Assembly: GCA_030691625.1 (NCBI GenBank)
Contig: JAUYDX010000088.1
Location: forward strand, 1,856 to 65,855
DNA length: 64,000 nt
DNA from: Candidatus Omnitrophota bacterium
Lineage (GTDB): Bacteria; Omnitrophota; Gorgyraeia; Gorgyraeales; Gorgyraeaceae
Reading direction: 5' to 3'
The notes under the pieces were generated by a model. It was not told where the DNA came from and did no database searches. It saw nothing but the letters and a program-made list of their open reading frames with translations. The stretch's first letter is position 1; the number at the start of each line of letters is the position of its first letter. This document shows, one piece after another, positions 1 to 64,000 of this stretch. The position numbers were made by a program, and so were the translations under genes.

Positions 1-548
1 CTTATATAATGGATATCGAAAACGAGATCTACGTGAATCCAAGCCCTTCTCCGGGCCAGAACGAGAATTATGACAAGACAAGGAGATCAGGCGTGGAGCT
101 TGGCATGGAGACGGATCTGCGCAAATTTTATGACATACCCGCGCTCGACAAGCTGGAGTTTTTTACAAATTACGCTTTCCAGGACGCTGAATTCAGAGGC
201 GGCGCGTACAGCGGTAAACAGATACCAATGGTGCCTAAAAATCAGGGCAATGCCGGCTTAAACGCGGGGTTTATGAAAAATTACATCCTGAACGTAACAG
301 GTAAATACGTGGGCGATAGATACGCCATAAACGATACCGGCAATGCGACGCCCAAGGTAAAAAGCTACATCACCATGGACACAAAGCTTTCTTATAAAAG
401 AGACGCTATGGAGATATACGGAAGCATGAACAATGTGTTCAACGAGAAATATTCAACATACGTAGCCAAGAGCACGTCTTCCGCGAAAAAAGATTACTAC
501 CCCGCGCCTGAGAGGAATTTTGAAATCGGCGCGGTCTATAAATGGTGA
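1..548 (+). CDS. C-terminal part of an outer-membrane beta-barrel (TonB-dependent receptor-like); 5' partial
   Basis: ORF runs in from the window edge. Alternating beta-strand pattern; ends ...FEIGAVYKW with a terminal aromatic typical of OMP barrels. Confidence 0.5.
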   Translation, partial: YIMDIENEIYVNPSPSPGQNENYDKTRRSGVELGMETDLRKFYDIPALDKLEFFTNYAFQDAEFRGGAYSGKQIPMVPKNQGNAGLNAGFMKNYILNVTGKYVGDRYAINDTGNATPKVKSYITMDTKLSYKRDAMEIYGSMNNVFNEKYSTYVAKSTSSAKKDYYPAPERNFEIGAVYKW

Positions 549-675
549 GGGTTCTCGACTAAGCTTGCGCGATTAGCCGCAACGTCCGCTCGAACAATAT
601 TGCAGCAAAGGACAAAGTCCCCTAATATTCTTCGAGCGGTCACGAGAGCGTATCATGGGAGCGGAGTCGAGAAGT
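549..675. mobile_element. family-4 MITE (~127 bp) with GGTTCTCGACT / AGTCGAGAA terminal inverted repeats
   Basis: TIRs plus internal palindrome GTCCGCTCGAACAATATT..AATATTCTTCGAGCGGTC; ~90% identical to copy at 5992-6097. Confidence 0.8.
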
Positions 676-714
676 TCTTGTATTTGACAAATCAGCGCGC
701 AATTGATATCATAG

Positions 715-1395
715 ATGCAAATGTTTGAAAATAAATCTTTTCAGCTGGCTGTCCTGGTTTCGATCTTTTTGCATTTTTCCGTGTTCCTGATCACGCCTTA
801 TACAGGCGCGTTGCCAAGAAAAGAACGCATCGATCCCATAAAGGTAGCTTATTTTAAGGTAAAGGCCGAGCCTAAAAAGGTTGTGGGAGAGAGGCCGCGG
901 CCCATTTCTCCTCTGGCGCCAGAGGCATTGCCTAAAGTAAAGAAGGATGAGATTTTAAACCCGCCGCAGGCGCAGGCAAAAAAAAAGGAAGAGCCGACCG
1001 TTGAAACCATAACCTCTGACTCCAGGGCCATAATAGGCGCCAAAGGCAAAAAGTTTGAAACAGTTGTCAATGACGAGAAGGATAGCGGCAAGAAAGCCGC
1101 TTATATAGGTTACTACAGATCAGTAAGGGAAAGGATAAGGTATTACGCTGATAGAAATTATATAAAGCAGGGCAGCGCGGCCCAGGGCGAGGTTTTTCTG
1201 TCCTTTGTGGTGACCTCCAGCGGAGAGCTTCTTCATATAATGGTTATTGACGCAAAGTCAGCGGATGACGCGATGTTGAGAAACATAGCTGTGGACAGCG
1301 TGAGAGACGCGAGCCCCTTCCCGGCATTTCCCCAGGGCATGAACCAGTACCAGGTCACCTTCAACGTAATAATCTCCTTCGAACTCAACAAATAA
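715..1395 (+). CDS. TonB family energy transducer (N-terminal TM, Pro/Lys-rich linker, TonB_C domain)
   Basis: N-terminal hydrophobic anchor, PKKVVGERPRPISPLAPEALPKVKK proline-rich spacer, C-terminal TonB-like fold (GEVFLSFVV...NVIISFEL). Confidence 0.6.
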   Translation: MQMFENKSFQLAVLVSIFLHFSVFLITPYTGALPRKERIDPIKVAYFKVKAEPKKVVGERPRPISPLAPEALPKVKKDEILNPPQAQAKKKEEPTVETITSDSRAIIGAKGKKFETVVNDEKDSGKKAAYIGYYRSVRERIRYYADRNYIKQGSAAQGEVFLSFVVTSSGELLHIMVIDAKSADDAMLRNIAVDSVRDASPFPAFPQGMNQYQVTFNVIISFELNK

Positions 1396-1434
1396 CTTTA
1401 CACTTCAAACAATGTTACAAGTGTCAAGTTGTTT
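1394..1434. repeat. family-1 40-bp palindrome (AACTTKACACTT..AAGTGTCAAGTT) copy A, upstream of groES promoter
   Basis: near-perfect inverted repeat. Confidence 0.9.
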
Positions 1435-1444
1435 AAAAAAATAC

Positions 1445-1473
1445 TTGACAAAGAGCCAGGGTTTGGTATTATA
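1445..1473 (+). promoter_or_regulatory. sigma-70-like promoter of groES (TTGACA, 17 nt spacer, ATTATA)
   Basis: TTGACA at 1445-1450, 17 nt spacer, ATTATA at 1468-1473, immediately upstream of CIRCE. Confidence 0.55.
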
Positions 1474-1482
1474 TTACAATAA

Positions 1483-1509
1483 ATAGCACTCCTCTTGGTA
1501 GAGTGCTGA
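1483..1509 (+). promoter_or_regulatory. CIRCE operator (HrcA binding site) aTAGCACTC-N9-GAGTGCTgA
   Basis: Matches consensus TTAGCACTC-N9-GAGTGCTAA; located between promoter and groES RBS. Confidence 0.85.
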
Positions 1510-1528
1510 CAAAATAAGGAGGTGTTAT

Positions 1529-1816
1529 ATGGCAATACAACCTTTAGGAGACAGAGTTCTCGTAAAAAGGCTTGAAGCAGAGGAAAAGACCAAAGGAGGC
1601 ATTGTTTTACCAGACACTGCCAAGGAAAAGCCCCAAAAAGGCGAGGTGGTAAGCTGCGGCAAAGGCAAGACGCTTGAGAGCGGCAAGGTAGAGCCTTTGG
1701 AGGTTAAAAAAGGCGATGTGGTGCTTTTTGGCAAATATTCAGGCGCGGAAATCACTTATAAAGAGGAAGAGTATCTGATATTAAAGGAAGAGGACATTTT
1801 AGCAATAATCAAATAA
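1529..1816 (+). CDS. groES: co-chaperonin GroES
   Basis: 95 aa, [14 protein letters not shown]...[14 protein letters not shown] classic Cpn10; SD AAGGAGG upstream. Confidence 0.95.
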
Positions 1817-1859
1817 ACAACTTTACACTTCAAACAATGTTACAAGTGTCAAGTTGTTT
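1815..1859. repeat. family-1 palindrome copy B, between groES stop and groEL RBS
   Basis: AAACAACTTTACACTTCAAACAATGTTACAAGTGTCAAGTTGTTT. Confidence 0.9.
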
Positions 1860-1881
1860 GGGAAAAAGGGAGGGAAATAAG

Positions 1882-3522
<1,641 letters not shown>

Positions 3523-3530
3523 TAGTTTGA

Positions 3531-3609
3531 CTTCTCGACTCTGCTCTCCTGATATGCTTTCGTGACCGCTCGAAGAATATTGCTCGAGCGAACGAAGTGA
3601 GTCGAGAAC
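3531..3609. mobile_element. family-4 MITE, shorter copy in inverted orientation
   Basis: TTCTCGACT...GTGACCGCTCGAAGAATATTGCTCGAGCG...AGTCGAGAA. Confidence 0.75.
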
Positions 3610-3623
3610 ATTAGGCCACACTT

Positions 3624-3657
3624 AAGCCCGCGGCGAGAAATCGCCGCGGGCTTTTTA
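3624..3657 (+). terminator. rho-independent terminator after groESL
   Basis: 12 bp GC stem AAGCCCGCGGCG/CGCCGCGGGCTT, AGAAAT loop, T-run. Confidence 0.75.
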
Positions 3658-3665
3658 TTGCCTCC

Positions 3666-3712
3666 CAAACAACTTGACACTTCAAACAATGTTACAAGTG
3701 TCAAGTTGTTTG
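3666..3712. repeat. family-1 palindrome copy C
   Basis: inverted repeat, same consensus. Confidence 0.9.
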
Positions 3713-3729
3713 TTGTTCAAATAGCGTAT

Positions 3730-3758
3730 TTGACAATAAGATATCTATGTGATATATT
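3730..3758 (+). promoter_or_regulatory. sigma-70-like promoter (TTGACA-17-TATATT) for MoxR operon
   Basis: consensus hexamers with 17 nt spacer about 60 nt upstream of RBS. Confidence 0.5.
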
Positions 3759-3816
3759 TGAGGTAATATTTTATATTAAATTAATTAGATAATCAAACTC
3801 ACAAGGAGGATGCGGC

Positions 3817-4755
3817 ATGCCAGACCTTTACGAAATCCCCAAAAAGCTTATTGAGAATATCTCAAAGGTTATAGTGGGCAAAAAAGATGTAATTGAGCTG
3901 GTTGTTGTGGGCCTTATGGCCAATGGGCACGTGCTGCTGGAAGATGTGCCCGGACTGGGAAAAACAATGCTTTCCAGGACGCTCGCGAAATCCATAGCGG
4001 GCAGATTCAAAAGAATCCAGTTCACGCCGGATCTTCTGCCATCGGATGTTACCGGCGTTTCGATATACAATCAGAAAACAGGCGAGTTCGAATTCAACGA
4101 AGGCCCTGTATTCGCGAATATAGTGCTGGCCGATGAAATAAACCGCACCACGCCAAGGACCCAGTCAGCCCTGCTGGAAGCCATGCAGGAATTTAACGTT
4201 ACCATAGATGGGATCTTAAGGGAACTGCCGACCCCGTTTTTTGTAATAGCCACAGAAAACCCCATAGAATTTCACGGCACATATCCTCTGCCGGAGTCGC
4301 AGGTGGACAGGTTCCTTATGCAGCTTGCGGTAGGGTATCCTTCAAATGTGGAAGAGGTAAATATCCTTACAAGGAATTTCAGGGAATCCCCCCTGGAGAC
4401 CCTGCAGAGCGTAGTCAGCATAGAAGAAATAATAGAGGTCCAGAAGGCAGTGATGTCGGTGCACATAGACCAGAAAGTGGCTGATTACATAGTCCAGATA
4501 GTTTCCAGTTCCAGAAATATGCCTGGCGACATAAAGCTCGGGGCCAGTCCCAGGGCGTCGCTGGCGCTCATGCGCACGTCAAGGGCGCTGGCATTCCTTG
4601 ATAAAAGGGATTATGTAATACCTGATGATGTAAAAAATCTCTCGTATCATGTGCTTAAACACAGGCTTATCCTTCAGCCGCGCTCCATAGTGCGCGGGCT
4701 GACAACAAGAGACATTGTAAATCATATATTAAAAAAGGTCTCTGTGCCGGTTTAG
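3817..4755 (+). CDS. MoxR-like AAA+ ATPase
   Basis: Walker A GLGKT, Walker B DEINR, MoxR family length and motifs. Confidence 0.9.
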   Translation: MPDLYEIPKKLIENISKVIVGKKDVIELVVVGLMANGHVLLEDVPGLGKTMLSRTLAKSIAGRFKRIQFTPDLLPSDVTGVSIYNQKTGEFEFNEGPVFANIVLADEINRTTPRTQSALLEAMQEFNVTIDGILRELPTPFFVIATENPIEFHGTYPLPESQVDRFLMQLAVGYPSNVEEVNILTRNFRESPLETLQSVVSIEEIIEVQKAVMSVHIDQKVADYIVQIVSSSRNMPGDIKLGASPRASLALMRTSRALAFLDKRDYVIPDDVKNLSYHVLKHRLILQPRSIVRGLTTRDIVNHILKKVSVPV

Positions 4756-4758
4756 TAT

Positions 4759-5991
4759 ATGCTGATAACCCTCAAAGGCATATCTCTTCTTTTAGCCGTA
4801 ATAGTCCTCATAGCTATTGCCTGGAATACCGACATAACAATGGTGTACATATTTTTTGTGGTGGCCTTTGTTATGTTTGTACTGTCCCTGGCGCATACCT
4901 ATCTTAACATCCCGGATATAGATGTCCAGCGCGCGGTCCAGGAAACCGCATTCGAAGAAGAAGTGCTTAATATCAAGATGCGCATCCGCAATAAACTGTC
5001 CAGGCCTGTTTACTTTTTTGAGCTGTTGGATTTTTTTCCAGGCGGCCAGCCGGGCAAGGAGAAGATATCCCTGTTTATCCTGGCCATAAACCCGGGAGGG
5101 GAGATCAATTTTAATTACAGCGCGGATTGTTACAAAAGAGGCGTATGGAAACTCGGGCCTATAGAGATTACGTCTCAGGATGCCCTGGGTTTTTTTAGAA
5201 TGAAAAAAATCCTGGACGTAGTATCTGATATAGTTGTATATCCGGCTGTTTTCAGGATAATGGCTTTTCCTGCCCTGGCCAGCGGGTCTGTTTCATGGAT
5301 GGGAGTGGAGACAGCCAAGATAAGCGGAGACAGCCACGAATTTTTCGGGATCAGGGAATATCAGCGCGGAGACACGATAAGCAAGATGCATTGGCCGTCC
5401 ACAGCCAAGCATAATAAATTGATAGTGAGGCAGTTTGAGCGCAACGCGGTCCAGGAGGCGACCATAGTGCTGGACCTTATGAAGGGCCATGATATAGGCG
5501 CGGGCAGGGAAACTACGCTTGAGTACGCTGTAAAGATATCCGCATCCATAGCGAAGTTTCTGCTCAATAGCGGTGTCTTTGTGCAGGTAATGGGATATAC
5601 AGACGAGGCGCTGGTGATACCGTTCGGAAAAGGCGAATCCCATATGTATAAAATACTGGAATACCTGGCAAAGGTCCAGTCTACAGGAGGGCATAATCTC
5701 AGCGAGACGCTGGAAGAGGCGAGTTTTCTTACGCCTTATAGCTCCACGCTTGTGGTGACAATGCTGGACAATGACATGGACGCGCTTTCCAGCCTGGTGC
5801 AGTTCAGGGCAAAAGGCGTAAAGCTCATAGTGGCTGTGCTTTCTGTTTCAACTTTTGGCCACTCTGATGAGATTGAGTATCTGGATACAGAGGCCGCTAA
5901 AAAGTTTGACGAGGCGCTGGTGGGCCTGGATGCCTACGTGTACAGGATATCCAAAGGCGATGATTTTGAGAAAAAATTCGAGACAGCGTAA
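4759..5991 (+). CDS. DUF58 (vWA-like) protein, MoxR partner
   Basis: conserved EFxGxREYxxGD motif (HEFFGIREYQRGD), N-terminal TM helices, operon position after MoxR. Confidence 0.8.
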   Translation: MLITLKGISLLLAVIVLIAIAWNTDITMVYIFFVVAFVMFVLSLAHTYLNIPDIDVQRAVQETAFEEEVLNIKMRIRNKLSRPVYFFELLDFFPGGQPGKEKISLFILAINPGGEINFNYSADCYKRGVWKLGPIEITSQDALGFFRMKKILDVVSDIVVYPAVFRIMAFPALASGSVSWMGVETAKISGDSHEFFGIREYQRGDTISKMHWPSTAKHNKLIVRQFERNAVQEATIVLDLMKGHDIGAGRETTLEYAVKISASIAKFLLNSGVFVQVMGYTDEALVIPFGKGESHMYKILEYLAKVQSTGGHNLSETLEEASFLTPYSSTLVVTMLDNDMDALSSLVQFRAKGVKLIVAVLSVSTFGHSDEIEYLDTEAAKKFDEALVGLDAYVYRISKGDDFEKKFETA

Positions 5992-6097
5992 TGGTTCTCG
6001 ACTGGGCTTGCGCATTACGATAATAACGTCCGCTCGAACAATACTAATATTCTTCGAGCGGTCAGAAGAGCGCATCATGGGAGCGGAGTCGAGAAGC
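5992..6097. mobile_element. family-4 MITE
   Basis: TIRs GGTTCTCGACT / AGTCGAGAAG, same internal palindrome. Confidence 0.8.
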
Positions 6098-6111
6098 CCT
6101 TTAATATTTAT

Positions 6112-7743
6112 ATGAATAGAGACTTTTTATATTTTCATTTTGCGAATCTGGGGCTTATTATGATAGGGATATTGTCTGCGCAGAAAATCCTGGGCCCTAT
6201 TATCACAGCAGGGCTTTTAGCCGGGATTGTGGCGGGATTTTTCTTCAGCTGGAGTATCAGGAAGGCCAGGCCTCCGCACATAGATACTTTTATAGGCATG
6301 CTCTCGCTGGCCAGCGTGGTGATTATACTGAGCAGGTTTTACGAGGTGCAGATAACCTTTGAAAATCTCATAAAGATTTTTTCAACAGCCCTTGTCTGGC
6401 TCAGCCTTTTCCAGTCTTTCGGGCTGGAGGACTACAAGAATTATAATATAGTCCAATTTATATCAGTCTGCCTTTTGATCGCTTCTGTAAGCCTCGCGCT
6501 TGAAAATGAGGCGATCTACGTCTTTTACCTTACGGTTTTTCTGTTTCTGTTTATTTTCACTACGCGCCTGGGCCTTGTGTGCAAAAAACAGACCCAGGGC
6601 TCTGTCATCATAGGCGATAAGGAAGAGATAATGAGCCTGTGGCAGCAGATAAAGATAGGCGCGATCATGTTTTCTATTGTCCTGATGCTCTCTGCCCTGG
6701 TTTACCCTATGGTGCCCAGGTTCAACAGCCTTTCTTTAAGCTGGGTGCCTGCCTCGCTTCTGGGCCTGCCTGAGAAGATCCCGCTTTTAAAATTGATAAA
6801 TGACGCGAGGCAGAAGATCAAAGACAAAAAAAATAAGAAAGACCAGCTGATAACGGACAATCTTAAGAAAAGAGAGACAAGCGGAGACAAGATTCAGCAA
6901 AAAAAGCTTGAAAAACAAAAAGAGAAGCAGACATCTACAGAAAGATTCAAGGCGGGAGATTTTGATAAATCCGTGGATGTTTTAAAAATAGAGAGCCTTA
7001 CGATAAAGGCGGATAAAAACGAGATACCGCTTGATCAAAAAGCAAATCTGAAGGCGGAATTAAAACTGACAGACGGTTCCGGTATCCCTGCCACAAGGCT
7101 TGTGGACTGGAAGGTCATAGGGTCAGGGCAGGGCTCAGGCGGCGGCATCGGAAGAGTTATGATAGACAAAGACGGGAATATTACCCCCAGGGGGCCTGGG
7201 TTTGTCACTATATCCGCCTCTTACATGGGGACCTTCAGCAACGACGTGAAAATCAAGATAAAAGAACCGCTGAAGCCTAAAAAGAAAAGAGGTTTTTTAT
7301 TTTATTTTTTTATTTTTTTCTTATGGTTATTATTGCTATCGCTCGTTATCCTGACCATAAGGACTATTATAAGGGTATACACCTTGACGGAGATGCGGGA
7401 ATTGGCCCCGAAGAGGTTCATAAAAGAACTGTATTTTGCGCTTTGCAGGGCGCTTAAATTTTACGGGGTCCGCAAAATGAATTATACGGCTTACAGGGAA
7501 TTCTATAAGTTCATCAAAGAGCTTATCCGCGCGAGGCCGGAGCCGATGTACGCCTTTACAGAAAATTTTATGGAATCGCATTTCTCCGAGCACGAGATTA
7601 CCACAGAGCATTCCCATAAATACCTGGATTTATTCCACGAAACAAAAGACGTCATCCTGGAAAGAGACGATAAAAATAGCTTTTTGAGGGGTATCCTCTT
7701 CAGGCTGTATTTGCTCGACATATTACTCATACCCAAAAAATAA
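6112..7743 (+). CDS. multi-pass membrane protein with Big_2 Ig-like domain and DUF4129-like C-terminus (third gene of MoxR/DUF58 operon)
   Basis: N-terminal TM bundle, K/E-rich linker, Big_2-like segment (KVIGSGQGSGGG...VTISASY), TM helix, C-terminal domain typical of DUF4129. Confidence 0.5.
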   Translation: MNRDFLYFHFANLGLIMIGILSAQKILGPIITAGLLAGIVAGFFFSWSIRKARPPHIDTFIGMLSLASVVIILSRFYEVQITFENLIKIFSTALVWLSLFQSFGLEDYKNYNIVQFISVCLLIASVSLALENEAIYVFYLTVFLFLFIFTTRLGLVCKKQTQGSVIIGDKEEIMSLWQQIKIGAIMFSIVLMLSALVYPMVPRFNSLSLSWVPASLLGLPEKIPLLKLINDARQKIKDKKNKKDQLITDNLKKRETSGDKIQQKKLEKQKEKQTSTERFKAGDFDKSVDVLKIESLTIKADKNEIPLDQKANLKAELKLTDGSGIPATRLVDWKVIGSGQGSGGGIGRVMIDKDGNITPRGPGFVTISASYMGTFSNDVKIKIKEPLKPKKKRGFLFYFFIFFLWLLLLSLVILTIRTIIRVYTLTEMRELAPKRFIKELYFALCRALKFYGVRKMNYTAYREFYKFIKELIRARPEPMYAFTENFMESHFSEHEITTEHSHKYLDLFHETKDVILERDDKNSFLRGILFRLYLLDILLIPKK

Positions 7744-7761
7744 TCAACCTAACCGCCCCAG

Positions 7762-7804
7762 CAACTTTACACTTGTAACAATGTTTGTAGTGTCAAGTTG
7801 TTTG
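7762..7804. repeat. family-1 palindrome copy D (inner segment in opposite orientation)
   Basis: outer arms conserved, inner 19 nt reverse-complemented relative to copy A. Confidence 0.85.
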
Positions 7805-7823
7805 ACCAAGGGTGTCAACTTTC

Positions 7824-7852
7824 TTGACTTTATGGCGGATTTGCTGTATTAT
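7824..7852 (+). promoter_or_regulatory. sigma-70-like promoter (TTGACT-17-TATTAT)
   Basis: hexamers with 17 nt spacer upstream of 7895 gene, just after a family-1 palindrome. Confidence 0.5.
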
Positions 7853-7894
7853 ACAATCTCTAAACAGTTGTTTCGTAAATTCAGGAGGTATTAA

Positions 7895-9055
7895 ATGGGC
7901 GAGTGGGTTGGAAGAGGCAGGAAGGCAAGGAGATGTTATGGGTTTGACGAGATCGCGCTTGTCCCCGGCAATGTTACGATAAATCCAAAAGAGACAGATA
8001 CGAGCTGGGAACTGGACGGAAAGAAATACAAGGTGCCTATTCTGGCAGCTGCCATGGACGGGGTAGTGGATGTGAAATTCGCGATAGAGATGTCCAGGCT
8101 CGGCGGGATAGCCGTCCTTAATTTAAACGGCGTGCAGACCAGGTATGAAGATCCTGATGAGGTGCTTGAGAAAATATCGCGCGCTAACCCGGAAGAAGCC
8201 ACAAAACTTGTGCAGTCGCTTTATCTGAAGCCTGTGCAGGAAAAACTTATCGCGAAAAGGATCAAGGAGATCAAATCCAAGAAAGGCGTGGCAGCTGTAA
8301 GTGCCATACCGCAGGACGCAGAAAAGTTCGGCAAGGTGGCTCAGGAGGCTGGCGCTGATATCTTTTTTATTCAATCAACTGTCATAAGCGTCAATCATGT
8401 CTCCAGCGAATATAAGATCGTGGACCTGGCGAAATTTATCAAATCAATGAAGATACCTGTGGTGCTGGGAAATTGCGTTACGTATTCCGTGGCGTTGGAA
8501 TTAATGGAGGCCGGGCCTGCGGCTATCCTGGTCGGGATAGGTCCTGGCGCGGCGTGCACCACTCGGGGCGTCTTAGGTATAGGCGTGCCTCAGGTAACAG
8601 CCACTTCGGATATAGCTGCGGCAAGGGATTTTTATTACAAGAAGACAGCGAAATACATACCTATTATAACAGACGGCGGCATGGATTCAGGCGGAGATAT
8701 ATGCAAGGCATTTGCCTGCGGCGCAGACGCGGTAATGGTGGGCTCTGCTTTCGCGAGGGCAAAGGAGGCGCCTGGCAAGGGATATCACTGGGGAATGGCA
8801 ACGCCACACGCCAACCTTCCCCGCGGCACCAGGATTCACGTTGGCACCACAGGGACACTGGAAGAGATCCTCCTGGGCCCTGCGAAGCTCGATGACGGCT
8901 CTCAGAATTTAGTAGGCGCTCTTATGACGTCAATGGGAAACCTCGGCGCTAGAAACATTAGAGAGATGCAGCTCACTGAAATTATCATAGCCCCATCCAT
9001 CAAGACCGAAGGCAAGATCATGCAAAGGGTCCAAAAGGTTGGCATGGGTAAATAA
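7895..9055 (+). CDS. IMP dehydrogenase/GMP reductase family protein (no CBS pair)
   Basis: TIM-barrel IMPDH motifs (GIGPGAACTTR catalytic Cys loop, GGMDSGGDICKAFACGADAVMVGS). Confidence 0.75.
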   Translation: MGEWVGRGRKARRCYGFDEIALVPGNVTINPKETDTSWELDGKKYKVPILAAAMDGVVDVKFAIEMSRLGGIAVLNLNGVQTRYEDPDEVLEKISRANPEEATKLVQSLYLKPVQEKLIAKRIKEIKSKKGVAAVSAIPQDAEKFGKVAQEAGADIFFIQSTVISVNHVSSEYKIVDLAKFIKSMKIPVVLGNCVTYSVALELMEAGPAAILVGIGPGAACTTRGVLGIGVPQVTATSDIAAARDFYYKKTAKYIPIITDGGMDSGGDICKAFACGADAVMVGSAFARAKEAPGKGYHWGMATPHANLPRGTRIHVGTTGTLEEILLGPAKLDDGSQNLVGALMTSMGNLGARNIREMQLTEIIIAPSIKTEGKIMQRVQKVGMGK

Positions 9056-9068
9056 AGTTAACCCGGAT

Positions 9069-9115
9069 TCAAACAACTTGACACTTGAAACAATGTCACA
9101 AGTGTCAAGTTGTTT
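9069..9115. repeat. family-1 palindrome copy E, between IMPDH-like stop and dnaE start
   Basis: inverted repeat. Confidence 0.9.
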
Positions 9116-9125
9116 GGTTGATTAT

Positions 9126-12100
9126 ATGCTTCATAGCGATTTCGTCCACCTGCACGTCCACACGCAATACAGCCTTCTTGACGGCGCCTGCATAATACCT
9201 AATCTCATTGACCTCGCGAGGCGCATGAAGATGCCTGCCTGCGCCATAACAGACCACGGCAACATGTTCGGCGCCATTGAATTCTACCAATCATGCATGA
9301 CGAATGGGATCAAGCCTATAATAGGGTCAGAGGTTTATATCGCCCCCAAAGGCAGGCTTGACAAGACCTTTTCCGCCGGAGAAGAAACAGCCAATCACCT
9401 GATACTGCTTGTCAAAGACGAGGCAGGATATAAAAATCTGATGAAGCTGGTCTCCATCGGTTATCTGGAAGGTTTTTATTATAAACCGAGGATCGATAAA
9501 GAGGTCCTGGCGCAGTATTCAAAAGGATTGATCGCGCTATCCAGCTGTTTAAAAGGCGAGATCCCCAGGTCTATAATGTCAGGGAAGGAAGAAAGGGCAA
9601 AACAGCTGGCAGATGAGTATTGCGCTATCATGGGCAAGGAAAATTTTTATTTTGAACTGCAGGATAACGGGATACCTGAGCAAAGGGAGGTCAGCAGGGA
9701 ACTTATAAGGCTTGGCAAAGAATTGGGCATAGGAGTAGTTGCCACTAACGACGTGCACTATCTTACCAGGGACAGCGCTAAGGCGCACGAGGCGCTTCTA
9801 TGCATACAGACGCAGACCACGCTGGATGACCCTAACCGCATGAAACTGCAGACAGACCAGTTTTATTTCAGGTCTGGCGAAGAAATGAAAGCGCTTTTTA
9901 AGGATACGCCGGACGCCATTTCCAACACAATAAAAATAGCGGAAAGGTGTAACCTGGAACTGGATTTCAAAAAGACATATCTTCCTCATTATGCCGCGCC
10001 TGAAGGCACCACGCGGGAAAAATTTATGAGAGAGCTCTGCGAAAATAATCTGGAGAAAAGATATCCCTTGTCTACCTGTCCAACTTCGCAAGTTGCCCCG
10101 ATGGGCAACTTGCGAAGTTGGACAGGTGGGGATATGAGACAAATAAAGGAAAGGCTGGATTATGAATTAAAGGTCATAAGCAAGGCAGGCTACACAAGTT
10201 ATTTCCTCATAGTGTGGGATTTTATAAGCCACGCGAAATCAAAAGGCATAGCTGTCGGGCCGGGAAGAGGTTCTGCGGCAGGGAGCATAGTGAGCTATCT
10301 CTTAGGCATAACAGACATAGACCCGCTCAGGTACAATCTCCTCTTTGAAAGATTTTTAAACTCTGAGCGCGTGAGCATGCCTGATATTGACATAGATTTC
10401 TGCTACGAAAGAAGGCCGGAGGTTATAGATTATGTCGTGCAGAAATACGGCAAGGACAATGTCGCGCAGATAATAACCTTCGGGACCATGGCAGCCAGGG
10501 CAGTAATAAGGGATGTGGGCAGGGTGATGAACCTTCCTTACGCTGATGTCGACAGGATAGCGAAGCTTGTGCCGATGGAACTGGACGTGACCCTGGAACT
10601 CGCGCTTGAAAAAGAACCGGAGCTCGCGAGATTATACAAAGAAGACCCAAGGGTGCGCGAACTTATAGATACCTCAAAAAAACTGGAAGGCCTTACGCGC
10701 CACGCGTCCACGCACGCGGCAGGGGTGGTCATAAGCGAGGATTCGCTCACCAACCACGTCCCAATATTTAAGACCAGCGATGGGCAAATTTCAACAGGCT
10801 ACGCCATGGGCTCTCTTGAAAAGATAGGGCTTTTTAAAAATGGATTTCCTGGGCTTGAGGACATTGACCGTTATTCAGGAGGCGATAAAGATAATCAACA
10901 GGGTCAATAATGTAGGGGCGGTCAATGACCGCCCCCTACGGGTTGAGGACATACCAATGGACGACCCTAAGACTTACAGGCTTTTGAATAACGCTGAATC
11001 AGAAGGCATATTCCAGCTGGAAAGTTCAGGGATGAGAGACCTTTTGAGGAAATTAAAGGCAGAGAAATTCGAGGACATAATAGCTCTTCTCGCGTTATAC
11101 AGGCCCGGCCCGATAGGAAGCGGCATGCTTGATGATTACATGAAGCGCAAGCACGGCAAGGTGGACGTGAGGTATGACCACCCGCTTCTTGAGGCGAGCC
11201 TGAAAGAGACATACGGCATCATTGTGTACCAGGAGCAGGTAATGACAATAGTCTCCTCGCTCGCTGGCTTTTCGCTGGCGCAGGCAGACCTTTTAAGAAG
11301 GGCTATCGGCAAAAAAACACCGGAGATAATGGAGCAGCAGAAAAAGGCCTTTATCGACGGCGCCGCGAAAAATAAAATAGACAGGCGTATTGCGGAAAAG
11401 ATATTTAACCTGATAGAGCATTTCGCCGGTTACGGCTTCAACAAAAGCCATTCAGCGGCGTACGCCATGATCTCTTACAGGACAGCGTACCTGAAGGCGA
11501 ACTTTCCCGTTGAGTTCATGACAGCCCTTCTCACCAGCGAAAAAGATAACACGGATAAGATAGTGGAATACATAGACGAGGCAGAGCGCATGGGTATAAA
11601 GATACTGCCTCCTGATATAAACGAGAGCTACGCGAATTTTACCATGATAAATAAAAATGAGATAAGATTTGGTTTGAGCGCTGTTAAAAATGTGGGCGAA
11701 GGCGCCATAGAATCCATAATCGAGGCCAGGAAAAAATACGGCCGTTTCTCGTCCCTGTACGAATTCTGCGAAAAGACAGATTCGAGGCTTGTGAATAAAA
11801 AGGTCATGGAGAGCCTTATAAAATGCGGGGCGTTTGACAGCGCGGGCCTTAAAAGATCCCAGCTGATGGCAATGCTGGCGGACACAATGAATGCCGCGGA
11901 TTCCGCGCACAAGGAATCCGCCACAGGCCAGATGACGCTTTTTACCAAGGACAGCCGCGAACCGCAGGCCCCGGATATAAAGGAGTGGCCTGAGAGCCAG
12001 CTTTTGAATTTTGAAAAAGATATGATAGGGTTTTATATAACAGGCCACCCTCTCGCCAAATACGAAAAGATGATCAAGGAATATTCCACAGCAGGCAGCG

Positions 12101-12633
12101 CCGGGCTGAGGAAGCTCGAGGACGGCCAGAAGGTCTGGTTCGGCGGCATAATAAACAAAATAAAAAACACGGTCACAAAGCGTTCCGGGGAAAAAATGGC
12201 TATCATGATGATGGAGGATATGGAAGGCAGCGTAGAAGCGCTTGTATTCCCAAACTCGTACAAAAACGTCTCCAGGAACATATTGCCTAATGCGGCAGTA
12301 TTTGTGAACGGCAGGCTCAGCCTTAAAGAGGAAAGGCCTAAGATAATCGTGGAGGAGATAATACCTATAACAGACGCCAGGAAAAAATTTACCCAGTCCA
12401 TTTCCATAAATCTCGCCAGCCAGGGCTCGGACGAGGAATTTTTCAACAGGCTCAGGAATGTCTTTTCAAGGTATCAGGGAGATACGCCTGTTTACATCAA
12501 TTTTTCCACTAAAGAAAACGGGTCTTTCCGCCAGGTCGTGGACAGGAAGCTTTTCGTGAGCCCCACCAATGAACTCGCCTCCGAGCTCGAGTCCCTGCTC
12601 GGCCGCGAACACATCCACTTCGAAAAATCCTAA
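9126..12633 (+). CDS. dnaE: DNA polymerase III alpha subunit DnaE, interrupted by a 1-nt frameshift in T5A5 run (10831-10840); contains two in-frame palindromic insertions
   Basis: PHP domain start MLHSDFVHLHVHTQYSLLDGA; two overlapping ORFs 9039-10910 and 10840-12633; removing one A restores ...GLFKMDFLGLRTL... Confidence 0.85.
10073..10127. repeat. family-2 palindrome, variant CCAACTTCGCAAGTTGCC, in frame inside dnaE
   Basis: 23-bp arms CCTGTCCAACTTCGCAAGTTGCC / GGCAACTTGCGAAGTTGGACAGG; adds ~18 aa STCPTSQVAPMGNLRSWTGG. Confidence 0.9.
10912..10939. repeat. GTAG-type REP-like hairpin GTAGGGGCGGTC-AAT-GACCGCCCCCTAC in frame inside dnaE
   Basis: 12/13-bp inverted repeat bounded by GTAG/CTAC; a related copy at 30949-30982. 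Confidence 0.8.
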
Positions 12634-12635
12634 CC

Positions 12636-12682
12636 CCAAACAACTTGACACTTCAAACAATGTCACAAGTGTCAAGTTGTTG
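12636..12682. repeat. family-1 palindrome copy F, after dnaE
   Basis: inverted repeat. Confidence 0.9.
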
Positions 12683-12694
12683 CATTGAAATCTG

Positions 12695-12723
12695 TTGACA
12701 ATAACCGGCTAAACTGTTACACT
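12695..12723 (+). promoter_or_regulatory. sigma-70-like promoter for hup (TTGACA-17-TACACT)
   Basis: consensus -35, 17 nt spacer, -10-like hexamer. Confidence 0.5.
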
Positions 12724-12767
12724 ACCCCTTGTATTTACGATAGATAGAAAAACCAAGGAGGATTTTT

Positions 12768-13052
12768 ATGGCCAAGAGTATGACTAAGAAAGAAATAGTG
12801 ATGAAGATTGCCACTGACACCAATATCAAACAAATAGATGTTAAAAAAGTGGTGCAGATGACGTTTGATATTATTGTGGACGCCCTGGCCAGGGGTGAAA
12901 AGATAGAGCTGAGGAATTTCGGCGTTTTTAAGACAAAGTCCAGAAAAGGCAGAATGGGCCGCAACCCCAGGACAGGCGTTCAGGTACCTGTCCAGCCTAA
13001 AAGGGTGGCTGTGTTCAAACCAGGCCTTATAATGAAGGCAAAGGTAAAATAA
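12768..13052 (+). CDS. hup: DNA-binding protein HU
   Basis: 94 aa, MTKKEIV...RNPRTG...KPG HU/IHF fold signature. Confidence 0.9.
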   Translation: MAKSMTKKEIVMKIATDTNIKQIDVKKVVQMTFDIIVDALARGEKIELRNFGVFKTKSRKGRMGRNPRTGVQVPVQPKRVAVFKPGLIMKAKVK

Positions 13053-13062
13053 TTGTAGCGAT

Positions 13063-13099
13063 TGGTGCCAGGCACTATTTAAATAGTGCCTGGCACCAA
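13063..13099. repeat. family-3 GC-rich palindrome TGGTGCCAGGCAC..GTGCCTGGCACCA
   Basis: 13-bp arms around TATTTAAATA. Confidence 0.9.
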
Positions 13100-13109
13100 A
13101 AAGGTAAGC

Positions 13110-14393
13110 ATGATTAAAGCATTGCGCGGCACAAAAGATATTCTGCCAGGCGAGTCGGATTTATGGCAATTTATAGAATCTACTGGCAGGGATATATTTA
13201 ATATATATGGGTATAATGAGATAAGGACGCCGATAATAGAGGAGGCGTCTTTGTTTATAAGGGGCATAGGAGACCTGACTGACATAGTGCAGAAAGAGAT
13301 GTATGTTTTTTCTGACAGGGGCAATAGGCGAGTTGCGCTGAGGCCTGAGGCCACAGCGTCTATTGTCCGCGCGTATATAGAAAATTCAATGTCCCAGTCA
13401 GGCGGGGCCGCAAAGCTATTTTACACAGGCCCGATGTTCAGGAGCGAGAGGCCTCAGCAGGGCAGGCAGAGGCAGTTCTATCAGATAGGCGTGGAGGCAA
13501 TAGGCTCGGACAGCCCGTTTCTTGACGCTGAGGTTATTGCGCTGGCTGTGAGATTTCTTGACAGGCTTGGCGTTAAAAATTATCACGTGAAATTGAACAG
13601 CCTGGGCTGTCAGAAGGATAAAATGGCCGCAATAGCAAAACATAAAGAGAACTTTAAGCCTCATTTTGAAAAATTATGCGACACCTGCAAGGCCAGGTTT
13701 GACAAAAATGTCTTGAGGATATTTGACTGCAAGGGCGATACGTGCAGGGTCATTGCTGAAAATGTAAAGGTGGAGGCAGCGCTCTGCAATGACTGCGAGT
13801 CGCATTTTAAAAAGGTGAAACAGTGCCTGGACGAACTGGGCGTTAAATACACTGTGGATCATAAAATAGTAAGGGGCCTGGATTATTATACAAAGACTGT
13901 ATTTGAGATAACCCAGGATGACCTGGGCGCGAAAGACGCCATATGCGCCGGAGGCAGATATAATAATCTGGTAAAGGAACTGGGCGGGAAAGATACGCCT
14001 GCTACCGGGTTTGCTTTTGGCGTGGAGCGCCTGGCGCTTGCGTTAAAAGCTGTCAGCTGTCAGCATTCAGCTGTCAGCCCTAAAGTTTTTGTTGCGGTTG
14101 CGGGAGAAGGGCTTTACCCTGAAGCGTTTAAATTGCTGGATTCTTTGCGCGGCGCCGGGATCGCAAGCGAAATGGATTATGACGAGAGAAGCTTAAAGAG
14201 CCAGATGAGAAAGGCAGAGAAGCTCGGGGCAGGGTTTGTGGTTATTTTAGGGGAAGATGAGTTTAAAAAAGGCAAAGCTGTATTAAAGGATATGAGTAGC
14301 GGAGACCAAAAAGAAATAATGCTGAATGAAATTATTTCGGCGCTCCATACCATAAAAACTTCGCAGGTTGCCGAAGGCAACCTGCGAAGTTGA
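13110..14393 (+). CDS. hisS: histidyl-tRNA synthetase; C-terminal 11 aa and stop supplied by a family-2 palindrome
   Basis: class II aaRS motifs, MIKALRGTKDILP start; ends TSQVAEGNLRS* inside REP. Confidence 0.9.
   Translation: MIKALRGTKDILPGESDLWQFIESTGRDIFNIYGYNEIRTPIIEEASLFIRGIGDLTDIVQKEMYVFSDRGNRRVALRPEATASIVRAYIENSMSQSGGAAKLFYTGPMFRSERPQQGRQRQFYQIGVEAIGSDSPFLDAEVIALAVRFLDRLGVKNYHVKLNSLGCQKDKMAAIAKHKENFKPHFEKLCDTCKARFDKNVLRIFDCKGDTCRVIAENVKVEAALCNDCESHFKKVKQCLDELGVKYTVDHKIVRGLDYYTKTVFEITQDDLGAKDAICAGGRYNNLVKELGGKDTPATGFAFGVERLALALKAVSCQHSAVSPKVFVAVAGEGLYPEAFKLLDSLRGAGIASEMDYDERSLKSQMRKAEKLGAGFVVILGEDEFKKGKAVLKDMSSGDQKEIMLNEIISALHTIKTSQVAEGNLRS
14048..14078 (+). repeat. short tandem repeat (GCTGTCAGC x3) inside hisS coding sequence
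   Basis: gctgtcagctgtcagcattcagctgtcagc encoding AVSCQHSAVS. Confidence 0.7.
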
Positions 14394-14398
14394 GGTGG
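14356..14398. repeat. family-2 palindrome forming hisS 3' end and aspS RBS
   Basis: AACTTCGCAGGTTGCC-GAA-GGCAACCTGCGAAGTT + GAGGTGG. Confidence 0.9.
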
Positions 14399-14402
14399 TT
14401 AA

Positions 14403-15776
14403 ATGATGAAACGCACGCATACATGCGGTGAATTGACAAAAAAAGATATAGGCAAAAAAGCCACGCTTGTCGGCTGGGTGTATAAGAGGCGCGATCACGG
14501 GAAATTGATTTTTATAGATATCCGCGACAGGTACGGCGTGACCCAGATAGTGTTTTTTAAAATGAAAGAGGCGGAGGAGCTTCGCAGTGAATACGTCATA
14601 GCGGTAAAAGGCGTTGCGCAGGAGAGGCCAAAAGGCACGGTAAACCCCAATATACCCACAGGAGAGGTGGAGCTTGGCGTCACAGAGCTGGAGATATTGA
14701 ATCCATCGCTGACCCCGCCTTTTGAGCTGGATAATACAGGCGAGATCTCGGAAGAGGTCAGGCTGAAATACAGATATATTGATCTAAGAAGGCCTGATAT
14801 GCAGAAAAAACTTATCCTGCGGCACAAGGTAATAAAATCAATGAGGGATTATCTGGATAAGCAGGATTTTATAGAAGTCGAAACACCTGTACTCACAAAA
14901 TCAACCCCTGAGGGCGCAAGAGATTTTCTGGTGCCGTCCAGGCTCAATCATGGGAAATTTTTTGCGCTTCCTCAGTCTCCGCAGTTATTCAAACAATTGC
15001 TGATGGTGTCAGGCCTTGAGAGGTATTTCCAGATAGCCAAGTGTTTCAGGGATGAAGACCTCAGGGCAGACAGACAGCCTGAATTCACCCAGCTGGACAT
15101 GGAATTTTCATTCACGGACGAGGACGAGATTTTCGCCACGATAGAGAAGCTCCTCAAATATACGTTCAAGGAAGCCCTGGGGCTTGATCTAAAAACGCCT
15201 TTTCCGCGCATGTCATATAAAGACGCGATGGAAAAATACAATTCAGACAAGCCTGACATCAGGGAAAAGAAAGAGGGATTTCAATTCTTATGGGTCACAA
15301 GTTTCCCGCTTTTCAAATACAATGAAGAAGAAAAAAAATGGGACATGGAGCACCATCCTTTCACATATCCTCTGGTGGAGGATATTGACCTCATAGAAAA
15401 GGACCCTGCTAAAGTCAGGTCCAGGGCTTATGATCTGGTCATTAACGGGGTCGAGATAGCCTCAGGCAGTATAAGGATCCATAAAAGAGATTTGCAGGAA
15501 AAGATATTCAAACGCATAGGCCTGAGCGCGGAAGAGGCAAAAGAGAGGTTCGGATTTTTACTGGAGGCGTTTCAATACGGCGCGCCGCCGCACGGAGGCA
15601 TTGCGCTCGGCCTGGACAGGCTGATCGCGCTCATGGCAGGGTCTGATACAATAAGAGATGTTATAGCTTTTCCAAAAACTCAGAAGGCGATCTGTCCTTT
15701 GACAGACGCCCCATCGTCAGTGGACGAGACTCAGCTAAAGGAGTTGGGGATTAGAATAGAAAAAGAGGCCAAATAA
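14403..15776 (+). CDS. aspS: aspartyl-tRNA synthetase, short archaeal/eukaryal-type (457 aa)
   Basis: class II AspRS motifs ([28 protein letters not shown]); lacks the bacterial GAD insertion by length. Confidence 0.88.
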
Positions 15777-15824
15777 CCAAACAACTTTACATTGAGACAA
15801 TGACGGAATGTAAAGTTGTTTGGG
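15777..15824. repeat. family-1 palindrome copy G (TTTACATTG/CAATGTAAA compensatory variant)
   Basis: stem substitutions on both arms preserve pairing. Confidence 0.85.
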
Positions 15825-15846
15825 CAATATGAAAAAAGGAGGGGTT

Positions 15847-16482
15847 ATGAAAAATATGATTTTGTGCTGTATAGTACTTGCAATATTTATGATGTCCGGC
15901 TGTGTCACAAGAACGTACACCACGCAAATTGACAGGGTTGATCAGGAAATATATGGCAATAGGGGCGTTATAGTGGGCACGCCTCCTCCGGTTGAAGAGA
16001 CAGATGTGAAGAAGACAAGAGAGGTTTACAATCTGGAAGTAGAAGTGCCTTCCTTATATAAAGGCGCGTCAAGCCAGAACCAGCGCAGGGCATATAAAAA
16101 AGAACGGGTCAGGGAAGATGACAGGGATCTGGACGGCAACAGGGGATATGTGCAGGGGAGCATCAGCCCTGAAAAAGAGGTCTATGTGCCTGAAACTACT
16201 CAAGGACAGCAGTCTAATGTGCGGATCAGCGGAGGGTCGTATTCAGGAAGAACGCCGCAGGTAGTTTACAGCGAGCCTTCCAGTAAGACAAGTTCCAGTT
16301 CTGTCTCAGGAGAAGCTAAAGAGTATTACGTGGTAGAGAAAGGCGACACCCTGCAGACTATATCTGAAAAGTTTTACGGTACCACTAAAAAATGGACTGT
16401 CTTGTACGAAGCGAACAAACATATTCTTAAAAGCCCTGACAGGATAAGGCCAGGCCAGAAATTAGTGATACCCAAAGATTAG
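15847..16482 (+). CDS. LysM-domain lipoprotein
   Basis: signal and lipobox MMSGCV; C-terminal LysM (YYVVEKGDTLQTISEKFYG...GQKLVIP). Confidence 0.7.
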   Translation: MKNMILCCIVLAIFMMSGCVTRTYTTQIDRVDQEIYGNRGVIVGTPPPVEETDVKKTREVYNLEVEVPSLYKGASSQNQRRAYKKERVREDDRDLDGNRGYVQGSISPEKEVYVPETTQGQQSNVRISGGSYSGRTPQVVYSEPSSKTSSSSVSGEAKEYYVVEKGDTLQTISEKFYGTTKKWTVLYEANKHILKSPDRIRPGQKLVIPKD

Positions 16483-16508
16483 CAAAGCAGGGAACAGCCG
16501 CGATCGTA

Positions 16509-16571
16509 CCGCCTCAACCTCGCAGGTTACCTCGCAGGTTACCTCGCAGGTAACCTGCGAGGTTGAGGCGG
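16509..16571. repeat. family-2 palindrome with internal triplication (CCTCGCAGGTTA x3)
   Basis: CCGCCTCAACCTCGCAGGTTACCTCGCAGGTTACCTCGCAGGTAACCTGCGAGGTTGAGGCGG. Confidence 0.9.
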
Positions 16572-16605
16572 TTTGTTGTAAAGTTGTTGAGGGTGTAAAC
16601 CTTGG

Positions 16606-17553
16606 ATGGAAAGATTAATTGATATATCTAACAATGACGAGGCCAGGCAGCTTTTCGGGAGTTTTGACGAAAATCTGAAGACAGTGGAGTCTAATTTCGG
16701 GGTCAAGATAGTATCGCGCGGGGAGAAGCTGGCTATTAAAGGGGCCAAGAGGTCAGTAGACAATAGCGCGAGGCTTTTAGAGGAGATGCTTTTTGTAATA
16801 AGGAGGGGCGGCGCCATAAAAAGAGACGAGCTTTCATATTCCATAAGGTCTTTTAAAATAAATCCAGGCGTTGACCTGGAGGCCATATACCTGGACAGAA
16901 TAGAGGTGTCTTCCAGGCGGCAGTTTATAACCCCGAAAACACAAGGCCAGAAAAAATATATAGACGCTATAAGAGAGCACGATATCGTATTCGGCGTTGG
17001 GCCTGCCGGCACAGGCAAGACATACCTTGCCATGGCAATGGCTGTGAATGCCCTTAAAAGGCGCGAGGTATCAAGGATTATACTTACAAGGCCGGCTATT
17101 GAGGCAGGGGAAAGCCTGGGCTATCTGCCAGGCGATCTCTATCAAAAGGTAACCCCGTACTTGAGGCCGCTCTACGACGCCCTCTACGACATGATGGAGA
17201 TAAGCGAGATACAGGACTCTATTGAGCGCGGGGTCATAGAGGTGGCGCCTCTTGCCTACATGAGAGGCCGCACGCTTAATGATTCTTTCATTATCCTCGA
17301 CGAAGCCCAGAATTCCACAACAGAGCAGATGAAGATGTTTCTAACCAGGTTAGGTTTTGACTCCAAAACAGTCATTACCGGAGACAATACCCAAAGCGAC
17401 CTTCCTTCAGGCAGAGAGTCAGGCCTGACCCAGGTCCAGAAGATCCTGAGCCGCATAAAAGGCATAGCCTTCGCGTATTTCACAGGAGAAGACGTGGTGA
17501 GGCACAGCCTGGTGCAGGAAATAATAAAGGCATATGAGGAAAACTCTAAATAA
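16606..17553 (+). CDS. phoH: PhoH-like ATPase
   Basis: Walker A GPAGTGKT, PhoH family conserved blocks. Confidence 0.9.
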   Translation: MERLIDISNNDEARQLFGSFDENLKTVESNFGVKIVSRGEKLAIKGAKRSVDNSARLLEEMLFVIRRGGAIKRDELSYSIRSFKINPGVDLEAIYLDRIEVSSRRQFITPKTQGQKKYIDAIREHDIVFGVGPAGTGKTYLAMAMAVNALKRREVSRIILTRPAIEAGESLGYLPGDLYQKVTPYLRPLYDALYDMMEISEIQDSIERGVIEVAPLAYMRGRTLNDSFIILDEAQNSTTEQMKMFLTRLGFDSKTVITGDNTQSDLPSGRESGLTQVQKILSRIKGIAFAYFTGEDVVRHSLVQEIIKAYEENSK

Positions 17554-19726
17554 AAAACAGAAAAACCCGGGATTTTCCAGTAAGCTATCGCATGTCCTTA
17601 TAGCTGTAATCACGTGCCTGGTGCTGGTATTGATAGTGGAATGGGACACAAGCCTTTTCGACGCTGTATTTACCGAGGGCGACATAGTGCTGAAGTCCAC
17701 CTACGCGCCTTTTGATTTTAAGATAAAAGGCGAGATAGACTCTAATGCCACTGAATCCGCCAGAAAAAGCGCGATGGAAAAAGTCCCGCCTGTATACCTC
17801 ATTGACAGCTCTATCAAAGAAACAGTTTTAAGCAGGGTAAATTCTATTTCCGACGCAATAAACTCCCTTCATGTCCCTAAAGAGGGAGAGTCCCCTGAAG
17901 ACAGGCTCTCCAGGATCAAGGAAACTATGGCGCCTTTTGAAATACCAATGCCTTTAACGCATAACATGCTGGAACTTAAAGACCCAAAGGGGTTTTTTGA
18001 AGAAGCTGTAAAGACCGCGGAATATATCCTGGACACCGGCCTTATATCCAGCCAGGAGCTCGCCAGGCTGGATAAGGAATCTGTAAAGACAGTGACGCTG
18101 TTAGATAAGGCAAAAAACACGGAACAGGTTAAATTCACGAACGAGCTGTGGTTATTTTCTGACGCGAGAAAGAGGGCGGATAACCTGTTGGCCGCGTTGA
18201 AGGAAAAAAAGGAAAAGGCCCTGCTCATAGATCTTATAAGCGGCGTAATAACAACCCCGAATATAAAATATCAGGACTCTGAAACTGATTTTAGAAGGCA
18301 GGCCGCGGCTGCCAAGGTAAAACCTATATACACCACTCTGGAAGTAAAAAAGAACGAACTTATAATAAATAAAGGCGAGCGCATATCAAAAGAGGATATG
18401 CTGAAGCTGGAGGCTATTGCGCAGAAAGAGCCCTATCCCACAAAGGTCGTGGCGTTTTTCGGGATCGCGCTGATAATAATTTTATTCATGCTGATCCTCG
18501 TATTTTATATAGAATTTTATGAACCTGACCTGATAGTGGGCAATAAAGAACTTGTACTTCTCGCGTCAATATGCGTCCTGGTGATTTTAGCGGCAAAGCT
18601 GATCGTGCTATCCCCTTACCCGAGTAACTTTATACCCATAGCAGCGGCGTCCATGCTTATCGCGCTTCTCTTGAATAGCAGGCTCGCGATAATCACGACG
18701 TGTTTCTTGGGCATACTGGCAGGCATGGTTTCCGGCGGGAGAATGGATATAGCGGCAATGTCCATAATAGGAGGCATGATAGGGATATTTGCGGTGAGGA
18801 ATGTTAGAAGGAGATCCCAGCTTATATCAGCCGGATTTTTAGTGGGACTGGCCAATATGACTTATTTCATAGCCATAGGGCTTATAAATTCCCTGGATTT
18901 CCACACCTATATGACAGAGGCGTCCATAGGAATGGCTAACGGCATGGTGTCCGCGATAATAGTGACAGGCGTTTTGCCTATTTTTGAAAGTATGTTCAAA
19001 AGTATTACTGATATAAGCCTTCTTGAGACAGCGGATTTGAACCACCCAATCCTTAAAGAGATGGTTATAAAGGCGCCCGGAACATATCACCACAGTCTTG
19101 TGGTGGGGAACCTGGCTGAGGCCGCGTGCGAGACAATAGGCGCCAATGCGCTCCTCGCGCGGGTGAGCTCGTATTTTCACGATATAGGAAAGATAGAAAA
19201 GGCGGAATATTTCAGCGAAAACCAGGCAGGCGAATCCCCGCACGATAAACTCTCTCCCACAATGAGCAGCCTGATAATAACAAACCACGTGAAAAACGGA
19301 GTGGAACTCGCAGAGAAATACGGCTTAAACACCAGGATCGTGGCTATAATAAAGCAGCACCACGGCACAGGGCTTGTTTTTTATTTTTTCAAAAGGGCGC
19401 TGGAGAAGACCGTGGAAGATCAGGAGGTTTTTGAAGAGGGCTTCAGGTATCCTGGCCCAAAGCCGCAGACAAAAGAGGCCGCGTGCGTGCTTCTGGCTGA
19501 CTCGGTAGAGGCCGCGTCCAGGACTCTTGACGACCCTACGACATCCAGCATACAGGGCCTCGTGAAAAAGATCATAAATAATAAATTCATAGACGGCCAG
19601 CTGGACGAGTGCGAATTAACGCTGAAGGACCTGGAAAAGATAGCGGATGTATTCACGCACATCTTGACCGGCATATACCACAACCGCGTGGAATATCCGG
19701 AAGACACCGGCAAGAAGAAGGCATGA
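17534..19726 (+). CDS. 7TM receptor with intracellular HD hydrolase (PgpH/YqfF family)
   Basis: N-terminal extracellular domain, 7 TM helices, C-terminal HD domain (HHSLVVGNLAE...HDIGK); phoH-pgpH-ybeY synteny. Confidence 0.85.
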   Translation: MRKTLNKKQKNPGFSSKLSHVLIAVITCLVLVLIVEWDTSLFDAVFTEGDIVLKSTYAPFDFKIKGEIDSNATESARKSAMEKVPPVYLIDSSIKETVLSRVNSISDAINSLHVPKEGESPEDRLSRIKETMAPFEIPMPLTHNMLELKDPKGFFEEAVKTAEYILDTGLISSQELARLDKESVKTVTLLDKAKNTEQVKFTNELWLFSDARKRADNLLAALKEKKEKALLIDLISGVITTPNIKYQDSETDFRRQAAAAKVKPIYTTLEVKKNELIINKGERISKEDMLKLEAIAQKEPYPTKVVAFFGIALIIILFMLILVFYIEFYEPDLIVGNKELVLLASICVLVILAAKLIVLSPYPSNFIPIAAASMLIALLLNSRLAIITTCFLGILAGMVSGGRMDIAAMSIIGGMIGIFAVRNVRRRSQLISAGFLVGLANMTYFIAIGLINSLDFHTYMTEASIGMANGMVSAIIVTGVLPIFESMFKSITDISLLETADLNHPILKEMVIKAPGTYHHSLVVGNLAEAACETIGANALLARVSSYFHDIGKIEKAEYFSENQAGESPHDKLSPTMSSLIITNHVKNGVELAEKYGLNTRIVAIIKQHHGTGLVFYFFKRALEKTVEDQEVFEEGFRYPGPKPQTKEAACVLLADSVEAASRTLDDPTTSSIQGLVKKIINNKFIDGQLDECELTLKDLEKIADVFTHILTGIYHNRVEYPEDTGKKKA

Positions 19727-20172
19727 AGATAGATATACAGAATCTGCAAAGTATAATCAAGCTTGATAAGGCTAAGATAACAGAGCGCGCAGGCGCGGTG
19801 TTAAGCGCCATGTCAGAACCTGACGCGGAATTGAGCCTGGTTTTCGTGAACGACATGTATATCAGGAATCTGAACTGGAAGTACAGGAGGATAGATTCCG
19901 CCACAGACGTGCTGGCGTTTCCCATGCGGGACTCGAGAGGGCTTTCAGGCTCCATACTGGGAGACGTGGTGATATCCGTGGAGACTGCGAGGCGCGAGGC
20001 AAAAAAACGAAAAAAGGATTTTCAGGAAGAGCTGGATTTATATCTGGCGCACGGCATATTGCATCTTTTAGGCTACGACGACGAAAAGCCAAGAGCAAGA
20101 AAGAAGATGAGAGAGAAGGAGAAAGAGCTCCTCCGTCTATTCCAAAGTTCTCGACTTAGTATTCATATATAG
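19723..20172 (+). CDS. ybeY: endoribonuclease YbeY; last ~10 codons and stop lie inside a family-4 MITE
   Basis: HGILHLLGYDD metal-binding motif; overlaps upstream stop (ATGA). Confidence 0.88.
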   Translation: MKIDIQNLQSIIKLDKAKITERAGAVLSAMSEPDAELSLVFVNDMYIRNLNWKYRRIDSATDVLAFPMRDSRGLSGSILGDVVISVETARREAKKRKKDFQEELDLYLAHGILHLLGYDDEKPRARKKMREKEKELLRLFQSSRLSIHI

Positions 20173-20245
20173 CCACAATGTCCGCTCGAACACTAATATT
20201 CTTCGAGCGGTCACGAAAGCTGGATGTGAGAGCAAAGTCGAGAAA
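20146..20245. mobile_element. family-4 MITE overlapping ybeY 3' end
   Basis: GTTCTCGACT...GTCCGCTCGAACACTAATATTCTTCGAGCGGTCACGAAAGC...AGTCGAGAAA. Confidence 0.8.
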
Positions 20246-20254
20246 ATATATGAG

Positions 20255-20962
20255 GTGGATGTGCAGCAGCAGAGTTTAGTCGAAAGTTTTAACGCGGCCA
20301 TAGAAGGCTTTGTGTATGTGTTTAAGAGCCAGCGCAACATGAGGCTCCATTTTTTAATGGGCCTTTTCGCGCTGCTTTTAGGCGTGCTCCTGAATTTCAC
20401 ATACGTAGAGCTAATGATATTGTGCCTCACTATAGCGTTTGTGCTTTTCGCGGAGATGTTCAATACAGCCATAGAGTATACAGTGAACCTGGTGAGCCAG
20501 GAATACAATCCTCTCGCCAGGATAGTGAAGGATATAGGCGCCGGAGCTGTTTTATTGAGCTCAATGGCAGCAATAGTGGTAGGGTATATCTTATTTGCCT
20601 CCAGGGCAGGAATAAGGATAGAAGACAATATCGCGAAAATAAGGGATTCCAGCTGGCACATAACGTTTATAGTGCTTATCCTGATCCTGGCTATAGTGGT
20701 TTTAAGCAAGATATTTTTGCAGAGAGGCACTCCTCTTAGAGGCGGTATGCCCAGCGGCCACAGCGCCGTGGCGTTTTCCATATGGGCTATTATCTCGCTT
20801 TTATATCCCAGCGGGCTCGTGATCTTCCTGGTGTTTCTCCTGGCCATGCTGGTGGCCAGAAGCAGGGTAAGTTCGCAGGTGCACAGCTTTATGGAGGTTT
20901 TTATAGGCGCTGTTCTTGGGATCCTGACAACAGTGGCCATATTCCAATTTTTGAGGAGATGA
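20255..20962 (+). CDS. diacylglycerol kinase (DgkA) fused to PAP2-like phosphatase domain
   Basis: N-terminal DgkA-like 3-TM region (EGFVYVFKSQRNMRLH...), C-terminal PSGHS...SRVSSQVHS PAP2 motifs. Confidence 0.7.
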   Translation: MDVQQQSLVESFNAAIEGFVYVFKSQRNMRLHFLMGLFALLLGVLLNFTYVELMILCLTIAFVLFAEMFNTAIEYTVNLVSQEYNPLARIVKDIGAGAVLLSSMAAIVVGYILFASRAGIRIEDNIAKIRDSSWHITFIVLILILAIVVLSKIFLQRGTPLRGGMPSGHSAVAFSIWAIISLLYPSGLVIFLVFLLAMLVARSRVSSQVHSFMEVFIGAVLGILTTVAIFQFLRR

Positions 20963-20963
20963 T

Positions 20964-21641
20964 ATGTGGCGTAAATTAAGGGCGTATTTTTTTACAGGGC
21001 TTCTGATAATCGTACCGAGCGTGATCACTTTCTGGGTGCTGTATTTTATAATAGCAAAGCTTAATTTTTTACTACTCGAGCCCCTGACAAAGATTTTTGG
21101 CGCGTGGATACCTGATAGGATTTATCTGGAGATCCTTACGAAGCTGGTAATAGTAATAATAGTAGCGGCATTGCTTGTCTTGATCGGTTTTGCGGGCAAG
21201 GTTATCGTAATAAGAAGGATATTCCGATGGGGGGAGAGAGTTCTTTATAAAGTACCCATAATAAGCCCTATATATAAAAGCATAAGAGATATGTCGAACG
21301 CGTTCTTCTCTGAAAAAAATCCTATTTTCAAGAGAACAGTGCTGATAGAATACCCAAGGAACGGGATATATTCCATAGGTTTTGTTACTTCTGAAGCGGG
21401 CGGCGAGCCGGGCAGAAAGGCAGGGAAAGATGTTGTAAATGTATTTGTGCCGACCTCGCCTACTCCAGGATCGGGTTTCTTTGTAATAGTCCCGAGGGAT
21501 CAGGTTATACAGCTTGACATGAGTGTTACAGATGGAATTAAAATGGTCATATCAGGCGGCGCGGTTGTGCCTGGTTTGAATTATGGCAATACAAAAGACA
21601 GAAGCGATACTGTTAAAAAAGAAGGACTTCAGGGAAACTAG
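20964..21641 (+). CDS. DUF502-family membrane protein
   Basis: two N-terminal TM helices, conserved DUF502-like core; overlaps recO start. Confidence 0.55.
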   Translation: MWRKLRAYFFTGLLIIVPSVITFWVLYFIIAKLNFLLLEPLTKIFGAWIPDRIYLEILTKLVIVIIVAALLVLIGFAGKVIVIRRIFRWGERVLYKVPIISPIYKSIRDMSNAFFSEKNPIFKRTVLIEYPRNGIYSIGFVTSEAGGEPGRKAGKDVVNVFVPTSPTPGSGFFVIVPRDQVIQLDMSVTDGIKMVISGGAVVPGLNYGNTKDRSDTVKKEGLQGN

Positions 21642-22221
21642 CCTCATCCTTACTTTTTTTACAAAAGATTTCGGGAAGATAGACGGCATCATAAAAGGCG
21701 CCAGGGGCGCCAGGCCCAGGGGCGACGCTAACCCGATATTTTTCAGCCTGGACCAGATAGTTTTTTACGAAAAAAAATTTGGAGGCATCTCCATAATCTC
21801 GCAATGCGAGACAGAGGAGGTGTTCCTCAATATATTGAAGGAGTGGGCCAGGGCGTCGTCAGCTTATTACATGCTGGAACTGGCAGACGTATTCACCGAG
21901 CCTGAAGGCAGGTCAGAAGAGGTTTTCGAGGCGCTTTACAGCGGCTTTAAATCCCTAGACAGCGGGAAGGATGCCTCAGGTATAACCAGGCTTTTTGAGA
22001 TAAAATTACTCATGGCGCTTGGTTTCTGGCCTGGCGCGGAATATTTCAAGCTGACCAAAGGCGCGATGTCCAGCGTCATGCATCTTGAAAAAGAACCCTG
22101 GAAAACAGCCTCTAATATAAAACTGGCAAAAGAGGTAAATGGCGAGATCAGGGCTGTTACGGCTAAACTTATCGAAGAAAATCTTGACAGGCCGCTAAAA
22201 ACCGTCAGATTTTTAACTTAA
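21583..22221 (+). CDS. recO: DNA repair protein RecO
   Basis: MAIQKTEAILLKKKDFRETSLIL N-terminal OB fold typical of RecO. Confidence 0.75.
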   Translation: MAIQKTEAILLKKKDFRETSLILTFFTKDFGKIDGIIKGARGARPRGDANPIFFSLDQIVFYEKKFGGISIISQCETEEVFLNILKEWARASSAYYMLELADVFTEPEGRSEEVFEALYSGFKSLDSGKDASGITRLFEIKLLMALGFWPGAEYFKLTKGAMSSVMHLEKEPWKTASNIKLAKEVNGEIRAVTAKLIEENLDRPLKTVRFLT

Positions 22222-22262
22222 ACCTCGTAGGTTGCCGTAGGCAACCTACGAGGTTGTGGTGG
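22222..22262. repeat. family-2 palindrome between recO stop and glyQ start
   Basis: ACCTCGTAGGTTGCC-GTAG-GCAACCTACGAGGTT + GTGGTGG. Confidence 0.9.
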
Positions 22263-22267
22263 TTTCT

Positions 22268-23113
22268 ATGAAAAAACTATCTTTTCAAGAAGTTGTGGAG
22301 AAGCTGAATAAGTTCTGGGCTGATAAGGGGTGTCTGATTGTCGAGCCGCTGGATACAGAGGTGGGCGCAGGCACTTTTCATCCAGCCACTTTTTTTAAAT
22401 CCCTTGGGAAAGACCCGTGGAGGGTGGCGTATGTCCAGCCTTCAAGGCGGCCGTGCGACGGAAGATACGCGGATAATCCTTTAAGGCTTCAGCATTATTA
22501 TCAGTATCAGGTGGTCATAAAGCCGACAGTCCCTGACATAAGAAAAATCTATCTGGACAGCCTCAAATACCTGGGTATAAATTTAAAGGCCCATGAGGTG
22601 AGATTTGTGGAAGACGACTGGGAATCTCCCACGCTGGGAGCGTCAGGACTGGGCTGGGAAGTCTGGCTGGACAGCCTGGAGATCACGCAGTTTACTTATT
22701 TTCAGCAGGTGGCAGGCATAGAGCTGGACATGGTGCCGTGCGAAATCACTTACGGGCTCGAACGCATATGCATGTTTATCCAGGAGAAATTCAATCTGTT
22801 TGACCTGGAGTGGCATAAGGGCGTGACCTACGGAGATATTCACAGGCGCCACGAACTGGAATATTCAAAATATAATTTCGAGGAAGCTGACATAGAGATG
22901 TATTTAAAGATGTTTGAATGGTTCGAGAAAGAGGCGAATAGGCTGGCGGATAAAGGCCTGGCGTATCCCGCGTACAGTTTCGCGCTCAAAGCGTCTCACG
23001 CGTTCAACGTGCTGGACGCGAGAGGCGCGATAAGCCAGAACGAGAGGCCGCGTTATATCGCGAGGGTGCGCGGACTTGCCAAACGCTGCGCCGAGACATA
23101 CCTTCAATCATAA
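22268..23113 (+). CDS. glyQ: glycyl-tRNA synthetase alpha subunit
   Basis: highly conserved GlyQ sequence ([16 protein letters not shown]...); start codon 6 nt after GGTGG provided by family-2 palindrome. Confidence 0.95.
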
Positions 23114-23156
23114 ACAACTTGACACTTGTGACATTGTTATAAGTGTCAAGTTGTTT
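23112..23156. repeat. family-1 palindrome copy H, between glyQ stop and glyS
   Basis: inverted repeat beginning at the glyQ TAA. Confidence 0.9.
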
Positions 23157-23172
23157 GGGGATGGGGAGTAGT

Positions 23173-25221
23173 ATGACGGATTTTTTGCTGGAGATAAATG
23201 TGGAAGAGCTGCCTTGCGGTTATGTGAGGCCTGGCCTGGATAGATTAAGGAGCGCGTTTTCCGAAAAGCTCAAGCTAAACCGCATAGCTCATGGCGAGAT
23301 ATATAGTTTCGGGACAGCAGGCGCGCTTGTTTGTTATATAAAGGATATGGCGTTGAAACAGGAGGAGCTCATCGAGGAAGTGAGCGGCCCGCCAAAAAGG
23401 GTGGCGTTTGATGAAAATAACAATGTCACGGCTCAGGGCGCTGGTTTTGCGAAAAATCAGGGCGTGGACGTAAAAGACCTGCAGGTAAAATCAACGCCTA
23501 AAGGCGAGTACGTATTCATTGTCAGAAAAATAAAGGCAAGGCCGGCAAAAGAAATCCTGGCAAGCCTGGTTCCTGAAATTATAAAATCCCTCACTTTTCC
23601 AAAGACAATGAAATGGGACAGCTCAGGCCTGAGATTCGCAAGGCCTATAGAGTCTATATTGGTTTTACTGGACAAGGAAAATATAAATATCAAAATGGGA
23701 AACGCGCCTGCCAAAATTATTAAAGGCGTATCAGCGGCCGCGTATCTTAGAAAACTTCAAAAAACCTATATCCTGGACCAGGACAAAAGAAAACAGGAGA
23801 TAGAAAATATGATCGCCTCAGCCCAGAAAAAACTCGGCCTGGACGAGGCAATTGACCAGGCGCTTCTCGAGGAGACGACGTTTCTTGTCAAATCGCCTGT
23901 ATTAATGACAGGGGATTTTGACAAGAAGTTTCTCGCCATACCAAAAGATGTCCTGGCTGCCAGCATGTCAAAGCATCAGAGGATTTTTACGCTTTCCAAA
24001 GGCGGAAAACTCGTGAATAAATTTATCGCCGTGATCGACGGAAAAGGCAGGGATATATCAAAGATGAAAAGGGTCTACGCGAATATCCTGGAGGCCAGGC
24101 TAAAGGACAGCCTGTTTTTTTACAACGAAGACATTAAGAGGCCTCTCGACAGCCAGACCGAAAAATTAAAAGACTCGATTTTTCAAAAGGATTTAGGTAG
24201 TATGTTCGAAAAAATTCAAAGGCTGGAAGAGCTGTCTTTATTTATCGCGGAAAAGCTGGGCATAGACGCTTCAAAAAGAGCAGACATAAAAAGGGCGGCG
24301 CGTCTTTCGAAATCAGACCTGGTAACTCACATGGTAGGCGAATTTCCGAGCCTGCAGGGCGCCATGGGCATGGAATACGCCATTAAAAGCGGAGAAAAAG
24401 AAGCAGCAGCGATAGCCATAAAAGAGCATTATCTGCCTAAGGGCATGGACGATAGCCTCCCATCGACAATAGAAGGCGCTGTGTTAGCGATAACTGACAG
24501 GCTGGACAATATAGTCGGATTTCTGGGAAGCGGCATGGAGCCTAAGGGCAGTTTTGATCCGTTTGGCATCAGGAGAAACACCCAGGGCCTGATCCAGATT
24601 TTAAATAACAGGTGTTTCAGGCTGGACATCACTACGCTGATCAGCAAGGCAATAGAGCTGTATAAAGGCAAGCTCAAGGTGCCGGCCAGCGAGTTAGAGC
24701 AAAAGGCGATCGCCTATATAAAGGAAAGGATAGGATTTCTCGCGCCTGACACAAGGCCGCTGGAATTAAAACAGGCGGTGCTTAAGGCCGGCTGCAATGA
24801 CATTGTGGCTGTATTTAAAAGGGTGGAGGCGCTTTCAGAGATAAGCGCTGAAAAATATTTTTTAAAGGCGGCCAAGGTATGCGAAAGGACGAGCAATATC
24901 CTGAAAGGCGCCAGGGGAGAAAAAATAGGCTCAGTGGACCAGGCCCTTTTAAAGGAGGATCTGGAAAAAGAGGTATGGAAGCTATACTCAGCCAATAGCG
25001 AAACGATACGAGATTTGATAAAAAAAGAAAGATACAAAGAGGCCACCAGGGTGTATGGAGAGGCGTTTTTCGAAGCCCTGCATAAATTTTTCGACAACGT
25101 TCTTGTGAACGCGGAAGATAAGGCCTTGAGGCAGAACAGGCTTGCGATGATGCATGCTATAAACAGGCTATATACGGATGATGTAGCTGATCTGGCAATG
25201 TTGCCGCAGATAGTAGTTTAA
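23173..25221 (+). CDS. glyS: glycyl-tRNA synthetase beta subunit
   Basis: GlyS family, follows glyQ. Confidence 0.9.
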   Translation: MTDFLLEINVEELPCGYVRPGLDRLRSAFSEKLKLNRIAHGEIYSFGTAGALVCYIKDMALKQEELIEEVSGPPKRVAFDENNNVTAQGAGFAKNQGVDVKDLQVKSTPKGEYVFIVRKIKARPAKEILASLVPEIIKSLTFPKTMKWDSSGLRFARPIESILVLLDKENINIKMGNAPAKIIKGVSAAAYLRKLQKTYILDQDKRKQEIENMIASAQKKLGLDEAIDQALLEETTFLVKSPVLMTGDFDKKFLAIPKDVLAASMSKHQRIFTLSKGGKLVNKFIAVIDGKGRDISKMKRVYANILEARLKDSLFFYNEDIKRPLDSQTEKLKDSIFQKDLGSMFEKIQRLEELSLFIAEKLGIDASKRADIKRAARLSKSDLVTHMVGEFPSLQGAMGMEYAIKSGEKEAAAIAIKEHYLPKGMDDSLPSTIEGAVLAITDRLDNIVGFLGSGMEPKGSFDPFGIRRNTQGLIQILNNRCFRLDITTLISKAIELYKGKLKVPASELEQKAIAYIKERIGFLAPDTRPLELKQAVLKAGCNDIVAVFKRVEALSEISAEKYFLKAAKVCERTSNILKGARGEKIGSVDQALLKEDLEKEVWKLYSANSETIRDLIKKERYKEATRVYGEAFFEALHKFFDNVLVNAEDKALRQNRLAMMHAINRLYTDDVADLAMLPQIVV

Positions 25222-25222
25222 C

Positions 25223-25265
25223 TTTGGTGCCAGGCACCGTGCCAGGCACGGTGCCTGGCACCAAA
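25223..25265. repeat. family-3 palindrome with duplicated arm
   Basis: TTTGGTGCCAGGCACCGTGCCAGGCACGGTGCCTGGCACCAAA. Confidence 0.9.
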
Positions 25266-25288
25266 TGAGAAAGGAAGGCAGTAGCAAA

Positions 25289-28015
25289 ATGGGCAAGATG
25301 GTTTACTTCTTTGGCGGTGGAAAGGCGGACGGAAAAGAGAGCATGAAAAATCTCTTAGGGGGAAAGGGCGCTAACCTGGCTGAAATGGCGGGCCATAAGG
25401 ATTTAAGGCTGCCCGTGCCTCCCGGTTTTACAATAACTACAGAGGTGTGCGCTTATTATTATCAGAATAAAGGCAGATACCCGAAGGCCCTGAAAGAAGA
25501 GGTTGAGAAAAATCTGGCAAAGGTGGAAAAATTAATGGCTAAGGGCTTTGGCGACACAATGAACCCGCTCCTGGTTTCTGTGCGTTCCGGCGCGCGCAAA
25601 TCAATGCCGGGCATGATGGAGACAGTTTTAAACGTAGGCCTGACTGAAAAAACAATACCAGGACTCATAAAACAGACAGGCAACGAGAGGTTTGTTTACG
25701 ACGCGTACAGGCGGCTCATAATGATGTATTCAGACGTTGTCATGGAAAAGGCAGCCGGAGTGGAACCTGAAGGCGACATGGGTATACGTAAACAGCTTGA
25801 GAAGATAATGAGCGCTGTAAAACAGAAAAAGGGAGCGAAGAGCGACACTGATCTGAACGCGGCGGACCTTAAGAAACTCTGCGGTGATTTCAAGAAAAAG
25901 ATAAAAGAGGCGCTTGGCAAGGATTTCCCGGATGATCATTATGAACAGCTCTGGGGCGGCATAAGCGCTGTATTCGCGTCGTGGAATGGCAAGCGCGCCA
26001 TATCTTACAGGAGGATAGAGAACATACCTCACGAGTGGGGCACTGCTGTGAATGTGCAGACAATGGTGTTCGGCAACATGGGCAATGACTCAGCCACAGG
26101 CGTGGCGTTTACCAGAAATCCCGGCAACGGCGAAAATGATTTTTACGGCGAGTATCTCGTGAACGCGCAGGGAGAAGATGTGGTTGCGGGCATCAGGACC
26201 CCTGCCCCGATAAACGCGTATTCCGCGAGCGAACACAATAAAGAGCTTGTAAGGCTTGAAAAATTCATGCCTGATATTTACAAAGAACTTTGCGGCATAA
26301 GAAAGAGATTGGAAAAACATTACAGGGACATGCAGGATATTGAGTTTACCATTGAAAAGGGAAAGCTTTTTATGCTCCAGTGCCGCTCAGGAAAAAGGAA
26401 CGGGCCGGCCGCGGTAAGGATGGCCGTGGACATGATAAAGGAAAAACTCATAGACGCTAAAACAGCTGTTATGAGGGTTACCCCGGATCAGATGGATGAA
26501 TTACTGCATCCTATAATAGACCCTAAAGCAGAGAAGGCGACTAAGCCGGTCGCGAAAGGTTTGCCTGCAGGCCCCGGAGGCGCGGTGGGCCAGGCGGTGT
26601 TCACAGCCGAAGACTCTGTCAAGTGGAAGAAAGACGGCAAAAAGACAATACTTGTGCGCGAAGAGACGAATCCTGAAGACGTTGAGGGTATGAGGGCGTC
26701 TGAAGCGATACTTACAGTGAGGGGCGGAATGACTTCTCACGCCGCGCTTGTCGCGAGGGGCTGGGGCAAGTGCTGTATCGTGGGGTGCGGCAGTATAACA
26801 GTTGACCTGGAGGCGAAGGAATTTTCCGTCGGAGGAAAGACCTTCAAGGAAGGCGACTGGATTACGCTTAACGGCACAAAAGGTTATGTGTATGAAGGAA
26901 AACTTTCTATGATGGACGCGACAGAAGAAAATGATATACTGAGCCAGTTTCTCAAGACGTGCGATTCTGTCAGAAAACTGAAAATCAGGACCAACGCTGA
27001 CACGCCGCAGGACGCGAAGAAGGCAAGGTCGTTCGGAGCCGAGGGCATCGGCCTTTTCAGGACAGAGCACATGTTTTACGGCAAGGGTTCGGAAGAGCCT
27101 TTGTTTAAATTAAGAAAGATGATTGTTTCCAAGACAGTGGAGGAGAGAAAGGCGGCTCTGGCTGAACTTTTTGTTCACGTGAAGAGCGACATAAAGGGCA
27201 CACTTGAGGCCATGGAAGGATATCCTGTTACAATAAGGCTTCTGGACCCGCCGCTTCATGAGTTTGTGCCGCACGAAGAGGCAAAATTAAAAGAGCTGGC
27301 AGAGAGCCTGAATATCTCAATGGAAGAGCTGGAAAAGAGGGCTTCGAACCTGCGCGAGTCAAATCCTATGATGGGGCACCGCGGTGTAAGGCTCGGGGTC
27401 ACGTATCCTGAAGTCACTGAGATGCAGGTCCGCGCCATACTTGAATCAGCAGTCGAACTTATCCAGGCGGGGAAAAAGATTTCGCCTGAGATAATGATAC
27501 CTGTGGTGTGCGACAAGAACGAACTGGTGAATCAAAAGGATATCGTAGACAGGGTTTATCAGGAGGTGACCAGTAAATATAAGGTAAAGAAACTGCCTTA
27601 CATGTTCGGCACCATGATAGAAATACCCAGGGCCGCGATAATGGCCGGCCGCATAGCGGAAAGCGCTGAGTTCTTTTCTTTCGGCACCAATGACCTCACC
27701 CAGATGAGTTTTGGTTTTTCAAGGGACGATATGGGCGGGTTCATAGGCGATTACCTGGAAAAAAATATTCTTCCAGCGGATCCGTTCCAGACCATTGATC
27801 AGGACGGGGTGGGAGAGCTGATAAAGATCGCTATTGAGCGCGGAAGAAAAACGCGGAAGGATCTGAAAATAGGGATTTGCGGAGAGCACGGCGGGGAACC
27901 GAAGTCAGTGGAGTTCTGCCACAAGGCCGGTATGAATTACGTGAGCTGTTCGCCGTTCAGGGTGCCGATCGCGAGATTAGCCGCGGCCCAGGCAGTGGCA
28001 AAGGAAATAAAATAA
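25289..28015 (+). CDS. ppdK: pyruvate, phosphate dikinase
   Basis: MGKMVYFFGGGKADG..., catalytic His region GGMTSHAALVARGWGKCC, PEP-utilizing C-terminal domain. Confidence 0.95.
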   Translation: MGKMVYFFGGGKADGKESMKNLLGGKGANLAEMAGHKDLRLPVPPGFTITTEVCAYYYQNKGRYPKALKEEVEKNLAKVEKLMAKGFGDTMNPLLVSVRSGARKSMPGMMETVLNVGLTEKTIPGLIKQTGNERFVYDAYRRLIMMYSDVVMEKAAGVEPEGDMGIRKQLEKIMSAVKQKKGAKSDTDLNAADLKKLCGDFKKKIKEALGKDFPDDHYEQLWGGISAVFASWNGKRAISYRRIENIPHEWGTAVNVQTMVFGNMGNDSATGVAFTRNPGNGENDFYGEYLVNAQGEDVVAGIRTPAPINAYSASEHNKELVRLEKFMPDIYKELCGIRKRLEKHYRDMQDIEFTIEKGKLFMLQCRSGKRNGPAAVRMAVDMIKEKLIDAKTAVMRVTPDQMDELLHPIIDPKAEKATKPVAKGLPAGPGGAVGQAVFTAEDSVKWKKDGKKTILVREETNPEDVEGMRASEAILTVRGGMTSHAALVARGWGKCCIVGCGSITVDLEAKEFSVGGKTFKEGDWITLNGTKGYVYEGKLSMMDATEENDILSQFLKTCDSVRKLKIRTNADTPQDAKKARSFGAEGIGLFRTEHMFYGKGSEEPLFKLRKMIVSKTVEERKAALAELFVHVKSDIKGTLEAMEGYPVTIRLLDPPLHEFVPHEEAKLKELAESLNISMEELEKRASNLRESNPMMGHRGVRLGVTYPEVTEMQVRAILESAVELIQAGKKISPEIMIPVVCDKNELVNQKDIVDRVYQEVTSKYKVKKLPYMFGTMIEIPRAAIMAGRIAESAEFFSFGTNDLTQMSFGFSRDDMGGFIGDYLEKNILPADPFQTIDQDGVGELIKIAIERGRKTRKDLKIGICGEHGGEPKSVEFCHKAGMNYVSCSPFRVPIARLAAAQAVAKEIK

Positions 28016-28021
28016 AAACTG

Positions 28022-28061
28022 TTTGGTGCCTGGCACCATTTTAAAAGGTGCCAGGCACCAA
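28022..28061. repeat. family-3 palindrome
   Basis: TTTGGTGCCTGGCACC-ATTTTAAAA-GGTGCCAGGCACCAA. Confidence 0.9.
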
Positions 28062-28068
28062 TAAAATT

Positions 28069-28890
28069 ATGGACGCTATAAAATTATATCTCAAGGCAAT
28101 AAAGGATACGCCGTTATTGACAGCTGCGGAAGAAATTTCCCTGGCTAAAAAAGTCAGGGCAGGCAATGTCCACGCCCAGAAAAGGATGATACAATCCAAT
28201 CTGAGGCTCGTGGTAAATATTGCCAAGAGATATTCCAAGCTTGGCGTTCCCATGATGGACCTTATAGAGGAGGGGAATCTGGGCCTTATGAAGGCGGTGA
28301 AAAAATACAACCCTCATAAAGGCTACAGGTTTTCCACATATGCCGCGTGGTGGATAAAGCAGTACATCACAAGGGCCATTGCCAACCAGGGCAAGACCAT
28401 CAGGATACCTGTTTACATGACAGAGATCATTAACAGGTGGAAAAGGGTGACTGAGCATCTGACGCAGAAATACGGAAGGAAGCCGAAGACAAAAGAGGTG
28501 GCAAAGCTTATGAGACTGCCTATGAGAAAGATCAGGGAGATAAGCGAGACAGCCACCAAGATCTCCTCGCTTGACGCCCCTATCGGCGAAGAAGGCACGG
28601 GCCAGTTTATTGACCTCATAGAAGACGCCTCGAGCATTTCTCCGACAGACAATGTGACTGACAGCCTCCGCCGCGAAAGGGTGGTCCAGCTTTTGGACAG
28701 GATGAACGAGCGCGAGAAAAAAATACTGGACCTCAGGTTTGGCCTGACTGACGGAACTACTCATACGCTGGGCGAGACAGCGAAGATGTTCGGCATCACG
28801 AGAGAAAGGGTCAGGCAGATAGAAAGCGCGGCGCTGGAAAAATTAAGGCAATACATCATGCAGCAGACAGGGGAAATGGGGGAATACTAA
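28069..28890 (+). CDS. sigma-70 family RNA polymerase sigma factor (short; regions 2-4 only)
   Basis: region 2.4 YAAWWIKQYITRAI, region 4 helix-turn-helix TLGETAKMFGITRERVRQIES. Confidence 0.85.
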   Translation: MDAIKLYLKAIKDTPLLTAAEEISLAKKVRAGNVHAQKRMIQSNLRLVVNIAKRYSKLGVPMMDLIEEGNLGLMKAVKKYNPHKGYRFSTYAAWWIKQYITRAIANQGKTIRIPVYMTEIINRWKRVTEHLTQKYGRKPKTKEVAKLMRLPMRKIREISETATKISSLDAPIGEEGTGQFIDLIEDASSISPTDNVTDSLRRERVVQLLDRMNEREKKILDLRFGLTDGTTHTLGETAKMFGITRERVRQIESAALEKLRQYIMQQTGEMGEY

Positions 28891-29405
28891 TGGACGACTT
28901 AAAGAAATATATCCGCAATATCCAGGATTTTCCTAAGAAAGGCATTCTTTTCAGGGACATTACCACGCTGATCGGGAATAAAGAAAAATTCAGAGAGGTA
29001 ATAGACGCGCTGGCTGAAAGATATTCCGGCAAAAAAATAGACGCGGTTATTGCCATTGAATCGCGCGGTTTTATTTTCGGCGCGGCCCTGGCTTATAAAT
29101 TAGGAGCCGGTTTTGTGCTGGTGAGAAAAAAAGGGAAACTTCCTTATAAGACAATCCAGGCGGCATATTCCCTGGAATACGGCGAAGATACGCTCGAGAT
29201 GCACCAGGACGCCATAGCGCCTGGCGCAAGGGTATTGCTCATAGATGATTTGCTGGCAACGGGCGGTACCATGGCCGCGGTGACAGGCCTTGTGAAAAAA
29301 TTAAAAGGCGAGATCGCGGAGATCGCGTTTATCATAGAGCTGAAGGACCTGAAAGGCCGCTCCAAGCTCAAAGATTTCCCGGTCTATTCCATGATCCAAT
29401 ATTAA
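28890..29405 (+). CDS. apt: adenine phosphoribosyltransferase
   Basis: PRTase motif VLLIDDLLATGGT, Apt length. Confidence 0.9.
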   Translation: MDDLKKYIRNIQDFPKKGILFRDITTLIGNKEKFREVIDALAERYSGKKIDAVIAIESRGFIFGAALAYKLGAGFVLVRKKGKLPYKTIQAAYSLEYGEDTLEMHQDAIAPGARVLLIDDLLATGGTMAAVTGLVKKLKGEIAEIAFIIELKDLKGRSKLKDFPVYSMIQY

Positions 29406-29424
29406 GTCGTAGAGCTTATGCAGG

Positions 29425-29526
29425 AGTTCTCGACTAGGCTTGCATTTTAAGATTACTGCGTCCGCTCGAACAATAATATTCTTCGAGCGGCCCCGGGAGC
29501 GGGATACGTAAGCAGAGTCGAGAACT
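29425..29526. mobile_element. family-4 MITE between apt and tRNA-Arg
   Basis: GTTCTCGACT...CGCTCGAACAATAATATTCTTCGAGCGG...AGTCGAGAAC. Confidence 0.8.
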
Positions 29527-29548
29527 AATTACGGAACTGCGCGGAAGA

Positions 29549-29625
29549 TGTCCCAGTAGCTCAGATGGATAGAGCACAGGTTTCCTAAACCTGGGGTCGG
29601 GCGTTCGAATCGCCCCTGGGACGCC
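29549..29625 (+). tRNA. tRNA-Arg (anticodon CCT)
   Basis: manual fold: acceptor GTCCCAG/CTGGGAC, D-arm GCTC..GAGC, anticodon stem CAGGT/ACCTG with loop TTCCTAA, T-arm GGGCG-TTCGAAT-CGCCC, discriminator G, encoded CCA. Confidence 0.88.
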
Positions 29626-29670
29626 AAACAACCTTACACTTGTGACATTGTTATAAGTGTCAAGTTGTTT
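29625..29670. repeat. family-1 palindrome copy I, abutting the CCA end of tRNA-Arg
   Basis: inverted repeat starting at the final A of the tRNA CCA. Confidence 0.9.
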
Positions 29671-29684
29671 GAGGGGGATGAGAA

Positions 29685-30332
29685 ATGATAGATTTACATA
29701 CGCATACATTGCTTAGCGATGGGGAGCTTTTACCGAGCGAGCTTGCCAGGCGCGCGCAGGAAAAGGGTTACAAGGTTATTGGTATAACTGATCACGCGGA
29801 TTCTTCCAATATTGATTTTGTGGCGCCGCGCGTTGTGACAGTGTGCAGTGATATAAACAAGCACTGGAAGATAAAGGCGGTCCCTGGCATAGAGATCACG
29901 CACATGCCGCTCGAGCTTATAAAAGGCGCGGTGAAATTCGCCAGGTCTAAGGGCGTGAAGCTTATATTGGCGCACGGAGAGACAATCGCGGAGCCGGTTA
30001 TTGAAGGCACGAATAAGCAGGCGCTGCTTTCAGGCATTGATATTTTAAGTCATCCCGGGCTTATTTCTCCGGAAGACGCGAAGCTCGCCGCCAATAAAAA
30101 CATATACCTTGAAATTACAGCCCGCAAAGGCCACTCGCTTACTAACGGCCATGTTGTGAAAATTGCCAGGGCCGCAGGCGCGAAACTGGTCTTAAACACA
30201 GATTCCCATTCGCCTGAAAATCTCATTACAAAAGATCTCGCGGAAAAAATTCTTTCTGGCGCGGGGCTTGATAAAAAAGAAATCGCGCAGGTGTTTAAAA
30301 ATTCCGAAGACCTGGTTAAGAAGCTATCTTGA
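29685..30332 (+). CDS. PHP-domain phosphoesterase (histidinol-phosphatase-like)
   Basis: MIDLHTHTLLSDG start and HD.. motifs of the PHP family. Confidence 0.7.
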   Translation: MIDLHTHTLLSDGELLPSELARRAQEKGYKVIGITDHADSSNIDFVAPRVVTVCSDINKHWKIKAVPGIEITHMPLELIKGAVKFARSKGVKLILAHGETIAEPVIEGTNKQALLSGIDILSHPGLISPEDAKLAANKNIYLEITARKGHSLTNGHVVKIARAAGAKLVLNTDSHSPENLITKDLAEKILSGAGLDKKEIAQVFKNSEDLVKKLS

Positions 30333-30378
30333 CAATAATAGGCATGTGTAGTAACCTTATTACAAAAAGGGGGATGAT

Positions 30379-30849
30379 ATGAACAAAACAAGGTTTTTAG
30401 TTCTTATTGCTTGTTTATTGGCTTTATCGGCAGGCTGTGTCACGCTTCCTAAAGACGAATCTGTCGATGGAGAAAAAAATGCCGCGCCGCTTTCCGTGGC
30501 GCCTATCCTTAAATTTGAAGACATACCTGTTCCTGCGGGTTTTAAGCTTCTGGACAAGGAGTCTTTCGCGTTCCAGAACGATAAGTCGAGAGTCGCGCTT
30601 TTGAAATATTACGGCGGTAAGAATTCTGAAAATGTGATTATGTTCTACAAAGAGCAGATGGCGGCATTTAACTGGTCTTTGGTCAACATAATAGAGTATG
30701 AAAGAAAGGTCATGAACTATGAAAATTCAGAGGAAAGCTGTATTATCACCATACAGCCACAGGGCGGGAAAAGCCTGATAACAGTGGCGCTTTCTCCTAA
30801 GTCAAGGCCTATGAAACCGGAAAAATCCAGCTCCAGGGAATACAAATAG
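30379..30849 (+). CDS. hypothetical lipoprotein
   Basis: signal peptide plus lipobox LSAGC; no recognisable domain. Confidence 0.45.
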   Translation: MNKTRFLVLIACLLALSAGCVTLPKDESVDGEKNAAPLSVAPILKFEDIPVPAGFKLLDKESFAFQNDKSRVALLKYYGGKNSENVIMFYKEQMAAFNWSLVNIIEYERKVMNYENSEESCIITIQPQGGKSLITVALSPKSRPMKPEKSSSREYK

Positions 30850-30853
30850 TATA

Positions 30854-30896
30854 AAATGGTGCCAGGCACTACTACAAATAGTGCCTGGCACCATTT
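30854..30896. repeat. family-3 palindrome
   Basis: AAATGGTGCCAGGCACTACTACAAATAGTGCCTGGCACCATTT. Confidence 0.9.
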
Positions 30897-30913
30897 AAAC
30901 ACCCTTTTTCCAC

Positions 30914-30942
30914 TTGACAAGTATATATATATAAGGTATACT
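30914..30942 (+). promoter_or_regulatory. sigma-70-like promoter (TTGACA-17-TATACT) driving long leader of porin-like gene
   Basis: consensus hexamers, 17 nt spacer; transcript would begin with the 17-bp GTAG hairpin at 30949-30982. Confidence 0.6.
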
Positions 30943-30948
30943 TTTTTG

Positions 30949-30982
30949 TAATGTAGGGCGGGTTTAAACCCGCCCTACATTA
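30949..30982. repeat. GTAG-type REP-like perfect 17-bp-arm palindrome TAATGTAGGGCGGGTTT/AAACCCGCCCTACATTA at 5' end of porin leader
   Basis: perfect inverted repeat right after the -10 box. Confidence 0.85.
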
Positions 30983-31167
30983 GTGCAAAAGAAGTAAACG
31001 CTTTCAAGTAAGCGTATACCGCTATAGGCAGCTTTAATCTTTGCGAGAAAGGAGAGTGAAAAACTTAAAGCAGAAGCAGCCAAAACATATAGCGATATAT
31101 CATAGAGAGAAAGATAATTTTAGGTAAAACCTAGTTATAATAAAATGTAACCAAGGAGGAAAAGTAA

Positions 31168-32631
31168 ATGAGTAGATTCTTAAAATTAATGAGTATACTA
31201 GCGATAGTAGCTCTCATTGCTGTGCCGGCGTTCGCAGAAGTGCAGAACGTAAAGGTCAGCGGTGATATTGATTCAAAGGCTATTTCGAGGAACCAGTATG
31301 ATTTTTCCAATGGTAACTCAAATGGCAACGCGCAGCCAGGTACCTTCTCTTACAATGATAATGATACATGGTTCAACACAACTGCAAGGGTTCAGGTTGA
31401 CGCAGATTTGACTGACAATGTATCTACTGTCGTAAGGCTTTTGAATGAAAGAGATTGGGGCGTAGAAGCACCTGCAGGTAACACATCTGGCGACACAACT
31501 ATAGCTCTGGATCTCGCGAACGTAAAGATGAAAGAGATATTTTGTCAGCCTCTAGCCTTAACCATTGGCCGTCAGAACATCAGATTAGGCAGTGGATTAG
31601 TGGTTGGGGATCCTGATACAAATGACATGAGCGTAAACGGCGCTGCTTTTGCAGGGGATCTTTCTGTGAGAAAATCTTTCGACGCTATAAAGGCAACATT
31701 GGATTATAATCCTTTGACAGTTGACCTTATTATGGCAAAGATTGATTCAAATACCGTTGGAAGAGCTCTTACAACAACCGGTTCCAGGACCAAAGATGAT
31801 GTTGACCTGTATGCAGTTAACGCGGCGTACAAGTTCAATAAGTATAATTCAGAATTAGAAGGATATTTAATTACAAAGATTGACCAGTCAATCGGCACAA
31901 CAACACCTCTTAAAGATCAGGTTAATGTATATGGAATAAGAGGCAGTTTGGAACCTATATCAAAGTTAATCCTGGATGCAGAACTGGCATATCAGAATGG
32001 TTCGTACGCAGATGCTACAATCAGCAGAACGATTGACAGGGAAGCATGGGCAGGCGACGTAGGCGCGCAGTTGGCAGTAGGTACAAAGTGGTCACCTGTA
32101 CTCGCAGCAAGATACAGCTATCGTTCCGGCCAGCAATCTCCGGGCACAGATGCTGATGCGGATGCAGAAAATTATGCCGGCGGCCAGGCAAAAACCAATA
32201 AATACGAGGCGTGGGACACCATGTTTGAAGACCAGACTCACGGCATTATCGCGAACGCGATTTTCTCCAACAATAATGACGGCGTGGATTCAAACGGCCA
32301 CACGATCAATGTAATGGCTTCTGTAGTGCCTTTACAGGACCTCACAGTGGCAGTGGATTATTACCATTATCTGTTAGCTGAAAAATGGTACTCAGACAAC
32401 CAGGCCGGAAGCACACTCAGCAACAGGATCATGAACAACGGCAACACAAGCTATGAAGTAAAAGACAAGACAGATTTAGGAGATGAAGTTGACGTATCAT
32501 TGGCGTATGACTACACAGAGGATGTGAAGCTTGGTTTAACAGCAGGGTTCTTTTTACCAGGCAAAGCGTTCCAGACGAACAACGAGAACATGGCATCAAC
32601 AGTCATGGCTGATGTAAAGGTTAGCTTCTAA
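31168..32631 (+). CDS. outer-membrane porin-like beta-barrel protein
   Basis: signal peptide, amphipathic beta-strand periodicity, C-terminal ...DVKVSF. Confidence 0.5.
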   Translation: MSRFLKLMSILAIVALIAVPAFAEVQNVKVSGDIDSKAISRNQYDFSNGNSNGNAQPGTFSYNDNDTWFNTTARVQVDADLTDNVSTVVRLLNERDWGVEAPAGNTSGDTTIALDLANVKMKEIFCQPLALTIGRQNIRLGSGLVVGDPDTNDMSVNGAAFAGDLSVRKSFDAIKATLDYNPLTVDLIMAKIDSNTVGRALTTTGSRTKDDVDLYAVNAAYKFNKYNSELEGYLITKIDQSIGTTTPLKDQVNVYGIRGSLEPISKLILDAELAYQNGSYADATISRTIDREAWAGDVGAQLAVGTKWSPVLAARYSYRSGQQSPGTDADADAENYAGGQAKTNKYEAWDTMFEDQTHGIIANAIFSNNNDGVDSNGHTINVMASVVPLQDLTVAVDYYHYLLAEKWYSDNQAGSTLSNRIMNNGNTSYEVKDKTDLGDEVDVSLAYDYTEDVKLGLTAGFFLPGKAFQTNNENMASTVMADVKVSF

Positions 32632-32657
32632 CCTGGTTTCGGCTTTAAGTTTTACAG

Positions 32658-32689
32658 CCCCCGGAGGAGTAATCCTCCGGGGGTTTTTT
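32658..32689 (+). terminator. rho-independent terminator
   Basis: CCCCCGGAGG-AGTAAT-CCTCCGGGGG stem-loop followed by TTTTTT. Confidence 0.85.
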
Positions 32690-32725
32690 ATTTACATTGG
32701 ATTGATTTAAATGTATAATATATCC

Positions 32726-34021
32726 ATGAGAAAAATATTCGTGCTTGATACAAACGTGATTATCCATAACGCGGATGCGATAAATGTGTTCGCGGATAAC
32801 GAAGTGGTCCTGCCCATTGATGTCATAGAGGAGCTGGACATATTCAAAAAAGACAGCGATGAAAAAGGCCGCAACGCCCGCGCGGCAATCAGGATGCTGG
32901 ATGATCTAAGGGAGCGCGGAAAACTGGGCGAAGGCGTGCCTCTGGAAAATGGCGGGGTATTAAGGATTATCATGCATCACCCTGATACAAAGGGGCTTTT
33001 AAACATCGCTCCGAACGAGCGCGACAACAGGATCTTAATGGTAGCGTATGACCTCCAGCAAAAAGGCAATAAGGTAGTATTTGTCTCCAAGGACATAAAC
33101 GCCAGGGTCAAGGCAGATGCCCTGGGCATAAAGGCAGTGGATTTTGAAAAGCAAAAGGTGGATATAGAAACCCTTTACAGCGGCTGGAAAGAGATAATGG
33201 TAAGCTCAAGGGAAGTGGACACTTTTTATGAAAGGAAATTTTTCAATGTAAAAGAAAACGGCATGTTCCCCAATCAGTATGTCCTTTTGAAAGACAGCGC
33301 TTCAGATAAGCACACCGCGCTCGGAAGGTTTGATGTAAAGCAAAAAGGCGTTGTGCCTTTAAAATCAGACCAGGGGGATGTGTGGGGCATAAAGCCGAGG
33401 AACAAAGAGCAGGCAATAGCCCTGGACCTGCTTCTGGACGATAACATAAAGCTTGTCACGCTCGTAGGCGTCGCAGGCACAGGAAAAACGCTTCTCGCTC
33501 TCGCGGCAGGATTAAAAAAGACAGTGGACGAACACGCGTATAAAAGGATACTTGTTTCAAGGCCTGTAATCCCGATGGGAAAAGACATAGGATATCTTCC
33601 GGGCACAAAAGAGGAGAAGCTGGTAAACTGGATGCAGCCTATCTTTGACAATCTGGAATATATCCTTACCATCAGAAAACGAAAAGAGCACGTGGATGAC
33701 CTTATAGAGAGCGATCTTCTTCAGCTAGAGGCGCTTACCTATATGAGAGGAAGAAGTATCCCGAACCAATTCATAATAATAGACGAGGCGCAGAATCTTA
33801 CCCCTCATGAAATAAAAACAGTTGTGAGCCGCGCCGGCAACAATACGAAAATGGTGCTCACAGGAGACCCTTACCAGATAGACAGCCCATACCTTGATTC
33901 ATCCTCCAACGGCCTCAGCTACGCAGTAGAGCGCATGAAAGGCCAGGAAATGTTCGGCCACGTCACCCTTACCAAGAACGAACGCTCAGGCCTCGCGTCC
34001 GTCGCAGCAGAACTTTTATAA
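32726..34021 (+). CDS. PIN domain + PhoH-like ATPase (YlaK family)
   Basis: N-terminal PIN (MRKIFVLDTNVIIH), C-terminal PhoH ATPase with GVAGTGKT. Confidence 0.85.
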   Translation: MRKIFVLDTNVIIHNADAINVFADNEVVLPIDVIEELDIFKKDSDEKGRNARAAIRMLDDLRERGKLGEGVPLENGGVLRIIMHHPDTKGLLNIAPNERDNRILMVAYDLQQKGNKVVFVSKDINARVKADALGIKAVDFEKQKVDIETLYSGWKEIMVSSREVDTFYERKFFNVKENGMFPNQYVLLKDSASDKHTALGRFDVKQKGVVPLKSDQGDVWGIKPRNKEQAIALDLLLDDNIKLVTLVGVAGTGKTLLALAAGLKKTVDEHAYKRILVSRPVIPMGKDIGYLPGTKEEKLVNWMQPIFDNLEYILTIRKRKEHVDDLIESDLLQLEALTYMRGRSIPNQFIIIDEAQNLTPHEIKTVVSRAGNNTKMVLTGDPYQIDSPYLDSSSNGLSYAVERMKGQEMFGHVTLTKNERSGLASVAAELL

Positions 34022-34063
34022 ATGGTGCCAGGCACCGTGCCTGGCACGGTGCCTGGCACCATC
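34021..34063. repeat. family-3 palindrome with duplicated arm
   Basis: AATGGTGCCAGGCACCGTGCCTGGCACGGTGCCTGGCACCAT. Confidence 0.9.
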
Positions 34064-34121
34064 TGCACTTGTTTTTTTCTATTTCTGTGGCATACTTATG
34101 AGTAGAGACAACTGAATAGCA

Positions 34122-34250
34122 TTACGACAAAGGCAAACCATTCGAAAGAATGGGGCGCAAAGTCAACAGGCCTAAAGCCCTGAAGGGCAACGGCGGCTGG
34201 ATTACCGAAATTAAAAACCTATTCTGCCATGAGGCCGGATAGGTTTTTTA
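34122..34250 (+). ncRNA. c-di-GMP-I (GEMM) riboswitch candidate with intrinsic terminator, in leader of RlpA-like gene
   Basis: GGCAAACC-AUUCGAAAGAAUGG-GGCGCAAAG-..GGCCUAAAG..GGAUUACCGAAAU closely matches the Vibrio Vc2 GEMM aptamer as recalled from memory (GGGCAAACCAUUCGAAAGAGUGGGACGCAAAGCC..GGCCUAAAC..GGUUACCGAUGG); followed by AACCUAU..AUAGGUUUUUU terminator 15 nt before the RBS. Confidence 0.6.
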
Positions 34251-34265
34251 TTTGGGAGTCTCAAG

Positions 34266-34649
34266 ATGAAAAAGGCCGCAGTCATATTGATAATTCTAAT
34301 GGCTGTGGTTTTTTCTTTAAATAATGCAAAGGGGGTCGCGACTTCCTCTGCCACCATTATTAAAGGTAAGGCATCCTGGTATTCCCAGAATGACCCCGGA
34401 ATCCTCCTCACTACAGCCAATATGGAGAGATTTGACGATTCCCAGTTTACCTGCGCCATATGGGACTTGCCATTCAACACTATATTAAAGGTAACAAACC
34501 TTGAGAACGGCAAATCTGTCATTGTCCGGGTTAATGACAGGGGCCCGGCAAAGAGGTTAAACCGCGCAATAGACCTCACCAAAACCGCGTTTTCCCAAAT
34601 ATGCGACCCTGAAAAAGGCCTCGCAGATGTTTCTGTGGAAACAATGTAA
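34266..34649 (+). CDS. RlpA-like double-psi beta-barrel (DPBB) lipoprotein
   Basis: signal peptide; GKASWY...ANGE..RVNDRGP motif typical of RlpA/3D DPBB domains. Confidence 0.65.
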   Translation: MKKAAVILIILMAVVFSLNNAKGVATSSATIIKGKASWYSQNDPGILLTTANMERFDDSQFTCAIWDLPFNTILKVTNLENGKSVIVRVNDRGPAKRLNRAIDLTKTAFSQICDPEKGLADVSVETM

Positions 34650-34838
34650 AACTCGCCTATTATACCTAAGTACAATTGATTTCATTTTGACATTCCTCTA
34701 TAGTATAAGCAGGTTTTAGAATGAGGAGAAAGGAGGCAATATGAAAGCGGAGGAAAAGGGGTTCAAAAAATTTTTATTGACAAATCAATTAAGGTAATTT
34801 ATAATACTTATTAACAAACTTTTAAAAGGAGGTGCGTG

Positions 34839-37409
34839 ATGCACAAGAAATTCTTGTTTTTGACTATCACAGCTATTGTATTTTGCTCATTTGTATTGGT
34901 GGGACTGGGATTCTGCTACCAGGTTCCCGGAGAACAGAGTAACGTTAAATACCTTTATACATTCGGAAAAGACGGCCAAAAAACATACGGCGCAATGAAA
35001 ACCGGGCCTCTGGTAATATTCGTCAGAGTTCCCAGTACCTATAATGGCAACATCCAGATAGGTATTTATGATCCTGATACAGGCGGCGCAATAGATGAAA
35101 AAGACGGCCAGTGGGATACAATCACAAAGTTTTCTATTTTAGGCGGAAAGAAAACGTATACTTCACTCCTGGAAGCGGACGAGAGTCATGTGCTTATTGA
35201 TAAAGAAAGCGACACGAATCCTGTGGATCCTTACCATGGAGATCTATTAGCTGAAAAGACATTCGGCAATGATGAGCAGTATGACAAAAAGATTTATAGC
35301 TTTGACCCTATTGACGCTTCAAAGGGCGAAGAAGCAGGCGGCTACAGGTATTTTAAAATAGTGATAGAAGGGCTTTCAGGCAACGATAACAATCTTTTTT
35401 CATTAGATATCTCTCCTGATACGTTAGAGGCCTTTAGCTTCGCGCCTAGGATAAGATTAGCGGAAACACGCGGCGCGAAAATGGCTTTTTATCCAGAAAT
35501 ACCTTCTGACTCAAGTAGAATTTATGAATATAACTATGACTTGGATCCTACAGGCGGAACCATAGACCTCATAAGCGCTTCCAGGGATTTCAGGATAAAA
35601 GGTTCTGCGACAGGCATGTGGGAAAGCACAGAAATTAAAGTCCCCAGCCAGGACGCAGGCAAAAGATGGGTTTATGAAATAACAAAAGACAGGCAGAAAC
35701 AGGGTAATATGGCATTTAGTTTATTGACAGACAAGGGCAGGTCAATACCTATATACTTTACTCCCGGCGCCGAAGGCCCTAAGCTGGTATTTGTTGAAAA
35801 ACCAAAAGAAACGCCTGCGCCAACCGGACAGCCTCTTTCGTGCAATACCTTCACATTTGACGGCTCGAAATCCTATGCGGCTGATAATAGCAAGCTGGCG
35901 TATTTCTGGGATTTCGGCGACGGAACTACAAGCACGGATATGAGAATAATGCATACCTATAAAGATGCGGGCAAATACCTTGTTAAATTGACAGTAAAAG
36001 ACGCTTCAGACGCGGAATGCAACACCGCAGACACACAGCAGATGGTAAAGGTAAACCAGCCGCCATGCGCTATCGCGGACGGCCCTGATCTGTCATGTTT
36101 GAACGAAGAGATCACATTTGACGGTTCGCAGACAACAGACAGCCCGGATGACAAGCTTACTTACAGATGGGATTTCGGGGACGGCCAGACAGCTGACGGT
36201 ATAAAGGTGAAGCATAAATACGCAAGAGGCGGGAATTATCAGGCTACGCTGACGGTAACGGATGATTCCGGTACCATATGCGACACCAGCGTTGATAAAA
36301 TAAAGGTAGGTATTAATACGCCTCCTACGGCAGACGCGGGCAAGGACACATTTATATGCAGTGTGAACCCGAGCCAGCCTCTGGATGTGGCGTTTGACGC
36401 TGCCGGTTCAAAGGATCAGGACGGAGACAAGCTTACTTATACATGGGATTTCGGCGATGGCCAGACAGGCGAAGGAAGGACCGTAAAACACACCTACGCT
36501 AAAGGCGGAGAGTATATAGCGAAGCTTATAGTGAGCGACAATACAGACACAGAATGCGACAAGGCAGTATCTACTAAGACAGTGGTGCTGAACAGAGCCC
36601 CCATAGCGAACGCGGGCAACGATCTTCAGATATGCACGGGCGATACAGCCAGTTTTGACGCGTCCGGTTCAACAGATAACGACGGAGACAGACTTAGCTA
36701 TGCCTGGGATTTTGGGGACGGTGAAAAAGCTGAAGGCAAGACTGTTTCCCATAAATATACAAAAGGCGGGGTTTATCAGGTTAAACTTATCGTGGACGAT
36801 GGCGCAAAAACAGACTGCTCGAGCGCGTCTGATAAACTGCTCGTTAACGTGAACACAGCCCCGAGCGCGATAATCGCTTCCAAGGATACCGCTTCTGTGG
36901 GCCAGACTGTGAATTTTGACAGCGCCAACTCAAATGATCTGGACGGCGACAAGCTCGGCTACACATGGGATTTTGGCGATGGCACCAGCGCGAGCGGAAG
37001 CGCGGCAAAGCACAGCTATTCAAAAGGCGGGCTTTATAAGGTAACGCTCGTTGTAGACGACCAGAAGAGGACAGACTGCTCGTCAGCCATCAATTCCCAG
37101 TACGTGAAGGTCAATACGCCTCCTGCGGCAGTCACGGGCCCGAATCTGATAGCCTGCGTAGGTGACGAAATTGAATTTGACGGGTCTAAGTCTACTGACC
37201 TGGATGGAGATAAACTGACATACAGGTGGGATTTTGGAGACGGGGAAACAGCGGAAGGCTTGAAAGTAAAGCACGCTTATAAAAAGCTTGGAACTTACAA
37301 GGTGAGCCTGATGGTTACAGATGACTCCGGCGTTGAAGGTAATTCATCAACATCCAGTCTTATGGCAACTATACATGATCAGCCTGTTTCGAAAATAGAG
37401 GTCATGTAA
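34839..37409 (+). CDS. secreted protein with N-terminal domain and ~8 tandem PKD domains
   Basis: repeated Y(R/T/A)WDFGDG(Q/T/E).. blocks about 85 aa apart, signal peptide. Confidence 0.8.
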   Translation: MHKKFLFLTITAIVFCSFVLVGLGFCYQVPGEQSNVKYLYTFGKDGQKTYGAMKTGPLVIFVRVPSTYNGNIQIGIYDPDTGGAIDEKDGQWDTITKFSILGGKKTYTSLLEADESHVLIDKESDTNPVDPYHGDLLAEKTFGNDEQYDKKIYSFDPIDASKGEEAGGYRYFKIVIEGLSGNDNNLFSLDISPDTLEAFSFAPRIRLAETRGAKMAFYPEIPSDSSRIYEYNYDLDPTGGTIDLISASRDFRIKGSATGMWESTEIKVPSQDAGKRWVYEITKDRQKQGNMAFSLLTDKGRSIPIYFTPGAEGPKLVFVEKPKETPAPTGQPLSCNTFTFDGSKSYAADNSKLAYFWDFGDGTTSTDMRIMHTYKDAGKYLVKLTVKDASDAECNTADTQQMVKVNQPPCAIADGPDLSCLNEEITFDGSQTTDSPDDKLTYRWDFGDGQTADGIKVKHKYARGGNYQATLTVTDDSGTICDTSVDKIKVGINTPPTADAGKDTFICSVNPSQPLDVAFDAAGSKDQDGDKLTYTWDFGDGQTGEGRTVKHTYAKGGEYIAKLIVSDNTDTECDKAVSTKTVVLNRAPIANAGNDLQICTGDTASFDASGSTDNDGDRLSYAWDFGDGEKAEGKTVSHKYTKGGVYQVKLIVDDGAKTDCSSASDKLLVNVNTAPSAIIASKDTASVGQTVNFDSANSNDLDGDKLGYTWDFGDGTSASGSAAKHSYSKGGLYKVTLVVDDQKRTDCSSAINSQYVKVNTPPAAVTGPNLIACVGDEIEFDGSKSTDLDGDKLTYRWDFGDGETAEGLKVKHAYKKLGTYKVSLMVTDDSGVEGNSSTSSLMATIHDQPVSKIEVM

Positions 37410-37499
37410 TTTGTAAGCAGAGTTTCTTGGGAGAGAGGCCCCGCTCAGAGCATTAAAAAAATGTTTTGTCCGGGGCCTTTTTTATGGTATATTAATTAT

Positions 37500-39623
37500 A
37501 TGAGAAAGATACTTTTAGCTTTTATATTTTTATCGCTTTTCATTTTCTCCTCACAGCCATGTTCTGCGGAGCCCAGGAAGCTTACTATTATTTTCACCGG
37601 CGATACAAGGGGCGAGCTGGAGAATTGTCATTGCCCAAAGAACGACTTCGGCGGTTTCCAGAGAAGGTTTAATTACATCGACGATGCAAGAAAGGATGCG
37701 GATGAAATTCTTCTTCTTGACGTGGGCGATGTCCTGCCTTTATTAAACTCCAGTTTTACCAGAAAAAATATAACATATGCCGCGTTTATATCGTTTAAAT
37801 CAATGCAGTATATTGGTTATGACGCCATGAACGCTGGCGAAAGCGATCTTGTGCTCGGAGAGGCGTTTCTGAAGAATAAGTCTAAAAATCTGGAATTCCC
37901 GATAATTTCCTCTAATATTGTTTCTAAATCCGGGTACCTGCCTTTTTTCAAGCCATACGCAATAAAGACAATGAATAACGGGCTAAAGGTGGGCATAATA
38001 GGCGTGACAAATGAGCGCTACGTGATAAATTCCGAAAGGCTTGAGGTGGCGGCCAACAGAGAGGCTGTTAAGAAATATGTCAATCAGATAAGGGACCAGG
38101 TTGACGTTGTAATAGCGCTGGGCCATATAGGCCTGCCTTATTCTATTGAGCTGGCGGAAAAGGTAGAAGGCATAGACGTGATACTCAGCGGCCACTGGGA
38201 CAGCGAAACGCAGGAGCCCCAGAGAGTGGGAAAGACCATAGTCATGCCGACAGTATCCTATTCCAGGAGCGTAGGCAGGCTGGACATGGAGATAGAAGGC
38301 GAAGGCGTAATTTCTTCTTATGAGTGGCAGTCTGTACAGCTGGACGCAAAATATGACGGAGACGATCTTATAAAGAGACTTGTATCCAAAATGCCGTCTG
38401 AAAATAACATGGAATCGCGGGGATCTGCCGGCGCGGAGAGAAAATCCGCGGTAGAGAAGCCCAGGCCTGTTTTAATCGACACTGCTTCCAGACCGGAGCC
38501 TGACAGGCCTTTGAGGGTGTTTGTATTTTACGCCGCAGGGTGCAGGTCCTGCGCGGTAATCAAAAGGGATGTGCTTCCAGGGATTGAGGAAAAATACGGC
38601 AATAAGATTTCTATTGAAAGATACGACATAGGGATTTCCAGGAATTACGCGCAAATGGTGAGGCTGGAAAAACTTTACGGCGCAGAAGGCGGTTATGTGC
38701 CTGAGGTGATAGTTTCAAAATACGTGCTAATGGGCGAGGAGAAGATACGCTCCAGCCTTGATAAAACCATAGAAAAGGCGCTTTTGGAGCCGCGCCGGGA
38801 AGAAACAGCTAAGCTCACCGAGTTGGACGCTGCTGGATATCAGGTACCTGACGCCCAGTCGCTTATACTCTCGAGGTTTGAGTCATTCAGCGCCTTTACC
38901 GTAGGAGCAGCCGGGTTTTTAGACGGCATAAACCCATGCGCTTTTACAACAATAGCGTTTTTCATATCGTTCCTGGCATTTGCGGGTTACAGGAAACGCG
39001 AGATGATCATGGCAGGGAGTTTTTTTACCCTGGCTGTTTTTCTGGCGTATTTTCTTATAGGCCTCGGGATCTTCAGGTTTTTAAGGTCAATAAGCGCTTT
39101 CAGCTATCTTACTCTCGCGATAAATATTTTAATAGGCGGCCTTGCTTTTACGCTGGGCATATTGAGCCTCGTAGATTATTTTAGATTCAGAAAAACGCGC
39201 GATGTAAAAACAAGCATACTCCAGCTTCCCAAGTCAATAAAAAACAGGATACATTCCGTGATAGGCGGGGATTTCAGAAAGGGCGGGAAAGTGAAAAGAG
39301 GAGCTCTTTTGAAAATAGCATGGATTGCTTTTACCTCCGGCTTTATGGTGTCTATACTTGAATCAATATGCACCGGCCAGGTATATCTGCCTACAATAGC
39401 TTACGTGCTCAGGATGCCGGCTAAGCACACGCCTGCCCTGTCATATCTCGTGCTTTACAATCTGGCCTTTATAACCCCGCTTGTGATAGTGTTTATCCTC
39501 GGCCTTTTCGGAGCTACTTCAGGCGCCTTTGCAAAATTCATGCAGAAGCACTTCGGATTCGTAAAACTTTCCACAGCGACCCTGTTTTTCATCCTTGCCG
39601 CAACCCTGGTCCTCGTCAGATAA
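37500..39623 (+). CDS. fusion: periplasmic metallophosphatase/5'-nucleotidase-like domain + thioredoxin-like CxxC + DsbD/CcdA-like membrane domain
   Basis: signal peptide, calcineurin-like N-terminal segment, AAGCRSCAVIK thioredoxin motif, C-terminal 6-TM region with conserved Cys pair as in CcdA/DsbD. Confidence 0.55.
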   Translation: MRKILLAFIFLSLFIFSSQPCSAEPRKLTIIFTGDTRGELENCHCPKNDFGGFQRRFNYIDDARKDADEILLLDVGDVLPLLNSSFTRKNITYAAFISFKSMQYIGYDAMNAGESDLVLGEAFLKNKSKNLEFPIISSNIVSKSGYLPFFKPYAIKTMNNGLKVGIIGVTNERYVINSERLEVAANREAVKKYVNQIRDQVDVVIALGHIGLPYSIELAEKVEGIDVILSGHWDSETQEPQRVGKTIVMPTVSYSRSVGRLDMEIEGEGVISSYEWQSVQLDAKYDGDDLIKRLVSKMPSENNMESRGSAGAERKSAVEKPRPVLIDTASRPEPDRPLRVFVFYAAGCRSCAVIKRDVLPGIEEKYGNKISIERYDIGISRNYAQMVRLEKLYGAEGGYVPEVIVSKYVLMGEEKIRSSLDKTIEKALLEPRREETAKLTELDAAGYQVPDAQSLILSRFESFSAFTVGAAGFLDGINPCAFTTIAFFISFLAFAGYRKREMIMAGSFFTLAVFLAYFLIGLGIFRFLRSISAFSYLTLAINILIGGLAFTLGILSLVDYFRFRKTRDVKTSILQLPKSIKNRIHSVIGGDFRKGGKVKRGALLKIAWIAFTSGFMVSILESICTGQVYLPTIAYVLRMPAKHTPALSYLVLYNLAFITPLVIVFILGLFGATSGAFAKFMQKHFGFVKLSTATLFFILAATLVLVR

Positions 39624-39635
39624 TTTCCGATAATT

Positions 39636-39684
39636 CCCAAACAACTTTACACTTGTGACAATGTTTGTAGTGTCAAGTTGTTTT
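39636..39684. repeat. family-1 palindrome copy J
   Basis: inverted repeat. Confidence 0.9.
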
Positions 39685-39730
39685 GAAAAATGTATTTGAC
39701 TGGGCTAATTTTTTAGAATAAACTAACTTT

Positions 39731-40519
39731 ATGGCTTATTTAAGAGGAATGCTTTTAGTTGCGGCGCTTTTATTTTTTGGCGCGGGCTGCGCCACGCATG
39801 AGTACAATACCGCCACAGGCAAGGAAGATATCATCTTTGTAGATACGCAGAAGGAAGTTAATATAGGGAAAAGCATCGCAGAAGGCATTGAAAAAAATAA
39901 AGACATAAAACTGGATCCTGACCCGCTCATGACAGAAAGGGTAAATGAGGTGGGCCAGAAAATAGCCTCTGTCAGCGGCAGAAAAGAAGTGCTGTACTCG
40001 TTCAGGGTTATAGACGAGGATGAAGTGAATGCGTTCGCGCTTCCCGGAGGGTATGTTTTTGTATTTAAAGGCCTGGTGGATAAAGTTGATTCGGACGACG
40101 AACTCGCAGCTGTTATCGCGCACGAAATCGCCCACGTGGTTGCCAGGCATTCAATAAAAAGGCTTCAGGGAAGCGTGGGATATGATATACTTAGGATACT
40201 GATGGCTATCACAGGCGCGGGAAGCAGGGATGCGGGACGCATTGATTCCGCGTTTACCCAGCTTATCATGTCATATTCCAGGGAAGACGAGGCCCTGGCT
40301 GACAAGATGGCGATTAAATATCTGAAGGGAGCAGGCTATGACCCATGGGCTATAGTGAGCCTGCTTAAAAAGCTTCAGGAGGCGGATAAGGTAGCTCCTA
40401 TAAGGCCTTACAGCAGCTATCGTTCGCATCCCTATGTGGCGGACAGGATCAGGATGGTCAAGAAGGAACTTGCGGGCGAAGTGGATTTTAGCGATTATAT
40501 GAATAAGGGCTTGGAATAG
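39731..40519 (+). CDS. M48-family zinc metallopeptidase lipoprotein
   Basis: lipobox GAGC, HEIAHVVARH zinc motif, C-terminal TPR-like segment. Confidence 0.85.
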   Translation: MAYLRGMLLVAALLFFGAGCATHEYNTATGKEDIIFVDTQKEVNIGKSIAEGIEKNKDIKLDPDPLMTERVNEVGQKIASVSGRKEVLYSFRVIDEDEVNAFALPGGYVFVFKGLVDKVDSDDELAAVIAHEIAHVVARHSIKRLQGSVGYDILRILMAITGAGSRDAGRIDSAFTQLIMSYSREDEALADKMAIKYLKGAGYDPWAIVSLLKKLQEADKVAPIRPYSSYRSHPYVADRIRMVKKELAGEVDFSDYMNKGLE

Positions 40520-40531
40520 GCATCTCTGCGT

Positions 40532-40578
40532 CAACAACTTGACACTTAAGACAATGTCACAAGTGTCAAGTTGTTTGG
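40532..40578. repeat. family-1 palindrome copy K
   Basis: inverted repeat. Confidence 0.9.
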
Positions 40579-40608
40579 AGCGTGAAGGGGATAATTAAAG
40601 GAGGCGGC

Positions 40609-41250
40609 ATGTTAAAGAGAGATGATTTTACAACGCAGGACCCGTGGCGGATATTCAGGATAATGGGGGAATTTGTGGAGGGTTTCGAGGAGCTTTCCAA
40701 GATAGGGCCTGCGATTACTGTATTTGGTTCAGCCAGGACAAGGCCCGGCGATAAATACTACAAGTTAGCCGAAGAGATCACGTTTTTACTGGCGAACGAG
40801 GGCTACGCGATAATCACTGGAGCAGGGCCTGGCATCATGGAGGCTGCTAATAAAGGCGCGAAAAAAGGCGGAGCCGCCTCAATAGGACTCAATATACAGG
40901 TACCTGTGGTCCAGAAGCCCAATAAGTTTATAACAAAACTCCTGGATTTCAGGTATTTTTTCTGCAGAAAGGTAATGTTCCTGAAATACGCGAAGGCGTC
41001 TATAATATTCCCCGGCGGATACGGTACTATGGATGAATTTTTCGAGACAATAACGCTTATCCAGACAGAGAGGATAGAAAAATTCCCGGTGATTCTGGTG
41101 GGCAGGGAGTACTGGAAAGGGCTCATGGACTGGGTTAAAAAAGCAATGCTCAATGCCGGCCGCATATCAAAAGAGGACCTGGACATATTCTGCATAATAG
41201 ATAAGCCCGAGGAAGCTGTAGAGGCAATCAAAGATTTCTATTCCAGGTAA
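40609..41250 (+). CDS. LOG family protein (cytokinin riboside 5'-monophosphate phosphoribohydrolase-like)
   Basis: PGGYGTMDE motif and TIGR00730-like length. Confidence 0.85.
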   Translation: MLKRDDFTTQDPWRIFRIMGEFVEGFEELSKIGPAITVFGSARTRPGDKYYKLAEEITFLLANEGYAIITGAGPGIMEAANKGAKKGGAASIGLNIQVPVVQKPNKFITKLLDFRYFFCRKVMFLKYAKASIIFPGGYGTMDEFFETITLIQTERIEKFPVILVGREYWKGLMDWVKKAMLNAGRISKEDLDIFCIIDKPEEAVEAIKDFYSR

Positions 41251-41266
41251 AGTTGACAAACTGTCA

Positions 41267-41296
41267 TTGACAGAAGCGCAAACTTTGGTATATAAT
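41267..41296 (+). promoter_or_regulatory. sigma-70-like promoter (TTGACA-18-TATAAT) ending 7 nt before ATG 41303 (possible leaderless mRNA)
   Basis: near-consensus hexamers; -10 abuts start codon. Confidence 0.4.
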
Positions 41297-41302
41297 CCGT
41301 TT

Positions 41303-42280
41303 ATGGCTCACAGGTTTATCAGCGATCTGAAAGAGGGAGAGGCAATAGATTCTGTTTATCTTGTAAAAGAAAAGTCGTTTGATATCACGAAAAACGGGAA
41401 TCCCTATATATCGCTTGAGCTGTCCGACAGGACGGGAATGGTGGATTGCAGGAAATGGGACGCCCTAAAATCGCTGTTTGACTCTTTTGGCGTTGACGAT
41501 TTTGTAAGGATAAAAGGCAGGGTAGAGTTTTACAGGAATTATCCGCAGTTAAAGCTGGACTTCATAGAAAAGGCGGAAGAAAAATCCCTCGATATCTCGC
41601 ATTACATACCGGTTTCAGATAAAGACAGGGGCGAGATGTTCGCCTCTTTCTTATCAAAGCTGAAATCAATTGAAAATCCTTTTCTCAAGACGCTGCTAGG
41701 CAATATATTCTCGGACAAGGAAATGGCCGAAAAATTCAAAACAGCTCCCGCTGCCACTGATTTTCATCACCCGTACATAGGAGGGCTTCTGGAGCATACC
41801 CTGGGATGCGTTGAACTGGCAGGCCTGGTCGCTTCCAGATACAGAGACATCAATACAGACCTGCTTTTATGCGGGACAGCGCTTCACGACATAGGCAAGA
41901 CAGAAGAGCTTGCGTATAAAAGGAGTTTTTATTATACTGATAAGGGGAGGCTCATAGGCCACATTGTGCTGGGGGCCAATATCGTAAGTTCCGCGATAGA
42001 TAGCATAAAAGGTTTTCCCGAGGATTTAAAAAACCTGGTCCTGCATATAATCCTGAGCCATCACGGCGAGCACGAATGGGGTTCGCCTAAAAGGCCGATG
42101 TGTTTCGAGGCGATAATACTTCATCACATAGACAACCTGGACGCCAAGATCAACGGGTTCAGGCATTTTGTAAACACGTACAATGACCCTGATTCCAGCT
42201 GGACAAAGCACAGCAAGATGTTCGGGGAATTTTTGTATAAAAAATCGGAGGTGAGGCATGAAGAAAAAGAAATCCGGTAA
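41303..42280 (+). CDS. YhaM-like 3'-5' exoribonuclease (OB-fold + HD domain)
   Basis: N-terminal OB-fold, HD motif HHPYIGGLLEHT...HDIGK. Confidence 0.7.
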   Translation: MAHRFISDLKEGEAIDSVYLVKEKSFDITKNGNPYISLELSDRTGMVDCRKWDALKSLFDSFGVDDFVRIKGRVEFYRNYPQLKLDFIEKAEEKSLDISHYIPVSDKDRGEMFASFLSKLKSIENPFLKTLLGNIFSDKEMAEKFKTAPAATDFHHPYIGGLLEHTLGCVELAGLVASRYRDINTDLLLCGTALHDIGKTEELAYKRSFYYTDKGRLIGHIVLGANIVSSAIDSIKGFPEDLKNLVLHIILSHHGEHEWGSPKRPMCFEAIILHHIDNLDAKINGFRHFVNTYNDPDSSWTKHSKMFGEFLYKKSEVRHEEKEIR

Positions 42281-42671
42281 GTCGGTTAAAAAGCCTGTCA
42301 GGAAGGCAAAGAAAAAACCTGCTTGTAAAAAACCTGCCGGCGCGGCAAAGAAGAAAAAAGCGTTAAAGACAAAGAAACAGCCGGTTAAAAAGGCTTCATC
42401 TGTGTCTATTGACGCATCGCTGGAAGAGGTGGGCGTGGTTACCCATTATTTTCCGAAAGTGGACGCCGCTGTAGTAAAACTTACAAAGGCAGGGCTCTCT
42501 GTAGGGGATAAGATCGTCATAAAGGGGCATACCTCGGATTTCAAGGAAAACGTGGAATCCATACAGCTTGATCATGCGCCTATACAGAACGCTGAAAAGG
42601 ACATGGAGATAGGCCTGAAGGTAAAGGCAAAGGTCAGGGAACACGACGTGGTTTATAAGAGATTAAAGTAA
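42258..42671 (+). CDS. histone H1-like lysine/alanine-rich protein with conserved C-terminal beta-rich domain
   Basis: N-terminal KKKKSGKSVKKPVRKAKKKPACKKPAGAAKKKK tail; C-terminal ~85 aa globular part. Confidence 0.45.
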   Translation: MKKKKSGKSVKKPVRKAKKKPACKKPAGAAKKKKALKTKKQPVKKASSVSIDASLEEVGVVTHYFPKVDAAVVKLTKAGLSVGDKIVIKGHTSDFKENVESIQLDHAPIQNAEKDMEIGLKVKAKVREHDVVYKRLK

Positions 42672-42680
42672 TATCCGGTC

Positions 42681-42800
42681 TTGCTTTTATTGAAAAGTGT
42701 GATATACTTTCAGATGAAGCCGATAAAGCTAAGAAAGTTGCCTGAAATAAGGCTATGCCGGGTCGCGCAAGGCGATCAATCTTTATCGGCTTCTTTTTTT
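42681..42800 (+). promoter_or_regulatory. promoter (TTGCTT-16-TATACT) plus ~85 nt structured leader ending in T7 tract upstream of patatin gene (attenuator/riboswitch-like)
   Basis: 13-bp long-range inverted repeat GAAGCCGATAAAG (42717-42729) / CTTTATCGGCTTC (42781-42793) followed by TTTTTTT. Confidence 0.35.
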
Positions 42801-42802
42801 AT

Positions 42803-43708
42803 ATGGAGAACCCTGATAATAAAAATATGATAGGCCTGGCGCTTGGGTCAGGCGCCGCTTTCGGGCTCGCGCACATAGGCGTATTGCGCGTTCTTGAGAG
42901 GGAAAAGATTCCAGTAGGGGTTGTTTCAGGCGCGAGCATAGGCGCCCTTATCGCGGCAATGTGGTGCATTGGCCTGAGTTCAAATGACATAGAAGCGATT
43001 TCCGCGAAACTGAAAAGAAAGCTCAATATCATGAGGCTCCTGGATTTTACATTTCCGATATCCGGGATACTGGCAGGCAGGCGGCTCAAGAGATTTTTAA
43101 GGGCTATCCTGGGGGACAGGACATTCGAAGACCTGAAGATCCCCGTCAAAATAATAGTTTACGACCTGGCAAGCAGGGAGACAATAGTAGCGGACAAAGG
43201 CAGGATCCTGGACGCTGTATATAAAAGCATAGCTGTTCCGGGTATTTTTCAGCCAATAATGGAAGACGGAAGGATGTACGTGGACGGAGGAATCCTGGAT
43301 CCCGTGCCTGTGGATATACTTTTCAGGAGCGGCGCGAAAAAGGTCATAGCGGTCAATGTCCTGCCCGGGCCGAAGAATATACGCGAAAGAAATGTGGCCC
43401 TAAAAGAGATTGCCAAAGAAGAGGAAAACATGCTTAGGCACGGCTCATTGGGAGAAAAGATGTGCGCCTATATCTCCAGGTTTTTCAGAAAGGTTTTTAC
43501 GCCCAATATATTCGACGTCATAATGACCAGTATGCAGGCAATGGAATACTCTATAGCCGAGGTAAATTGCTGCAGGGCTGACGTGAACCTGCACCCTGTT
43601 TTAAGCGACGCCAGCTCGATAGATTTTCATCTTGTGAAGAGTTTTGTGAAAATAGGCGAGGAAGAGGCCCTGAGGCACATAGACAAGATAAGAGCTCTAA
43701 CAACTTGA
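42803..43708 (+). CDS. patatin-like phospholipase; last 3 codons and stop lie inside a family-1 palindrome
   Basis: GxGxxG oxyanion hole (GSGAAFG), GASIG nucleophile elbow, DGG catalytic Asp motif. Confidence 0.85.
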   Translation: MENPDNKNMIGLALGSGAAFGLAHIGVLRVLEREKIPVGVVSGASIGALIAAMWCIGLSSNDIEAISAKLKRKLNIMRLLDFTFPISGILAGRRLKRFLRAILGDRTFEDLKIPVKIIVYDLASRETIVADKGRILDAVYKSIAVPGIFQPIMEDGRMYVDGGILDPVPVDILFRSGAKKVIAVNVLPGPKNIRERNVALKEIAKEEENMLRHGSLGEKMCAYISRFFRKVFTPNIFDVIMTSMQAMEYSIAEVNCCRADVNLHPVLSDASSIDFHLVKSFVKIGEEEALRHIDKIRALTT

Positions 43709-43743
43709 CACTTGTGACATTGTCACAAGTGTCAAGTTGTTGG
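43698..43743. repeat. family-1 palindrome copy L, perfect palindrome, contains patatin stop codon
   Basis: TAACAACTTGACACTTGTGACATTGTCACAAGTGTCAAGTTGTTGG. Confidence 0.9.
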
Positions 43744-43761
43744 CGGGAGGGGCAAAGGGCG

Positions 43762-44916
43762 ATGGCAATGGAAAAACAAAATATCAAGGTATTGATAGCG
43801 GATTTTACAAGCGCCAATATAGCGGACATAAAAAAGGTCCTTTCCGGGATACCGGGAGTTTCATATGATATATCCTGGCCGCAGATGGGAGAGAATATCC
43901 TGGAAAAAGCTGAGGCAGGGAAATACGACATCATACTCCTTTCTTATGATATACCGGGCATGAACGGACTGGAGATACTTGTTGATATGCAATATAAAGA
44001 ATTATCAGGCCCTGTTGTTATGATGGCTGACCCAAAGGATGAGGAATTCGCGCCCCAGGCAATACGTGACGGCGCTTACGATTATGTGTTAAGGGAAAAA
44101 GGTTTTGAGCAGGGCCTCCCTGTGATCATACACAACGCGCTTAACGCGTTTCGCGCTGCCAGGGAAAGAGAAAGGATGCAGAAAGAGATAGCGGCCAAAA
44201 AGATAGAGCTCGAGGCGGCAAATAAAAAATTGCAGCAGCTGGACAAGATAAAGTCAGACTTTGTGGCAAACGTGGCGCATGAATTCAGGACGCCTCTTAC
44301 TATCATAAAGGGCAATGTAGACCTTGTTAATAAGGGCGGGCTGGGAGACGTGGCGCCCGCTCAGAAGGAGATGCTGGACGGCGCCATAAATATAGTCAAC
44401 AGGCTTTCAAGGCTCGTAAACGACCTCCTGGACATATCCAAGATAGAATCAGGGAAGATGGAGCTGAAAAAAGAAACAGTTGACATGAACAGCGTAATAG
44501 AAGAAAATCTGCTTATATTTGACAAGATGATAAAGGATAAAAAACAGAAATTGGAGAAGACTATTGCCAAAGGCCCGGCAAATATAAATGCGGACAAAGA
44601 TAAGGTGACGCAGGTATTCGTGAATCTCCTGAGCAACGCTATAAAATACACCCCGGAATCAGGGGTTATCGCGATAAAGACCACTGACCTTGAAAAAGAA
44701 ATAATGGTGGAGGTCTCTGATACGGGCGAAGGCGTCGCGCCTGAAGACCTGGACAAGATATTCGATAAATTCACCAGGGTGACTGCTGAGAAAAAAGAGG
44801 GCACAGGCCTTGGCTTGCCAATAGCAAAGGATATAGTGGCGCTTCATAACGGCAGGATATGGGTAAAGAGCGAATTGGGAAAAGGCAGCCGGTTCTATTT
44901 TACATTGCCAAAATAA
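43762..44916 (+). CDS. hybrid response-regulator receiver + histidine kinase
   Basis: N-terminal REC domain, coiled coil, HisKA H-box HEFRTPLT, HATPase_c N/G boxes. Confidence 0.85.
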   Translation: MAMEKQNIKVLIADFTSANIADIKKVLSGIPGVSYDISWPQMGENILEKAEAGKYDIILLSYDIPGMNGLEILVDMQYKELSGPVVMMADPKDEEFAPQAIRDGAYDYVLREKGFEQGLPVIIHNALNAFRAARERERMQKEIAAKKIELEAANKKLQQLDKIKSDFVANVAHEFRTPLTIIKGNVDLVNKGGLGDVAPAQKEMLDGAINIVNRLSRLVNDLLDISKIESGKMELKKETVDMNSVIEENLLIFDKMIKDKKQKLEKTIAKGPANINADKDKVTQVFVNLLSNAIKYTPESGVIAIKTTDLEKEIMVEVSDTGEGVAPEDLDKIFDKFTRVTAEKKEGTGLGLPIAKDIVALHNGRIWVKSELGKGSRFYFTLPK

Positions 44917-44929
44917 TATCGGAGGGAAA

Positions 44930-45061
44930 ATGAGACGTTTTATCTGGATTGTTTTAGTGCTGGCGCTTGTGGCAGGGATAGCAGGATGCAGCAGGGCAAA
45001 ACGCATAGCCAATGACGTGGACTGGATTGTTTTTGACGGCCAGCCGTCAAAGGATAACTGA
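44930..45061 (+). CDS. small lipoprotein (43 aa), hypothetical
   Basis: SD GGAGGG, signal with lipobox IAGC; below ORF-track length cutoff. Confidence 0.3.
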
Positions 45062-45066
45062 TAAAA

Positions 45067-45107
45067 ACCTCGTAGGTTGCCAAAGGCAACCTGCGAGGTT
45101 GAGGTGG
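45067..45107. repeat. family-2 palindrome upstream of cysE
   Basis: ACCTCGTAGGTTGCC-AAA-GGCAACCTGCGAGGTT + GAGGTGG. Confidence 0.9.
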
Positions 45108-45113
45108 TATAAA

Positions 45114-45830
45114 ATGTTTTTAGCTAGAATGAGTGAAGATATAAGATCCGCGATCAATAAGGACCCTGCGGCAAAGAGCGGCCTGGAAGTCATGTTCTGC
45201 TATCCGGGCGTTCACGCCATATGGTTTCACAGGATAGCGCATTTTTTCTACAATAGAAAAATGCGCCTCGCCGCCAGGATGATTTCCCATTTTGCCAGGT
45301 TTGTTACAGGCGTGGAGATCCATCCCGGCGCCAGTATCGGAAGGCGCGTGTTTATAGACCACGGTATGGGCGTTGTGATAGGCGAGACCTCTGAGATAGG
45401 CGATGACTCTCTTATTTACAAAGGCGTTGTGCTTGGAGGCACAAGCCTTGAAAAAGGCAAGCGCCATCCCACGCTCGGGAAGAATGTAGTGGTGGGGTCA
45501 AACGCCTGCGTGCTCGGCCCTATTAAAATAGGCGACGGCGCCAAGATAGGCTCGGGCTCTGTGGTCATAAAGGACGTGCCTAGCGGCGCCACTGTGGTGG
45601 GCGTGCCTGGCAAGATAGTGGAAAAGAAAACAGCGGATAAGCTGGCCCTGGATTTCGAGCATGGGAACCTGCCTGACCCTGTGGCAGACGTCGTGAAGAT
45701 CATGCTCAAGATGCAGCACGAGCTGGAGCAGAGGCTGAACACCATTGAAAAGGACCACAATATAAACGTCAGGAGCATATTCCACGATTACGAGGAAAAG
45801 GCTGCTGAAGAGCTTCCTGATGAAAAATAA
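45114..45830 (+). CDS. cysE: serine O-acetyltransferase
   Basis: SATase N-terminal domain and hexapeptide repeats; start 6 nt after GAGGTGG of a family-2 palindrome. Confidence 0.9.
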
Positions 45831-45841
45831 GCTTGCGCGAA

Positions 45842-45870
45842 TTGACAAAATAAAAATCATAGTGTATAAT
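45842..45870 (+). promoter_or_regulatory. consensus sigma-70 promoter TTGACA-17-TATAAT for cspA
   Basis: perfect hexamers with 17 nt spacer. Confidence 0.7.
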
Positions 45871-45909
45871 TTAGTAAATTTTAGGTAACGCGGAAGGAGG
45901 GTAGTGTAA

Positions 45910-46113
45910 GTGCCGAAAGGAAAAGTGAAGTGGTTCAGCAATCAAAAAGGCTACGGCTTCATCACTCCTGAAGATGGCAAAGATGTCTTCGTGCATCATA
46001 CTGCCATAACGGGAGATGGGTACAAGACTCTGCAGGAAGGCCAGGAAGTAGAGTTTGAGATTGTCCAGGGACCAAAAGGAGAACAGGCAGCTAATGTGAA
46101 GAAATTGTCATAA
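45910..46113 (+). CDS. cspA: cold-shock protein CspA family
   Basis: [19 protein letters not shown]1 motif, GTG/ATG start region. Confidence 0.9.
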
Positions 46114-46135
46114 ATCTCGCGGATTAGCAGCCTCT

Positions 46136-46168
46136 GCCCCTCGTCATTTTATGGCGAGGGGCTTTTTT
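46136..46168 (+). terminator. rho-independent terminator after cspA
   Basis: GCCCCTCG..CGAGGGGC stem then TTTTTT. Confidence 0.8.
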
Positions 46169-46173
46169 ATGAA

Positions 46174-47778
46174 ATGAAAAATATACTTATTCTTTCCGCA
46201 ATCCTGATACTGATATCAGCCGCAGCAGCGGTTTACGCCCCGGCCCTGAATACGCCTTTCCAGTTTGATGACGTAAAGCGCATAGTGGGCCAGGCGCAGG
46301 TGGAAAACCTGGATCTCGCAGATATCTTTCATTATTCAAAAAGCAGGTTCCTGCTTTATCTTACGCTGGCGCTTAATTATCATTTTGGCGGATATGGTGT
46401 ATTCGGTTTTCACCTTGTTAACCTGGTTATCCATATAATATCCTCTCTCGCGGTATTTGCTTTAGGCATTATTGTATTTAATTCCCCCAGGCTTAAAAAC
46501 CAGGCCCTATCGCGGCACAGCCGCATGCTGGCGTTCTTTTCCTCAATGATATTCGCGCTCCACCCCATGCAGACAGAGTCTGTTACATATATCTGGCAGA
46601 GGGCTGAATCAATGACAGGGATGTTTTATCTCCTGGCGATATTCCTATACGCGAAATTCAGGCTTGCGAGCGCTGCCAGGCCTCGGTTTATGTTTTACGC
46701 GGCATGTTTATTATCAATAATCCTGTGCTCATTCACAAAACCCAATTCCGTAACCCTCCCGGCAGCCATATTGCTTTTCGAGGCATGTTTTCTCAGCAGG
46801 AGCATTAAGGACTTTAAAGGATCCTTAAAATATCTCGCTCCAATTCTTTTATTTATCTTATTGCCCGCGGCGCTGGCTAAATTTGACGTTGGGGAGAATA
46901 AGGGTGTCAGCGTGAGATTTGACAGTTACTACCTGCCGTATTATTACACCAAACTCAGGGTACTGGCAAATTCCCTGTGGCTTATGTTCGCGCCTTTTAA
47001 TCAGACCATAGAGCATGATTTTAGCTGGAGCGCATCTCTTGTAAATCCGATCTCAACCCTCTATAGCGCGGCGGCGCTTTTATCCCTGGCACTGGCAGGC
47101 ATCTTGAGTTTCAGGCGAAGGGTTCTAATAGCTTTTAGCGTCATGTGGTTTTATCTCACGCTCTCAGTCACAACCATACTTTTTTTAGACGATTTATTTT
47201 TCGAGCATTATTTATACCTGCCTATATTCGGATTCAGCCTTGTCTTGCCGGCATTGGGCATGGAAATCGCGGATAATTTCAAACTGGATAAAAAATGGCT
47301 GGCGGCGTGCCTGATTATTTTACTCGCGGCGTATTCTTACGGGACGTATTCCAGGAATCTTGTATGGAAGACAGAGATAACGCTATGGGAAGACGCTGTT
47401 AAAAAAGCCCCTCTAAATGCCAGGGCGCATTATACGTTAGGCGTGTATTATTTCAGGGAGCATAGAAATAATGAGGCGCTGAGAGAATATGAGCTTTCCC
47501 TGAAGCTTAAACCGGAATATCCTGAGGCTTATTACAGGCTCGGGGAGTATTATTTCGATTCCGGCGCCATAGACAAATCCATTTATAATTATAAAAAGGC
47601 ATTGGACATGAATCCTGATTTTTTTGAGGCATATGTAAATCTCGGGAACGCCTACATGGGTTCGGGCCAGAACAAAGATGCCCTTGCCTGCTTTAAAAAC
47701 GCTTTAAGGCTTACTGTTGACAAAAGGTATATCACGGAAATAAACAGCATAATAGATAGGCTGGTAAAATATGAGTGA
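46174..47778 (+). CDS. polytopic membrane protein with C-terminal TPR repeats (glycosyltransferase GT39/PMT-like fold family)
   Basis: about 11 TM helices then 3-4 TPR repeats; paralog of 49675-51411. Confidence 0.6.
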   Translation: MKNILILSAILILISAAAAVYAPALNTPFQFDDVKRIVGQAQVENLDLADIFHYSKSRFLLYLTLALNYHFGGYGVFGFHLVNLVIHIISSLAVFALGIIVFNSPRLKNQALSRHSRMLAFFSSMIFALHPMQTESVTYIWQRAESMTGMFYLLAIFLYAKFRLASAARPRFMFYAACLLSIILCSFTKPNSVTLPAAILLFEACFLSRSIKDFKGSLKYLAPILLFILLPAALAKFDVGENKGVSVRFDSYYLPYYYTKLRVLANSLWLMFAPFNQTIEHDFSWSASLVNPISTLYSAAALLSLALAGILSFRRRVLIAFSVMWFYLTLSVTTILFLDDLFFEHYLYLPIFGFSLVLPALGMEIADNFKLDKKWLAACLIILLAAYSYGTYSRNLVWKTEITLWEDAVKKAPLNARAHYTLGVYYFREHRNNEALREYELSLKLKPEYPEAYYRLGEYYFDSGAIDKSIYNYKKALDMNPDFFEAYVNLGNAYMGSGQNKDALACFKNALRLTVDKRYITEINSIIDRLVKYE

Positions 47779-48061
47779 CCTTGTGAGGGTGTGGAAAGAG
47801 GTGGATATAGCGGATATAGCTAAAAGCCTTTTAATAATCGGGCTTTCAACAGGCGATTGTTCCAACTGCAGGGAACTGGGCATAGACTATTCCAGCGCCA
47901 AGGCCTGCCCTAAGTGCGGGGCTGTATTTAAATACATAGCTTCCAGGAGTAAAGAGATAAAAAAGATAAAAAATAAAAGGCCGGATTTGATATTTATAGA
48001 TCTTGAGGATTACAAAAAAGTCTCAGGGTCCATCAAGGCCAAGGATTTCTTCTCCGCTTGA
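47771..48061 (+). CDS. hypothetical small protein with CxxC..CxxC zinc-ribbon
   Basis: CSNC and CPKC pairs; overlaps upstream stop. Confidence 0.35.
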   Translation: MSDLVRVWKEVDIADIAKSLLIIGLSTGDCSNCRELGIDYSSAKACPKCGAVFKYIASRSKEIKKIKNKRPDLIFIDLEDYKKVSGSIKAKDFFSA

Positions 48062-48107
48062 CAAACTACTTTACATTGAGACAATGACGCAATGTAAAGT
48101 AGTTTAG
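48062..48107. repeat. family-1 palindrome copy M (TTTACATTG variant)
   Basis: same variant as copies G and Q. Confidence 0.85.
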
Positions 48108-48796
48108 AGGGAGTATTTGATGATGGCCCACAATACGCCCAGAGAATATATCCTTTTGAATTTTTTGCCTTCTTTGAATGTCCTGGCTTTATAGGGGATA
48201 GGGACCTCTCTGATTTTAAAACCCGCCTTGCTTATCTTAGCCGTTATTTCCGGCTCTATGTCAAAACCCCTGGATTTCAGGGTAATATTGCTCAGCGCGC
48301 GTTTTTTAAAGACCTTAAAACATGTCATGCAGTCTGTGAGGGATGTGCGGCACAGGGCATTTGTAAGGTAATTCCCGAAACGGTTTGCCAGAAAATACGA
48401 AAGCCTCATTCCTAAAGGGTGCGGTTCTGCCAGGAACCTGGAACCGTAAACAACGTCGGCATTTTCCGTTATAACAGGTTTCAGCAGGCTGGGATACAGG
48501 GAAGGGCTGTATTCCAGGTCAGCGTCCTGGATTATTATTATGTCGCCTGTGGCGTGCGCTATCCCTGATATGAGCGCCGCTCCTTTCCCCTGGTTTTTCA
48601 CGTGCCTGATAACCCTCGCGCTTGGCATTACTATGGAGGCCTTTTCAACCGTCTTGTCTGTGGACCCGTCGTCAATCAAAAGGACCTCTTTTTCAGATAT
48701 ACCGAAAGGAGAAAGGTCCAGGGATTTTATTTCCCTCATAACCTGGGCTATGGTGGCTTCTTCATTGTAAGCGGGTACCAGGATAGAAAGTTTCAT
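48104..48796 (-). CDS. family-2 glycosyltransferase (dolichyl-phosphate mannose synthase-like)
   Basis: GT2 motifs [22 protein letters not shown]. Confidence 0.85.
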
Positions 48797-48853
48797 AGAA
48801 GGCAGTATATACGAAAAATATCATTTTTGCAACCTTTTACTACCTTAACCTGC

Positions 48854-48886
48854 CCCAACCTACGAGGTAACCTGCGAGGTTGAAGA
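48854..48886. repeat. family-2 palindrome (partial left arm), upstream side of REPtron
   Basis: CCCCAACCTACGAGGTAACCTGCGAGGTTGAAG. Confidence 0.8.
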
Positions 48887-48946
48887 TAAAAAATTAAAAT
48901 TTTTGAAAGAAACCCCTCATCTAAATGTGTCTTATATGGTAAATAA

Positions 48947-48988
48947 ACCACCTCAACCTGCGAGGTAACCTGCGAGGTTGAAGTGGTT
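48947..48988. repeat. family-2 palindrome immediately 5' of RAYT gene
   Basis: AACCACCTCAACCTGCGAGGTAACCTGCGAGGTTGAAGTGGTT. Confidence 0.9.
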
Positions 48989-49008
48989 AAATCAAAGAGG
49001 AGGTGGAT

Positions 49009-49638
49009 ATGTTTGTTACAGGCGAAATTTATCATGTTTATAGTAAGAGTATAGCTGATTTTAAGATATTCAATAATGATTTTGAATACCAGAGAATTAA
49101 TAAAGCAATGCAATATTATCAAGTTTCTAAACGGCCTGGAAGTTTTTCTAACTTTTTGGAATACGGGAAACAGCTTTCAGCGGGTAATACCAATAATAAA
49201 CTGGTGCAAATTATTTCTTATTGTCCGATGCCGACTCATTTGCATTTTACCTTAAAGCAATTAATAGAAAAAGGGATATCAACATTTATGAGCAATGTCC
49301 TCAATAGCTATACCCGTTATTTTAATATCAAGCATAACCGTAAAGGTCCGCTATGGGAAGGGCGGTTCAAGAAAGTATTGGTGAAAAGCGATGAACAGCT
49401 AATTCATCTGACTCGCTATATCCATTTAAATCCTGTTACAGCAGGTTTGGTTAATAATCCGATAGATTGGCCATGGTCTTCTTATCATGAGTTTATTAAT
49501 AAAGATTTAACAGAAGACAGCATTTGTGAATACAAAAATATATTAGACATAAAACCTGATAGTTATAAAGCATTCACAGAAGATAGAGCTTCTTATCAAA
49601 GAGAATTGGCAAAAATAAAGCATATACTGATCGATTAG
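49009..49638 (+). CDS. REP-associated tyrosine transposase (RAYT; IS200/IS605 TnpA-like HUH enzyme)
   Basis: HUH motif HLHFTL, catalytic Tyr region RYIHLNPV, ~200 aa; flanked on both sides by inverted family-2 palindromes. Confidence 0.8.
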   Translation: MFVTGEIYHVYSKSIADFKIFNNDFEYQRINKAMQYYQVSKRPGSFSNFLEYGKQLSAGNTNNKLVQIISYCPMPTHLHFTLKQLIEKGISTFMSNVLNSYTRYFNIKHNRKGPLWEGRFKKVLVKSDEQLIHLTRYIHLNPVTAGLVNNPIDWPWSSYHEFINKDLTEDSICEYKNILDIKPDSYKAFTEDRASYQRELAKIKHILID

Positions 49639-49680
49639 ACCACCTTAACCTACGAGGTAACCTGCGAGGTTGAGATGGTT
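49639..49680. repeat. family-2 palindrome immediately 3' of RAYT gene
   Basis: GACCACCTTAACCTACGAGGTAACCTGCGAGGTTGAGATGGTT. Confidence 0.9.
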
Positions 49681-51411
49681 ATCAGGGTGTGGTATAATAG
49701 ACGCATGGCAGTTAAAAATATATTTTTAATTATCATTATAATTATCGCGGCAGCCGCGCCTTATATAAACTCCATGCACAATCCTTTCATCTGGGACGAG
49801 GAGGAGATTATAGTAAAAAATCCCGTGATAAAAGATTGGAGCTACCTGCCGCATGTTTTTAAGACAAACATTTTCGGGACAGCAATAACCCCGTCCGGTT
49901 ACTACAGGCCCATGTATACGCTGTCATTCATGGCAGATTACAATATCTGGGGCCTTAATACCTTCGGATACCACCTCTTTAATATCCTATTCCATGTTTT
50001 AAACGCTATTTTGCTGTATTTACTTCTCATGAAGCTTGGGCTGGACAGGAAAATCGCATGCTTTAGCAGTGTATTATTCGCTGTGTATCCGATAAACTGC
50101 GAAGCTGTTACGCTTATAGCCGCAAGAGTGGAGCTCATAGCGGGTTTTCTGCTTTTATCGTGCATGATATGTTTTATCAATGGCGTAAAAGGCCGGGGGC
50201 TTAATTTTCTATTGTCCATTATTTTCTTTGCGCTGGCCATGTTGACAAAAGAAAGCGTTATGGTATTCCCGTTTATACTACTGGCTTACACCCTGATATT
50301 CGTAGAGAAAAAGCCCGGGTCAAAGGCTATTTTACCTTTAATGGTTTTGATATTAATGGCCGCGTTTTACGGTATTGCCAGGTTCCTGCTTCTGGGCCAC
50401 TCGCCGGTCACAACCTTATCCCTTATAAACAGCGCCAGTTTTATTGAAAAGGTTTTTACGTTGCCGGGGATATTATTTACATATGTGTCGCTTATATTGT
50501 TTCCTGTCAGGCTGATAAGCGAATACGATTTTGTGCTGCGAAGTTTCTGGGATCCGCGCGTCTGGCTGGCAGCGTTTTTATTAATAGCCATGTTTTCAGC
50601 CGCGTATCTGCGGCTTAAGCCAAAAAAATATCCGCTATTTTTCATATCCTGGTTTTTAATAAGCCTGGCGCCTTACTTTAATATAATAATCCCCCTGCAT
50701 GCCACTCTTATGGAGCATTGGGCGTATTTTTCCACAATGGGTTTCGCTGCCCTGTCAGGGATAGCTGTTTTTAATATGGCTGAATCCGCGTCTTCCAGGT
50801 GGCTGAAAGGGCTTCTGATCCTGATGGCCGCGTCCCTTATCGGATTTTATATCGCGAAGATAACAGAGCGCAACATGGAATGGAGCGATCCTTTCAGGTT
50901 ATACCAGGCAGATGTTAAAAAAGAGCCGAATAGTTTTTTACTGCATTGCAATCTGGGCGTGGAGTATTTCAGGAGAGGGATGACGGAAGAGGCTGAAAAA
51001 GAATTCCTGGAATGCAATAATGTAAGCCCCGGCGGTAAATATGACACAGCCTGCAATAACCTGGGAGTGATATACGCGAGAAAAGGCAGGACAGAAGAGG
51101 CAATAGCTTTATACAAGGAGAGCATAGACATCAATAACTATCCCCTGGCTTATGAAAATTTAGGCGGGCTTTATAATGCCATGGGTAAACATAGAGACGC
51201 TGTATTAATTCTTGAAAAAGGCGCTGAGCTGTACCCATTAAACATTAATATCCTGTACCAGTTAGGGATCGCTTATTACATGAACAAGGAATTTGGCCCG
51301 GCTAAACAGATGTTTCTGAGGGTGGAGGGGATCCAGAAAAATTATTCAGACACAGCCAAATTCCTCAATCTCCTAAACAACTTGACACTTCAAACATTGT
51401 CACAAGTGTAA
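49675..51411 (+). CDS. polytopic membrane protein with C-terminal TPR repeats, paralog of 46174-47778; C-terminus and stop inside a family-1 palindrome
   Basis: same architecture and alignable N-terminus (..WDEEEII / FQFDDVKRIVG..) as the paralog. Confidence 0.6.
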   Translation: MVIRVWYNRRMAVKNIFLIIIIIIAAAAPYINSMHNPFIWDEEEIIVKNPVIKDWSYLPHVFKTNIFGTAITPSGYYRPMYTLSFMADYNIWGLNTFGYHLFNILFHVLNAILLYLLLMKLGLDRKIACFSSVLFAVYPINCEAVTLIAARVELIAGFLLLSCMICFINGVKGRGLNFLLSIIFFALAMLTKESVMVFPFILLAYTLIFVEKKPGSKAILPLMVLILMAAFYGIARFLLLGHSPVTTLSLINSASFIEKVFTLPGILFTYVSLILFPVRLISEYDFVLRSFWDPRVWLAAFLLIAMFSAAYLRLKPKKYPLFFISWFLISLAPYFNIIIPLHATLMEHWAYFSTMGFAALSGIAVFNMAESASSRWLKGLLILMAASLIGFYIAKITERNMEWSDPFRLYQADVKKEPNSFLLHCNLGVEYFRRGMTEEAEKEFLECNNVSPGGKYDTACNNLGVIYARKGRTEEAIALYKESIDINNYPLAYENLGGLYNAMGKHRDAVLILEKGAELYPLNINILYQLGIAYYMNKEFGPAKQMFLRVEGIQKNYSDTAKFLNLLNNLTLQTLSQV

Positions 51412-51420
51412 AGTTGTTAG
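51373..51420. repeat. family-1 palindrome copy N, supplies C-terminus and stop of TPR-membrane gene
   Basis: inverted repeat; host ORF ends ..NLTLQTLSQV* inside it. Confidence 0.9.
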
Positions 51421-51463
51421 GATGGCTTGACCGGAGATGGATTATGCGATATAATAAAAACCA

Positions 51464-52909
51464 ATGAGCGCTGGGAAAAAGAAGGTATTATTAGCTGAGC
51501 ATGAGACAGGCATTGCTGAAATAATCCAGTATCTCCTTAAGGCGTGGGATTACGAAACGATTATTATTTCAAAGGGCTCGGCAGTGCTGGAGGCAGTGAG
51601 GCGGGAACAGCCGGATATTATAATAATAGACTGGGGCCTGCCTGACATGGACGGCCTCAAGGTTTCCAGGGTACTCAAGGAAGATTTTCTCACCGCGCAC
51701 ATACCCGTAATAGTCCTCATAGACAAAAAACAGATAAGAAAAAAGATGCTCGAGATAGAGCAGGGCGTGGACGATTATATCGCCAACCCGCCTGACCCTA
51801 TAGACCTGGAGGTCAGGATGGAGCTTGCCCTGCGCAGGACCAGCCACCAGCTTTACGCGAATGCCCTCACAAAACTCCCGGGAAATAAACAGATAGAAAA
51901 GGCCATACATGCCAGGATGGATGCGAAAGAATTGTTTTCAGTGGCGTATTATGATATAGATAATTTTAAATCATTCAATGACAAATACGGCTACATGAAA
52001 GGCGACAGCGTGATAAGGCACACGGCTTATATTATCTCCACAACGGTCAAGAGATACGGTAATCCCGGCGATTTCGTGGGGCACATAGGAGGGGACGATT
52101 TCGTGGTGGTCACTACGCCTGACAGGGACAGGCTGGTCGCATCAGAGTCTATACTGGCCTTTACCAGGGCAGTGCATTTTCATTATTCAAAAGAGGACAG
52201 GGACAGGACTTATATAGTGGCAAAAGACAGGCGGGGCAACGTGGTGAATACGCCTCTGATGAGCATCTCAATAGCCATAGCGAACAATAAAAATTTCCCT
52301 ATAAAAAATATGGTGGAGCTGATGGAGATTATCACAGAGATAAAACATTACCTGAAGACCCTGCCCGGGAGCAATTTTCTTGTGAATAGGCGCCAGACTG
52401 AAAAGAGGTTATTCATAGAAGAACCCTGCGCCGCGCCGGGACAGGCTAACAAAGAAGATAAATTCAGGCATAAGCCGCTCGGCCAGATACTGCTGGAGTC
52501 GCAGGTGATTACGCCGGAACAGCTTGAAACCGCGCTAAACAGGCATTGGTCCACCGGCCAGAAAATAGGACAAAGCATAATGAACCTTGGCATGGCCAGC
52601 TCAGGTGATATTGCCAGGGCACTGGAAACGCAGTTCAATGTCCCGCACTTTGATATCCGGGACATGAGCGAAAACGGAGAATTAAAAGAGATAATGTCCA
52701 AGGTGTCTTTTGAGATAATGAAACATTACGGGGTTGTGCCTGTGAGAAAGGATAAAAATACGCTGCTCCTGGCAATGCTCGACCCTAAAAATATGGAGGC
52801 AATGGCTAAGATAAAAAGCCTCACTGGGTGCGTCATAGCGCCTTTATTTGTCCTGGAGAGCGAATTCAGCGAGATATTTGACAGGGTGGCGGTTAAATCA
52901 GGGCTATAA
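51464..52909 (+). CDS. response-regulator receiver + GGDEF diguanylate cyclase (GGDDF) + C-terminal MshEN/T2SSE_N c-di-GMP-binding domain
   Basis: REC with conserved Asp; GGDDF active-site variant with RxxD-like I-site region; C-terminal LGQILLESQVITPEQLETAL...LLLAMLDP pattern typical of the GspE-N/MshEN fold. Confidence 0.8.
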   Translation: MSAGKKKVLLAEHETGIAEIIQYLLKAWDYETIIISKGSAVLEAVRREQPDIIIIDWGLPDMDGLKVSRVLKEDFLTAHIPVIVLIDKKQIRKKMLEIEQGVDDYIANPPDPIDLEVRMELALRRTSHQLYANALTKLPGNKQIEKAIHARMDAKELFSVAYYDIDNFKSFNDKYGYMKGDSVIRHTAYIISTTVKRYGNPGDFVGHIGGDDFVVVTTPDRDRLVASESILAFTRAVHFHYSKEDRDRTYIVAKDRRGNVVNTPLMSISIAIANNKNFPIKNMVELMEIITEIKHYLKTLPGSNFLVNRRQTEKRLFIEEPCAAPGQANKEDKFRHKPLGQILLESQVITPEQLETALNRHWSTGQKIGQSIMNLGMASSGDIARALETQFNVPHFDIRDMSENGELKEIMSKVSFEIMKHYGVVPVRKDKNTLLLAMLDPKNMEAMAKIKSLTGCVIAPLFVLESEFSEIFDRVAVKSGL

Positions 52910-52911
52910 AA

Positions 52912-53090
52912 AAGAAAAAAGCCGATAAAGGCTTTTAGCTTCGGCTTTTCATCGCTCGGCAACCCGGCCGCCATATTATTACTGACTGCCTCACTGACCA
53001 TTTGCGTTAGCTCAGGTCACGGCTTGTCAGAATAACTTAGGCCCGTAGGCTTTGCGCCCCCTGATTTCTCAGGGTTTGCCCTTATCGGCT
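52912..53090 (-). ncRNA. c-di-GMP-I (GEMM) riboswitch-like RNA with own promoter and terminator, convergent with/antisense-oriented to the GGDEF gene
   Basis: minus-strand RNA AGCCGAUAAGGGCAAACC-CUGAGAAAUCAGG-GGGCGCAAAGCC-UACGGGCCUAAG...GGCGGCCGGGUUGCCGAGCGAUG matches the GEMM consensus; ends in a hairpin plus U6. Confidence 0.55.
52917..52950. terminator. bidirectional intrinsic terminator (ends GGDEF gene on + and GEMM RNA on -)
   Basis: AAGCCGA..TCGGCTT hairpin flanked by A-run on one side and T-run on the other. Confidence 0.6.
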
Positions 53091-53096
53091 ATAATA

Positions 53097-53125
53097 AGTA
53101 TACCATATAAATCCAGGGTTTTCAA
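53097..53125 (-). promoter_or_regulatory. sigma-70-like promoter on minus strand (TTGAAA-17-TATACT) driving the GEMM RNA
   Basis: reverse complement of 53120-53125 is TTGAAA, 17 nt spacer, TATACT at 53102-53097, TSS about 53090. Confidence 0.6.
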
Positions 53126-53137
53126 GGGCGCTGGTGG

Positions 53138-53183
53138 CAACAACTTGACACTTGTAACAATGTCACAAGTGTCAAGTTGTTGG
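53138..53183. repeat. family-1 palindrome copy O
   Basis: inverted repeat. Confidence 0.9.
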
Positions 53184-53196
53184 AGGGAGGTGAGGA

Positions 53197-54210
53197 TTGA
53201 AGAGATACAGTCTGGCAGTTTTGTTTGGCTTTGCGCTTGTATTGATGTCTTATGAATGCGCGTTTTGCAAGCCAATACCTATACGCAACCAGATGCCTTT
53301 GTATTTATTTTATCTGCAGATGGAGCCTGATAAAGCAGGCGTAACAGAGAAGGATAAATTTGATATAGACGCGGATTATACAGTTTCAAACGTAACCGTA
53401 AGCTGTTTCACCCCTGACACGTCCATGTACAATATAAACATTGACGCTGAGGTTTCCAGGGTGACGCTTGATCTAAGATACGGCGTTTTTGAGAATTTCG
53501 AGGCAGGCCTGGAGGCGCCTTATCTGATCCTGTCGCGGGGTTACTTAGATAGTTTTGTGGAAGATTTTGAGGACGCGATAGGCGCCAGGACGCCGCGCTC
53601 CAGGATACGCCAGGGCACAAATAATTACAATTACTCTTTTATCTACAATGGCCAGGATCTGATAAATAAGAAAAGCGCCTCGGACGGCCTGGGCGATATG
53701 GCGCTGAAGGCCAAATACAGGATTATCGAGGAGGAAGAAGGTTTTTTCGCGCCTAATGTCTCTATAAGGAGCGCGCTGAAGCTTCCCACGGGCAGGAAAA
53801 GGGACCTCCTGGGCAGCGGAGAATTTGACTGGGGCCTGGGCGTGATAGCTGACAAGTCATTTTCCAAGAGGATGAGTTTTTACTGCGGCCTGAATGTCGT
53901 GTTTATACAAAAGCCGGATTTTTTCAGCGCGTTGAATATAAAAAAGGAGATAGCCTCCGGTTTTATTGGCATTGAATATTTTTTCACAGAAAGGTTTTCC
54001 CTGGTGGCGCAGGTCTCAGGCAATACCACGCCTTACCCTGACAGCGGGACAAATGCCCTGGACGAGTCCGCGGGCGATGTGAGTTTCGGTATTAATTATA
54101 TCTGGAAAGAAAAGCGCAATGTTTCGTGGCGTTTCGCGTTTACGGAAAATATAAATTCCGCGTCCAGTCCGGACGTGAGTTTTAATACAGGGTGGGATGT
54201 GGGGTTCTGA
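53197..54210 (+). CDS. outer-membrane beta-barrel protein, hypothetical
   Basis: signal peptide, beta-strand periodicity, C-terminal GWDVGF. Confidence 0.5.
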   Translation: MKRYSLAVLFGFALVLMSYECAFCKPIPIRNQMPLYLFYLQMEPDKAGVTEKDKFDIDADYTVSNVTVSCFTPDTSMYNINIDAEVSRVTLDLRYGVFENFEAGLEAPYLILSRGYLDSFVEDFEDAIGARTPRSRIRQGTNNYNYSFIYNGQDLINKKSASDGLGDMALKAKYRIIEEEEGFFAPNVSIRSALKLPTGRKRDLLGSGEFDWGLGVIADKSFSKRMSFYCGLNVVFIQKPDFFSALNIKKEIASGFIGIEYFFTERFSLVAQVSGNTTPYPDSGTNALDESAGDVSFGINYIWKEKRNVSWRFAFTENINSASSPDVSFNTGWDVGF

Positions 54211-54213
54211 TCA

Positions 54214-55164
54214 ATGAAGATAAAAGGGGTTTTTATAACAGTTTTTGTTATTTTAGTGATTTTAATTGCCGCGCTGGCTGTTTTTATACTGACCTTTGAC
54301 GCCAACCGCTATAAAGGCGCGTTGATAGAAAAGCTGGAGGCGTCTATGGATAAGGACGTGCGCATAGACAGCATCTCTGTAAATATCCTGGCCGGGTTCG
54401 GCGTGGAGGCAAAAGGCATCGCCATAAAAGACAGGGGTAAGCCGTGGACCGATTATTTATTAGAGGCCAAGAGCCTGAATGCGAGCGTAGAGATCTTTCC
54501 GCTTCTGAAAAAGGATATTCGGATTCAGAGATTGCGCATACCCGGCCTGATCATAAATACCGGATCCGGCACAAATTTCAGGTGCGCGCTTGATTTAAAA
54601 ATGAGTATTTTAATCAATAGCATGTCGCAGGAAGACATGTTGAAGACATTAAGCGCGAAGGGAAACATGAAAGTGGACAATGCGGTTCTGGAAAACGTGA
54701 ATGTCCTGAATGCGGCATTGGATAAGCTGAATATGCTGCCTGACCTTGTCCAGAAATTAAAGGATAATCTGCCTGAGAAATACAGCAAGCTTTTAGACCA
54801 GAATAACACTGTGTTTAAGCCCATGGATGCGGATTTCGAAATAAGGGATGCCAGGATTTATTTTGACAAGCTTTTGGTGGAATCAGACGCGTTTTATCTG
54901 GCGGGCAAAGGGTCTATCGGCATGGACCAGGCCTTAGATATAGGCGCTTATCTATCCATACCGCAGGACCTTTCAGAGGCGTTTATTAAAGTCGTGCCGG
55001 AACTAGGCTATCTTACAGATAAAAAAGGCCTTATAACAATGCCGCTCCAGATAACAGGCAGCGCGCCAAATATATCTATCGCGCCTGACCTCAATTACGT
55101 GATACAGAGATTGCTTGTGTCAAAAGGCCAGGAACTGCTGGATAAACTCTTTAAAAGAAAATAG
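54214..55164 (+). CDS. AsmA-like membrane-anchored protein
   Basis: single N-terminal TM anchor, AsmA-family-like repetitive beta-rich region. Confidence 0.4.
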   Translation: MKIKGVFITVFVILVILIAALAVFILTFDANRYKGALIEKLEASMDKDVRIDSISVNILAGFGVEAKGIAIKDRGKPWTDYLLEAKSLNASVEIFPLLKKDIRIQRLRIPGLIINTGSGTNFRCALDLKMSILINSMSQEDMLKTLSAKGNMKVDNAVLENVNVLNAALDKLNMLPDLVQKLKDNLPEKYSKLLDQNNTVFKPMDADFEIRDARIYFDKLLVESDAFYLAGKGSIGMDQALDIGAYLSIPQDLSEAFIKVVPELGYLTDKKGLITMPLQITGSAPNISIAPDLNYVIQRLLVSKGQELLDKLFKRK

Positions 55165-55225
55165 GAAAGGGATGAGCAAAGCGAGTAAGCAGAATTTTAA
55201 TACCCGCCTCTTTAGCCGCTAATCC

Positions 55226-55570
55226 TTAGAATTTCGTCTTAAAGATATATTTTGCCTCGTTATTTTTAAATTCAGGCCTGCCTTTTATGCGGAAGATCCT
55301 GACGCTGGTTTTTTCCCTTACCTTGGATTCCACTTCCTTTGCCTTGAAATAAGCATAAAATATATCTATCCCGAGATTCTGTCTCCATTGTTCCCTCAAA
55401 ACTATCTTTTCCGCGTTTTCGTCAATCCTGGTATTTCCAGGCTGGGCATTTATCCATTCAGAGAAAGAACAGGATGCTGAATTTGCCGCAATTCCGGAAT
55501 CTGCGCCTGCGTACGCCAATGCAGGCGTCATAGCTAAAACCAGGATTAGGGCAATATTCAGCCTGGCCAT
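55226..55570 (-). CDS. small secreted hypothetical protein
   Basis: signal peptide MARLNIALILVLAMTPALAYA; RBS AGGAGGA. Confidence 0.4.
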   Translation of the reverse strand: MARLNIALILVLAMTPALAYAGADSGIAANSASCSFSEWINAQPGNTRIDENAEKIVLREQWRQNLGIDIFYAYFKAKEVESKVREKTSVRIFRIKGRPEFKNNEAKYIFKTKF

Positions 55571-55654
55571 CTTATCCTCCTACTATAACTATACCACATT
55601 TTTACAGCCAATTCAAATTCATAACCATATATATTATAATAAGTTACGCCTCAA

Positions 55655-55738
55655 AAAACAACTTGACGCGGAGACATTGTCTCAATGTCAAGAAACAACT
55701 TTACATTGAGACAATGACGCAATGTAAAGTTGTTTGGG
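55655..55738. repeat. tandem pair of family-1 palindromes (degenerate copy P + variant copy Q) in divergent intergenic region
   Basis: AACAACTTGACGCGGAGACATTGTCTCAATGTCAAG followed by AAACAACTTTACATTGAGACAATGACGCAATGTAAAGTTGTTT. Confidence 0.8.
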
Positions 55739-55872
55739 ATGGGGCGTGGTACGCAATGTCTGCCAGGCAATCTTAAGTGCCTTGTTTGTCCTTGTCTACC
55801 CTATTTTCGGGAGGTATATTAAATTTGCTTATTTTCTCCAATTTAGTATCTCGCCAAACCATGGAGGCCCAC

Positions 55873-57405
55873 ATGAAACCAGCAGTTTTCTTTATCGCGT
55901 TTTCTATCCTGGCAATAAACTTGAGCCTTGCGTGCCTTGCAGCGGAATCGTGGGAACGAGTACCGGGATTCAACGAAGCAGACCTTATGGATATAGCAAT
56001 AGATTTTTACAATAAGGGCGCTGTGTACGCAGCCGGAGAAAATACCCTGTATAAAAGCCAGACAATAAATGGGCCATGGACAGCCGTTTTTTCTATCGAA
56101 GGAGAAAATAACAGCATCAATTTTATAGCTATTTTTGAAAGCGGGATATTTGCCTGCACAAAAAACGGCGTGTTTAAAAGCGCAGACCAGGGCGCAACAT
56201 GGAAAAGGGTATATAAAGGCATGGGCGTAAAAGAGAACAATGTCCGGCATGCGGCATTCCTAAAGGACAGGGGGATTTTTCTGGGGACGCAGGCAGGGCT
56301 TTTTAAAAGCGCGGATAACGGGGCCTCTTGGGAAAAATACCAGGATGAATCCAAAGGGTTTAATATAAGATGGATAGAGTTTTTGGGCGAATATATATTT
56401 CTTGCGACAGAAAAAGGCGCGTACAGGGGTTCGGGATCCGGCTGGAAAAGGATATTCGGCATTATGGCGCAGGAAGGCGAGTTTGATCCTGATGCGATAG
56501 ATGAGTCTATCCAGGCGGTAAAGCCTGTGAATAGCATCCTGGTTCGCGCAGATGACGTATTACTAGCAACGGATTCAGGGATATTTATAAGCCGGGACAA
56601 GGGAGAGACATGGAAAAGGTTTGACCAGGAAGGGCTTTTGTCTCTGGCAGTGAAAAGGCTTTTATTCAGCGAGGCGCTTTACGCAGTTACAGATAAAGGT
56701 ATATTTATTTTTTCAGAAAAAGAGAGGCTGTGGCACAGCCTGTATAGCGGTATGGATACAAGAGGGACAAAAGACATGGCAATCGACCGGGATGGAAATA
56801 TCCTGGCTGCTACAAAAAAAGGCCTGTATGCGCTTTCTAAAAACAAGACTTACGCGGCCGGGGATGACAGCGGATACCCTCAAGATAAGAAACAGGATAT
56901 ATTGAACAGTTTTGATTTCGAGCCTTCTATAGGAGATATCCAAAAGGCAGCTATTGAATATGCGGAGGTGCATCCGGATAAAATAAAGGAATGGAGAAAC
57001 TCCGCTGACAAAAAAGCCCTGCTTCCAAATGTCTCCGTGGGCCTTGATAGATATGTGACCGATCTTCTTCACTGGGATTCAGGGACAAATCCGGACACAT
57101 TGCAAAAAGGAAAAGATACTGTGGAGTGGGATGTCACTATGACATGGGATATGAGCGAGCTTATATGGAATTCAGACCAGACATCCATAGACACGCGTTC
57201 AAAACTGATGGTAGAACTCAGGGATGACATAATGAACGAGGTTACCAGGACCTATTTTGAAAGAAGGCGGCTGCAGATAGAGATGTTGACCTCGCCCCCG
57301 CAGGATTTAAAACTCAGCCTGGAGAAGGAGCTGAGGCTCCAGGAACTCACCGCGGACATAGACGCCCTTACCGGCGGCTACCTCTCTAAGTATACAGAAA
57401 AATAG
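55873..57405 (+). CDS. secreted BNR/Asp-box repeat protein (Ycf48-like beta-propeller) with C-terminal domain
   Basis: repeated S/A-x-D-x-G-x-(T/S)-W motifs (FKSADQGATW, FKSADNGASW, ISRDKGETW), signal peptide. Confidence 0.6.
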   Translation: MKPAVFFIAFSILAINLSLACLAAESWERVPGFNEADLMDIAIDFYNKGAVYAAGENTLYKSQTINGPWTAVFSIEGENNSINFIAIFESGIFACTKNGVFKSADQGATWKRVYKGMGVKENNVRHAAFLKDRGIFLGTQAGLFKSADNGASWEKYQDESKGFNIRWIEFLGEYIFLATEKGAYRGSGSGWKRIFGIMAQEGEFDPDAIDESIQAVKPVNSILVRADDVLLATDSGIFISRDKGETWKRFDQEGLLSLAVKRLLFSEALYAVTDKGIFIFSEKERLWHSLYSGMDTRGTKDMAIDRDGNILAATKKGLYALSKNKTYAAGDDSGYPQDKKQDILNSFDFEPSIGDIQKAAIEYAEVHPDKIKEWRNSADKKALLPNVSVGLDRYVTDLLHWDSGTNPDTLQKGKDTVEWDVTMTWDMSELIWNSDQTSIDTRSKLMVELRDDIMNEVTRTYFERRRLQIEMLTSPPQDLKLSLEKELRLQELTADIDALTGGYLSKYTEK

Positions 57406-57409
57406 GCGC

Positions 57410-57457
57410 CCCCAACAACTTTACACTTGTGACATTGTTTGAAGTGTCAAGTTGTTT
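57410..57457. repeat. family-1 palindrome copy R
   Basis: inverted repeat. Confidence 0.9.
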
Positions 57458-57520
57458 GAAGGGCGTAATTTGTAATTTTACTCTTGACGCAATAGTTCAT
57501 ATATGATAAACTTATGAGCA

Positions 57521-58567
57521 ATGGAAAAAATAAACCGCGGAAGATTTGCAAAAATCGGGCTAGTCTGTCTTGCAATTTTATTTTTCCTGCCGTTATTTAA
57601 TATCTCTTATATATATGCCGCTAAGGATAAAGGAATAGCCGCGGATTCAGAGACCTATAGGGAAAAAGGCTATGAGGCGCAGCAGCGCGGTGATATAGAT
57701 ACCGCCATAGAATGGTATCAGAAGGCAGCCAATATCAAGCCTGATTTCGCAGCCCCGCACAACGACCTGGGAATTCTTTTTGAGACAAAAGGCTGGCTGG
57801 ACAGGGCGGAATCAGAATACCAGAAAGCGCTCGCGATAGATTCAAGCTACAAAGAGGTGCATACGAACCTGGCGCTTCTTTATGAAAGAAAAGGGGAGCT
57901 GGAAAAGGCGGCGTTTCACTGGATGAGAAGGTATAAACTGGGCGACGCCGAGGACCCGTGGACCCAGGAGGCTAAAAGCAGGCTGGAAAAACTAGGGCTT
58001 CTTGATAAGACAGAAAGATCAGGGCAAAATGCCCAGCAGCGGACCTCGATTAAAAAAGCCCTGGAAAAAGAGGAATCGCCGAAGGCCAAGACGTCAAAAC
58101 CTGTTCCGAAAAAGCAGAAACCCGAGGCAAAGGTAAAAAAGGATTCCGGATGGACCAGGGTAGGCGCTGGAAAAACTTCTCCGGAAAAGAAAGAATCCGT
58201 TGACAATACTACGAGTAAGGCTCTTGATAAGGAGCTGGAGGAATCGCTGAAGCTGGCAGAGGAAAGGCTGCGTAAGGAAAAAAGCTCTAAGGTGATAGCT
58301 GAAGGCCGGGCAAACAGCATGTACTCCAAGGCAAGGGATTATTACAGTAAAGGCGAGTACTCAAAGGCATTGGATGCAATAAGGCTCGCCAAGCAGAACA
58401 CACCTGACAATAAATCCCTGCTGGAGCTGGAAGAGGAAATCAAGTTTAAAATGAAGGAGGAGAGGATACAGGATCACTTTAAAGAAGGCATGATACGCTA
58501 CCGCCAGAAAGATTTTGCAGGCGCCAGAAAAGAGTTTGAAGCGATCTTGAGCATTTTACCCGAATAG
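57521..58567 (+). CDS. TPR-repeat protein with lysine-rich linker
   Basis: signal/anchor, N-terminal and C-terminal TPR blocks separated by K/E-rich region. Confidence 0.65.
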   Translation: MEKINRGRFAKIGLVCLAILFFLPLFNISYIYAAKDKGIAADSETYREKGYEAQQRGDIDTAIEWYQKAANIKPDFAAPHNDLGILFETKGWLDRAESEYQKALAIDSSYKEVHTNLALLYERKGELEKAAFHWMRRYKLGDAEDPWTQEAKSRLEKLGLLDKTERSGQNAQQRTSIKKALEKEESPKAKTSKPVPKKQKPEAKVKKDSGWTRVGAGKTSPEKKESVDNTTSKALDKELEESLKLAEERLRKEKSSKVIAEGRANSMYSKARDYYSKGEYSKALDAIRLAKQNTPDNKSLLELEEEIKFKMKEERIQDHFKEGMIRYRQKDFAGARKEFEAILSILPE

Positions 58568-58632
58568 GCGCCCGCTCCTGAAACATGCAAGTAAATCCCA
58601 CTCTATATTAGAAAATCCCAAGTAAATATCAG

Positions 58633-61293
58633 ATGACGAAAAAAGAAAAGCTTTTTTTGATAGACGGAAACTCTTATTGTTACAGGGCTTTTTACGCCAT
58701 AAAGGACCTTAGGAATTCAAAAGGCCGGCCTACGAACGCCGCGTACGGTTTTGTCCTGATGCTAAGGAAACTGCTGGAAAAGGAAAAGCCGGATTATATC
58801 GGCGTGGCGTTTGACCTGAAAGGCCCCACGTTCAGGCATAAACAGTTTGAGGATTACAAGGCGCACAGAAAGCCCATGCCTGATGACCTCGTGAGCCAGA
58901 TGGATTTGATCAAGGAGATTATATCAGCTTACAGGATAGCCATTTTTGAAAAACAGGGTTTTGAGGCAGATGACATACTGGCAACAATAGCGGAAAAGGC
59001 GTCTCTGGCAGGCATAGACGTTTACATAGTTACAGGCGACAAGGACATGCTGCAGATAATAAACAACCGTATAAAGGTTTACAGCACCCATAAAGACGAT
59101 CTCGTGTATGACAATGAAAAGGTAAAGGAGAGGTTCTTGGGCCTCGGCCCTGAGAACATAACGGATTTCATAGCCCTGGCAGGCGATACCAGCGACAATA
59201 TACCGGGCGTACGCGGTATAGGCGAAAAAACAGCCATAGAGCTGATAAAGGAATTCGGCGACATAGACTCTCTTTACAAAAATCTGGACAATATTAAGAG
59301 CGAATCAAAAAGAAAGATGCTGGGGGAGCAGGAGGAAAACGCCAGGATGTCCAAAGAGCTCGCAACAGTGGACAGAAACGTGCCCATAGAGATAGACTTT
59401 GGCGCTATGCGGGTGAAAGGCCCTGACCAGGAAGCGCTTCTCGCTATTTTCAAAGACCTGGAATTTAAGAATTTCGCGAAAGAGATCGCCTCGCGTGATT
59501 CAGATGTCCACAAAGAGGCATGCTATAAGACAATTTCAAGCGCAGGAGGCCTCGACTCATTTATTAAAGAGCTCGGGAAACAAAAGGAATTTGTCCTGGA
59601 TATTGAGACCACGAGCGAACAGCCGATGGAGGCTGAACTGGTAGGTATTTCGTTTTGCTGGAAAGACGGGGAGGCGTATTACGTAGCGCTGAAAAATATC
59701 CCGGACGCAATGAAGGAACTGAAACCTATCCTTGAAGACGAAAAGATAAAAAAGATCGGACAGAATATAAAATACGACAAGCTGGTTTTGTCGCGCTATG
59801 GCGCGGATGTCAGAGGCATAGCATTTGATACAATGATAGCGGCATATCTATTGAATCCTTCCAGTATGAGCCATGGCCTGGATGACCTCGCGTTTGAATA
59901 TCTGGACCACAAGATGACGCCTATTGACGAGCTCCTGGGTAAGGGCAAAAAAAAGGTCACCATGGACATGGTGGACATTGAAAAGGTATCCATGTATTCC
60001 TGCGGAGACAGCGACGTTACGCTGAGGCTTAAAAATATATTCGAAAAAGAGCTTTCCAAAAAAGAGCTCGAGCCCCTTTTCCGGGACATAGAACTGCCGC
60101 TGGTGGATGTCCTGACTGATATGGAAAAAAACGGGGTAAAGATAGACTCAGATTTTTTAAAAGGGGCGTCTATCGATATGGAAAAAGAGCTTTTAGTCCT
60201 CATTAGGGACATATATAAAATAGCCGGCGAAGAATTCAATATAAATTCCCCTAAACAGCTTAGCCGGATCCTGTTTGAAAAACTGGGGCTGCCCGTAGTA
60301 AAAAAGACAAAAACAGGGGCTTCTACTGACGTGGAGGTCCTGGAGAGGCTTTCTCCGATGCATCCTCTTCCAAAGGAACTCCTGAGGTACAGGGAACTGT
60401 CCAAACTTAAATCTACTTACGTGGACGCCCTGCCCGAGCTTATCAATAAAAAAACAGGCAGGCTTCACACGTCTTTTAACCAGGCGATCACAGCCACTGG
60501 CAGGCTTTCGTCGTCCAACCCAAATCTCCAGAATATCCCCATAAAAACAGAAGAGGGCAGAAAGATCAGAAAGGCGTTTATCGGGGAAAAAGGGAATCTC
60601 ATAATGTCAGCTGATTATTCCCAGATAGAGCTTAGGATACTGGCGCACCTTTCAAAAGACCCTGAGCTGATATCAGCCTTTGAGCAGGACAGGGACGTGC
60701 ACAGCCACACGGCGTCGCTTATTTTTGGGGTGAGCGAAAAAGAAGTCACGCCTGAGATGAGGTCTAATGCCAAGACAGTGAATTTCGGGATTATTTACGG
60801 TATCAGCGGATTCGGGCTGGGTAAATCCCTTAATACAGACCCTGCCAGCGCCCAGGAGTTCATAGATGCTTATTTCGAGAGATATCCGCGTGTAAAAGTC
60901 TATATGGAGGATAAAATAGAGGAAGCCAGAAGCTCCGGATATGTGACAACCCTTTTTAACAGGCGCAGGTATATCCCTGAGATCCAGACAGGCGGCATGA
61001 GAGAAAAACAGCAGGCAGAGCGTATTGCCATAAATACGCCTGTGCAGGGCTCTGCCGCGGACTTGATAAAGATAGCCATGATAAATATTTACACAGAGAT
61101 GAGGAAAAGGAAAATGAAGTCGCTGATGACAATGCAGGTCCACGACGAACTTGTGTTCGAGGTGGTTAAAAGCGAATTAGAGGAAATGAAGGAATTGGTA
61201 AAAAGGGAGATGGAAGGCGCTGTGAAGCTCTCAGTGCCTGTCAAGGTAAGCATCCAGTGCGGCAAAAACTGGCTGGATATGGAGGACGCGTAG
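58633..61293 (+). CDS. polA: DNA polymerase I
   Basis: 5'-3' exonuclease, 3'-5' exo-like and polymerase domains; motif A DYSQIELR, motif C QVHDELVFE. Confidence 0.97.
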   Translation: MTKKEKLFLIDGNSYCYRAFYAIKDLRNSKGRPTNAAYGFVLMLRKLLEKEKPDYIGVAFDLKGPTFRHKQFEDYKAHRKPMPDDLVSQMDLIKEIISAYRIAIFEKQGFEADDILATIAEKASLAGIDVYIVTGDKDMLQIINNRIKVYSTHKDDLVYDNEKVKERFLGLGPENITDFIALAGDTSDNIPGVRGIGEKTAIELIKEFGDIDSLYKNLDNIKSESKRKMLGEQEENARMSKELATVDRNVPIEIDFGAMRVKGPDQEALLAIFKDLEFKNFAKEIASRDSDVHKEACYKTISSAGGLDSFIKELGKQKEFVLDIETTSEQPMEAELVGISFCWKDGEAYYVALKNIPDAMKELKPILEDEKIKKIGQNIKYDKLVLSRYGADVRGIAFDTMIAAYLLNPSSMSHGLDDLAFEYLDHKMTPIDELLGKGKKKVTMDMVDIEKVSMYSCGDSDVTLRLKNIFEKELSKKELEPLFRDIELPLVDVLTDMEKNGVKIDSDFLKGASIDMEKELLVLIRDIYKIAGEEFNINSPKQLSRILFEKLGLPVVKKTKTGASTDVEVLERLSPMHPLPKELLRYRELSKLKSTYVDALPELINKKTGRLHTSFNQAITATGRLSSSNPNLQNIPIKTEEGRKIRKAFIGEKGNLIMSADYSQIELRILAHLSKDPELISAFEQDRDVHSHTASLIFGVSEKEVTPEMRSNAKTVNFGIIYGISGFGLGKSLNTDPASAQEFIDAYFERYPRVKVYMEDKIEEARSSGYVTTLFNRRRYIPEIQTGGMREKQQAERIAINTPVQGSAADLIKIAMINIYTEMRKRKMKSLMTMQVHDELVFEVVKSELEEMKELVKREMEGAVKLSVPVKVSIQCGKNWLDMEDA

Positions 61294-61392
61294 GGTTCTC
61301 GACTTTGCTGCCGTAATAAGCTTTCGTGACCGCTCGAACAATATTGTTCGAGCGGACGTTGTGGCTATGCATGTAAGCTTAGTCGAGAACCC
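61293..61392. mobile_element. family-4 MITE between polA and coaE, perfect 12-bp TIRs GGGTTCTCGACT/AGTCGAGAACCC
   Basis: TIRs and internal CGCTCGAACAATATTGTTCGAGCG palindrome. Confidence 0.85.
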
Positions 61393-61408
61393 TTGCGACG
61401 AGAAAGAC

Positions 61409-61948
61409 ATGGTAATAGGCGTTACAGGAAGTTTTGGGAGCGGGAAGACCACAGTGGCCAGGATGTTTGCGAAGCTCGGGGCATATTATATAGACGCTGA
61501 CAGGGTGTATCATTCCCTTTTGAGACATGACAGCGCTATGCGTAAAAAAATTATAAAGCATTTCGGCGAGACCGTAACTATGAGCGCGGGAAAGATAGAC
61601 ACAAAAAAGCTTGCGAAGATCGTGTTCAGCGACCGCGCGAAACTTGATTTATTGAACAGGTTGACCCATCCTGCGATAAAAAACAAGATAAAGGACATGA
61701 TCCGCGCTGAAAAAACAAGGGATATTGTCCTTGAGGCGCCGCTTCTTATTGAATCTCGCTTTTACAGGGAGGCGGATATTGTCATAGTCATTGAAGGGAG
61801 AGAAAAAGAAGACGCGCTCATGAGAACAAGGATGCAGATGCCTTTAAATAAAAAACTGGCATTTGCTGATTTTATCATAGATAATAGCGGAACCAGAGAA
61901 AAGACATTCAGCCAGGTCAGGGAGATCTGGAAAAAAAGAGGAGAATAA
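61409..61948 (+). CDS. coaE: dephospho-CoA kinase
   Basis: [17 protein letters not shown]-loop; ORF-track upstream start lies inside family-4 MITE. Confidence 0.85.
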
Positions 61949-61949
61949 C

Positions 61950-63215
61950 ATGGAAACAAAGGAAAAACTGGATATTGAAAAATTGAAATCAATGAAGATA
62001 TCTGAATTGAACAAGCTCGCCCACGGATTAAACGTGAACAGCGTGAGCGGCCTTAAGAAGCAGGACCTGATATTCAAGGTGCTTCAGGCGCAGACAGAAA
62101 AAGACGGGCTTATATTCGGGGAAGGGGTCCTGGAGATACTGCCGGACGGTTTTGGATTTTTACGCTCTCCTAATTATAATTATCTGCCGTGCCCGGATGA
62201 TATATACATATCCCCGTCCCAGATAAGGAAATTTGAACTGAGGACAGGGGATACTGTGAGCGGCCAGATACGGCCCCCTAAAGAGGGCGAAAGATATTTC
62301 GCACTGCTAAAGGTAGAGGCTGTAAATTTTGAAAGCCCGGAGGCTGCGAAAGACAAGATTCTCTTTGACAACCTCACTCCTATATATCCCAATGTCAGGT
62401 ATAAGCTGGAGACCAAGGCCCAGGACATATCTATGCGCATAATGGATCTGTTGACGCCTGTAGGAAAAGGCCAGAGGGGCATGATAGTCGCGCCTCCGTA
62501 TAGCGGCAAAACCATAATAATGCAGAAAATAGCCAACAGCATCGCGACCAATTTTCCTGATACTGTTATAATGGTGCTCTTGATAGACGAGCGGCCTGAA
62601 GAGGTTACTGACATGCAGAGGTCTGTAAAGGGCGAGGTCGTCAGTTCCACATTTGACGAGCCTGCTGAAAGGCATGTGCAGGTGGCTGAAATGGTGCTTG
62701 AAAAGGCAAAGAGGCTCGTGGAGCATAATAAAGACGTTGTGATTCTCCTGGACAGCATTACCAGGCTTGCAAGGGCGTATAATTCTGTTGTGCCGCATTC
62801 CGGCAAGATACTCTCGGGCGGCGTGGATTCAAACGCGCTTCATAAACCGAAAAGATTTTTCGGAGCTGCCAGGAATATAGAGGAAGGCGGCAGCCTCACT
62901 GTCATAGCCACAGCGCTTGTGGATACAGGTTCCAGGATGGATGAGGTAATTTTTGAAGAATTCAAAGGCACAGGCAACATGGAACTCCAGCTCGACAGGA
63001 CACTTTTCCAGAGAAGGGTTTATCCCGCGATAGACATAAAGAGGTCCAACACAAGGAAAGAAGAGCTGCTTGTAGATCCAAAAGAGCTACAGAGGATATG
63101 GATACTTAGAAAGGTTTTGAACGAGCTCAATAGCGTGGAGGCAATGGAACTTTTAATTGAAAAGATATCAAAGACCAAGACAAACGAGGATTTTCTGAGC
63201 AACATGAACCAGTAG
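61950..63215 (+). CDS. rho: transcription termination factor Rho
   Basis: N-terminal RNA-binding domain, Walker [10 protein letters not shown] and R loops. Confidence 0.95.
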
Positions 63216-63223
63216 ATTAGACC

Positions 63224-63270
63224 ATGTCCAACTTCGCAAGTTGCCCACGGCAACTTGCGAAGTTGGACAT
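63224..63270. repeat. family-2 palindrome (CCAACTTCGCAAGTTGCC variant) between rho and rpmE
   Basis: ATGTCCAACTTCGCAAGTTGCC-CAC-GGCAACTTGCGAAGTTGGACAT. Confidence 0.9.
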
Positions 63271-63282
63271 AAGACACCATAA

Positions 63283-63499
63283 GGGGGAGAAAATGAAAGA
63301 CAAAATTCATCCGGAATACAAAGACGCCACAATCACATGCGCGTGCGGTGAGGTGGTACACACCCGTTCCACAAAACAGAACATACGCGTGGAAATCTGT
63401 TCCAAGTGCCACCCGTTTTTTACAGGCAAGCAGAAATTCGTGGACTCCGCGGGCAGGGTGGAAAAGTTTCTTAAAAAATACAAAAAGAGTTCTTCCTAA
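63283..63499 (+). CDS. rpmE: 50S ribosomal protein L31
   Basis: MKDKIHPEY..CxC...CxKCHPF zinc-ribbon L31; ORF-track start lies inside a palindrome. Confidence 0.9.
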
Positions 63500-63510
63500 C
63501 AACTTTATAC
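63498..63510. repeat. truncated family-1 left arm (copy S) fused to a family-2 palindrome
   Basis: TAACAACTTTATAC only, followed by family-2 element. Confidence 0.5.
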
Positions 63511-63520
63511 AAAAATAAAT

Positions 63521-63567
63521 AACCTCGCAGGTTACCTACGAGGTAACCTGCGAGGTTGAGGTGGTTT
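63521..63567. repeat. family-2 palindrome supplying RBS of prfA
   Basis: AACCTCGCAGGTTACCTACGAGGTAACCTGCGAGGTTGAGGTGG then TTTTAAATG. Confidence 0.9.
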
Positions 63568-63570
63568 TAA

Positions 63571-64000
63571 ATGTTTAAGAGGCTGGATTCTTTATTGAAG
63601 CGGTATGAGGAATTGCACGTTCTGATGGCTGATAGCGAGATCGCGTCTGATTCTGACAAATATCAAAGGCTTGCCAAAGAGCTGGCGTCTATGGAAGACA
63701 AGGTGTCTAAATATAAGGAATACAAAAAGATCCTTTCTGAGATAGAAGGCGCCCTTCATGTAATGGAAAAGGAAACGCACGAGGAGCTGGTCCAGATGGC
63801 AAAAAATGAGCTGCAGGAGCTCGAGGCAAAAAAGGCAGCGCTCCAGGCAGAGCTTGAGGAGAAGATGCTTGACGAGGATCCTGATTCTGACAAGGATGTG
63901 ATAATGGAGATAAGGGCGGGCACAGGGGGCCGAGAGGCGTCACTTTTCGCAGGGGATCTTTTCAGGATGTATTCCAAGTACGCCGCGAACAATGGCTGGA
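63571..64000 (+). CDS. prfA: peptide chain release factor 1 (3' partial)
   Basis: [17 protein letters not shown]... RF1 N-terminus, runs off window; start 5 nt after GAGGTGG of a family-2 palindrome. Confidence 0.9.

What the first reader, a model, noticed from the sequence alone, without database searches (positions are those of the whole stretch)
51464..52909. REC-GGDEF(GGDDF)-MshEN three-domain protein: receiver-controlled cyclase fused to a c-di-GMP receptor domain
Receiver domain, GGDEF domain with GGDDF active-site variant, and a C-terminal domain with the GspE-N/MshEN-like pattern (LGQILLESQVITPEQLETAL...LLLAMLDP). MshEN domains bind c-di-GMP with high affinity, so a cyclase carrying its own product sensor suggests autoregulation or local signalling. 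It pairs with the antisense GEMM RNA next door.
Basis: partly seen in the sequence, partly recalled or inferred. Interest (0 to 1): 0.5.

Follow-up and report, generated by a model that had tools for sequence, protein, structure and literature searches.

The report
Self-sensing c-di-GMP cyclase with antisense riboswitch
An uncultured Omnitrophota bacterium encodes a likely c-di-GMP-making enzyme that carries its own c-di-GMP sensor domain, has a receiver domain that seems to have lost its phosphorylation switch, and is always paired with a c-di-GMP riboswitch pointing back into the gene, so the messenger probably controls both the activity and the expression of its own synthase.

Summary
ORF 51464-52909 (+), 481 aa, carries REC, a GGDEF domain with an invariant GGDDF motif, and a complete MshEN domain. 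All three pass curated thresholds, and the C-terminal model's best PDB match is c-di-GMP-bound MshE.

The interpretation needs correcting. The protein belongs to a widespread, uncharacterised REC-GGDDF family. Family members without MshEN have a canonical receiver and often an adjacent histidine kinase. Every member with the MshEN twin motif, including this one, has lost key receiver residues (here D13H, T86I, K108N) and has no kinase neighbour. So "receiver-controlled" is doubtful, and c-di-GMP binding has probably replaced phosphorylation as the input.

The catalytic-site residues are invariant and the RxxD I-site is absent, so the domain looks like an enzyme. GGDDF activity has one experimental precedent.

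A c-di-GMP-I riboswitch with its own promoter and terminator lies convergent at the gene's 3' end in all 10 close loci examined. It is canonical by its ligand-contact nucleotides, not a true GGC variant, and no conserved ORF follows it.

Verdict: a new variant of known parts. No GGDEF-MshEN fusion was found in the literature searched. The direction of both feedback layers is unresolved.

The parts
51427..51455 (+). Sense promoter TTGACC-17-TATAAT. It ends 8 nt before the ATG, which implies a leaderless or nearly leaderless mRNA.
   Evidence: 11 of 12 consensus matches. The same TTGAC[CT]-17-TATAAT lies 6-8 nt before the ATG in 8 of 10 homologous loci.
51464..52909 (+). CDS of the 481-aa REC-GGDDF-MshEN protein.
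   Evidence: A 100% identical protein, P0001, is annotated 'diguanylate cyclase [Candidatus Omnitrophota bacterium]'.
51485..51811 (+). Receiver (REC) domain, aa 8-116. It is degenerate: E12, H13, D56, I86, N108 in place of D, D, D, T/S, K.
   Evidence: Pfam hit. REC fold, TMt 0.86-0.92 to MtrA, PhoB and DivK. Residue table across 90 family members.
51797..51871 (+). Long stalk helix (aa 112-136) joining REC to GGDEF, as in WspR and DgcR.
   Evidence: AF2 secondary structure H112-136. The top fold matches are WspR, DgcR and PleD.
51866..52393 (+). GGDEF-type domain, aa 135-310, with invariant GHIGGDDF (aa 206-213), a beta-hairpin insertion (aa ~240-265) and no RxxD I-site (NPGD at aa 200-203).
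   Evidence: TMt 0.79 to the GcbC GGDEF domain.
52394..52471 (+). Low-confidence, poorly conserved linker, aa 311-336.
   Evidence: pLDDT below 50 for aa 312-335. The columns are variable in alignment A1.
52475..52633 (+). [quoted passage not shown] Motif I is PLGQILLESQVITPEQLETALNRH and motif II is KIGQSIMNLGMASSGDIARALETQ.
   Evidence: NF053729, 53.2 bits against a cutoff of 38. Four-helix bundle in the dedicated model. Motif definitions from PMC5013675.
52634..52897 (+). MshEN_C alpha/beta subdomain, aa 391-478.
   Evidence: Pfam PF05157. Aligns to PilF, PilB and MshE. Fold match to 5HTL over 140 columns.
52910..52950 (-). Expression platform of the riboswitch: a terminator hairpin (GAAAAGCCGA...UCGGCUUUU) plus U-tract. 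It contains the conserved switching sequence GCCUUUAUCGGCU, and it is also a possible weak terminator for the sense gene.
   Evidence: terminator scan, minus strand 52936-52917. Conserved in 10 of 10 loci. The duplex with the aptamer 5' end is -20 to -23 kcal/mol.
52954..53089 (-). c-di-GMP-I type riboswitch aptamer with a roughly 56-nt insertion that extends hairpin P1b.
   Evidence: Homologous aptamers score 51-68 bits to RF01051 or 56-62 bits to RF03167. Nine pairs show compensatory changes.
53097..53125 (-). Promoter of the riboswitch transcript, TTGAAA-17-TATACT with an extended -10 TG.
   Evidence: TTGAAA...TGgTAtAaT is conserved in 10 of 10 loci, and the aptamer begins about 7 nt downstream.

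Best explanation
The gene encodes a WspR/DgcR-like REC-stalk-GGDEF enzyme, most likely a diguanylate cyclase that uses a GGDDF active site.

Its receiver has degenerated into a pseudo-receiver that serves as a dimerisation scaffold and can no longer act as a phospho-switch. Its regulatory input is instead c-di-GMP, bound by the C-terminal MshEN domain. Because the family lacks the usual RxxD inhibitory site, MshEN most likely supplies product feedback on the cyclase. Inhibition is the more probable direction, but activation is not excluded.

A second layer acts on expression. A c-di-GMP-I riboswitch with its own strong promoter is transcribed convergently from just beyond the stop codon. Depending on c-di-GMP, that transcript either stops at a terminator placed at or inside the 3' end of the gene, or continues as an antisense RNA through the gene. 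The sense mRNA is leaderless and so has no 5'-UTR available for control.

Shown: the domain identities, the residue states, family-wide conservation, the conserved RNA unit and its alternative pairings. Inferred: catalytic activity, c-di-GMP binding, loss of phosphorylation, and the sign of both feedbacks.
For: Domains and fold.

Enzyme-like active site. D164 (PleD D327), F168, K169, N172 (N335), D173, G180, G206, H207, GGDDF, R256, K294, K298 and R310 are invariant or nearly so across 90 family members from many phyla, and D181 (D344) is D in 92%. The I-site is absent throughout the family. This is the reverse of the pattern in degenerate GGDEF receptors. GGDDF activity has a precedent in GSU1937 (PMC8835794).

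Receiver degeneration tracks the MshEN_N module. All 19 proteins with the twin motif (query plus 18 loci) have a degenerate receiver, against 2 of 71 without it. There are at least three different loss patterns, including D56S and D56A. A histidine kinase gene is adjacent in 32 of 70 loci with a canonical receiver and in none of the query-clade loci.

MshEN is plausibly functional. It passes the NCBIfam twin-motif model. Motif II fits the relaxed pattern of PMC5013675. The 'KPLG' start of motif I also occurs in PilF GSPII-C, which binds c-di-GMP.

Riboswitch unit. The promoter, aptamer and terminator are conserved in 10 of 10 loci at 63% protein identity or more. Covariation is seen in P1b. 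The ligand-contact nucleotides are canonical. No conserved ORF follows. The leaderless sense promoter is conserved.
Against: GGDDF lies outside the accepted [GAS]G[DE]E[FY] motif, and another GGDDF protein (PA3258) shows no cyclase activity. PleD R366 and R446 are replaced by His207 and Ser303.

Motif I of MshEN deviates at two positions even of the relaxed pattern (Q347 in place of G/A/S, and H361 in place of Q). A terminal His also occurs in the non-binding PilF GSPII-A, and that study shows that sequence motifs alone do not predict binding.

Asp56 is retained, so some atypical phosphorylation cannot be excluded.

The long-range helix and the terminator are invariant, so covariation neither supports nor refutes them. 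Both alternative RNA folds place a stem directly before the U-tract, so ligand-dependent read-through is not demonstrated.

Inter-domain geometry in the full-length model is unreliable (pTM 0.43).
Confidence: 0.5

Rival explanations
1. The GGDDF domain is catalytically dead and the protein is purely a c-di-GMP effector. MshEN senses c-di-GMP, and the REC-GGDDF body passes the signal to a partner, for example the neighbouring glycosyltransferase or envelope proteins, or simply binds GTP as a sensor.
For: The motif is non-canonical (GGDDF) and PleD R366 and R446 are replaced. PA3258, which also has GGDDF, is inactive as a cyclase. The gene has conserved synteny with GT2, DUF3187 and AsmA envelope genes.
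Against: Degenerate GGDEF receptors normally lose the A-site and keep the RxxD I-site. Here the A-site constellation is invariant across phyla and the I-site is absent. The metal-binding residues (D164, D211) and the guanine-binding residues (N172, D181) are kept. A GGDDF domain has been shown to be active.
Confidence: 0.22
2. The GGDDF subfamily makes a product other than c-di-GMP, such as another cyclic or linear dinucleotide. MshEN and the riboswitch would then couple that pathway to c-di-GMP levels as cross-talk, not as autoregulation.
For: The active site is remodelled in a family-specific way: invariant His207, Asp212, Arg256 in an inserted hairpin, Lys298 and Ser303. GGDEF enzymes with altered product specificity do exist, for example Hypr GGDEFs that make cGAMP.
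Against: The guanine-specifying pair N172 and D181 is kept. The Hypr signature is a Ser at the D344 position, and only 2 of 70 distant members have Ser there. Nothing here points to a different nucleotide. The riboswitch carries the c-di-GMP-type contact nucleotides.
Confidence: 0.1
3. The riboswitch does not primarily regulate the REC-GGDDF-MshEN gene. Either it drives a long transcript that, after crossing the gene in antisense, serves as mRNA for the same-strand GT2 glycosyltransferase (an excludon-like arrangement), or it is a stand-alone c-di-GMP-binding small RNA of about 180 nt.
For: GT2 is on the riboswitch strand immediately beyond the gene in L081-L084, L087 and L089, and at 48104-48796 in the window. 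Both RNA conformations end in a stem plus U-tract, which is compatible with a constitutively terminated small RNA.
Against: GT2 is not adjacent in L085 or L086. In the window it is separated by two inserted plus-strand genes, about 2.7 kb further on. The only element always found downstream of the riboswitch is the antisense of the gene itself. The 1.45-kb antisense leader is unverified.
Confidence: 0.15

Closest known systems
WspR / DgcR / PleD (REC-GGDEF diguanylate cyclases)
   Same: The REC-stalk helix-GGDEF architecture and fold are shared; these are the top PDB matches. The metal-binding and guanine-binding residues are conserved.
   Different: Three of the five receiver signature residues are lost. 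The motif is GGDDF where these enzymes have GGEEF. There is no RxxD I-site. PleD R366 is His and R446 is Ser. The protein has an inserted beta-hairpin carrying an invariant Arg256 and an extra C-terminal MshEN domain.
MshE, PilF GSPII-B/C and NfrB (MshEN c-di-GMP receptor domains)
   Same: A complete MshEN_N four-helix bundle plus the MshEN_C alpha/beta subdomain is present. The best fold match is c-di-GMP-bound MshE, 5HTL. The twin 24-residue motifs have the 5-residue spacer.
   Different: The domain is at the C-terminus of a GGDEF protein, not at the N-terminus of an ATPase or glycosyltransferase. Motif I starts [KR]PLG and ends in His. A fusion to GGDEF is not among the partners listed by Wang et al. 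2016 (REC, HD-GYP, CheA, CheX, adenylate/guanylate cyclase, Ser/Thr kinase).
Bd2402 of Bdellovibrio (response regulator with MshEN_N that binds c-di-GMP)
   Same: It combines a receiver domain with the MshEN_N module in one protein (PMC5013675). The ~400-aa relatives of the query likewise carry MshEN_N only.
   Different: According to that paper's description, Bd2402 has no GGDEF domain between the two modules. Its sequence was not compared here.
GSU1937 of Geobacter sulfurreducens (Hypr GGDEF with a GGDDF motif)
   Same: It has the same GGDDF substitution and has been shown to be catalytically active (PMC8835794).
   Different: GSU1937 is membrane-anchored and carries the Hypr Ser at the specificity position, and it makes cGAMP. 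The protein here keeps Asp181 and has REC and MshEN domains.
Antisense-acting riboswitches (Listeria B12/AspocR type; computationally predicted antisense c-di-GMP riboswitches, PMC9943018)
   Same: The riboswitch is convergent to, and within 500 nt of, the 3' end of a gene, with its own promoter and terminator. In that survey c-di-GMP riboswitches show the strongest antisense tendency (152 cases).
   Different: Here the target is a c-di-GMP-related enzyme that also carries a protein c-di-GMP sensor. In several loci the terminator is embedded in the coding sequence. The text of that paper and the supplements held here name no diguanylate cyclase as an antisense target.

Membership tests
Phosphorylatable response-regulator receiver (PF00072) | Receiver (beta-alpha)5 fold and profile match | tested here: met
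   55.7 bits against a cutoff of 30.2. TMt 0.86-0.92 to MtrA, PhoB and DivK receivers.
Phosphorylatable response-regulator receiver (PF00072) | Phospho-acceptor Asp (CheY D57) | tested here: met
   D56 is invariant in the close clade. It is lost (S or A) in the more distant MshEN-bearing relatives L008-L010.
Phosphorylatable response-regulator receiver (PF00072) | Mg2+-binding acidic pair (CheY D12, D13) | tested here: not met
   E12 and H13 here. Of the 70 distant family members, 69 have D at position 13.
Phosphorylatable response-regulator receiver (PF00072) | Switch Thr/Ser (CheY T87) and switch Lys (CheY K109) | tested here: not met
   I86 and N108 here. Distant members have T/S in 69 of 70 and K in 70 of 70.
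Phosphorylatable response-regulator receiver (PF00072) | Cognate histidine kinase encoded nearby | tested here: not met
   No kinase gene is adjacent in the window or in 9 homologous loci. One is adjacent in 32 of 70 loci of relatives with a canonical receiver. Orphan regulators exist, so this is only supportive.
GGDEF diguanylate cyclase (PF00990) | GGDEF-domain fold and profile match | tested here: met
   54.6 bits against a cutoff of 23.8. TIGR00254, 60 bits. TMt 0.6-0.79 to solved GGDEF domains.
GGDEF diguanylate cyclase (PF00990) | Active-site signature [GAS]G[DE]E[FY] | tested here: not met
   GGDDF, invariant in the family. One GGDDF enzyme is active (GSU1937) and one is inactive (PA3258).
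GGDEF diguanylate cyclase (PF00990) | Metal-binding Asp (PleD D327) and guanine-binding Asn/Asp (N335, D344) | tested here: met
   D164, N172 and D181 are conserved. D181 excludes the Hypr (Ser) signature.
GGDEF diguanylate cyclase (PF00990) | Phosphate-binding Lys/Arg (PleD K442, R446) and R366 | tested here: inconclusive
   K294 is invariant, but the GRN Arg is Ser303 and R366 is His207. New invariant residues R256, K298 and R310 might compensate. The K442 equivalence rests on sequence position only.
GGDEF diguanylate cyclase (PF00990) | RxxD allosteric I-site (typical of the family, not obligatory) | tested here: not met
   NPGD at aa 200-203. Position 200 is almost never Arg anywhere in the family.
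GGDEF diguanylate cyclase (PF00990) | Synthesis of c-di-GMP from GTP | not testable with these tools
   Needs an enzyme assay.
MshEN / GSPII c-di-GMP receptor domain (PF05157) | Profile match and two-subdomain fold | tested here: met
   PF05157, 52.9 bits. phmmer to PilF, PilB and MshE, E from 6e-29 to 6e-9. The dedicated model (pLDDT 88) has 5HTL as its best match, TMt 0.71.
MshEN / GSPII c-di-GMP receptor domain (PF05157) | [quoted passage not shown] | tested here: inconclusive
   The NF053729 model is passed (53.2 against 38) and the spacer is 5 residues. Motif II fits the relaxed pattern. Motif I has P in place of R (allowed, and seen in the binder GSPII-C), Q in place of the turn Gly, and H in place of the final Q (seen in the non-binder GSPII-A).
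MshEN / GSPII c-di-GMP receptor domain (PF05157) | High-affinity binding of monomeric c-di-GMP | not testable with these tools
   Needs ITC or DRaCALA. PMC12002112 shows that the motif alone is not predictive.
c-di-GMP-I riboswitch (RF01051) versus the GGC variant (RF03167) | Covariance-model score at or above the gathering threshold | tested here: met
   Window: RF03167, 59.9 against 59. Homologous aptamers: RF01051, 51-68 against 35.
c-di-GMP-I riboswitch (RF01051) versus the GGC variant (RF03167) | Variant-specific nucleotide (consensus ACGCGAAG in RF03167, ACGCAAAG in RF01051) | tested here: not met
   The window reads GCGCAAAGCC, which is the canonical A. It should be filed as a canonical c-di-GMP-I aptamer with a long P1b insertion.
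c-di-GMP-I riboswitch (RF01051) versus the GGC variant (RF03167) | Expression platform and a downstream sense gene | tested here: inconclusive
   The terminator and switching sequence are conserved in 10 of 10 loci. No conserved sense ORF follows; what lies downstream is the antisense of the GGDDF gene.

The most novel reading that the evidence does not exclude
This is a self-referential c-di-GMP circuit. One messenger gates the activity of its own synthase through an MshEN domain that took over the role of a now-defunct phospho-receiver. The same messenger gates that synthase's expression through a riboswitch-driven convergent antisense transcript whose terminator lies in or at the end of the coding sequence. 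If correct, this would be the first MshEN-regulated c-di-GMP synthase and the first conserved case of a riboswitch controlling a diguanylate cyclase gene in antisense. It would also point to a large, unstudied GHxGGDDF subfamily of response-regulator cyclases as active enzymes.
Probability: 0.3. Interest if true: 0.75.

Novelty: new variant of a known kind. Interest (0 to 1): 0.55.

Why it matters
Most diguanylate cyclases limit their own output through the RxxD I-site. This one would show a different solution: a high-affinity receptor domain bolted onto the enzyme, together with RNA-level feedback.

It also gives a clean evolutionary case of input swapping, in which phosphorylation input is lost as a second-messenger input is gained, within a family that can be compared directly with its canonical relatives.

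It offers a compact and conserved natural example for testing whether antisense-acting c-di-GMP riboswitches, so far only predicted computationally, really work.

Finally, it flags a widespread REC-GGDDF family, found in Actinomycetota, Chloroflexota, Clostridia, Planctomycetota, Omnitrophota and other phyla, whose activity would widen the accepted GGDEF active-site definition.

Tried and rejected
1. Variant-ligand riboswitch. The RF03167 'GGC' call suggested a non-c-di-GMP ligand that might match the odd GGDDF enzyme. Rejected: the diagnostic nucleotide is the canonical A, and homologous aptamers score better to RF01051.

2. Hypr (cGAMP) specificity. Rejected: Asp181 is kept at the PleD D344 position.

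3. Hidden RxxD I-site. Rejected: the site reads NPGD, and no Arg is conserved at that position in the family.

4. A small ORF regulated by the riboswitch, for example the 91-aa ORF 52726-53001 (-). Rejected: starts, frames and lengths differ between loci, and two loci have none.

5. The 37-nt palindromes flanking the gene as operators of this unit. Rejected: they are a dispersed REP-like repeat with at least 11 copies in the window, alongside a RAYT-like transposase gene.

6. Deciding ON versus OFF logic from folding. This led nowhere. Both the local terminator hairpin and the 12-13 bp long-range helix abut the U-tract, and all the nucleotides involved are invariant.

7. Literature searches for a described GGDEF-MshEN fusion, or for a named GHxGGDDF family, found none. 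Public databases give only generic names.

8. The invariance of GGDDF in loci L001-L080 is partly circular, because the genome scan used GH[IV]GGDDF as its search pattern. The independent evidence comes from the word-based protein search and alignment.
Full report
OBSERVATION

The ORF 51464..52909 (+), 481 aa, is present as described.
- Pfam gives three hits above the curated cutoffs: Response_reg at aa 8-116 (55.7 bits), GGDEF at aa 135-244 (54.6 bits, covering only profile positions 6-117 of 161) and MshEN at aa 391-475 (52.9 bits).
- NCBIfam adds NF053729, the 53-residue 'c-di-GMP motif, MshE-related'. It matches aa 338-390 end to end at 53.2 bits against a cutoff of 38.
- An identical protein is deposited as 'diguanylate cyclase' from a Candidatus Omnitrophota MAG. 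About 85 further clusters at 63-92% identity share the three Pfam domains.
- The window holds no other GGDEF or MshEN protein detectable by phmmer.

STRUCTURE

The full-length AlphaFold model has a mean pLDDT of 78.8, but its pTM is 0.43, so the arrangement of the domains is unreliable.
- It shows a receiver, a long helix (aa 112-136), a GGDEF fold with an extra beta-hairpin (aa ~250-264), a disordered linker (aa 312-335) and the C-terminal module.
- Its best PDB matches are WspR, DgcR and PleD.
- A separate model of aa 330-481 is confident (pLDDT 88, pTM 0.75). It has four short helices followed by a three-stranded alpha/beta subdomain.
- That model's best PDB match is V. cholerae MshE bound to c-di-GMP (5HTL, TMt 0.71 over 140 columns). 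The c-di-GMP-bound PilF GSPII-B structures follow.
- Sequence comparison agrees, with hits to PilF, PilB and MshE at E values from 6e-29 to 6e-9.

THE WIDER FAMILY, AND THE CHANGE IT FORCES IN THE INTERPRETATION

A scan of one genome per species found at least 596 loci that encode the REC-GGDDF core (query aa ~5-312). The phyla include Omnitrophota, Planctomycetota, Chloroflexota, Clostridia, Actinomycetota (Micromonospora and Salinispora among them), Elusimicrobiota and Acidobacteriota.
- Most members are about 310 aa and stop after the GGDDF domain.
- Public annotation is generic, for example 'GGDEF domain-containing response regulator'.

I aligned 89 locus-encoded proteins with the query.
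- Of the 71 proteins that lack the C-terminal twin motif, 69 have the full receiver quintet D/E-D-D-T/S-K.
- In 32 of the 70 distant loci (L011-L080), a GAF-HisKA-HATPase kinase gene abuts the gene.
- All 19 proteins with the twin motif (the query, L001-L003, L005-L010 and L081-L089) have a degenerate receiver.
- Three loss patterns are seen. The query clade reads E12-H13-D56-I86-N108. L005-L007 read S-S-D-I-K. L008-L010 have lost the acceptor Asp itself (S or A).
- No kinase gene flanks the query-clade genes.

Established knowledge of CheY-type receivers says that the acidic pair binds the Mg2+ needed for phosphotransfer, and that the Thr and Lys residues carry out the phosphorylation-induced switch. 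A receiver lacking three of these residues is therefore unlikely to work as a phospho-switch.

My reading is that the receiver decayed into a structural or dimerisation module once the c-di-GMP-binding module was acquired. The members are phylogenetically related, so the 19-against-2 contrast does not represent 19 independent events. The three distinct loss patterns do argue for relaxed selection across the whole MshEN-bearing group.

IS THE GGDDF DOMAIN AN ENZYME?

GGDDF is invariant in an alignment built from a word-based protein search, which is independent of the motif, down to 47% identity.
- Mapped onto PleD: D164 = D327 (metal), N172 = N335 and D181 = D344 (guanine), D211 = E370, D212 = E371, H207 replaces R366, K294 probably equals K442, and S303 replaces R446.
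- Family-specific invariant residues are H207, R256 (in the inserted hairpin), K298 and R310.
- The RxxD I-site is absent from the whole family.
- Degenerate GGDEF domains that act as receptors usually show the opposite pattern, with a decayed A-site and a kept I-site. This is domain knowledge. The conservation here therefore looks enzymatic.
- Retention of D181 argues against Hypr-type cGAMP synthesis.
- The Hammond laboratory showed that the GGDDF domain of GSU1937 is active in vivo and loses activity as GADDF. They also noted that the GGDDF-EAL protein PA3258 shows no cyclase activity, and that the fourth-position Glu normally acts across the dimer (PMC8835794).

I put roughly 0.6 on the protein being an active nucleotide cyclase, and somewhat less on c-di-GMP being its product.

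IS THE MshEN MODULE A BINDER?

Wang et al. define two 24-residue motifs joined by a 5-residue spacer. They also give a relaxed search pattern, [RKPN]hGxxhhxx[GAS]hhxxxxhxxxhxx[QNKRYWST] (PMC5013675).
- Motif II here (KIGQSIMNLGMASSGDIARALETQ) fits that pattern, and the spacer is 5 residues.
- Motif I (PLGQILLESQVITPEQLETALNRH) fits except for Q347 at the turn Gly and H361 at the final Gln.
- L339, G340, Q341, L354, L358, H361, W362 and G369 are invariant in the clade. A basic residue nearly always precedes the Pro.
- PilF GSPII-C starts its motif 'KPLGE' and binds c-di-GMP. PilF GSPII-A ends motif I in His and does not bind. That study shows binding cannot be read from the motif alone (PMC12002112).
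- Binding is therefore probable but unproven.
- About 400-aa relatives keep only MshEN_N, which is the ligand-binding subdomain.

HOW COMMON IS THE FUSION?

An exhaustive HMMER search of 1.84 billion cluster representatives was run with aa 130-481.
- About 12 representatives cover both GGDDF and the full MshEN, and about 4 carry MshEN_N only.
- About 470 representatives (E of 1e-30 or better) carry the GGDDF-type domain behind a variety of N-terminal regions.
- The fusion is therefore a small, lineage-restricted offshoot.
- I found no paper that describes a GGDEF-MshEN protein.

THE RIBOSWITCH UNIT

Rfam places a GEMM-I type aptamer on the minus strand at 53089..52954, 44 nt beyond the stop codon.
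- Upstream of it lies a near-consensus extended -10 promoter (TTGAAA-17-TATACT, 53125..53097). Downstream lies a hairpin plus U-tract (52950..52910).
- The same arrangement occurs in L001, L081-L087 and L089. That is every examined homolog at 63% identity or more, including a ~400-aa MshEN_N-only form. It is absent from the more distant L002 and L088.
- The promoter, the aptamer and the platform sequence 'GAUGAAAAGCCGA...GCCUUUAUCGGCUUUUUU' are nearly invariant.
- The inserted P1b hairpin varies, with compensatory changes at 9 pairs.
- The homologous aptamers switch between RF01051 and RF03167 as best model. At the nucleotide where the two consensus sequences differ (ACGCAAAG against ACGCGAAG), all carry the canonical A. 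I therefore treat the element as a c-di-GMP sensor.
- In five loci the terminator lies inside the last codons of the gene. This explains the conserved C-terminal 'KKADKG' tail of those proteins.
- No conserved ORF follows on the minus strand.
- The 5'-most 12-13 nt of the aptamer, which include the pocket nucleotides, are complementary to 'GCCUUUAUCGGC(U)' next to the U-tract (-20 to -23 kcal/mol). That helix dominates the predicted minimum-energy fold in all 10 loci. It excludes both the ligand-bound aptamer and the local terminator hairpin.
- Both alternatives place a stem against the U-tract, and every base involved is invariant. I therefore cannot say whether c-di-GMP promotes or prevents read-through.
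- The sense gene has a conserved TTGAC[CT]-17-TATAAT promoter that ends 6-8 nt before the ATG in 8 of 10 loci. This implies a leaderless mRNA with no 5'-UTR for regulation, and it gives a rationale for control from the 3' end.
- A computational survey found that c-di-GMP riboswitches have the strongest tendency to sit antisense to genes (152 cases). In its text and in the supplements held here it names no diguanylate cyclase as an antisense target (PMC9943018).

GENOMIC CONTEXT

The conserved order is GT2 glycosyltransferase (-), REC-GGDDF-MshEN (+), riboswitch (-), DUF3187 (+), then AsmA or RluA (+).
- In the window, a RAYT-like transposase gene and a PMT_2/TPR gene have been inserted between GT2 and the gene.
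- GT2 lies on the riboswitch strand, so an excludon-like long transcript is possible in most loci. It cannot be a universal feature, because GT2 is missing from L085 and L086.

VERDICT

The most likely reading is a phosphorylation-independent, c-di-GMP-sensing cyclase of the WspR/DgcR type with a second, RNA-level c-di-GMP input.

Every component belongs to a known family. The combination, the input swap and the conserved antisense riboswitch together make it a new variant of a known kind. Catalysis, ligand binding and the sign of both feedback loops all remain to be tested.

Noticed in passing
window 3671, 9075, 12642, 23116, 29630, 40536, 43702, 53142, 57417 (plus partial copies at 51380-51418, 1413, 1838, 7769, 39649); ORF 49003-49638 (+): A 37-nt palindrome, AACTTGACACTTGTAACAATGTCACAAGTGTCAAGTT, occurs at least 11 times (3 mismatches or fewer; 0 expected by chance) at sites that appear to be intergenic. 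An IS200-like Y1 transposase (RAYT-like) gene lies in the same window. This looks like a REP/RAYT system in an Omnitrophota genome. Two copies flank the REC-GGDDF-MshEN/riboswitch unit.
   Followed up: partly
window 34122-34209 (+) and ORF 34836-37409 (+): A second, canonical c-di-GMP-I riboswitch (81.8 bits) lies about 625 nt upstream of an 857-aa protein with six PKD repeats, probably a surface or adhesion protein. The long gap and the true start of the ORF were not examined.
   Followed up: no
window 51427-51466; the same position in L081-L085, L087, L089: The sense promoter's -10 box ends only 6-8 nt before the ATG and there is no Shine-Dalgarno sequence. The gene is probably expressed as a leaderless mRNA, and the feature is conserved in 8 of 10 loci.
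   Followed up: partly
L001, L082, L083, L084, L086 (3' end of the homologous genes): The riboswitch terminator overlaps the last codons of the convergent gene, so the conserved C-terminal peptide 'KKADKG' is the reverse-complement reading of the terminator stem. Here an RNA element constrains a protein tail.
   Followed up: partly
L011-L080 (genome loci from many phyla): There is a widespread, uncharacterised family of ~310-aa response regulators with an invariant GH[IV]GGDDF motif, an inserted hairpin carrying an invariant Arg, and no I-site. The gene is often adjacent to a GAF-histidine kinase gene (32 of 70 loci), and a FIST-domain gene lies further upstream in 10. In Micromonospora and Salinispora it sits next to a gene whose product resembles ribulose-phosphate 3-epimerase; that neighbour was not checked against Pfam. 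Some members are longer (~440 aa, and 1235 aa in L037) with unexamined extensions.
   Followed up: partly
L082 998-1297, L083 978-1393, L087 860-1215, L089 1075-1398 (+): Sub-threshold matches to the cspA thermoregulator 5'-UTR (39-60 bits against a gathering score of 78) lie upstream of cold-shock-domain genes, two genes away from the homologous REC-GGDDF-MshEN genes.
   Followed up: no
window 53197-55164 (+): DUF3187 (a 337-aa product with a signal-peptide-like N-terminus) and a short AsmA-family protein always or often follow the unit on the plus strand. The weak plus-strand terminator at 52910-52950 might allow read-through from the GGDDF gene into them, opposed by the convergent riboswitch promoter. 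This was not tested.
   Followed up: no

What the first reader, a model, noticed from the sequence alone, without database searches (positions are those of the whole stretch)
52912..53125. Stand-alone c-di-GMP-I (GEMM) riboswitch-like RNA aimed antisense at a diguanylate-cyclase/c-di-GMP-receptor gene
A near-consensus sigma-70 promoter on the minus strand (TTGAAA-17-TATACT, 53125-53097) would start an RNA at about 53090. The RNA begins AGCCGAUAAGGGCAAACC-CUGAGAAAUCAGG-GGGCGCAAAGCC-UACGGGCCUAAG and ends with ..GGCGGCCGGGUUGCCGAGCGAUG, a hairpin and U6 at about 52912.

The aptamer matches the GEMM / c-di-GMP-I core as remembered from Vibrio Vc2: GGGCAAACC, a GAAA-tetraloop hairpin, GACGCAAAGCC, GGCCUAA, and GGUUACCGAUGG-like 3' element. 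It is also clearly homologous to a second copy at 34122-34250.

No minus-strand gene lies downstream. The only thing past the terminator is the antisense strand of the REC-GGDEF(GGDDF)-MshEN gene (51464-52909), which both makes and binds c-di-GMP. Ligand-controlled read-through would therefore produce antisense RNA across a c-di-GMP signalling gene, giving a compact feedback loop. I have not seen this arrangement described. Alternatively the RNA acts in trans as a c-di-GMP-sensing sRNA or sponge.
Basis: partly seen in the sequence, partly recalled or inferred. Interest (0 to 1): 0.85.

Follow-up and report, generated by a model that had tools for sequence, protein, structure and literature searches.

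The report
Stand-alone c-di-GMP riboswitch small RNA
A canonical c-di-GMP-sensing riboswitch in an Omnitrophota genome forms a roughly 180-nt RNA gene of its own, tail-to-tail with a c-di-GMP signalling gene; it belongs to a conserved family that switches between the ligand-binding fold and a helix pairing its two ends, so it probably acts as a sensor RNA, not as a switch for antisense read-through.

Summary
Minus strand 53125-52908 carries a conserved extended -10 promoter, a canonical c-di-GMP-I aptamer, a hairpin and a U-run. No minus-strand gene follows. The unit lies between REC-GGDEF(GGDDF)-MshEN (+) and DUF3187 (+).

The arrangement recurs in about 40 distinct Omnitrophota sequences, with GGDEF protein identity down to 63%. 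In 16 relatives the GGDEF reading frame runs into the RNA's terminator.

The new point is a 13-bp helix between the first 13 nt of the RNA (AGCCGAUAAGGGC) and GCCUUUAUCGGCU just before the U-run. It excludes the ligand-binding fold, is in the minimum-energy fold of 41 of 41 members, and shows compensatory changes in divergent members.

Those divergent members sit co-oriented between unrelated genes and are followed by separate hairpin-plus-U-run terminators that take no part in the switch. Both folds place a helix against the U-run, so ligand-controlled read-through is unlikely though not excluded.

Best reading: a stand-alone, ligand-gated two-state sRNA. The aptamer class is known, and stand-alone and antisense-driving c-di-GMP-I riboswitches have precedents (Bdellovibrio merRNA; C. 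difficile Cdi1_4/RCd11). I rate it a new variant of a known kind.

The parts
53097..53125 (-). Promoter of the riboswitch RNA: -35 TTGAAA (53125-53120), 17-nt spacer, TG (53105-53104), -10 TATACT (53102-53097). Predicted start is A53090.
   Evidence: Promoter scan, 10/12 match with TG. Conserved in relatives: TTGAAA 21/27, TG 25/27, 6-7 nt from the -10 to the first nt of AGCCG.
53078..53090 (-). Segment 1: the first 13 nt of the RNA, AGCCGAUAAGGGC. It contains the 5' strand of P1, the ligand-contacting G (Vc2 G20 equivalent) and the base of P2. It pairs either within the aptamer or with segment 4.
   Evidence: Rfam alignment; minimum-energy fold; 97% paired with segment 4 across 41 sequences, with compensatory changes at 2 pairs.
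52954..53089 (-). c-di-GMP-I aptamer. It has P1 (short, 3-4 bp), P2 with a GAAA tetraloop, and P3 with the CCUAAG/UAUGG tetraloop receptor. The G20, A47 and C92 equivalents are canonical.
   Evidence: Rfam hit at 59.9 bits, E 1.3e-11; orthologues 51-68 bits on RF01051; contact nucleotides invariant in 41 sequences; P3 covariation.
52973..53036 (-). Lineage-specific 64-nt extension of P3: CUGAC-AAGCC-G-UGACC...GGUCA-GUGA-GGCA-GUCAG in the window (UAACC...GGUUA in most relatives), with a variable apical loop. Absent in some relatives.
   Evidence: Alignments A1 and A2. L015, L028 and L066 have a short P3, and L005/L006 a shorter insert. Helices 5-7 have compensatory changes at 15 of 19 pairs.
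52941..52953 (-). Segment 3: linker and 5' arm of the local terminator hairpin (GAUGAAAAGCCGA). It is nearly invariant in the main lineage and replaced by other local hairpins in divergent members.
   Evidence: helix 10: 91% paired, no compensatory change; divergent members.
52920..52932 (-). Segment 4: GCCUUUAUCGGCU. Its 3' half is the 3' arm of the local hairpin. The whole segment pairs with segment 1 to form the 13-bp closing helix.
   Evidence: Duplex energy -21.7 kcal/mol against -7.9 to -12.7 for the local hairpin; the closing helix is in the minimum-energy fold of 41/41 members; covariation.
52908..52919 (-). U-run UUUUUCUUUUUU, the predicted 3' end of the RNA. Its last bases overlap the TAA stop codon (52907-52909) of the convergent gene.
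   Evidence: Sequence; terminator scan; stop-codon mapping.
51464..52909 (+). Convergent gene: REC + GGDEF-like (GGDDF) + MshEN c-di-GMP-binding domain. It shares the hairpin region as a possible bidirectional terminator.
   Evidence: Pfam; PDB sequence search hits PleD and the PilF/PilB N-domains; GGDDF invariant; the plus-strand hairpin is followed by UUUUCAUCG.
53197..54210 (+). DUF3187 gene, divergent from the riboswitch promoter. It follows the GGDEF gene directly in the two relatives that lack the RNA.
   Evidence: Pfam; synteny; L013 and L023 junctions.

Best explanation
The element is a self-contained gene for a 175-185-nt c-di-GMP-sensing small RNA. It is not the leader of an mRNA.

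A strong, conserved extended -10 promoter starts the RNA at A53090. The RNA folds into a canonical c-di-GMP-I aptamer and ends at a U-run next to the stop codon of the convergent REC-GGDEF-MshEN gene.

The RNA has two mutually exclusive folds:
- With c-di-GMP captured during transcription, the first 13 nt stay in the aptamer (P1, the G20-equivalent contact, the base of P2). The 3' segment UCGGCUUUU then pairs with the nearby AAAAGCCGA to form a local hairpin.
- Without ligand, the first 13 nt pair with GCCUUUAUCGGCU. This 13-bp helix joins the two ends of the RNA and dismantles the binding site.

Both helices end directly at the U-run. I therefore infer that transcription stops there whether or not ligand is bound. 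Under this reading c-di-GMP sets the shape of a discrete RNA, and perhaps its stability or what it exposes. It does not set the amount of read-through.

What is shown: the aptamer identity, the promoter, the conservation, the two alternative helices and their covariation.

What is inferred: ligand-independent termination, and the downstream effect. That effect could be buffering of c-di-GMP, or ligand-gated pairing with the complementary 3' end of the GGDEF mRNA or with another partner.
For: - Aptamer: Rfam hits in the window and in 23 of 29 orthologous loci. The G20, A47 and C92 equivalents, the GAAA tetraloop and the 11-nt receptor are invariant.
- Independent unit: the promoter is conserved and starts the RNA exactly at the first nt of the closing helix. 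No downstream minus-strand gene exists.
- Closing helix: it is in the minimum-energy fold of the window RNA (-73.6 kcal/mol, against -57.7 for the aptamer plus local hairpin) and of 41/41 members. It is 97% paired, with A-U to U-A and C-G to U-A compensatory changes in L046 and L050. The duplex is -21.7 kcal/mol against -7.9 to -12.7 for the local hairpin.
- Divergent members L046, L050 and L056 keep the promoter, aptamer and closing helix. They use different local hairpins and sit co-oriented between a PG-binding lipoprotein gene and a GH1 or patatin gene. Separate hairpin-plus-U-run terminators follow them, and L046 has no U-run after the helix. In that lineage read-through into an antisense target cannot be the output.
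- The RNA sequence is held constant whether it is non-coding (window) or encodes the KKADKG tail of the GGDEF protein in 16 relatives.
- Stand-alone c-di-GMP riboswitch sRNAs have precedents: merRNA (PMC3627812) and the Vc2-containing sRNAs (bioRxiv 10.1101/617340).
Against: - There are no expression data, so RNA ends, abundance and read-through are all unmeasured.
- Ligand-independent termination is inferred from geometry. A long-range helix may form too slowly to terminate, in which case the closing helix would act as an antiterminator.
- Covariation for the closing helix rests on 3 cells in 2 divergent sequences. Most of the helix is invariant because segment 1 is also constrained by the aptamer.
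- A pure c-di-GMP sponge would not need an anti-aptamer helix.
- No trans target is identified. The segments exposed in each state are not conserved between lineages.
- The conserved position against the GGDEF gene could still reflect a functional link that this explanation underweights.
Confidence: 0.5

Rival explanations
1. One reading: a ligand-controlled terminator. One fold terminates and the other lets RNA polymerase run on, making antisense RNA across the REC-GGDEF-MshEN gene and closing a feedback loop on c-di-GMP signalling. The sign is uncertain. If the long-range helix cannot terminate, low c-di-GMP gives read-through. If the weak local hairpin (5 G/C-rich pairs, 15-nt loop) terminates poorly, high c-di-GMP gives read-through.
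For: - It has the classical layout of aptamer, alternative pairing and hairpin plus U-run.
- The convergent arrangement is conserved in every main-lineage locus, down to 63% protein identity.
- The local hairpin is much weaker than the closing helix, so the two states need not terminate equally.
- In L026 the 5' half of the RNA and part of the GGDEF gene are both missing.
Against: - The alternative pairing sequesters the 3' arm, not the 5' arm, of the terminator. It places a 13-bp, -21.7 kcal/mol helix directly against the U-run. That is the geometry of a terminator, not of an antiterminator.
- Divergent members keep the switch but have no antisense target and carry separate terminators that take no part in the switch.
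- Some main-lineage loci have an extra hairpin between the RNA and the GGDEF stop codon (L005, L006, L018).
Confidence: 0.25
2. A pure c-di-GMP sponge or store of the merRNA type. The RNA is made in large amounts and simply soaks up c-di-GMP. The closing helix only protects the RNA ends, and its competition with the aptamer has no regulatory meaning.
For: - The promoter is near-consensus with a TG extension and is conserved.
- The RNA is discrete and terminated, with a high-affinity-type aptamer (tetraloop plus receptor).
- Precedent: merRNA (PMC3627812).
Against: - The closing helix destroys the binding site and is favoured by about 16 kcal/mol in secondary-structure energy. This would cripple a sponge.
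- Each lineage keeps a local hairpin that competes for segment 4, although the sequence of that hairpin differs. That argues that switching is selected.
- Abundance is unknown.
Confidence: 0.12
3. The unit acts on the plus-strand operon it interrupts. GGDEF and DUF3187 are adjacent and operon-like in relatives that lack the RNA. Here the unit would serve one or more of three roles. It could be a bidirectional terminator or roadblock. It could be the source of a divergent promoter for DUF3187. Or it could be an antisense RNA to the GGDEF-DUF3187 intergenic leader.
For: - In L013 and L023 the GGDEF stop is followed at once by the RBS and start of DUF3187.
- In many loci the DUF3187 RBS abuts the -35 of the riboswitch promoter. 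The DUF3187 leader must therefore overlap the riboswitch unit.
- A plus-strand promoter-like site, TTCTCA-18-TATAAT at 53066-53095, lies over the riboswitch start.
- The plus-strand hairpin is followed by only UUUUCAUCG.
Against: - None of these roles needs a ligand-binding aptamer or the two-state switch.
- The plus-strand -10 is not well conserved: it reads TATAAC, TAATAA or TAATTA in several loci (sequences).
- Divergent members are in an unrelated context.
Confidence: 0.1
4. An ordinary cis-acting riboswitch for an overlooked minus-strand coding sequence: the 91-aa ORF 52726-53001, or a 5-codon ORF (AUG AAA AGC CGA AGC UAA) in the linker.
For: Both ORFs exist in the window.
Against: - The 91-aa ORF starts inside the variable P3 insertion, which is absent in L015, L028 and L066. 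It runs through the terminator into the antisense of a conserved gene.
- The linker AUG is AUA in L005, L006, L024 and L054. The stop is not conserved and there is no Shine-Dalgarno sequence.
Confidence: 0.03

Closest known systems
c-di-GMP-I (GEMM-I) riboswitch, Rfam RF01051 (e.g. Vibrio cholerae Vc2, C. difficile Cd1)
   Same: The aptamer is the same: a three-helix junction, a GAAA tetraloop docking on a CCUAAG/UAUGG receptor, and canonical G20/A47/C92 equivalents. It scores above the family threshold.
   Different: It is not in the 5' leader of a gene. It has its own promoter and terminator and no downstream ORF. It carries a 64-nt P3 extension. Its expression platform is a 13-bp helix between the two ends of the RNA that competes with the aptamer.
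Bdellovibrio bacteriovorus merRNA (PMC3627812)
   Same: It is a c-di-GMP-I riboswitch embedded in a discrete non-coding RNA with no conserved downstream ORF, proposed to act other than in cis.
   Different: merRNA is 445 nt, and its defining feature is measured massive expression, which suggested a sponge role. Here abundance is unknown, the RNA is about 180 nt, and it has a conserved anti-aptamer closing helix. I did not test sequence similarity outside the aptamer.
C. difficile Cdi1_4/Cdi1_5 riboswitches upstream of RCd11/RCd12 antisense antitoxin RNAs (PMC7699646; table in PMC11477304)
   Same: A c-di-GMP-I riboswitch whose downstream transcript is antisense to a protein-coding gene. The read-through there is regulated by c-di-GMP, as shown by Northern blot.
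   Different: There the antisense RNA is a defined antitoxin with its own second promoter, and the target is a toxin gene. Here the target would be a c-di-GMP signalling gene, no read-through transcript is known, and the structure suggests termination in both states.
Vc2-containing sRNAs of V. cholerae stabilised by c-di-GMP (bioRxiv 10.1101/617340)
   Same: c-di-GMP binding to a GEMM-I aptamer changes the fate of a small RNA rather than termination or translation of a downstream gene.
   Different: In Vibrio the aptamer is at the 3' end of sRNAs made from the tfoY leader. Here the aptamer is at the 5' end of a dedicated transcription unit.
Other riboswitch-controlled non-coding RNAs: the B12 riboswitch with AspocR antisense RNA and Rli55/EutX, and the SAM riboswitch SreA (recalled from my own knowledge, not checked here)
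   Same: A metabolite-sensing aptamer controls, or is part of, a regulatory RNA instead of an mRNA leader.
   Different: Different ligand classes. In those cases ligand-controlled termination decides between short and long forms, which is doubtful here.

Membership tests
c-di-GMP-I riboswitch aptamer (RF01051) | Covariance-model score above the curated gathering score | tested here: met
   The window scores 59.9 bits on sister model RF03167 of the same clan, and lower-scoring same-clan matches above threshold were suppressed by clan competition. Near-identical orthologues score 51-68 bits on RF01051, gathering score 35.
c-di-GMP-I riboswitch aptamer (RF01051) | Ligand-contacting nucleotides G20, A47 and C92 (Vc2 numbering) | tested here: met
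   G11, A38 and C132 of the RNA align to these positions and are invariant in 41 sequences. The Vc2 numbering is from my own knowledge.
c-di-GMP-I riboswitch aptamer (RF01051) | P2 GNRA tetraloop and its receptor in P3 | tested here: met
   A GAAA loop, with CCUAAG ... UAUGG flanking the P3 extension.
c-di-GMP-I riboswitch aptamer (RF01051) | Helices supported by covariation | tested here: met
   P3 and its extension have 17 pairs with changes on both sides. P2 shows only G-C to G-U changes. P1 is 3-4 bp and nearly invariant.
c-di-GMP-I riboswitch aptamer (RF01051) | Binds c-di-GMP | not testable with these tools
   Needs in-line probing or ITC.
Cis-regulatory riboswitch (aptamer plus expression platform in the 5' leader of the regulated gene) | A downstream gene on the same strand | tested here: not met
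   There is no credible minus-strand ORF downstream in the window. The same holds in about 40 related loci.
c-di-GMP-I-GGC variant (RF03167) | G instead of A at the A47 position (model consensus CGCGAAG) | tested here: not met
   The window has CGCAAAG, and the variant-defining column is a mismatch in the alignment. That this column defines the variant is from my recollection of the variant paper.
Riboswitch-controlled antisense RNA (Cdi1_4/RCd11 type) | Ligand changes the ratio of terminated to read-through antisense transcript | tested here: inconclusive
   Only structure could be examined. Both alternative helices abut the U-run, and relatives carry separate terminators that take no part in the switch. 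There are no transcript data.
merRNA-like stand-alone riboswitch sRNA / c-di-GMP sponge | Discrete non-coding transcript with no conserved downstream ORF | tested here: met
   Own promoter, hairpin plus U-run, and no ORF.
merRNA-like stand-alone riboswitch sRNA / c-di-GMP sponge | Very high cellular abundance | not testable with these tools
   Needs RNA-seq or metatranscriptomes of Omnitrophota.

The most novel reading that the evidence does not exclude
The RNA is a c-di-GMP-gated cis-antisense regulator that needs no read-through. Its last 40 or so nt (linker, hairpin and U-run) are by construction complementary to the 3' end of the REC-GGDEF-MshEN mRNA. In 16 relatives this includes the last six codons and the stop codon, which lies in the hairpin loop.

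Ligand state decides whether this region is presented, either as a 15-nt kissing loop or as a free linker, or is buried in the 5'-3' closing helix. In this way c-di-GMP would set the stability or translation termination of a c-di-GMP signalling protein's mRNA.

This would be a riboswitch whose output is the pairing competence of an sRNA.
Probability: 0.2. Interest if true: 0.8.

Novelty: new variant of a known kind. Interest (0 to 1): 0.6.

Why it matters
Almost all known riboswitches are leaders that control the gene behind them. Only a few are parts of free-standing regulatory RNAs, and for c-di-GMP just one candidate sponge (merRNA) and one antisense case (C. difficile) are on record.

This family offers about 40 natural sequence variants of a stand-alone c-di-GMP-I RNA with a clearly defined two-state architecture. 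They come from Omnitrophota, an uncultivated phylum of very small, possibly host-dependent cells.

If the ligand sets RNA shape rather than read-through, that would add a new output mode for second-messenger riboswitches. The family would also serve as a compact natural model for co-transcriptional ligand capture.

The tail-to-tail overlap with a REC-GGDEF-MshEN gene, where the RNA's terminator even encodes the protein's C-terminal tail, makes a direct RNA-level feedback on c-di-GMP signalling testable.

Tried and rejected
1. GGC-variant specificity. The best Rfam model for the window was RF03167, but the variant-defining position is the canonical A and the orthologues hit RF01051. I rejected an altered-ligand reading.
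2. Missed minus-strand ORFs. Neither the 91-aa ORF nor the 5-codon linker ORF is conserved.
3. The 18-bp perfect inverted repeat next to the promoter (53138-53182). I first took it for an operator or part of the system. It is a dispersed REP-like palindrome with 24 arm matches in the window, and it is absent at this position in relatives.
4. Viral-contig scan with GCCGATAARGGCAAACC. It gave 13 hits, all chance matches inside coding sequence with no aptamer.
5. Exact-protein lookup of the GGDEF protein. It is not on record.
6. A classical antiterminator between the aptamer's 3' half and the terminator's 5' arm. I found no convincing complementarity by inspection. The only strong alternative is the 5'-3' closing helix.
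7. A conserved plus-strand promoter for DUF3187 inside the riboswitch DNA. It is present in the window, but its -10 is poorly conserved across loci, so I left it as a lead.
8. A kink-turn or loop-E assignment for the conserved asymmetric internal loop in the P3 extension. I could not fit a consensus by eye and did not pursue it.
9. My 'forbid closing helix' constraint over-restricted the fold. Those delta-delta-G values should not be used. The comparison is the valid one.
Full report
**What is there**

Reading the minus strand from 53125 to 52905 gives, in order:
- a promoter, TTGAAA-17-TATACT with TG at -15/-14;
- an RNA that would start at A53090;
- a c-di-GMP-I aptamer;
- a hairpin;
- the run UUUUUUCUUUUUU, ending at the TAA stop codon (52907-52909) of the convergent gene.

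The Rfam scan at curated thresholds finds three things in the 64-kb window: a tRNA, a c-di-GMP-I aptamer at 34122-34209 (+, 81.8 bits), and a c-di-GMP-I clan aptamer at 52954-53089 (-, 59.9 bits, E 1.3e-11).

The best model for the minus-strand copy was the 'GGC' variant RF03167. The position that distinguishes that model (CGCGAAG) reads CGCAAAG here, so the site is canonical. Near-identical orthologues are assigned to RF01051 at 51-68 bits.

The equivalents of Vc2 G20, A47 and C92, the GAAA tetraloop and the CCUAAG/UAUGG receptor are all present. They are invariant in 41 related sequences.

**Surroundings**

Almost every gene in the window is on the plus strand. The element fills the gap between 51464-52909 (+; REC, GGDEF and MshEN domains) and 53197-54210 (+; DUF3187), which is followed by an AsmA-like gene.

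The only minus-strand ORFs downstream are antisense ORFs inside the GGDEF gene. One 91-aa ORF starts in the variable P3 insertion. None is credible.

The other riboswitch copy, at 34122, is conventional. It has a terminator and is followed by a DPBB/RlpA-like gene and a large PKD-repeat protein.

**Relatives**

A genome scan with the GGDEF protein returned 33 orthologous loci, all from Candidatus Omnitrophota MAGs, at 43-87% identity.
- In 23 of the 29 loci above 63% identity, Rfam finds the aptamer at the same place and in the same antisense orientation. The order is GGDEF(+), riboswitch(-), DUF3187(+).
- L029 has it at a contig end.
- L011 ends before it.
- L026 keeps only the 3' half, and its GGDEF gene is interrupted as well.
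- L013 and L023 lack it. There the GGDEF stop codon is followed at once by the ribosome-binding site and start of DUF3187, like an operon.

A metagenome scan anchored on the P2/junction sequence added 32 loci. Most have the same arrangement.

The promoter is conserved: TTGAAA in 21 of 27 distinct upstream sequences, TG in 25 of 27, and 6-7 nt from the -10 to the first nucleotide of AGCCG.

The RNA is far better conserved than the neighbouring proteins. In 16 loci the GGDEF reading frame continues through the U-run and the 3' arm of the hairpin, ending ...KKADKG-x-stop with the TAG in the hairpin loop. In the window the same DNA is non-coding. The constraint is therefore on the RNA.

**The key structural finding**

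The minimum-energy fold of the full RNA is not 'aptamer plus terminator'. It pairs the first 13 nt (AGCCGAUAAGGGC) with GCCUUUAUCGGCU immediately before the U-run (-74 kcal/mol, z = -5.1 against shuffles).

This closing helix contains the P1 5' strand, the G20 equivalent and the base of P2, so it excludes ligand binding. Its energetics are:

| Structure | Energy (kcal/mol) | Source |
|---|---|---|
| Closing duplex, segment 1 with segment 4 | -21.7 | |
| Local hairpin, AAAAGCCGA with UCGGCUUUU | -7.9 to -12.7 | |
| Whole-RNA fold with closing helix | -73.6 | |
| Whole-RNA fold, aptamer plus local hairpin | -57.7 | |

The whole-RNA figures are secondary-structure energies only, before tertiary and ligand contributions.

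The helix is in the minimum-energy fold of all 41 distinct family members. Across them it is 97% paired. Two pairs show compensatory changes: A1-U to U-A in L046, and C13-G to U-A in L046 and L050. This support is real but thin, because segment 1 is also frozen by the aptamer.

The aptamer's P3 and its extension covary strongly, whereas the local hairpin shows no compensatory change.

**Why I doubt ligand-controlled read-through**

First, an antiterminator normally captures the 5' arm of the terminator so that no helix forms next to the U-run. Here the alternative pairing captures the 3' arm and itself ends at the U-run. It is the stronger of the two helices. Geometrically both states are hairpin-plus-U-run. 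This is an inference, not a measurement.

Second, three divergent members (L046 = L040, L050, L056) keep the promoter, aptamer and closing helix, but each replaces the local hairpin with a different one. Each replacement competes for a different part of segment 4:
- L050: GAUAAAGG with CCUUUAUC;
- L056: GGCGCU with AGCGCC;
- L046: UAAGGGUUUUGG with CCAAAAAUCUUUA.

These members lie co-oriented between a peptidoglycan-binding lipoprotein gene and a GH1 glycosidase or a cNMP-binding/patatin gene, and there is no antisense target. A separate strong terminator, AAUCCCAAC...GUUGGGAUUUUUU, follows them. It takes no part in the switch. L046 has no U-run after the closing helix at all.

In that lineage the switch cannot be about read-through. 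What is conserved is the three-way competition of segment 1 with the aptamer, segment 1 with segment 4, and segment 3 with segment 4.

**Most likely mechanism**

I conclude that the element is a stand-alone gene for a c-di-GMP-sensing sRNA with two stable folds, chosen co-transcriptionally by whether ligand is captured before segment 4 emerges.

What the two folds do differently is not established. The options, in my order of preference:
1. Ligand-gated presentation of the 3' region. This region is necessarily complementary to the 3' end of the GGDEF mRNA, including the stop codon in most relatives.
2. Ligand-dependent stability of the sRNA, as reported for the Vc2-containing sRNAs (bioRxiv 10.1101/617340).
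3. Buffering of c-di-GMP as proposed for merRNA (PMC3627812). An anti-aptamer helix fits a pure sponge poorly.

The long-range helix might be too slow to terminate, or the weak local hairpin might leak.

A further rival is that the unit mainly insulates or re-promotes the GGDEF-DUF3187 operon it interrupts. This rests on the L013/L023 comparison and on the plus-strand promoter-like site 53066-53095. It would not explain the aptamer or the switch.

**The neighbouring protein**

The GGDEF domain has GGDDF in all 30 orthologues examined. Its best structural relatives by sequence are PleD and the N-domains of PilF/PilB. Cyclase activity is therefore unproven, while c-di-GMP binding by the MshEN domain is plausible. 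'Makes and binds c-di-GMP' should be read as 'may make, probably binds'.

**Comparison with what is known**

The aptamer is a full member of c-di-GMP-I. The unit as a whole is not a cis-regulatory riboswitch, because no regulated gene follows it.

Stand-alone and antisense-driving c-di-GMP-I riboswitches are on record:
- Bdellovibrio merRNA (PMC3627812);
- an orphan copy between CD2517 and CD2517.1, listed with the RCd11/RCd12 cases in PMC11477304.

No paper in the searchable library combines Omnitrophota with this riboswitch.

Four things appear to be new:
- a conserved family of such RNAs;
- the 5'-3' closing helix as the alternative state;
- the conserved tail-to-tail fusion with a c-di-GMP signalling gene;
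- the protein's C-terminal tail being dictated by the RNA's terminator.

I rate it a new variant of a known kind, with interest 0.6.

Noticed in passing
window 53138-53182, and 11 other sites (e.g. 1417-1434, 3667-3711, 9071-9115, 12638-12682, 23112-23156, 29626-29670, 40532-40576, 43698-43742, 51375-51419, 57413-57457): A dispersed REP-like palindrome: 18-bp arms CAACAACTTGACACTTGT separated by 9 nt. There are 24 arm matches against 0.04 expected. Most copies sit in short gaps between genes, though a few overlap gene ends. A Y1/IS200-like (RAYT-like) transposase gene lies at 49003-49638. The copy next to the riboswitch promoter is absent from relatives.
   Followed up: partly
window 34122-34260, then 34266-34649 and 34836-37409: The second c-di-GMP-I riboswitch (81.8 bits) is conventional. 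Its aptamer and terminator (AAAAACCUAUUC...GGAUAGGUUUUUU) sit ahead of a 127-aa DPBB/RlpA-like gene and an 857-aa protein with six PKD domains.
   Followed up: partly
L007, L008, L009, L010, L012, L014-L017, L019, L021, L022, L024, L026, L027, L029 (3' end of the GGDEF gene): In 16 relatives the GGDEF protein ends ...KKADKG-x. This tail is encoded by the antisense of the riboswitch RNA's U-run and hairpin arm (AAAAAAGCCGATAAAGGC), with the stop codon in the hairpin loop. A protein tail is thus dictated by an RNA structure on the other strand.
   Followed up: yes
L026 5225-5470: A remnant copy. The promoter and the 5' half of the riboswitch RNA are deleted, while the 3' half and hairpin remain. 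The adjacent GGDEF gene also lacks residues 58-123. This could be joint decay or a MAG assembly error.
   Followed up: partly
window 53066-53095 (+): A plus-strand promoter-like site, TTCTCA-18-TATAAT, whose -10 lies over the riboswitch RNA start. With the minus-strand promoter it would form a back-to-back pair that could drive DUF3187. The -10 is only loosely conserved in relatives.
   Followed up: partly
window 52973-53036 (-): The P3 extension has a conserved asymmetric internal loop (G opposite GUGA/GUUA) between covarying helices, and a hypervariable apical loop. It is absent in L015, L028 and L066 and much longer in L039. Its role is unknown.
   Followed up: partly
L050 about 1131-1149 (-) and L056 about 9741-9759 (+): A shared motif, CCATAAATTGTCTGTTCAT, lies just upstream of the -10 region of the genes that follow the divergent riboswitch RNAs (a GH1 glycosidase and a cNMP-binding/patatin protein). 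It may be a shared promoter or operator.
   Followed up: no
window 34026-34060: A G+C-rich repeat, GGTGCCAGGCACCGTGCCTGGCACGGTGCCTGGCACC, lies directly after the gene ending at 34021 and upstream of riboswitch copy 1. It looks like a nested palindromic terminator.
   Followed up: no
window 51427-51455 (+): A near-consensus promoter, TTGACC-17-TATAAT (11/12), sits directly upstream of the REC-GGDEF-MshEN gene, just after a REP-like palindrome. The gene probably has its own promoter.
   Followed up: no
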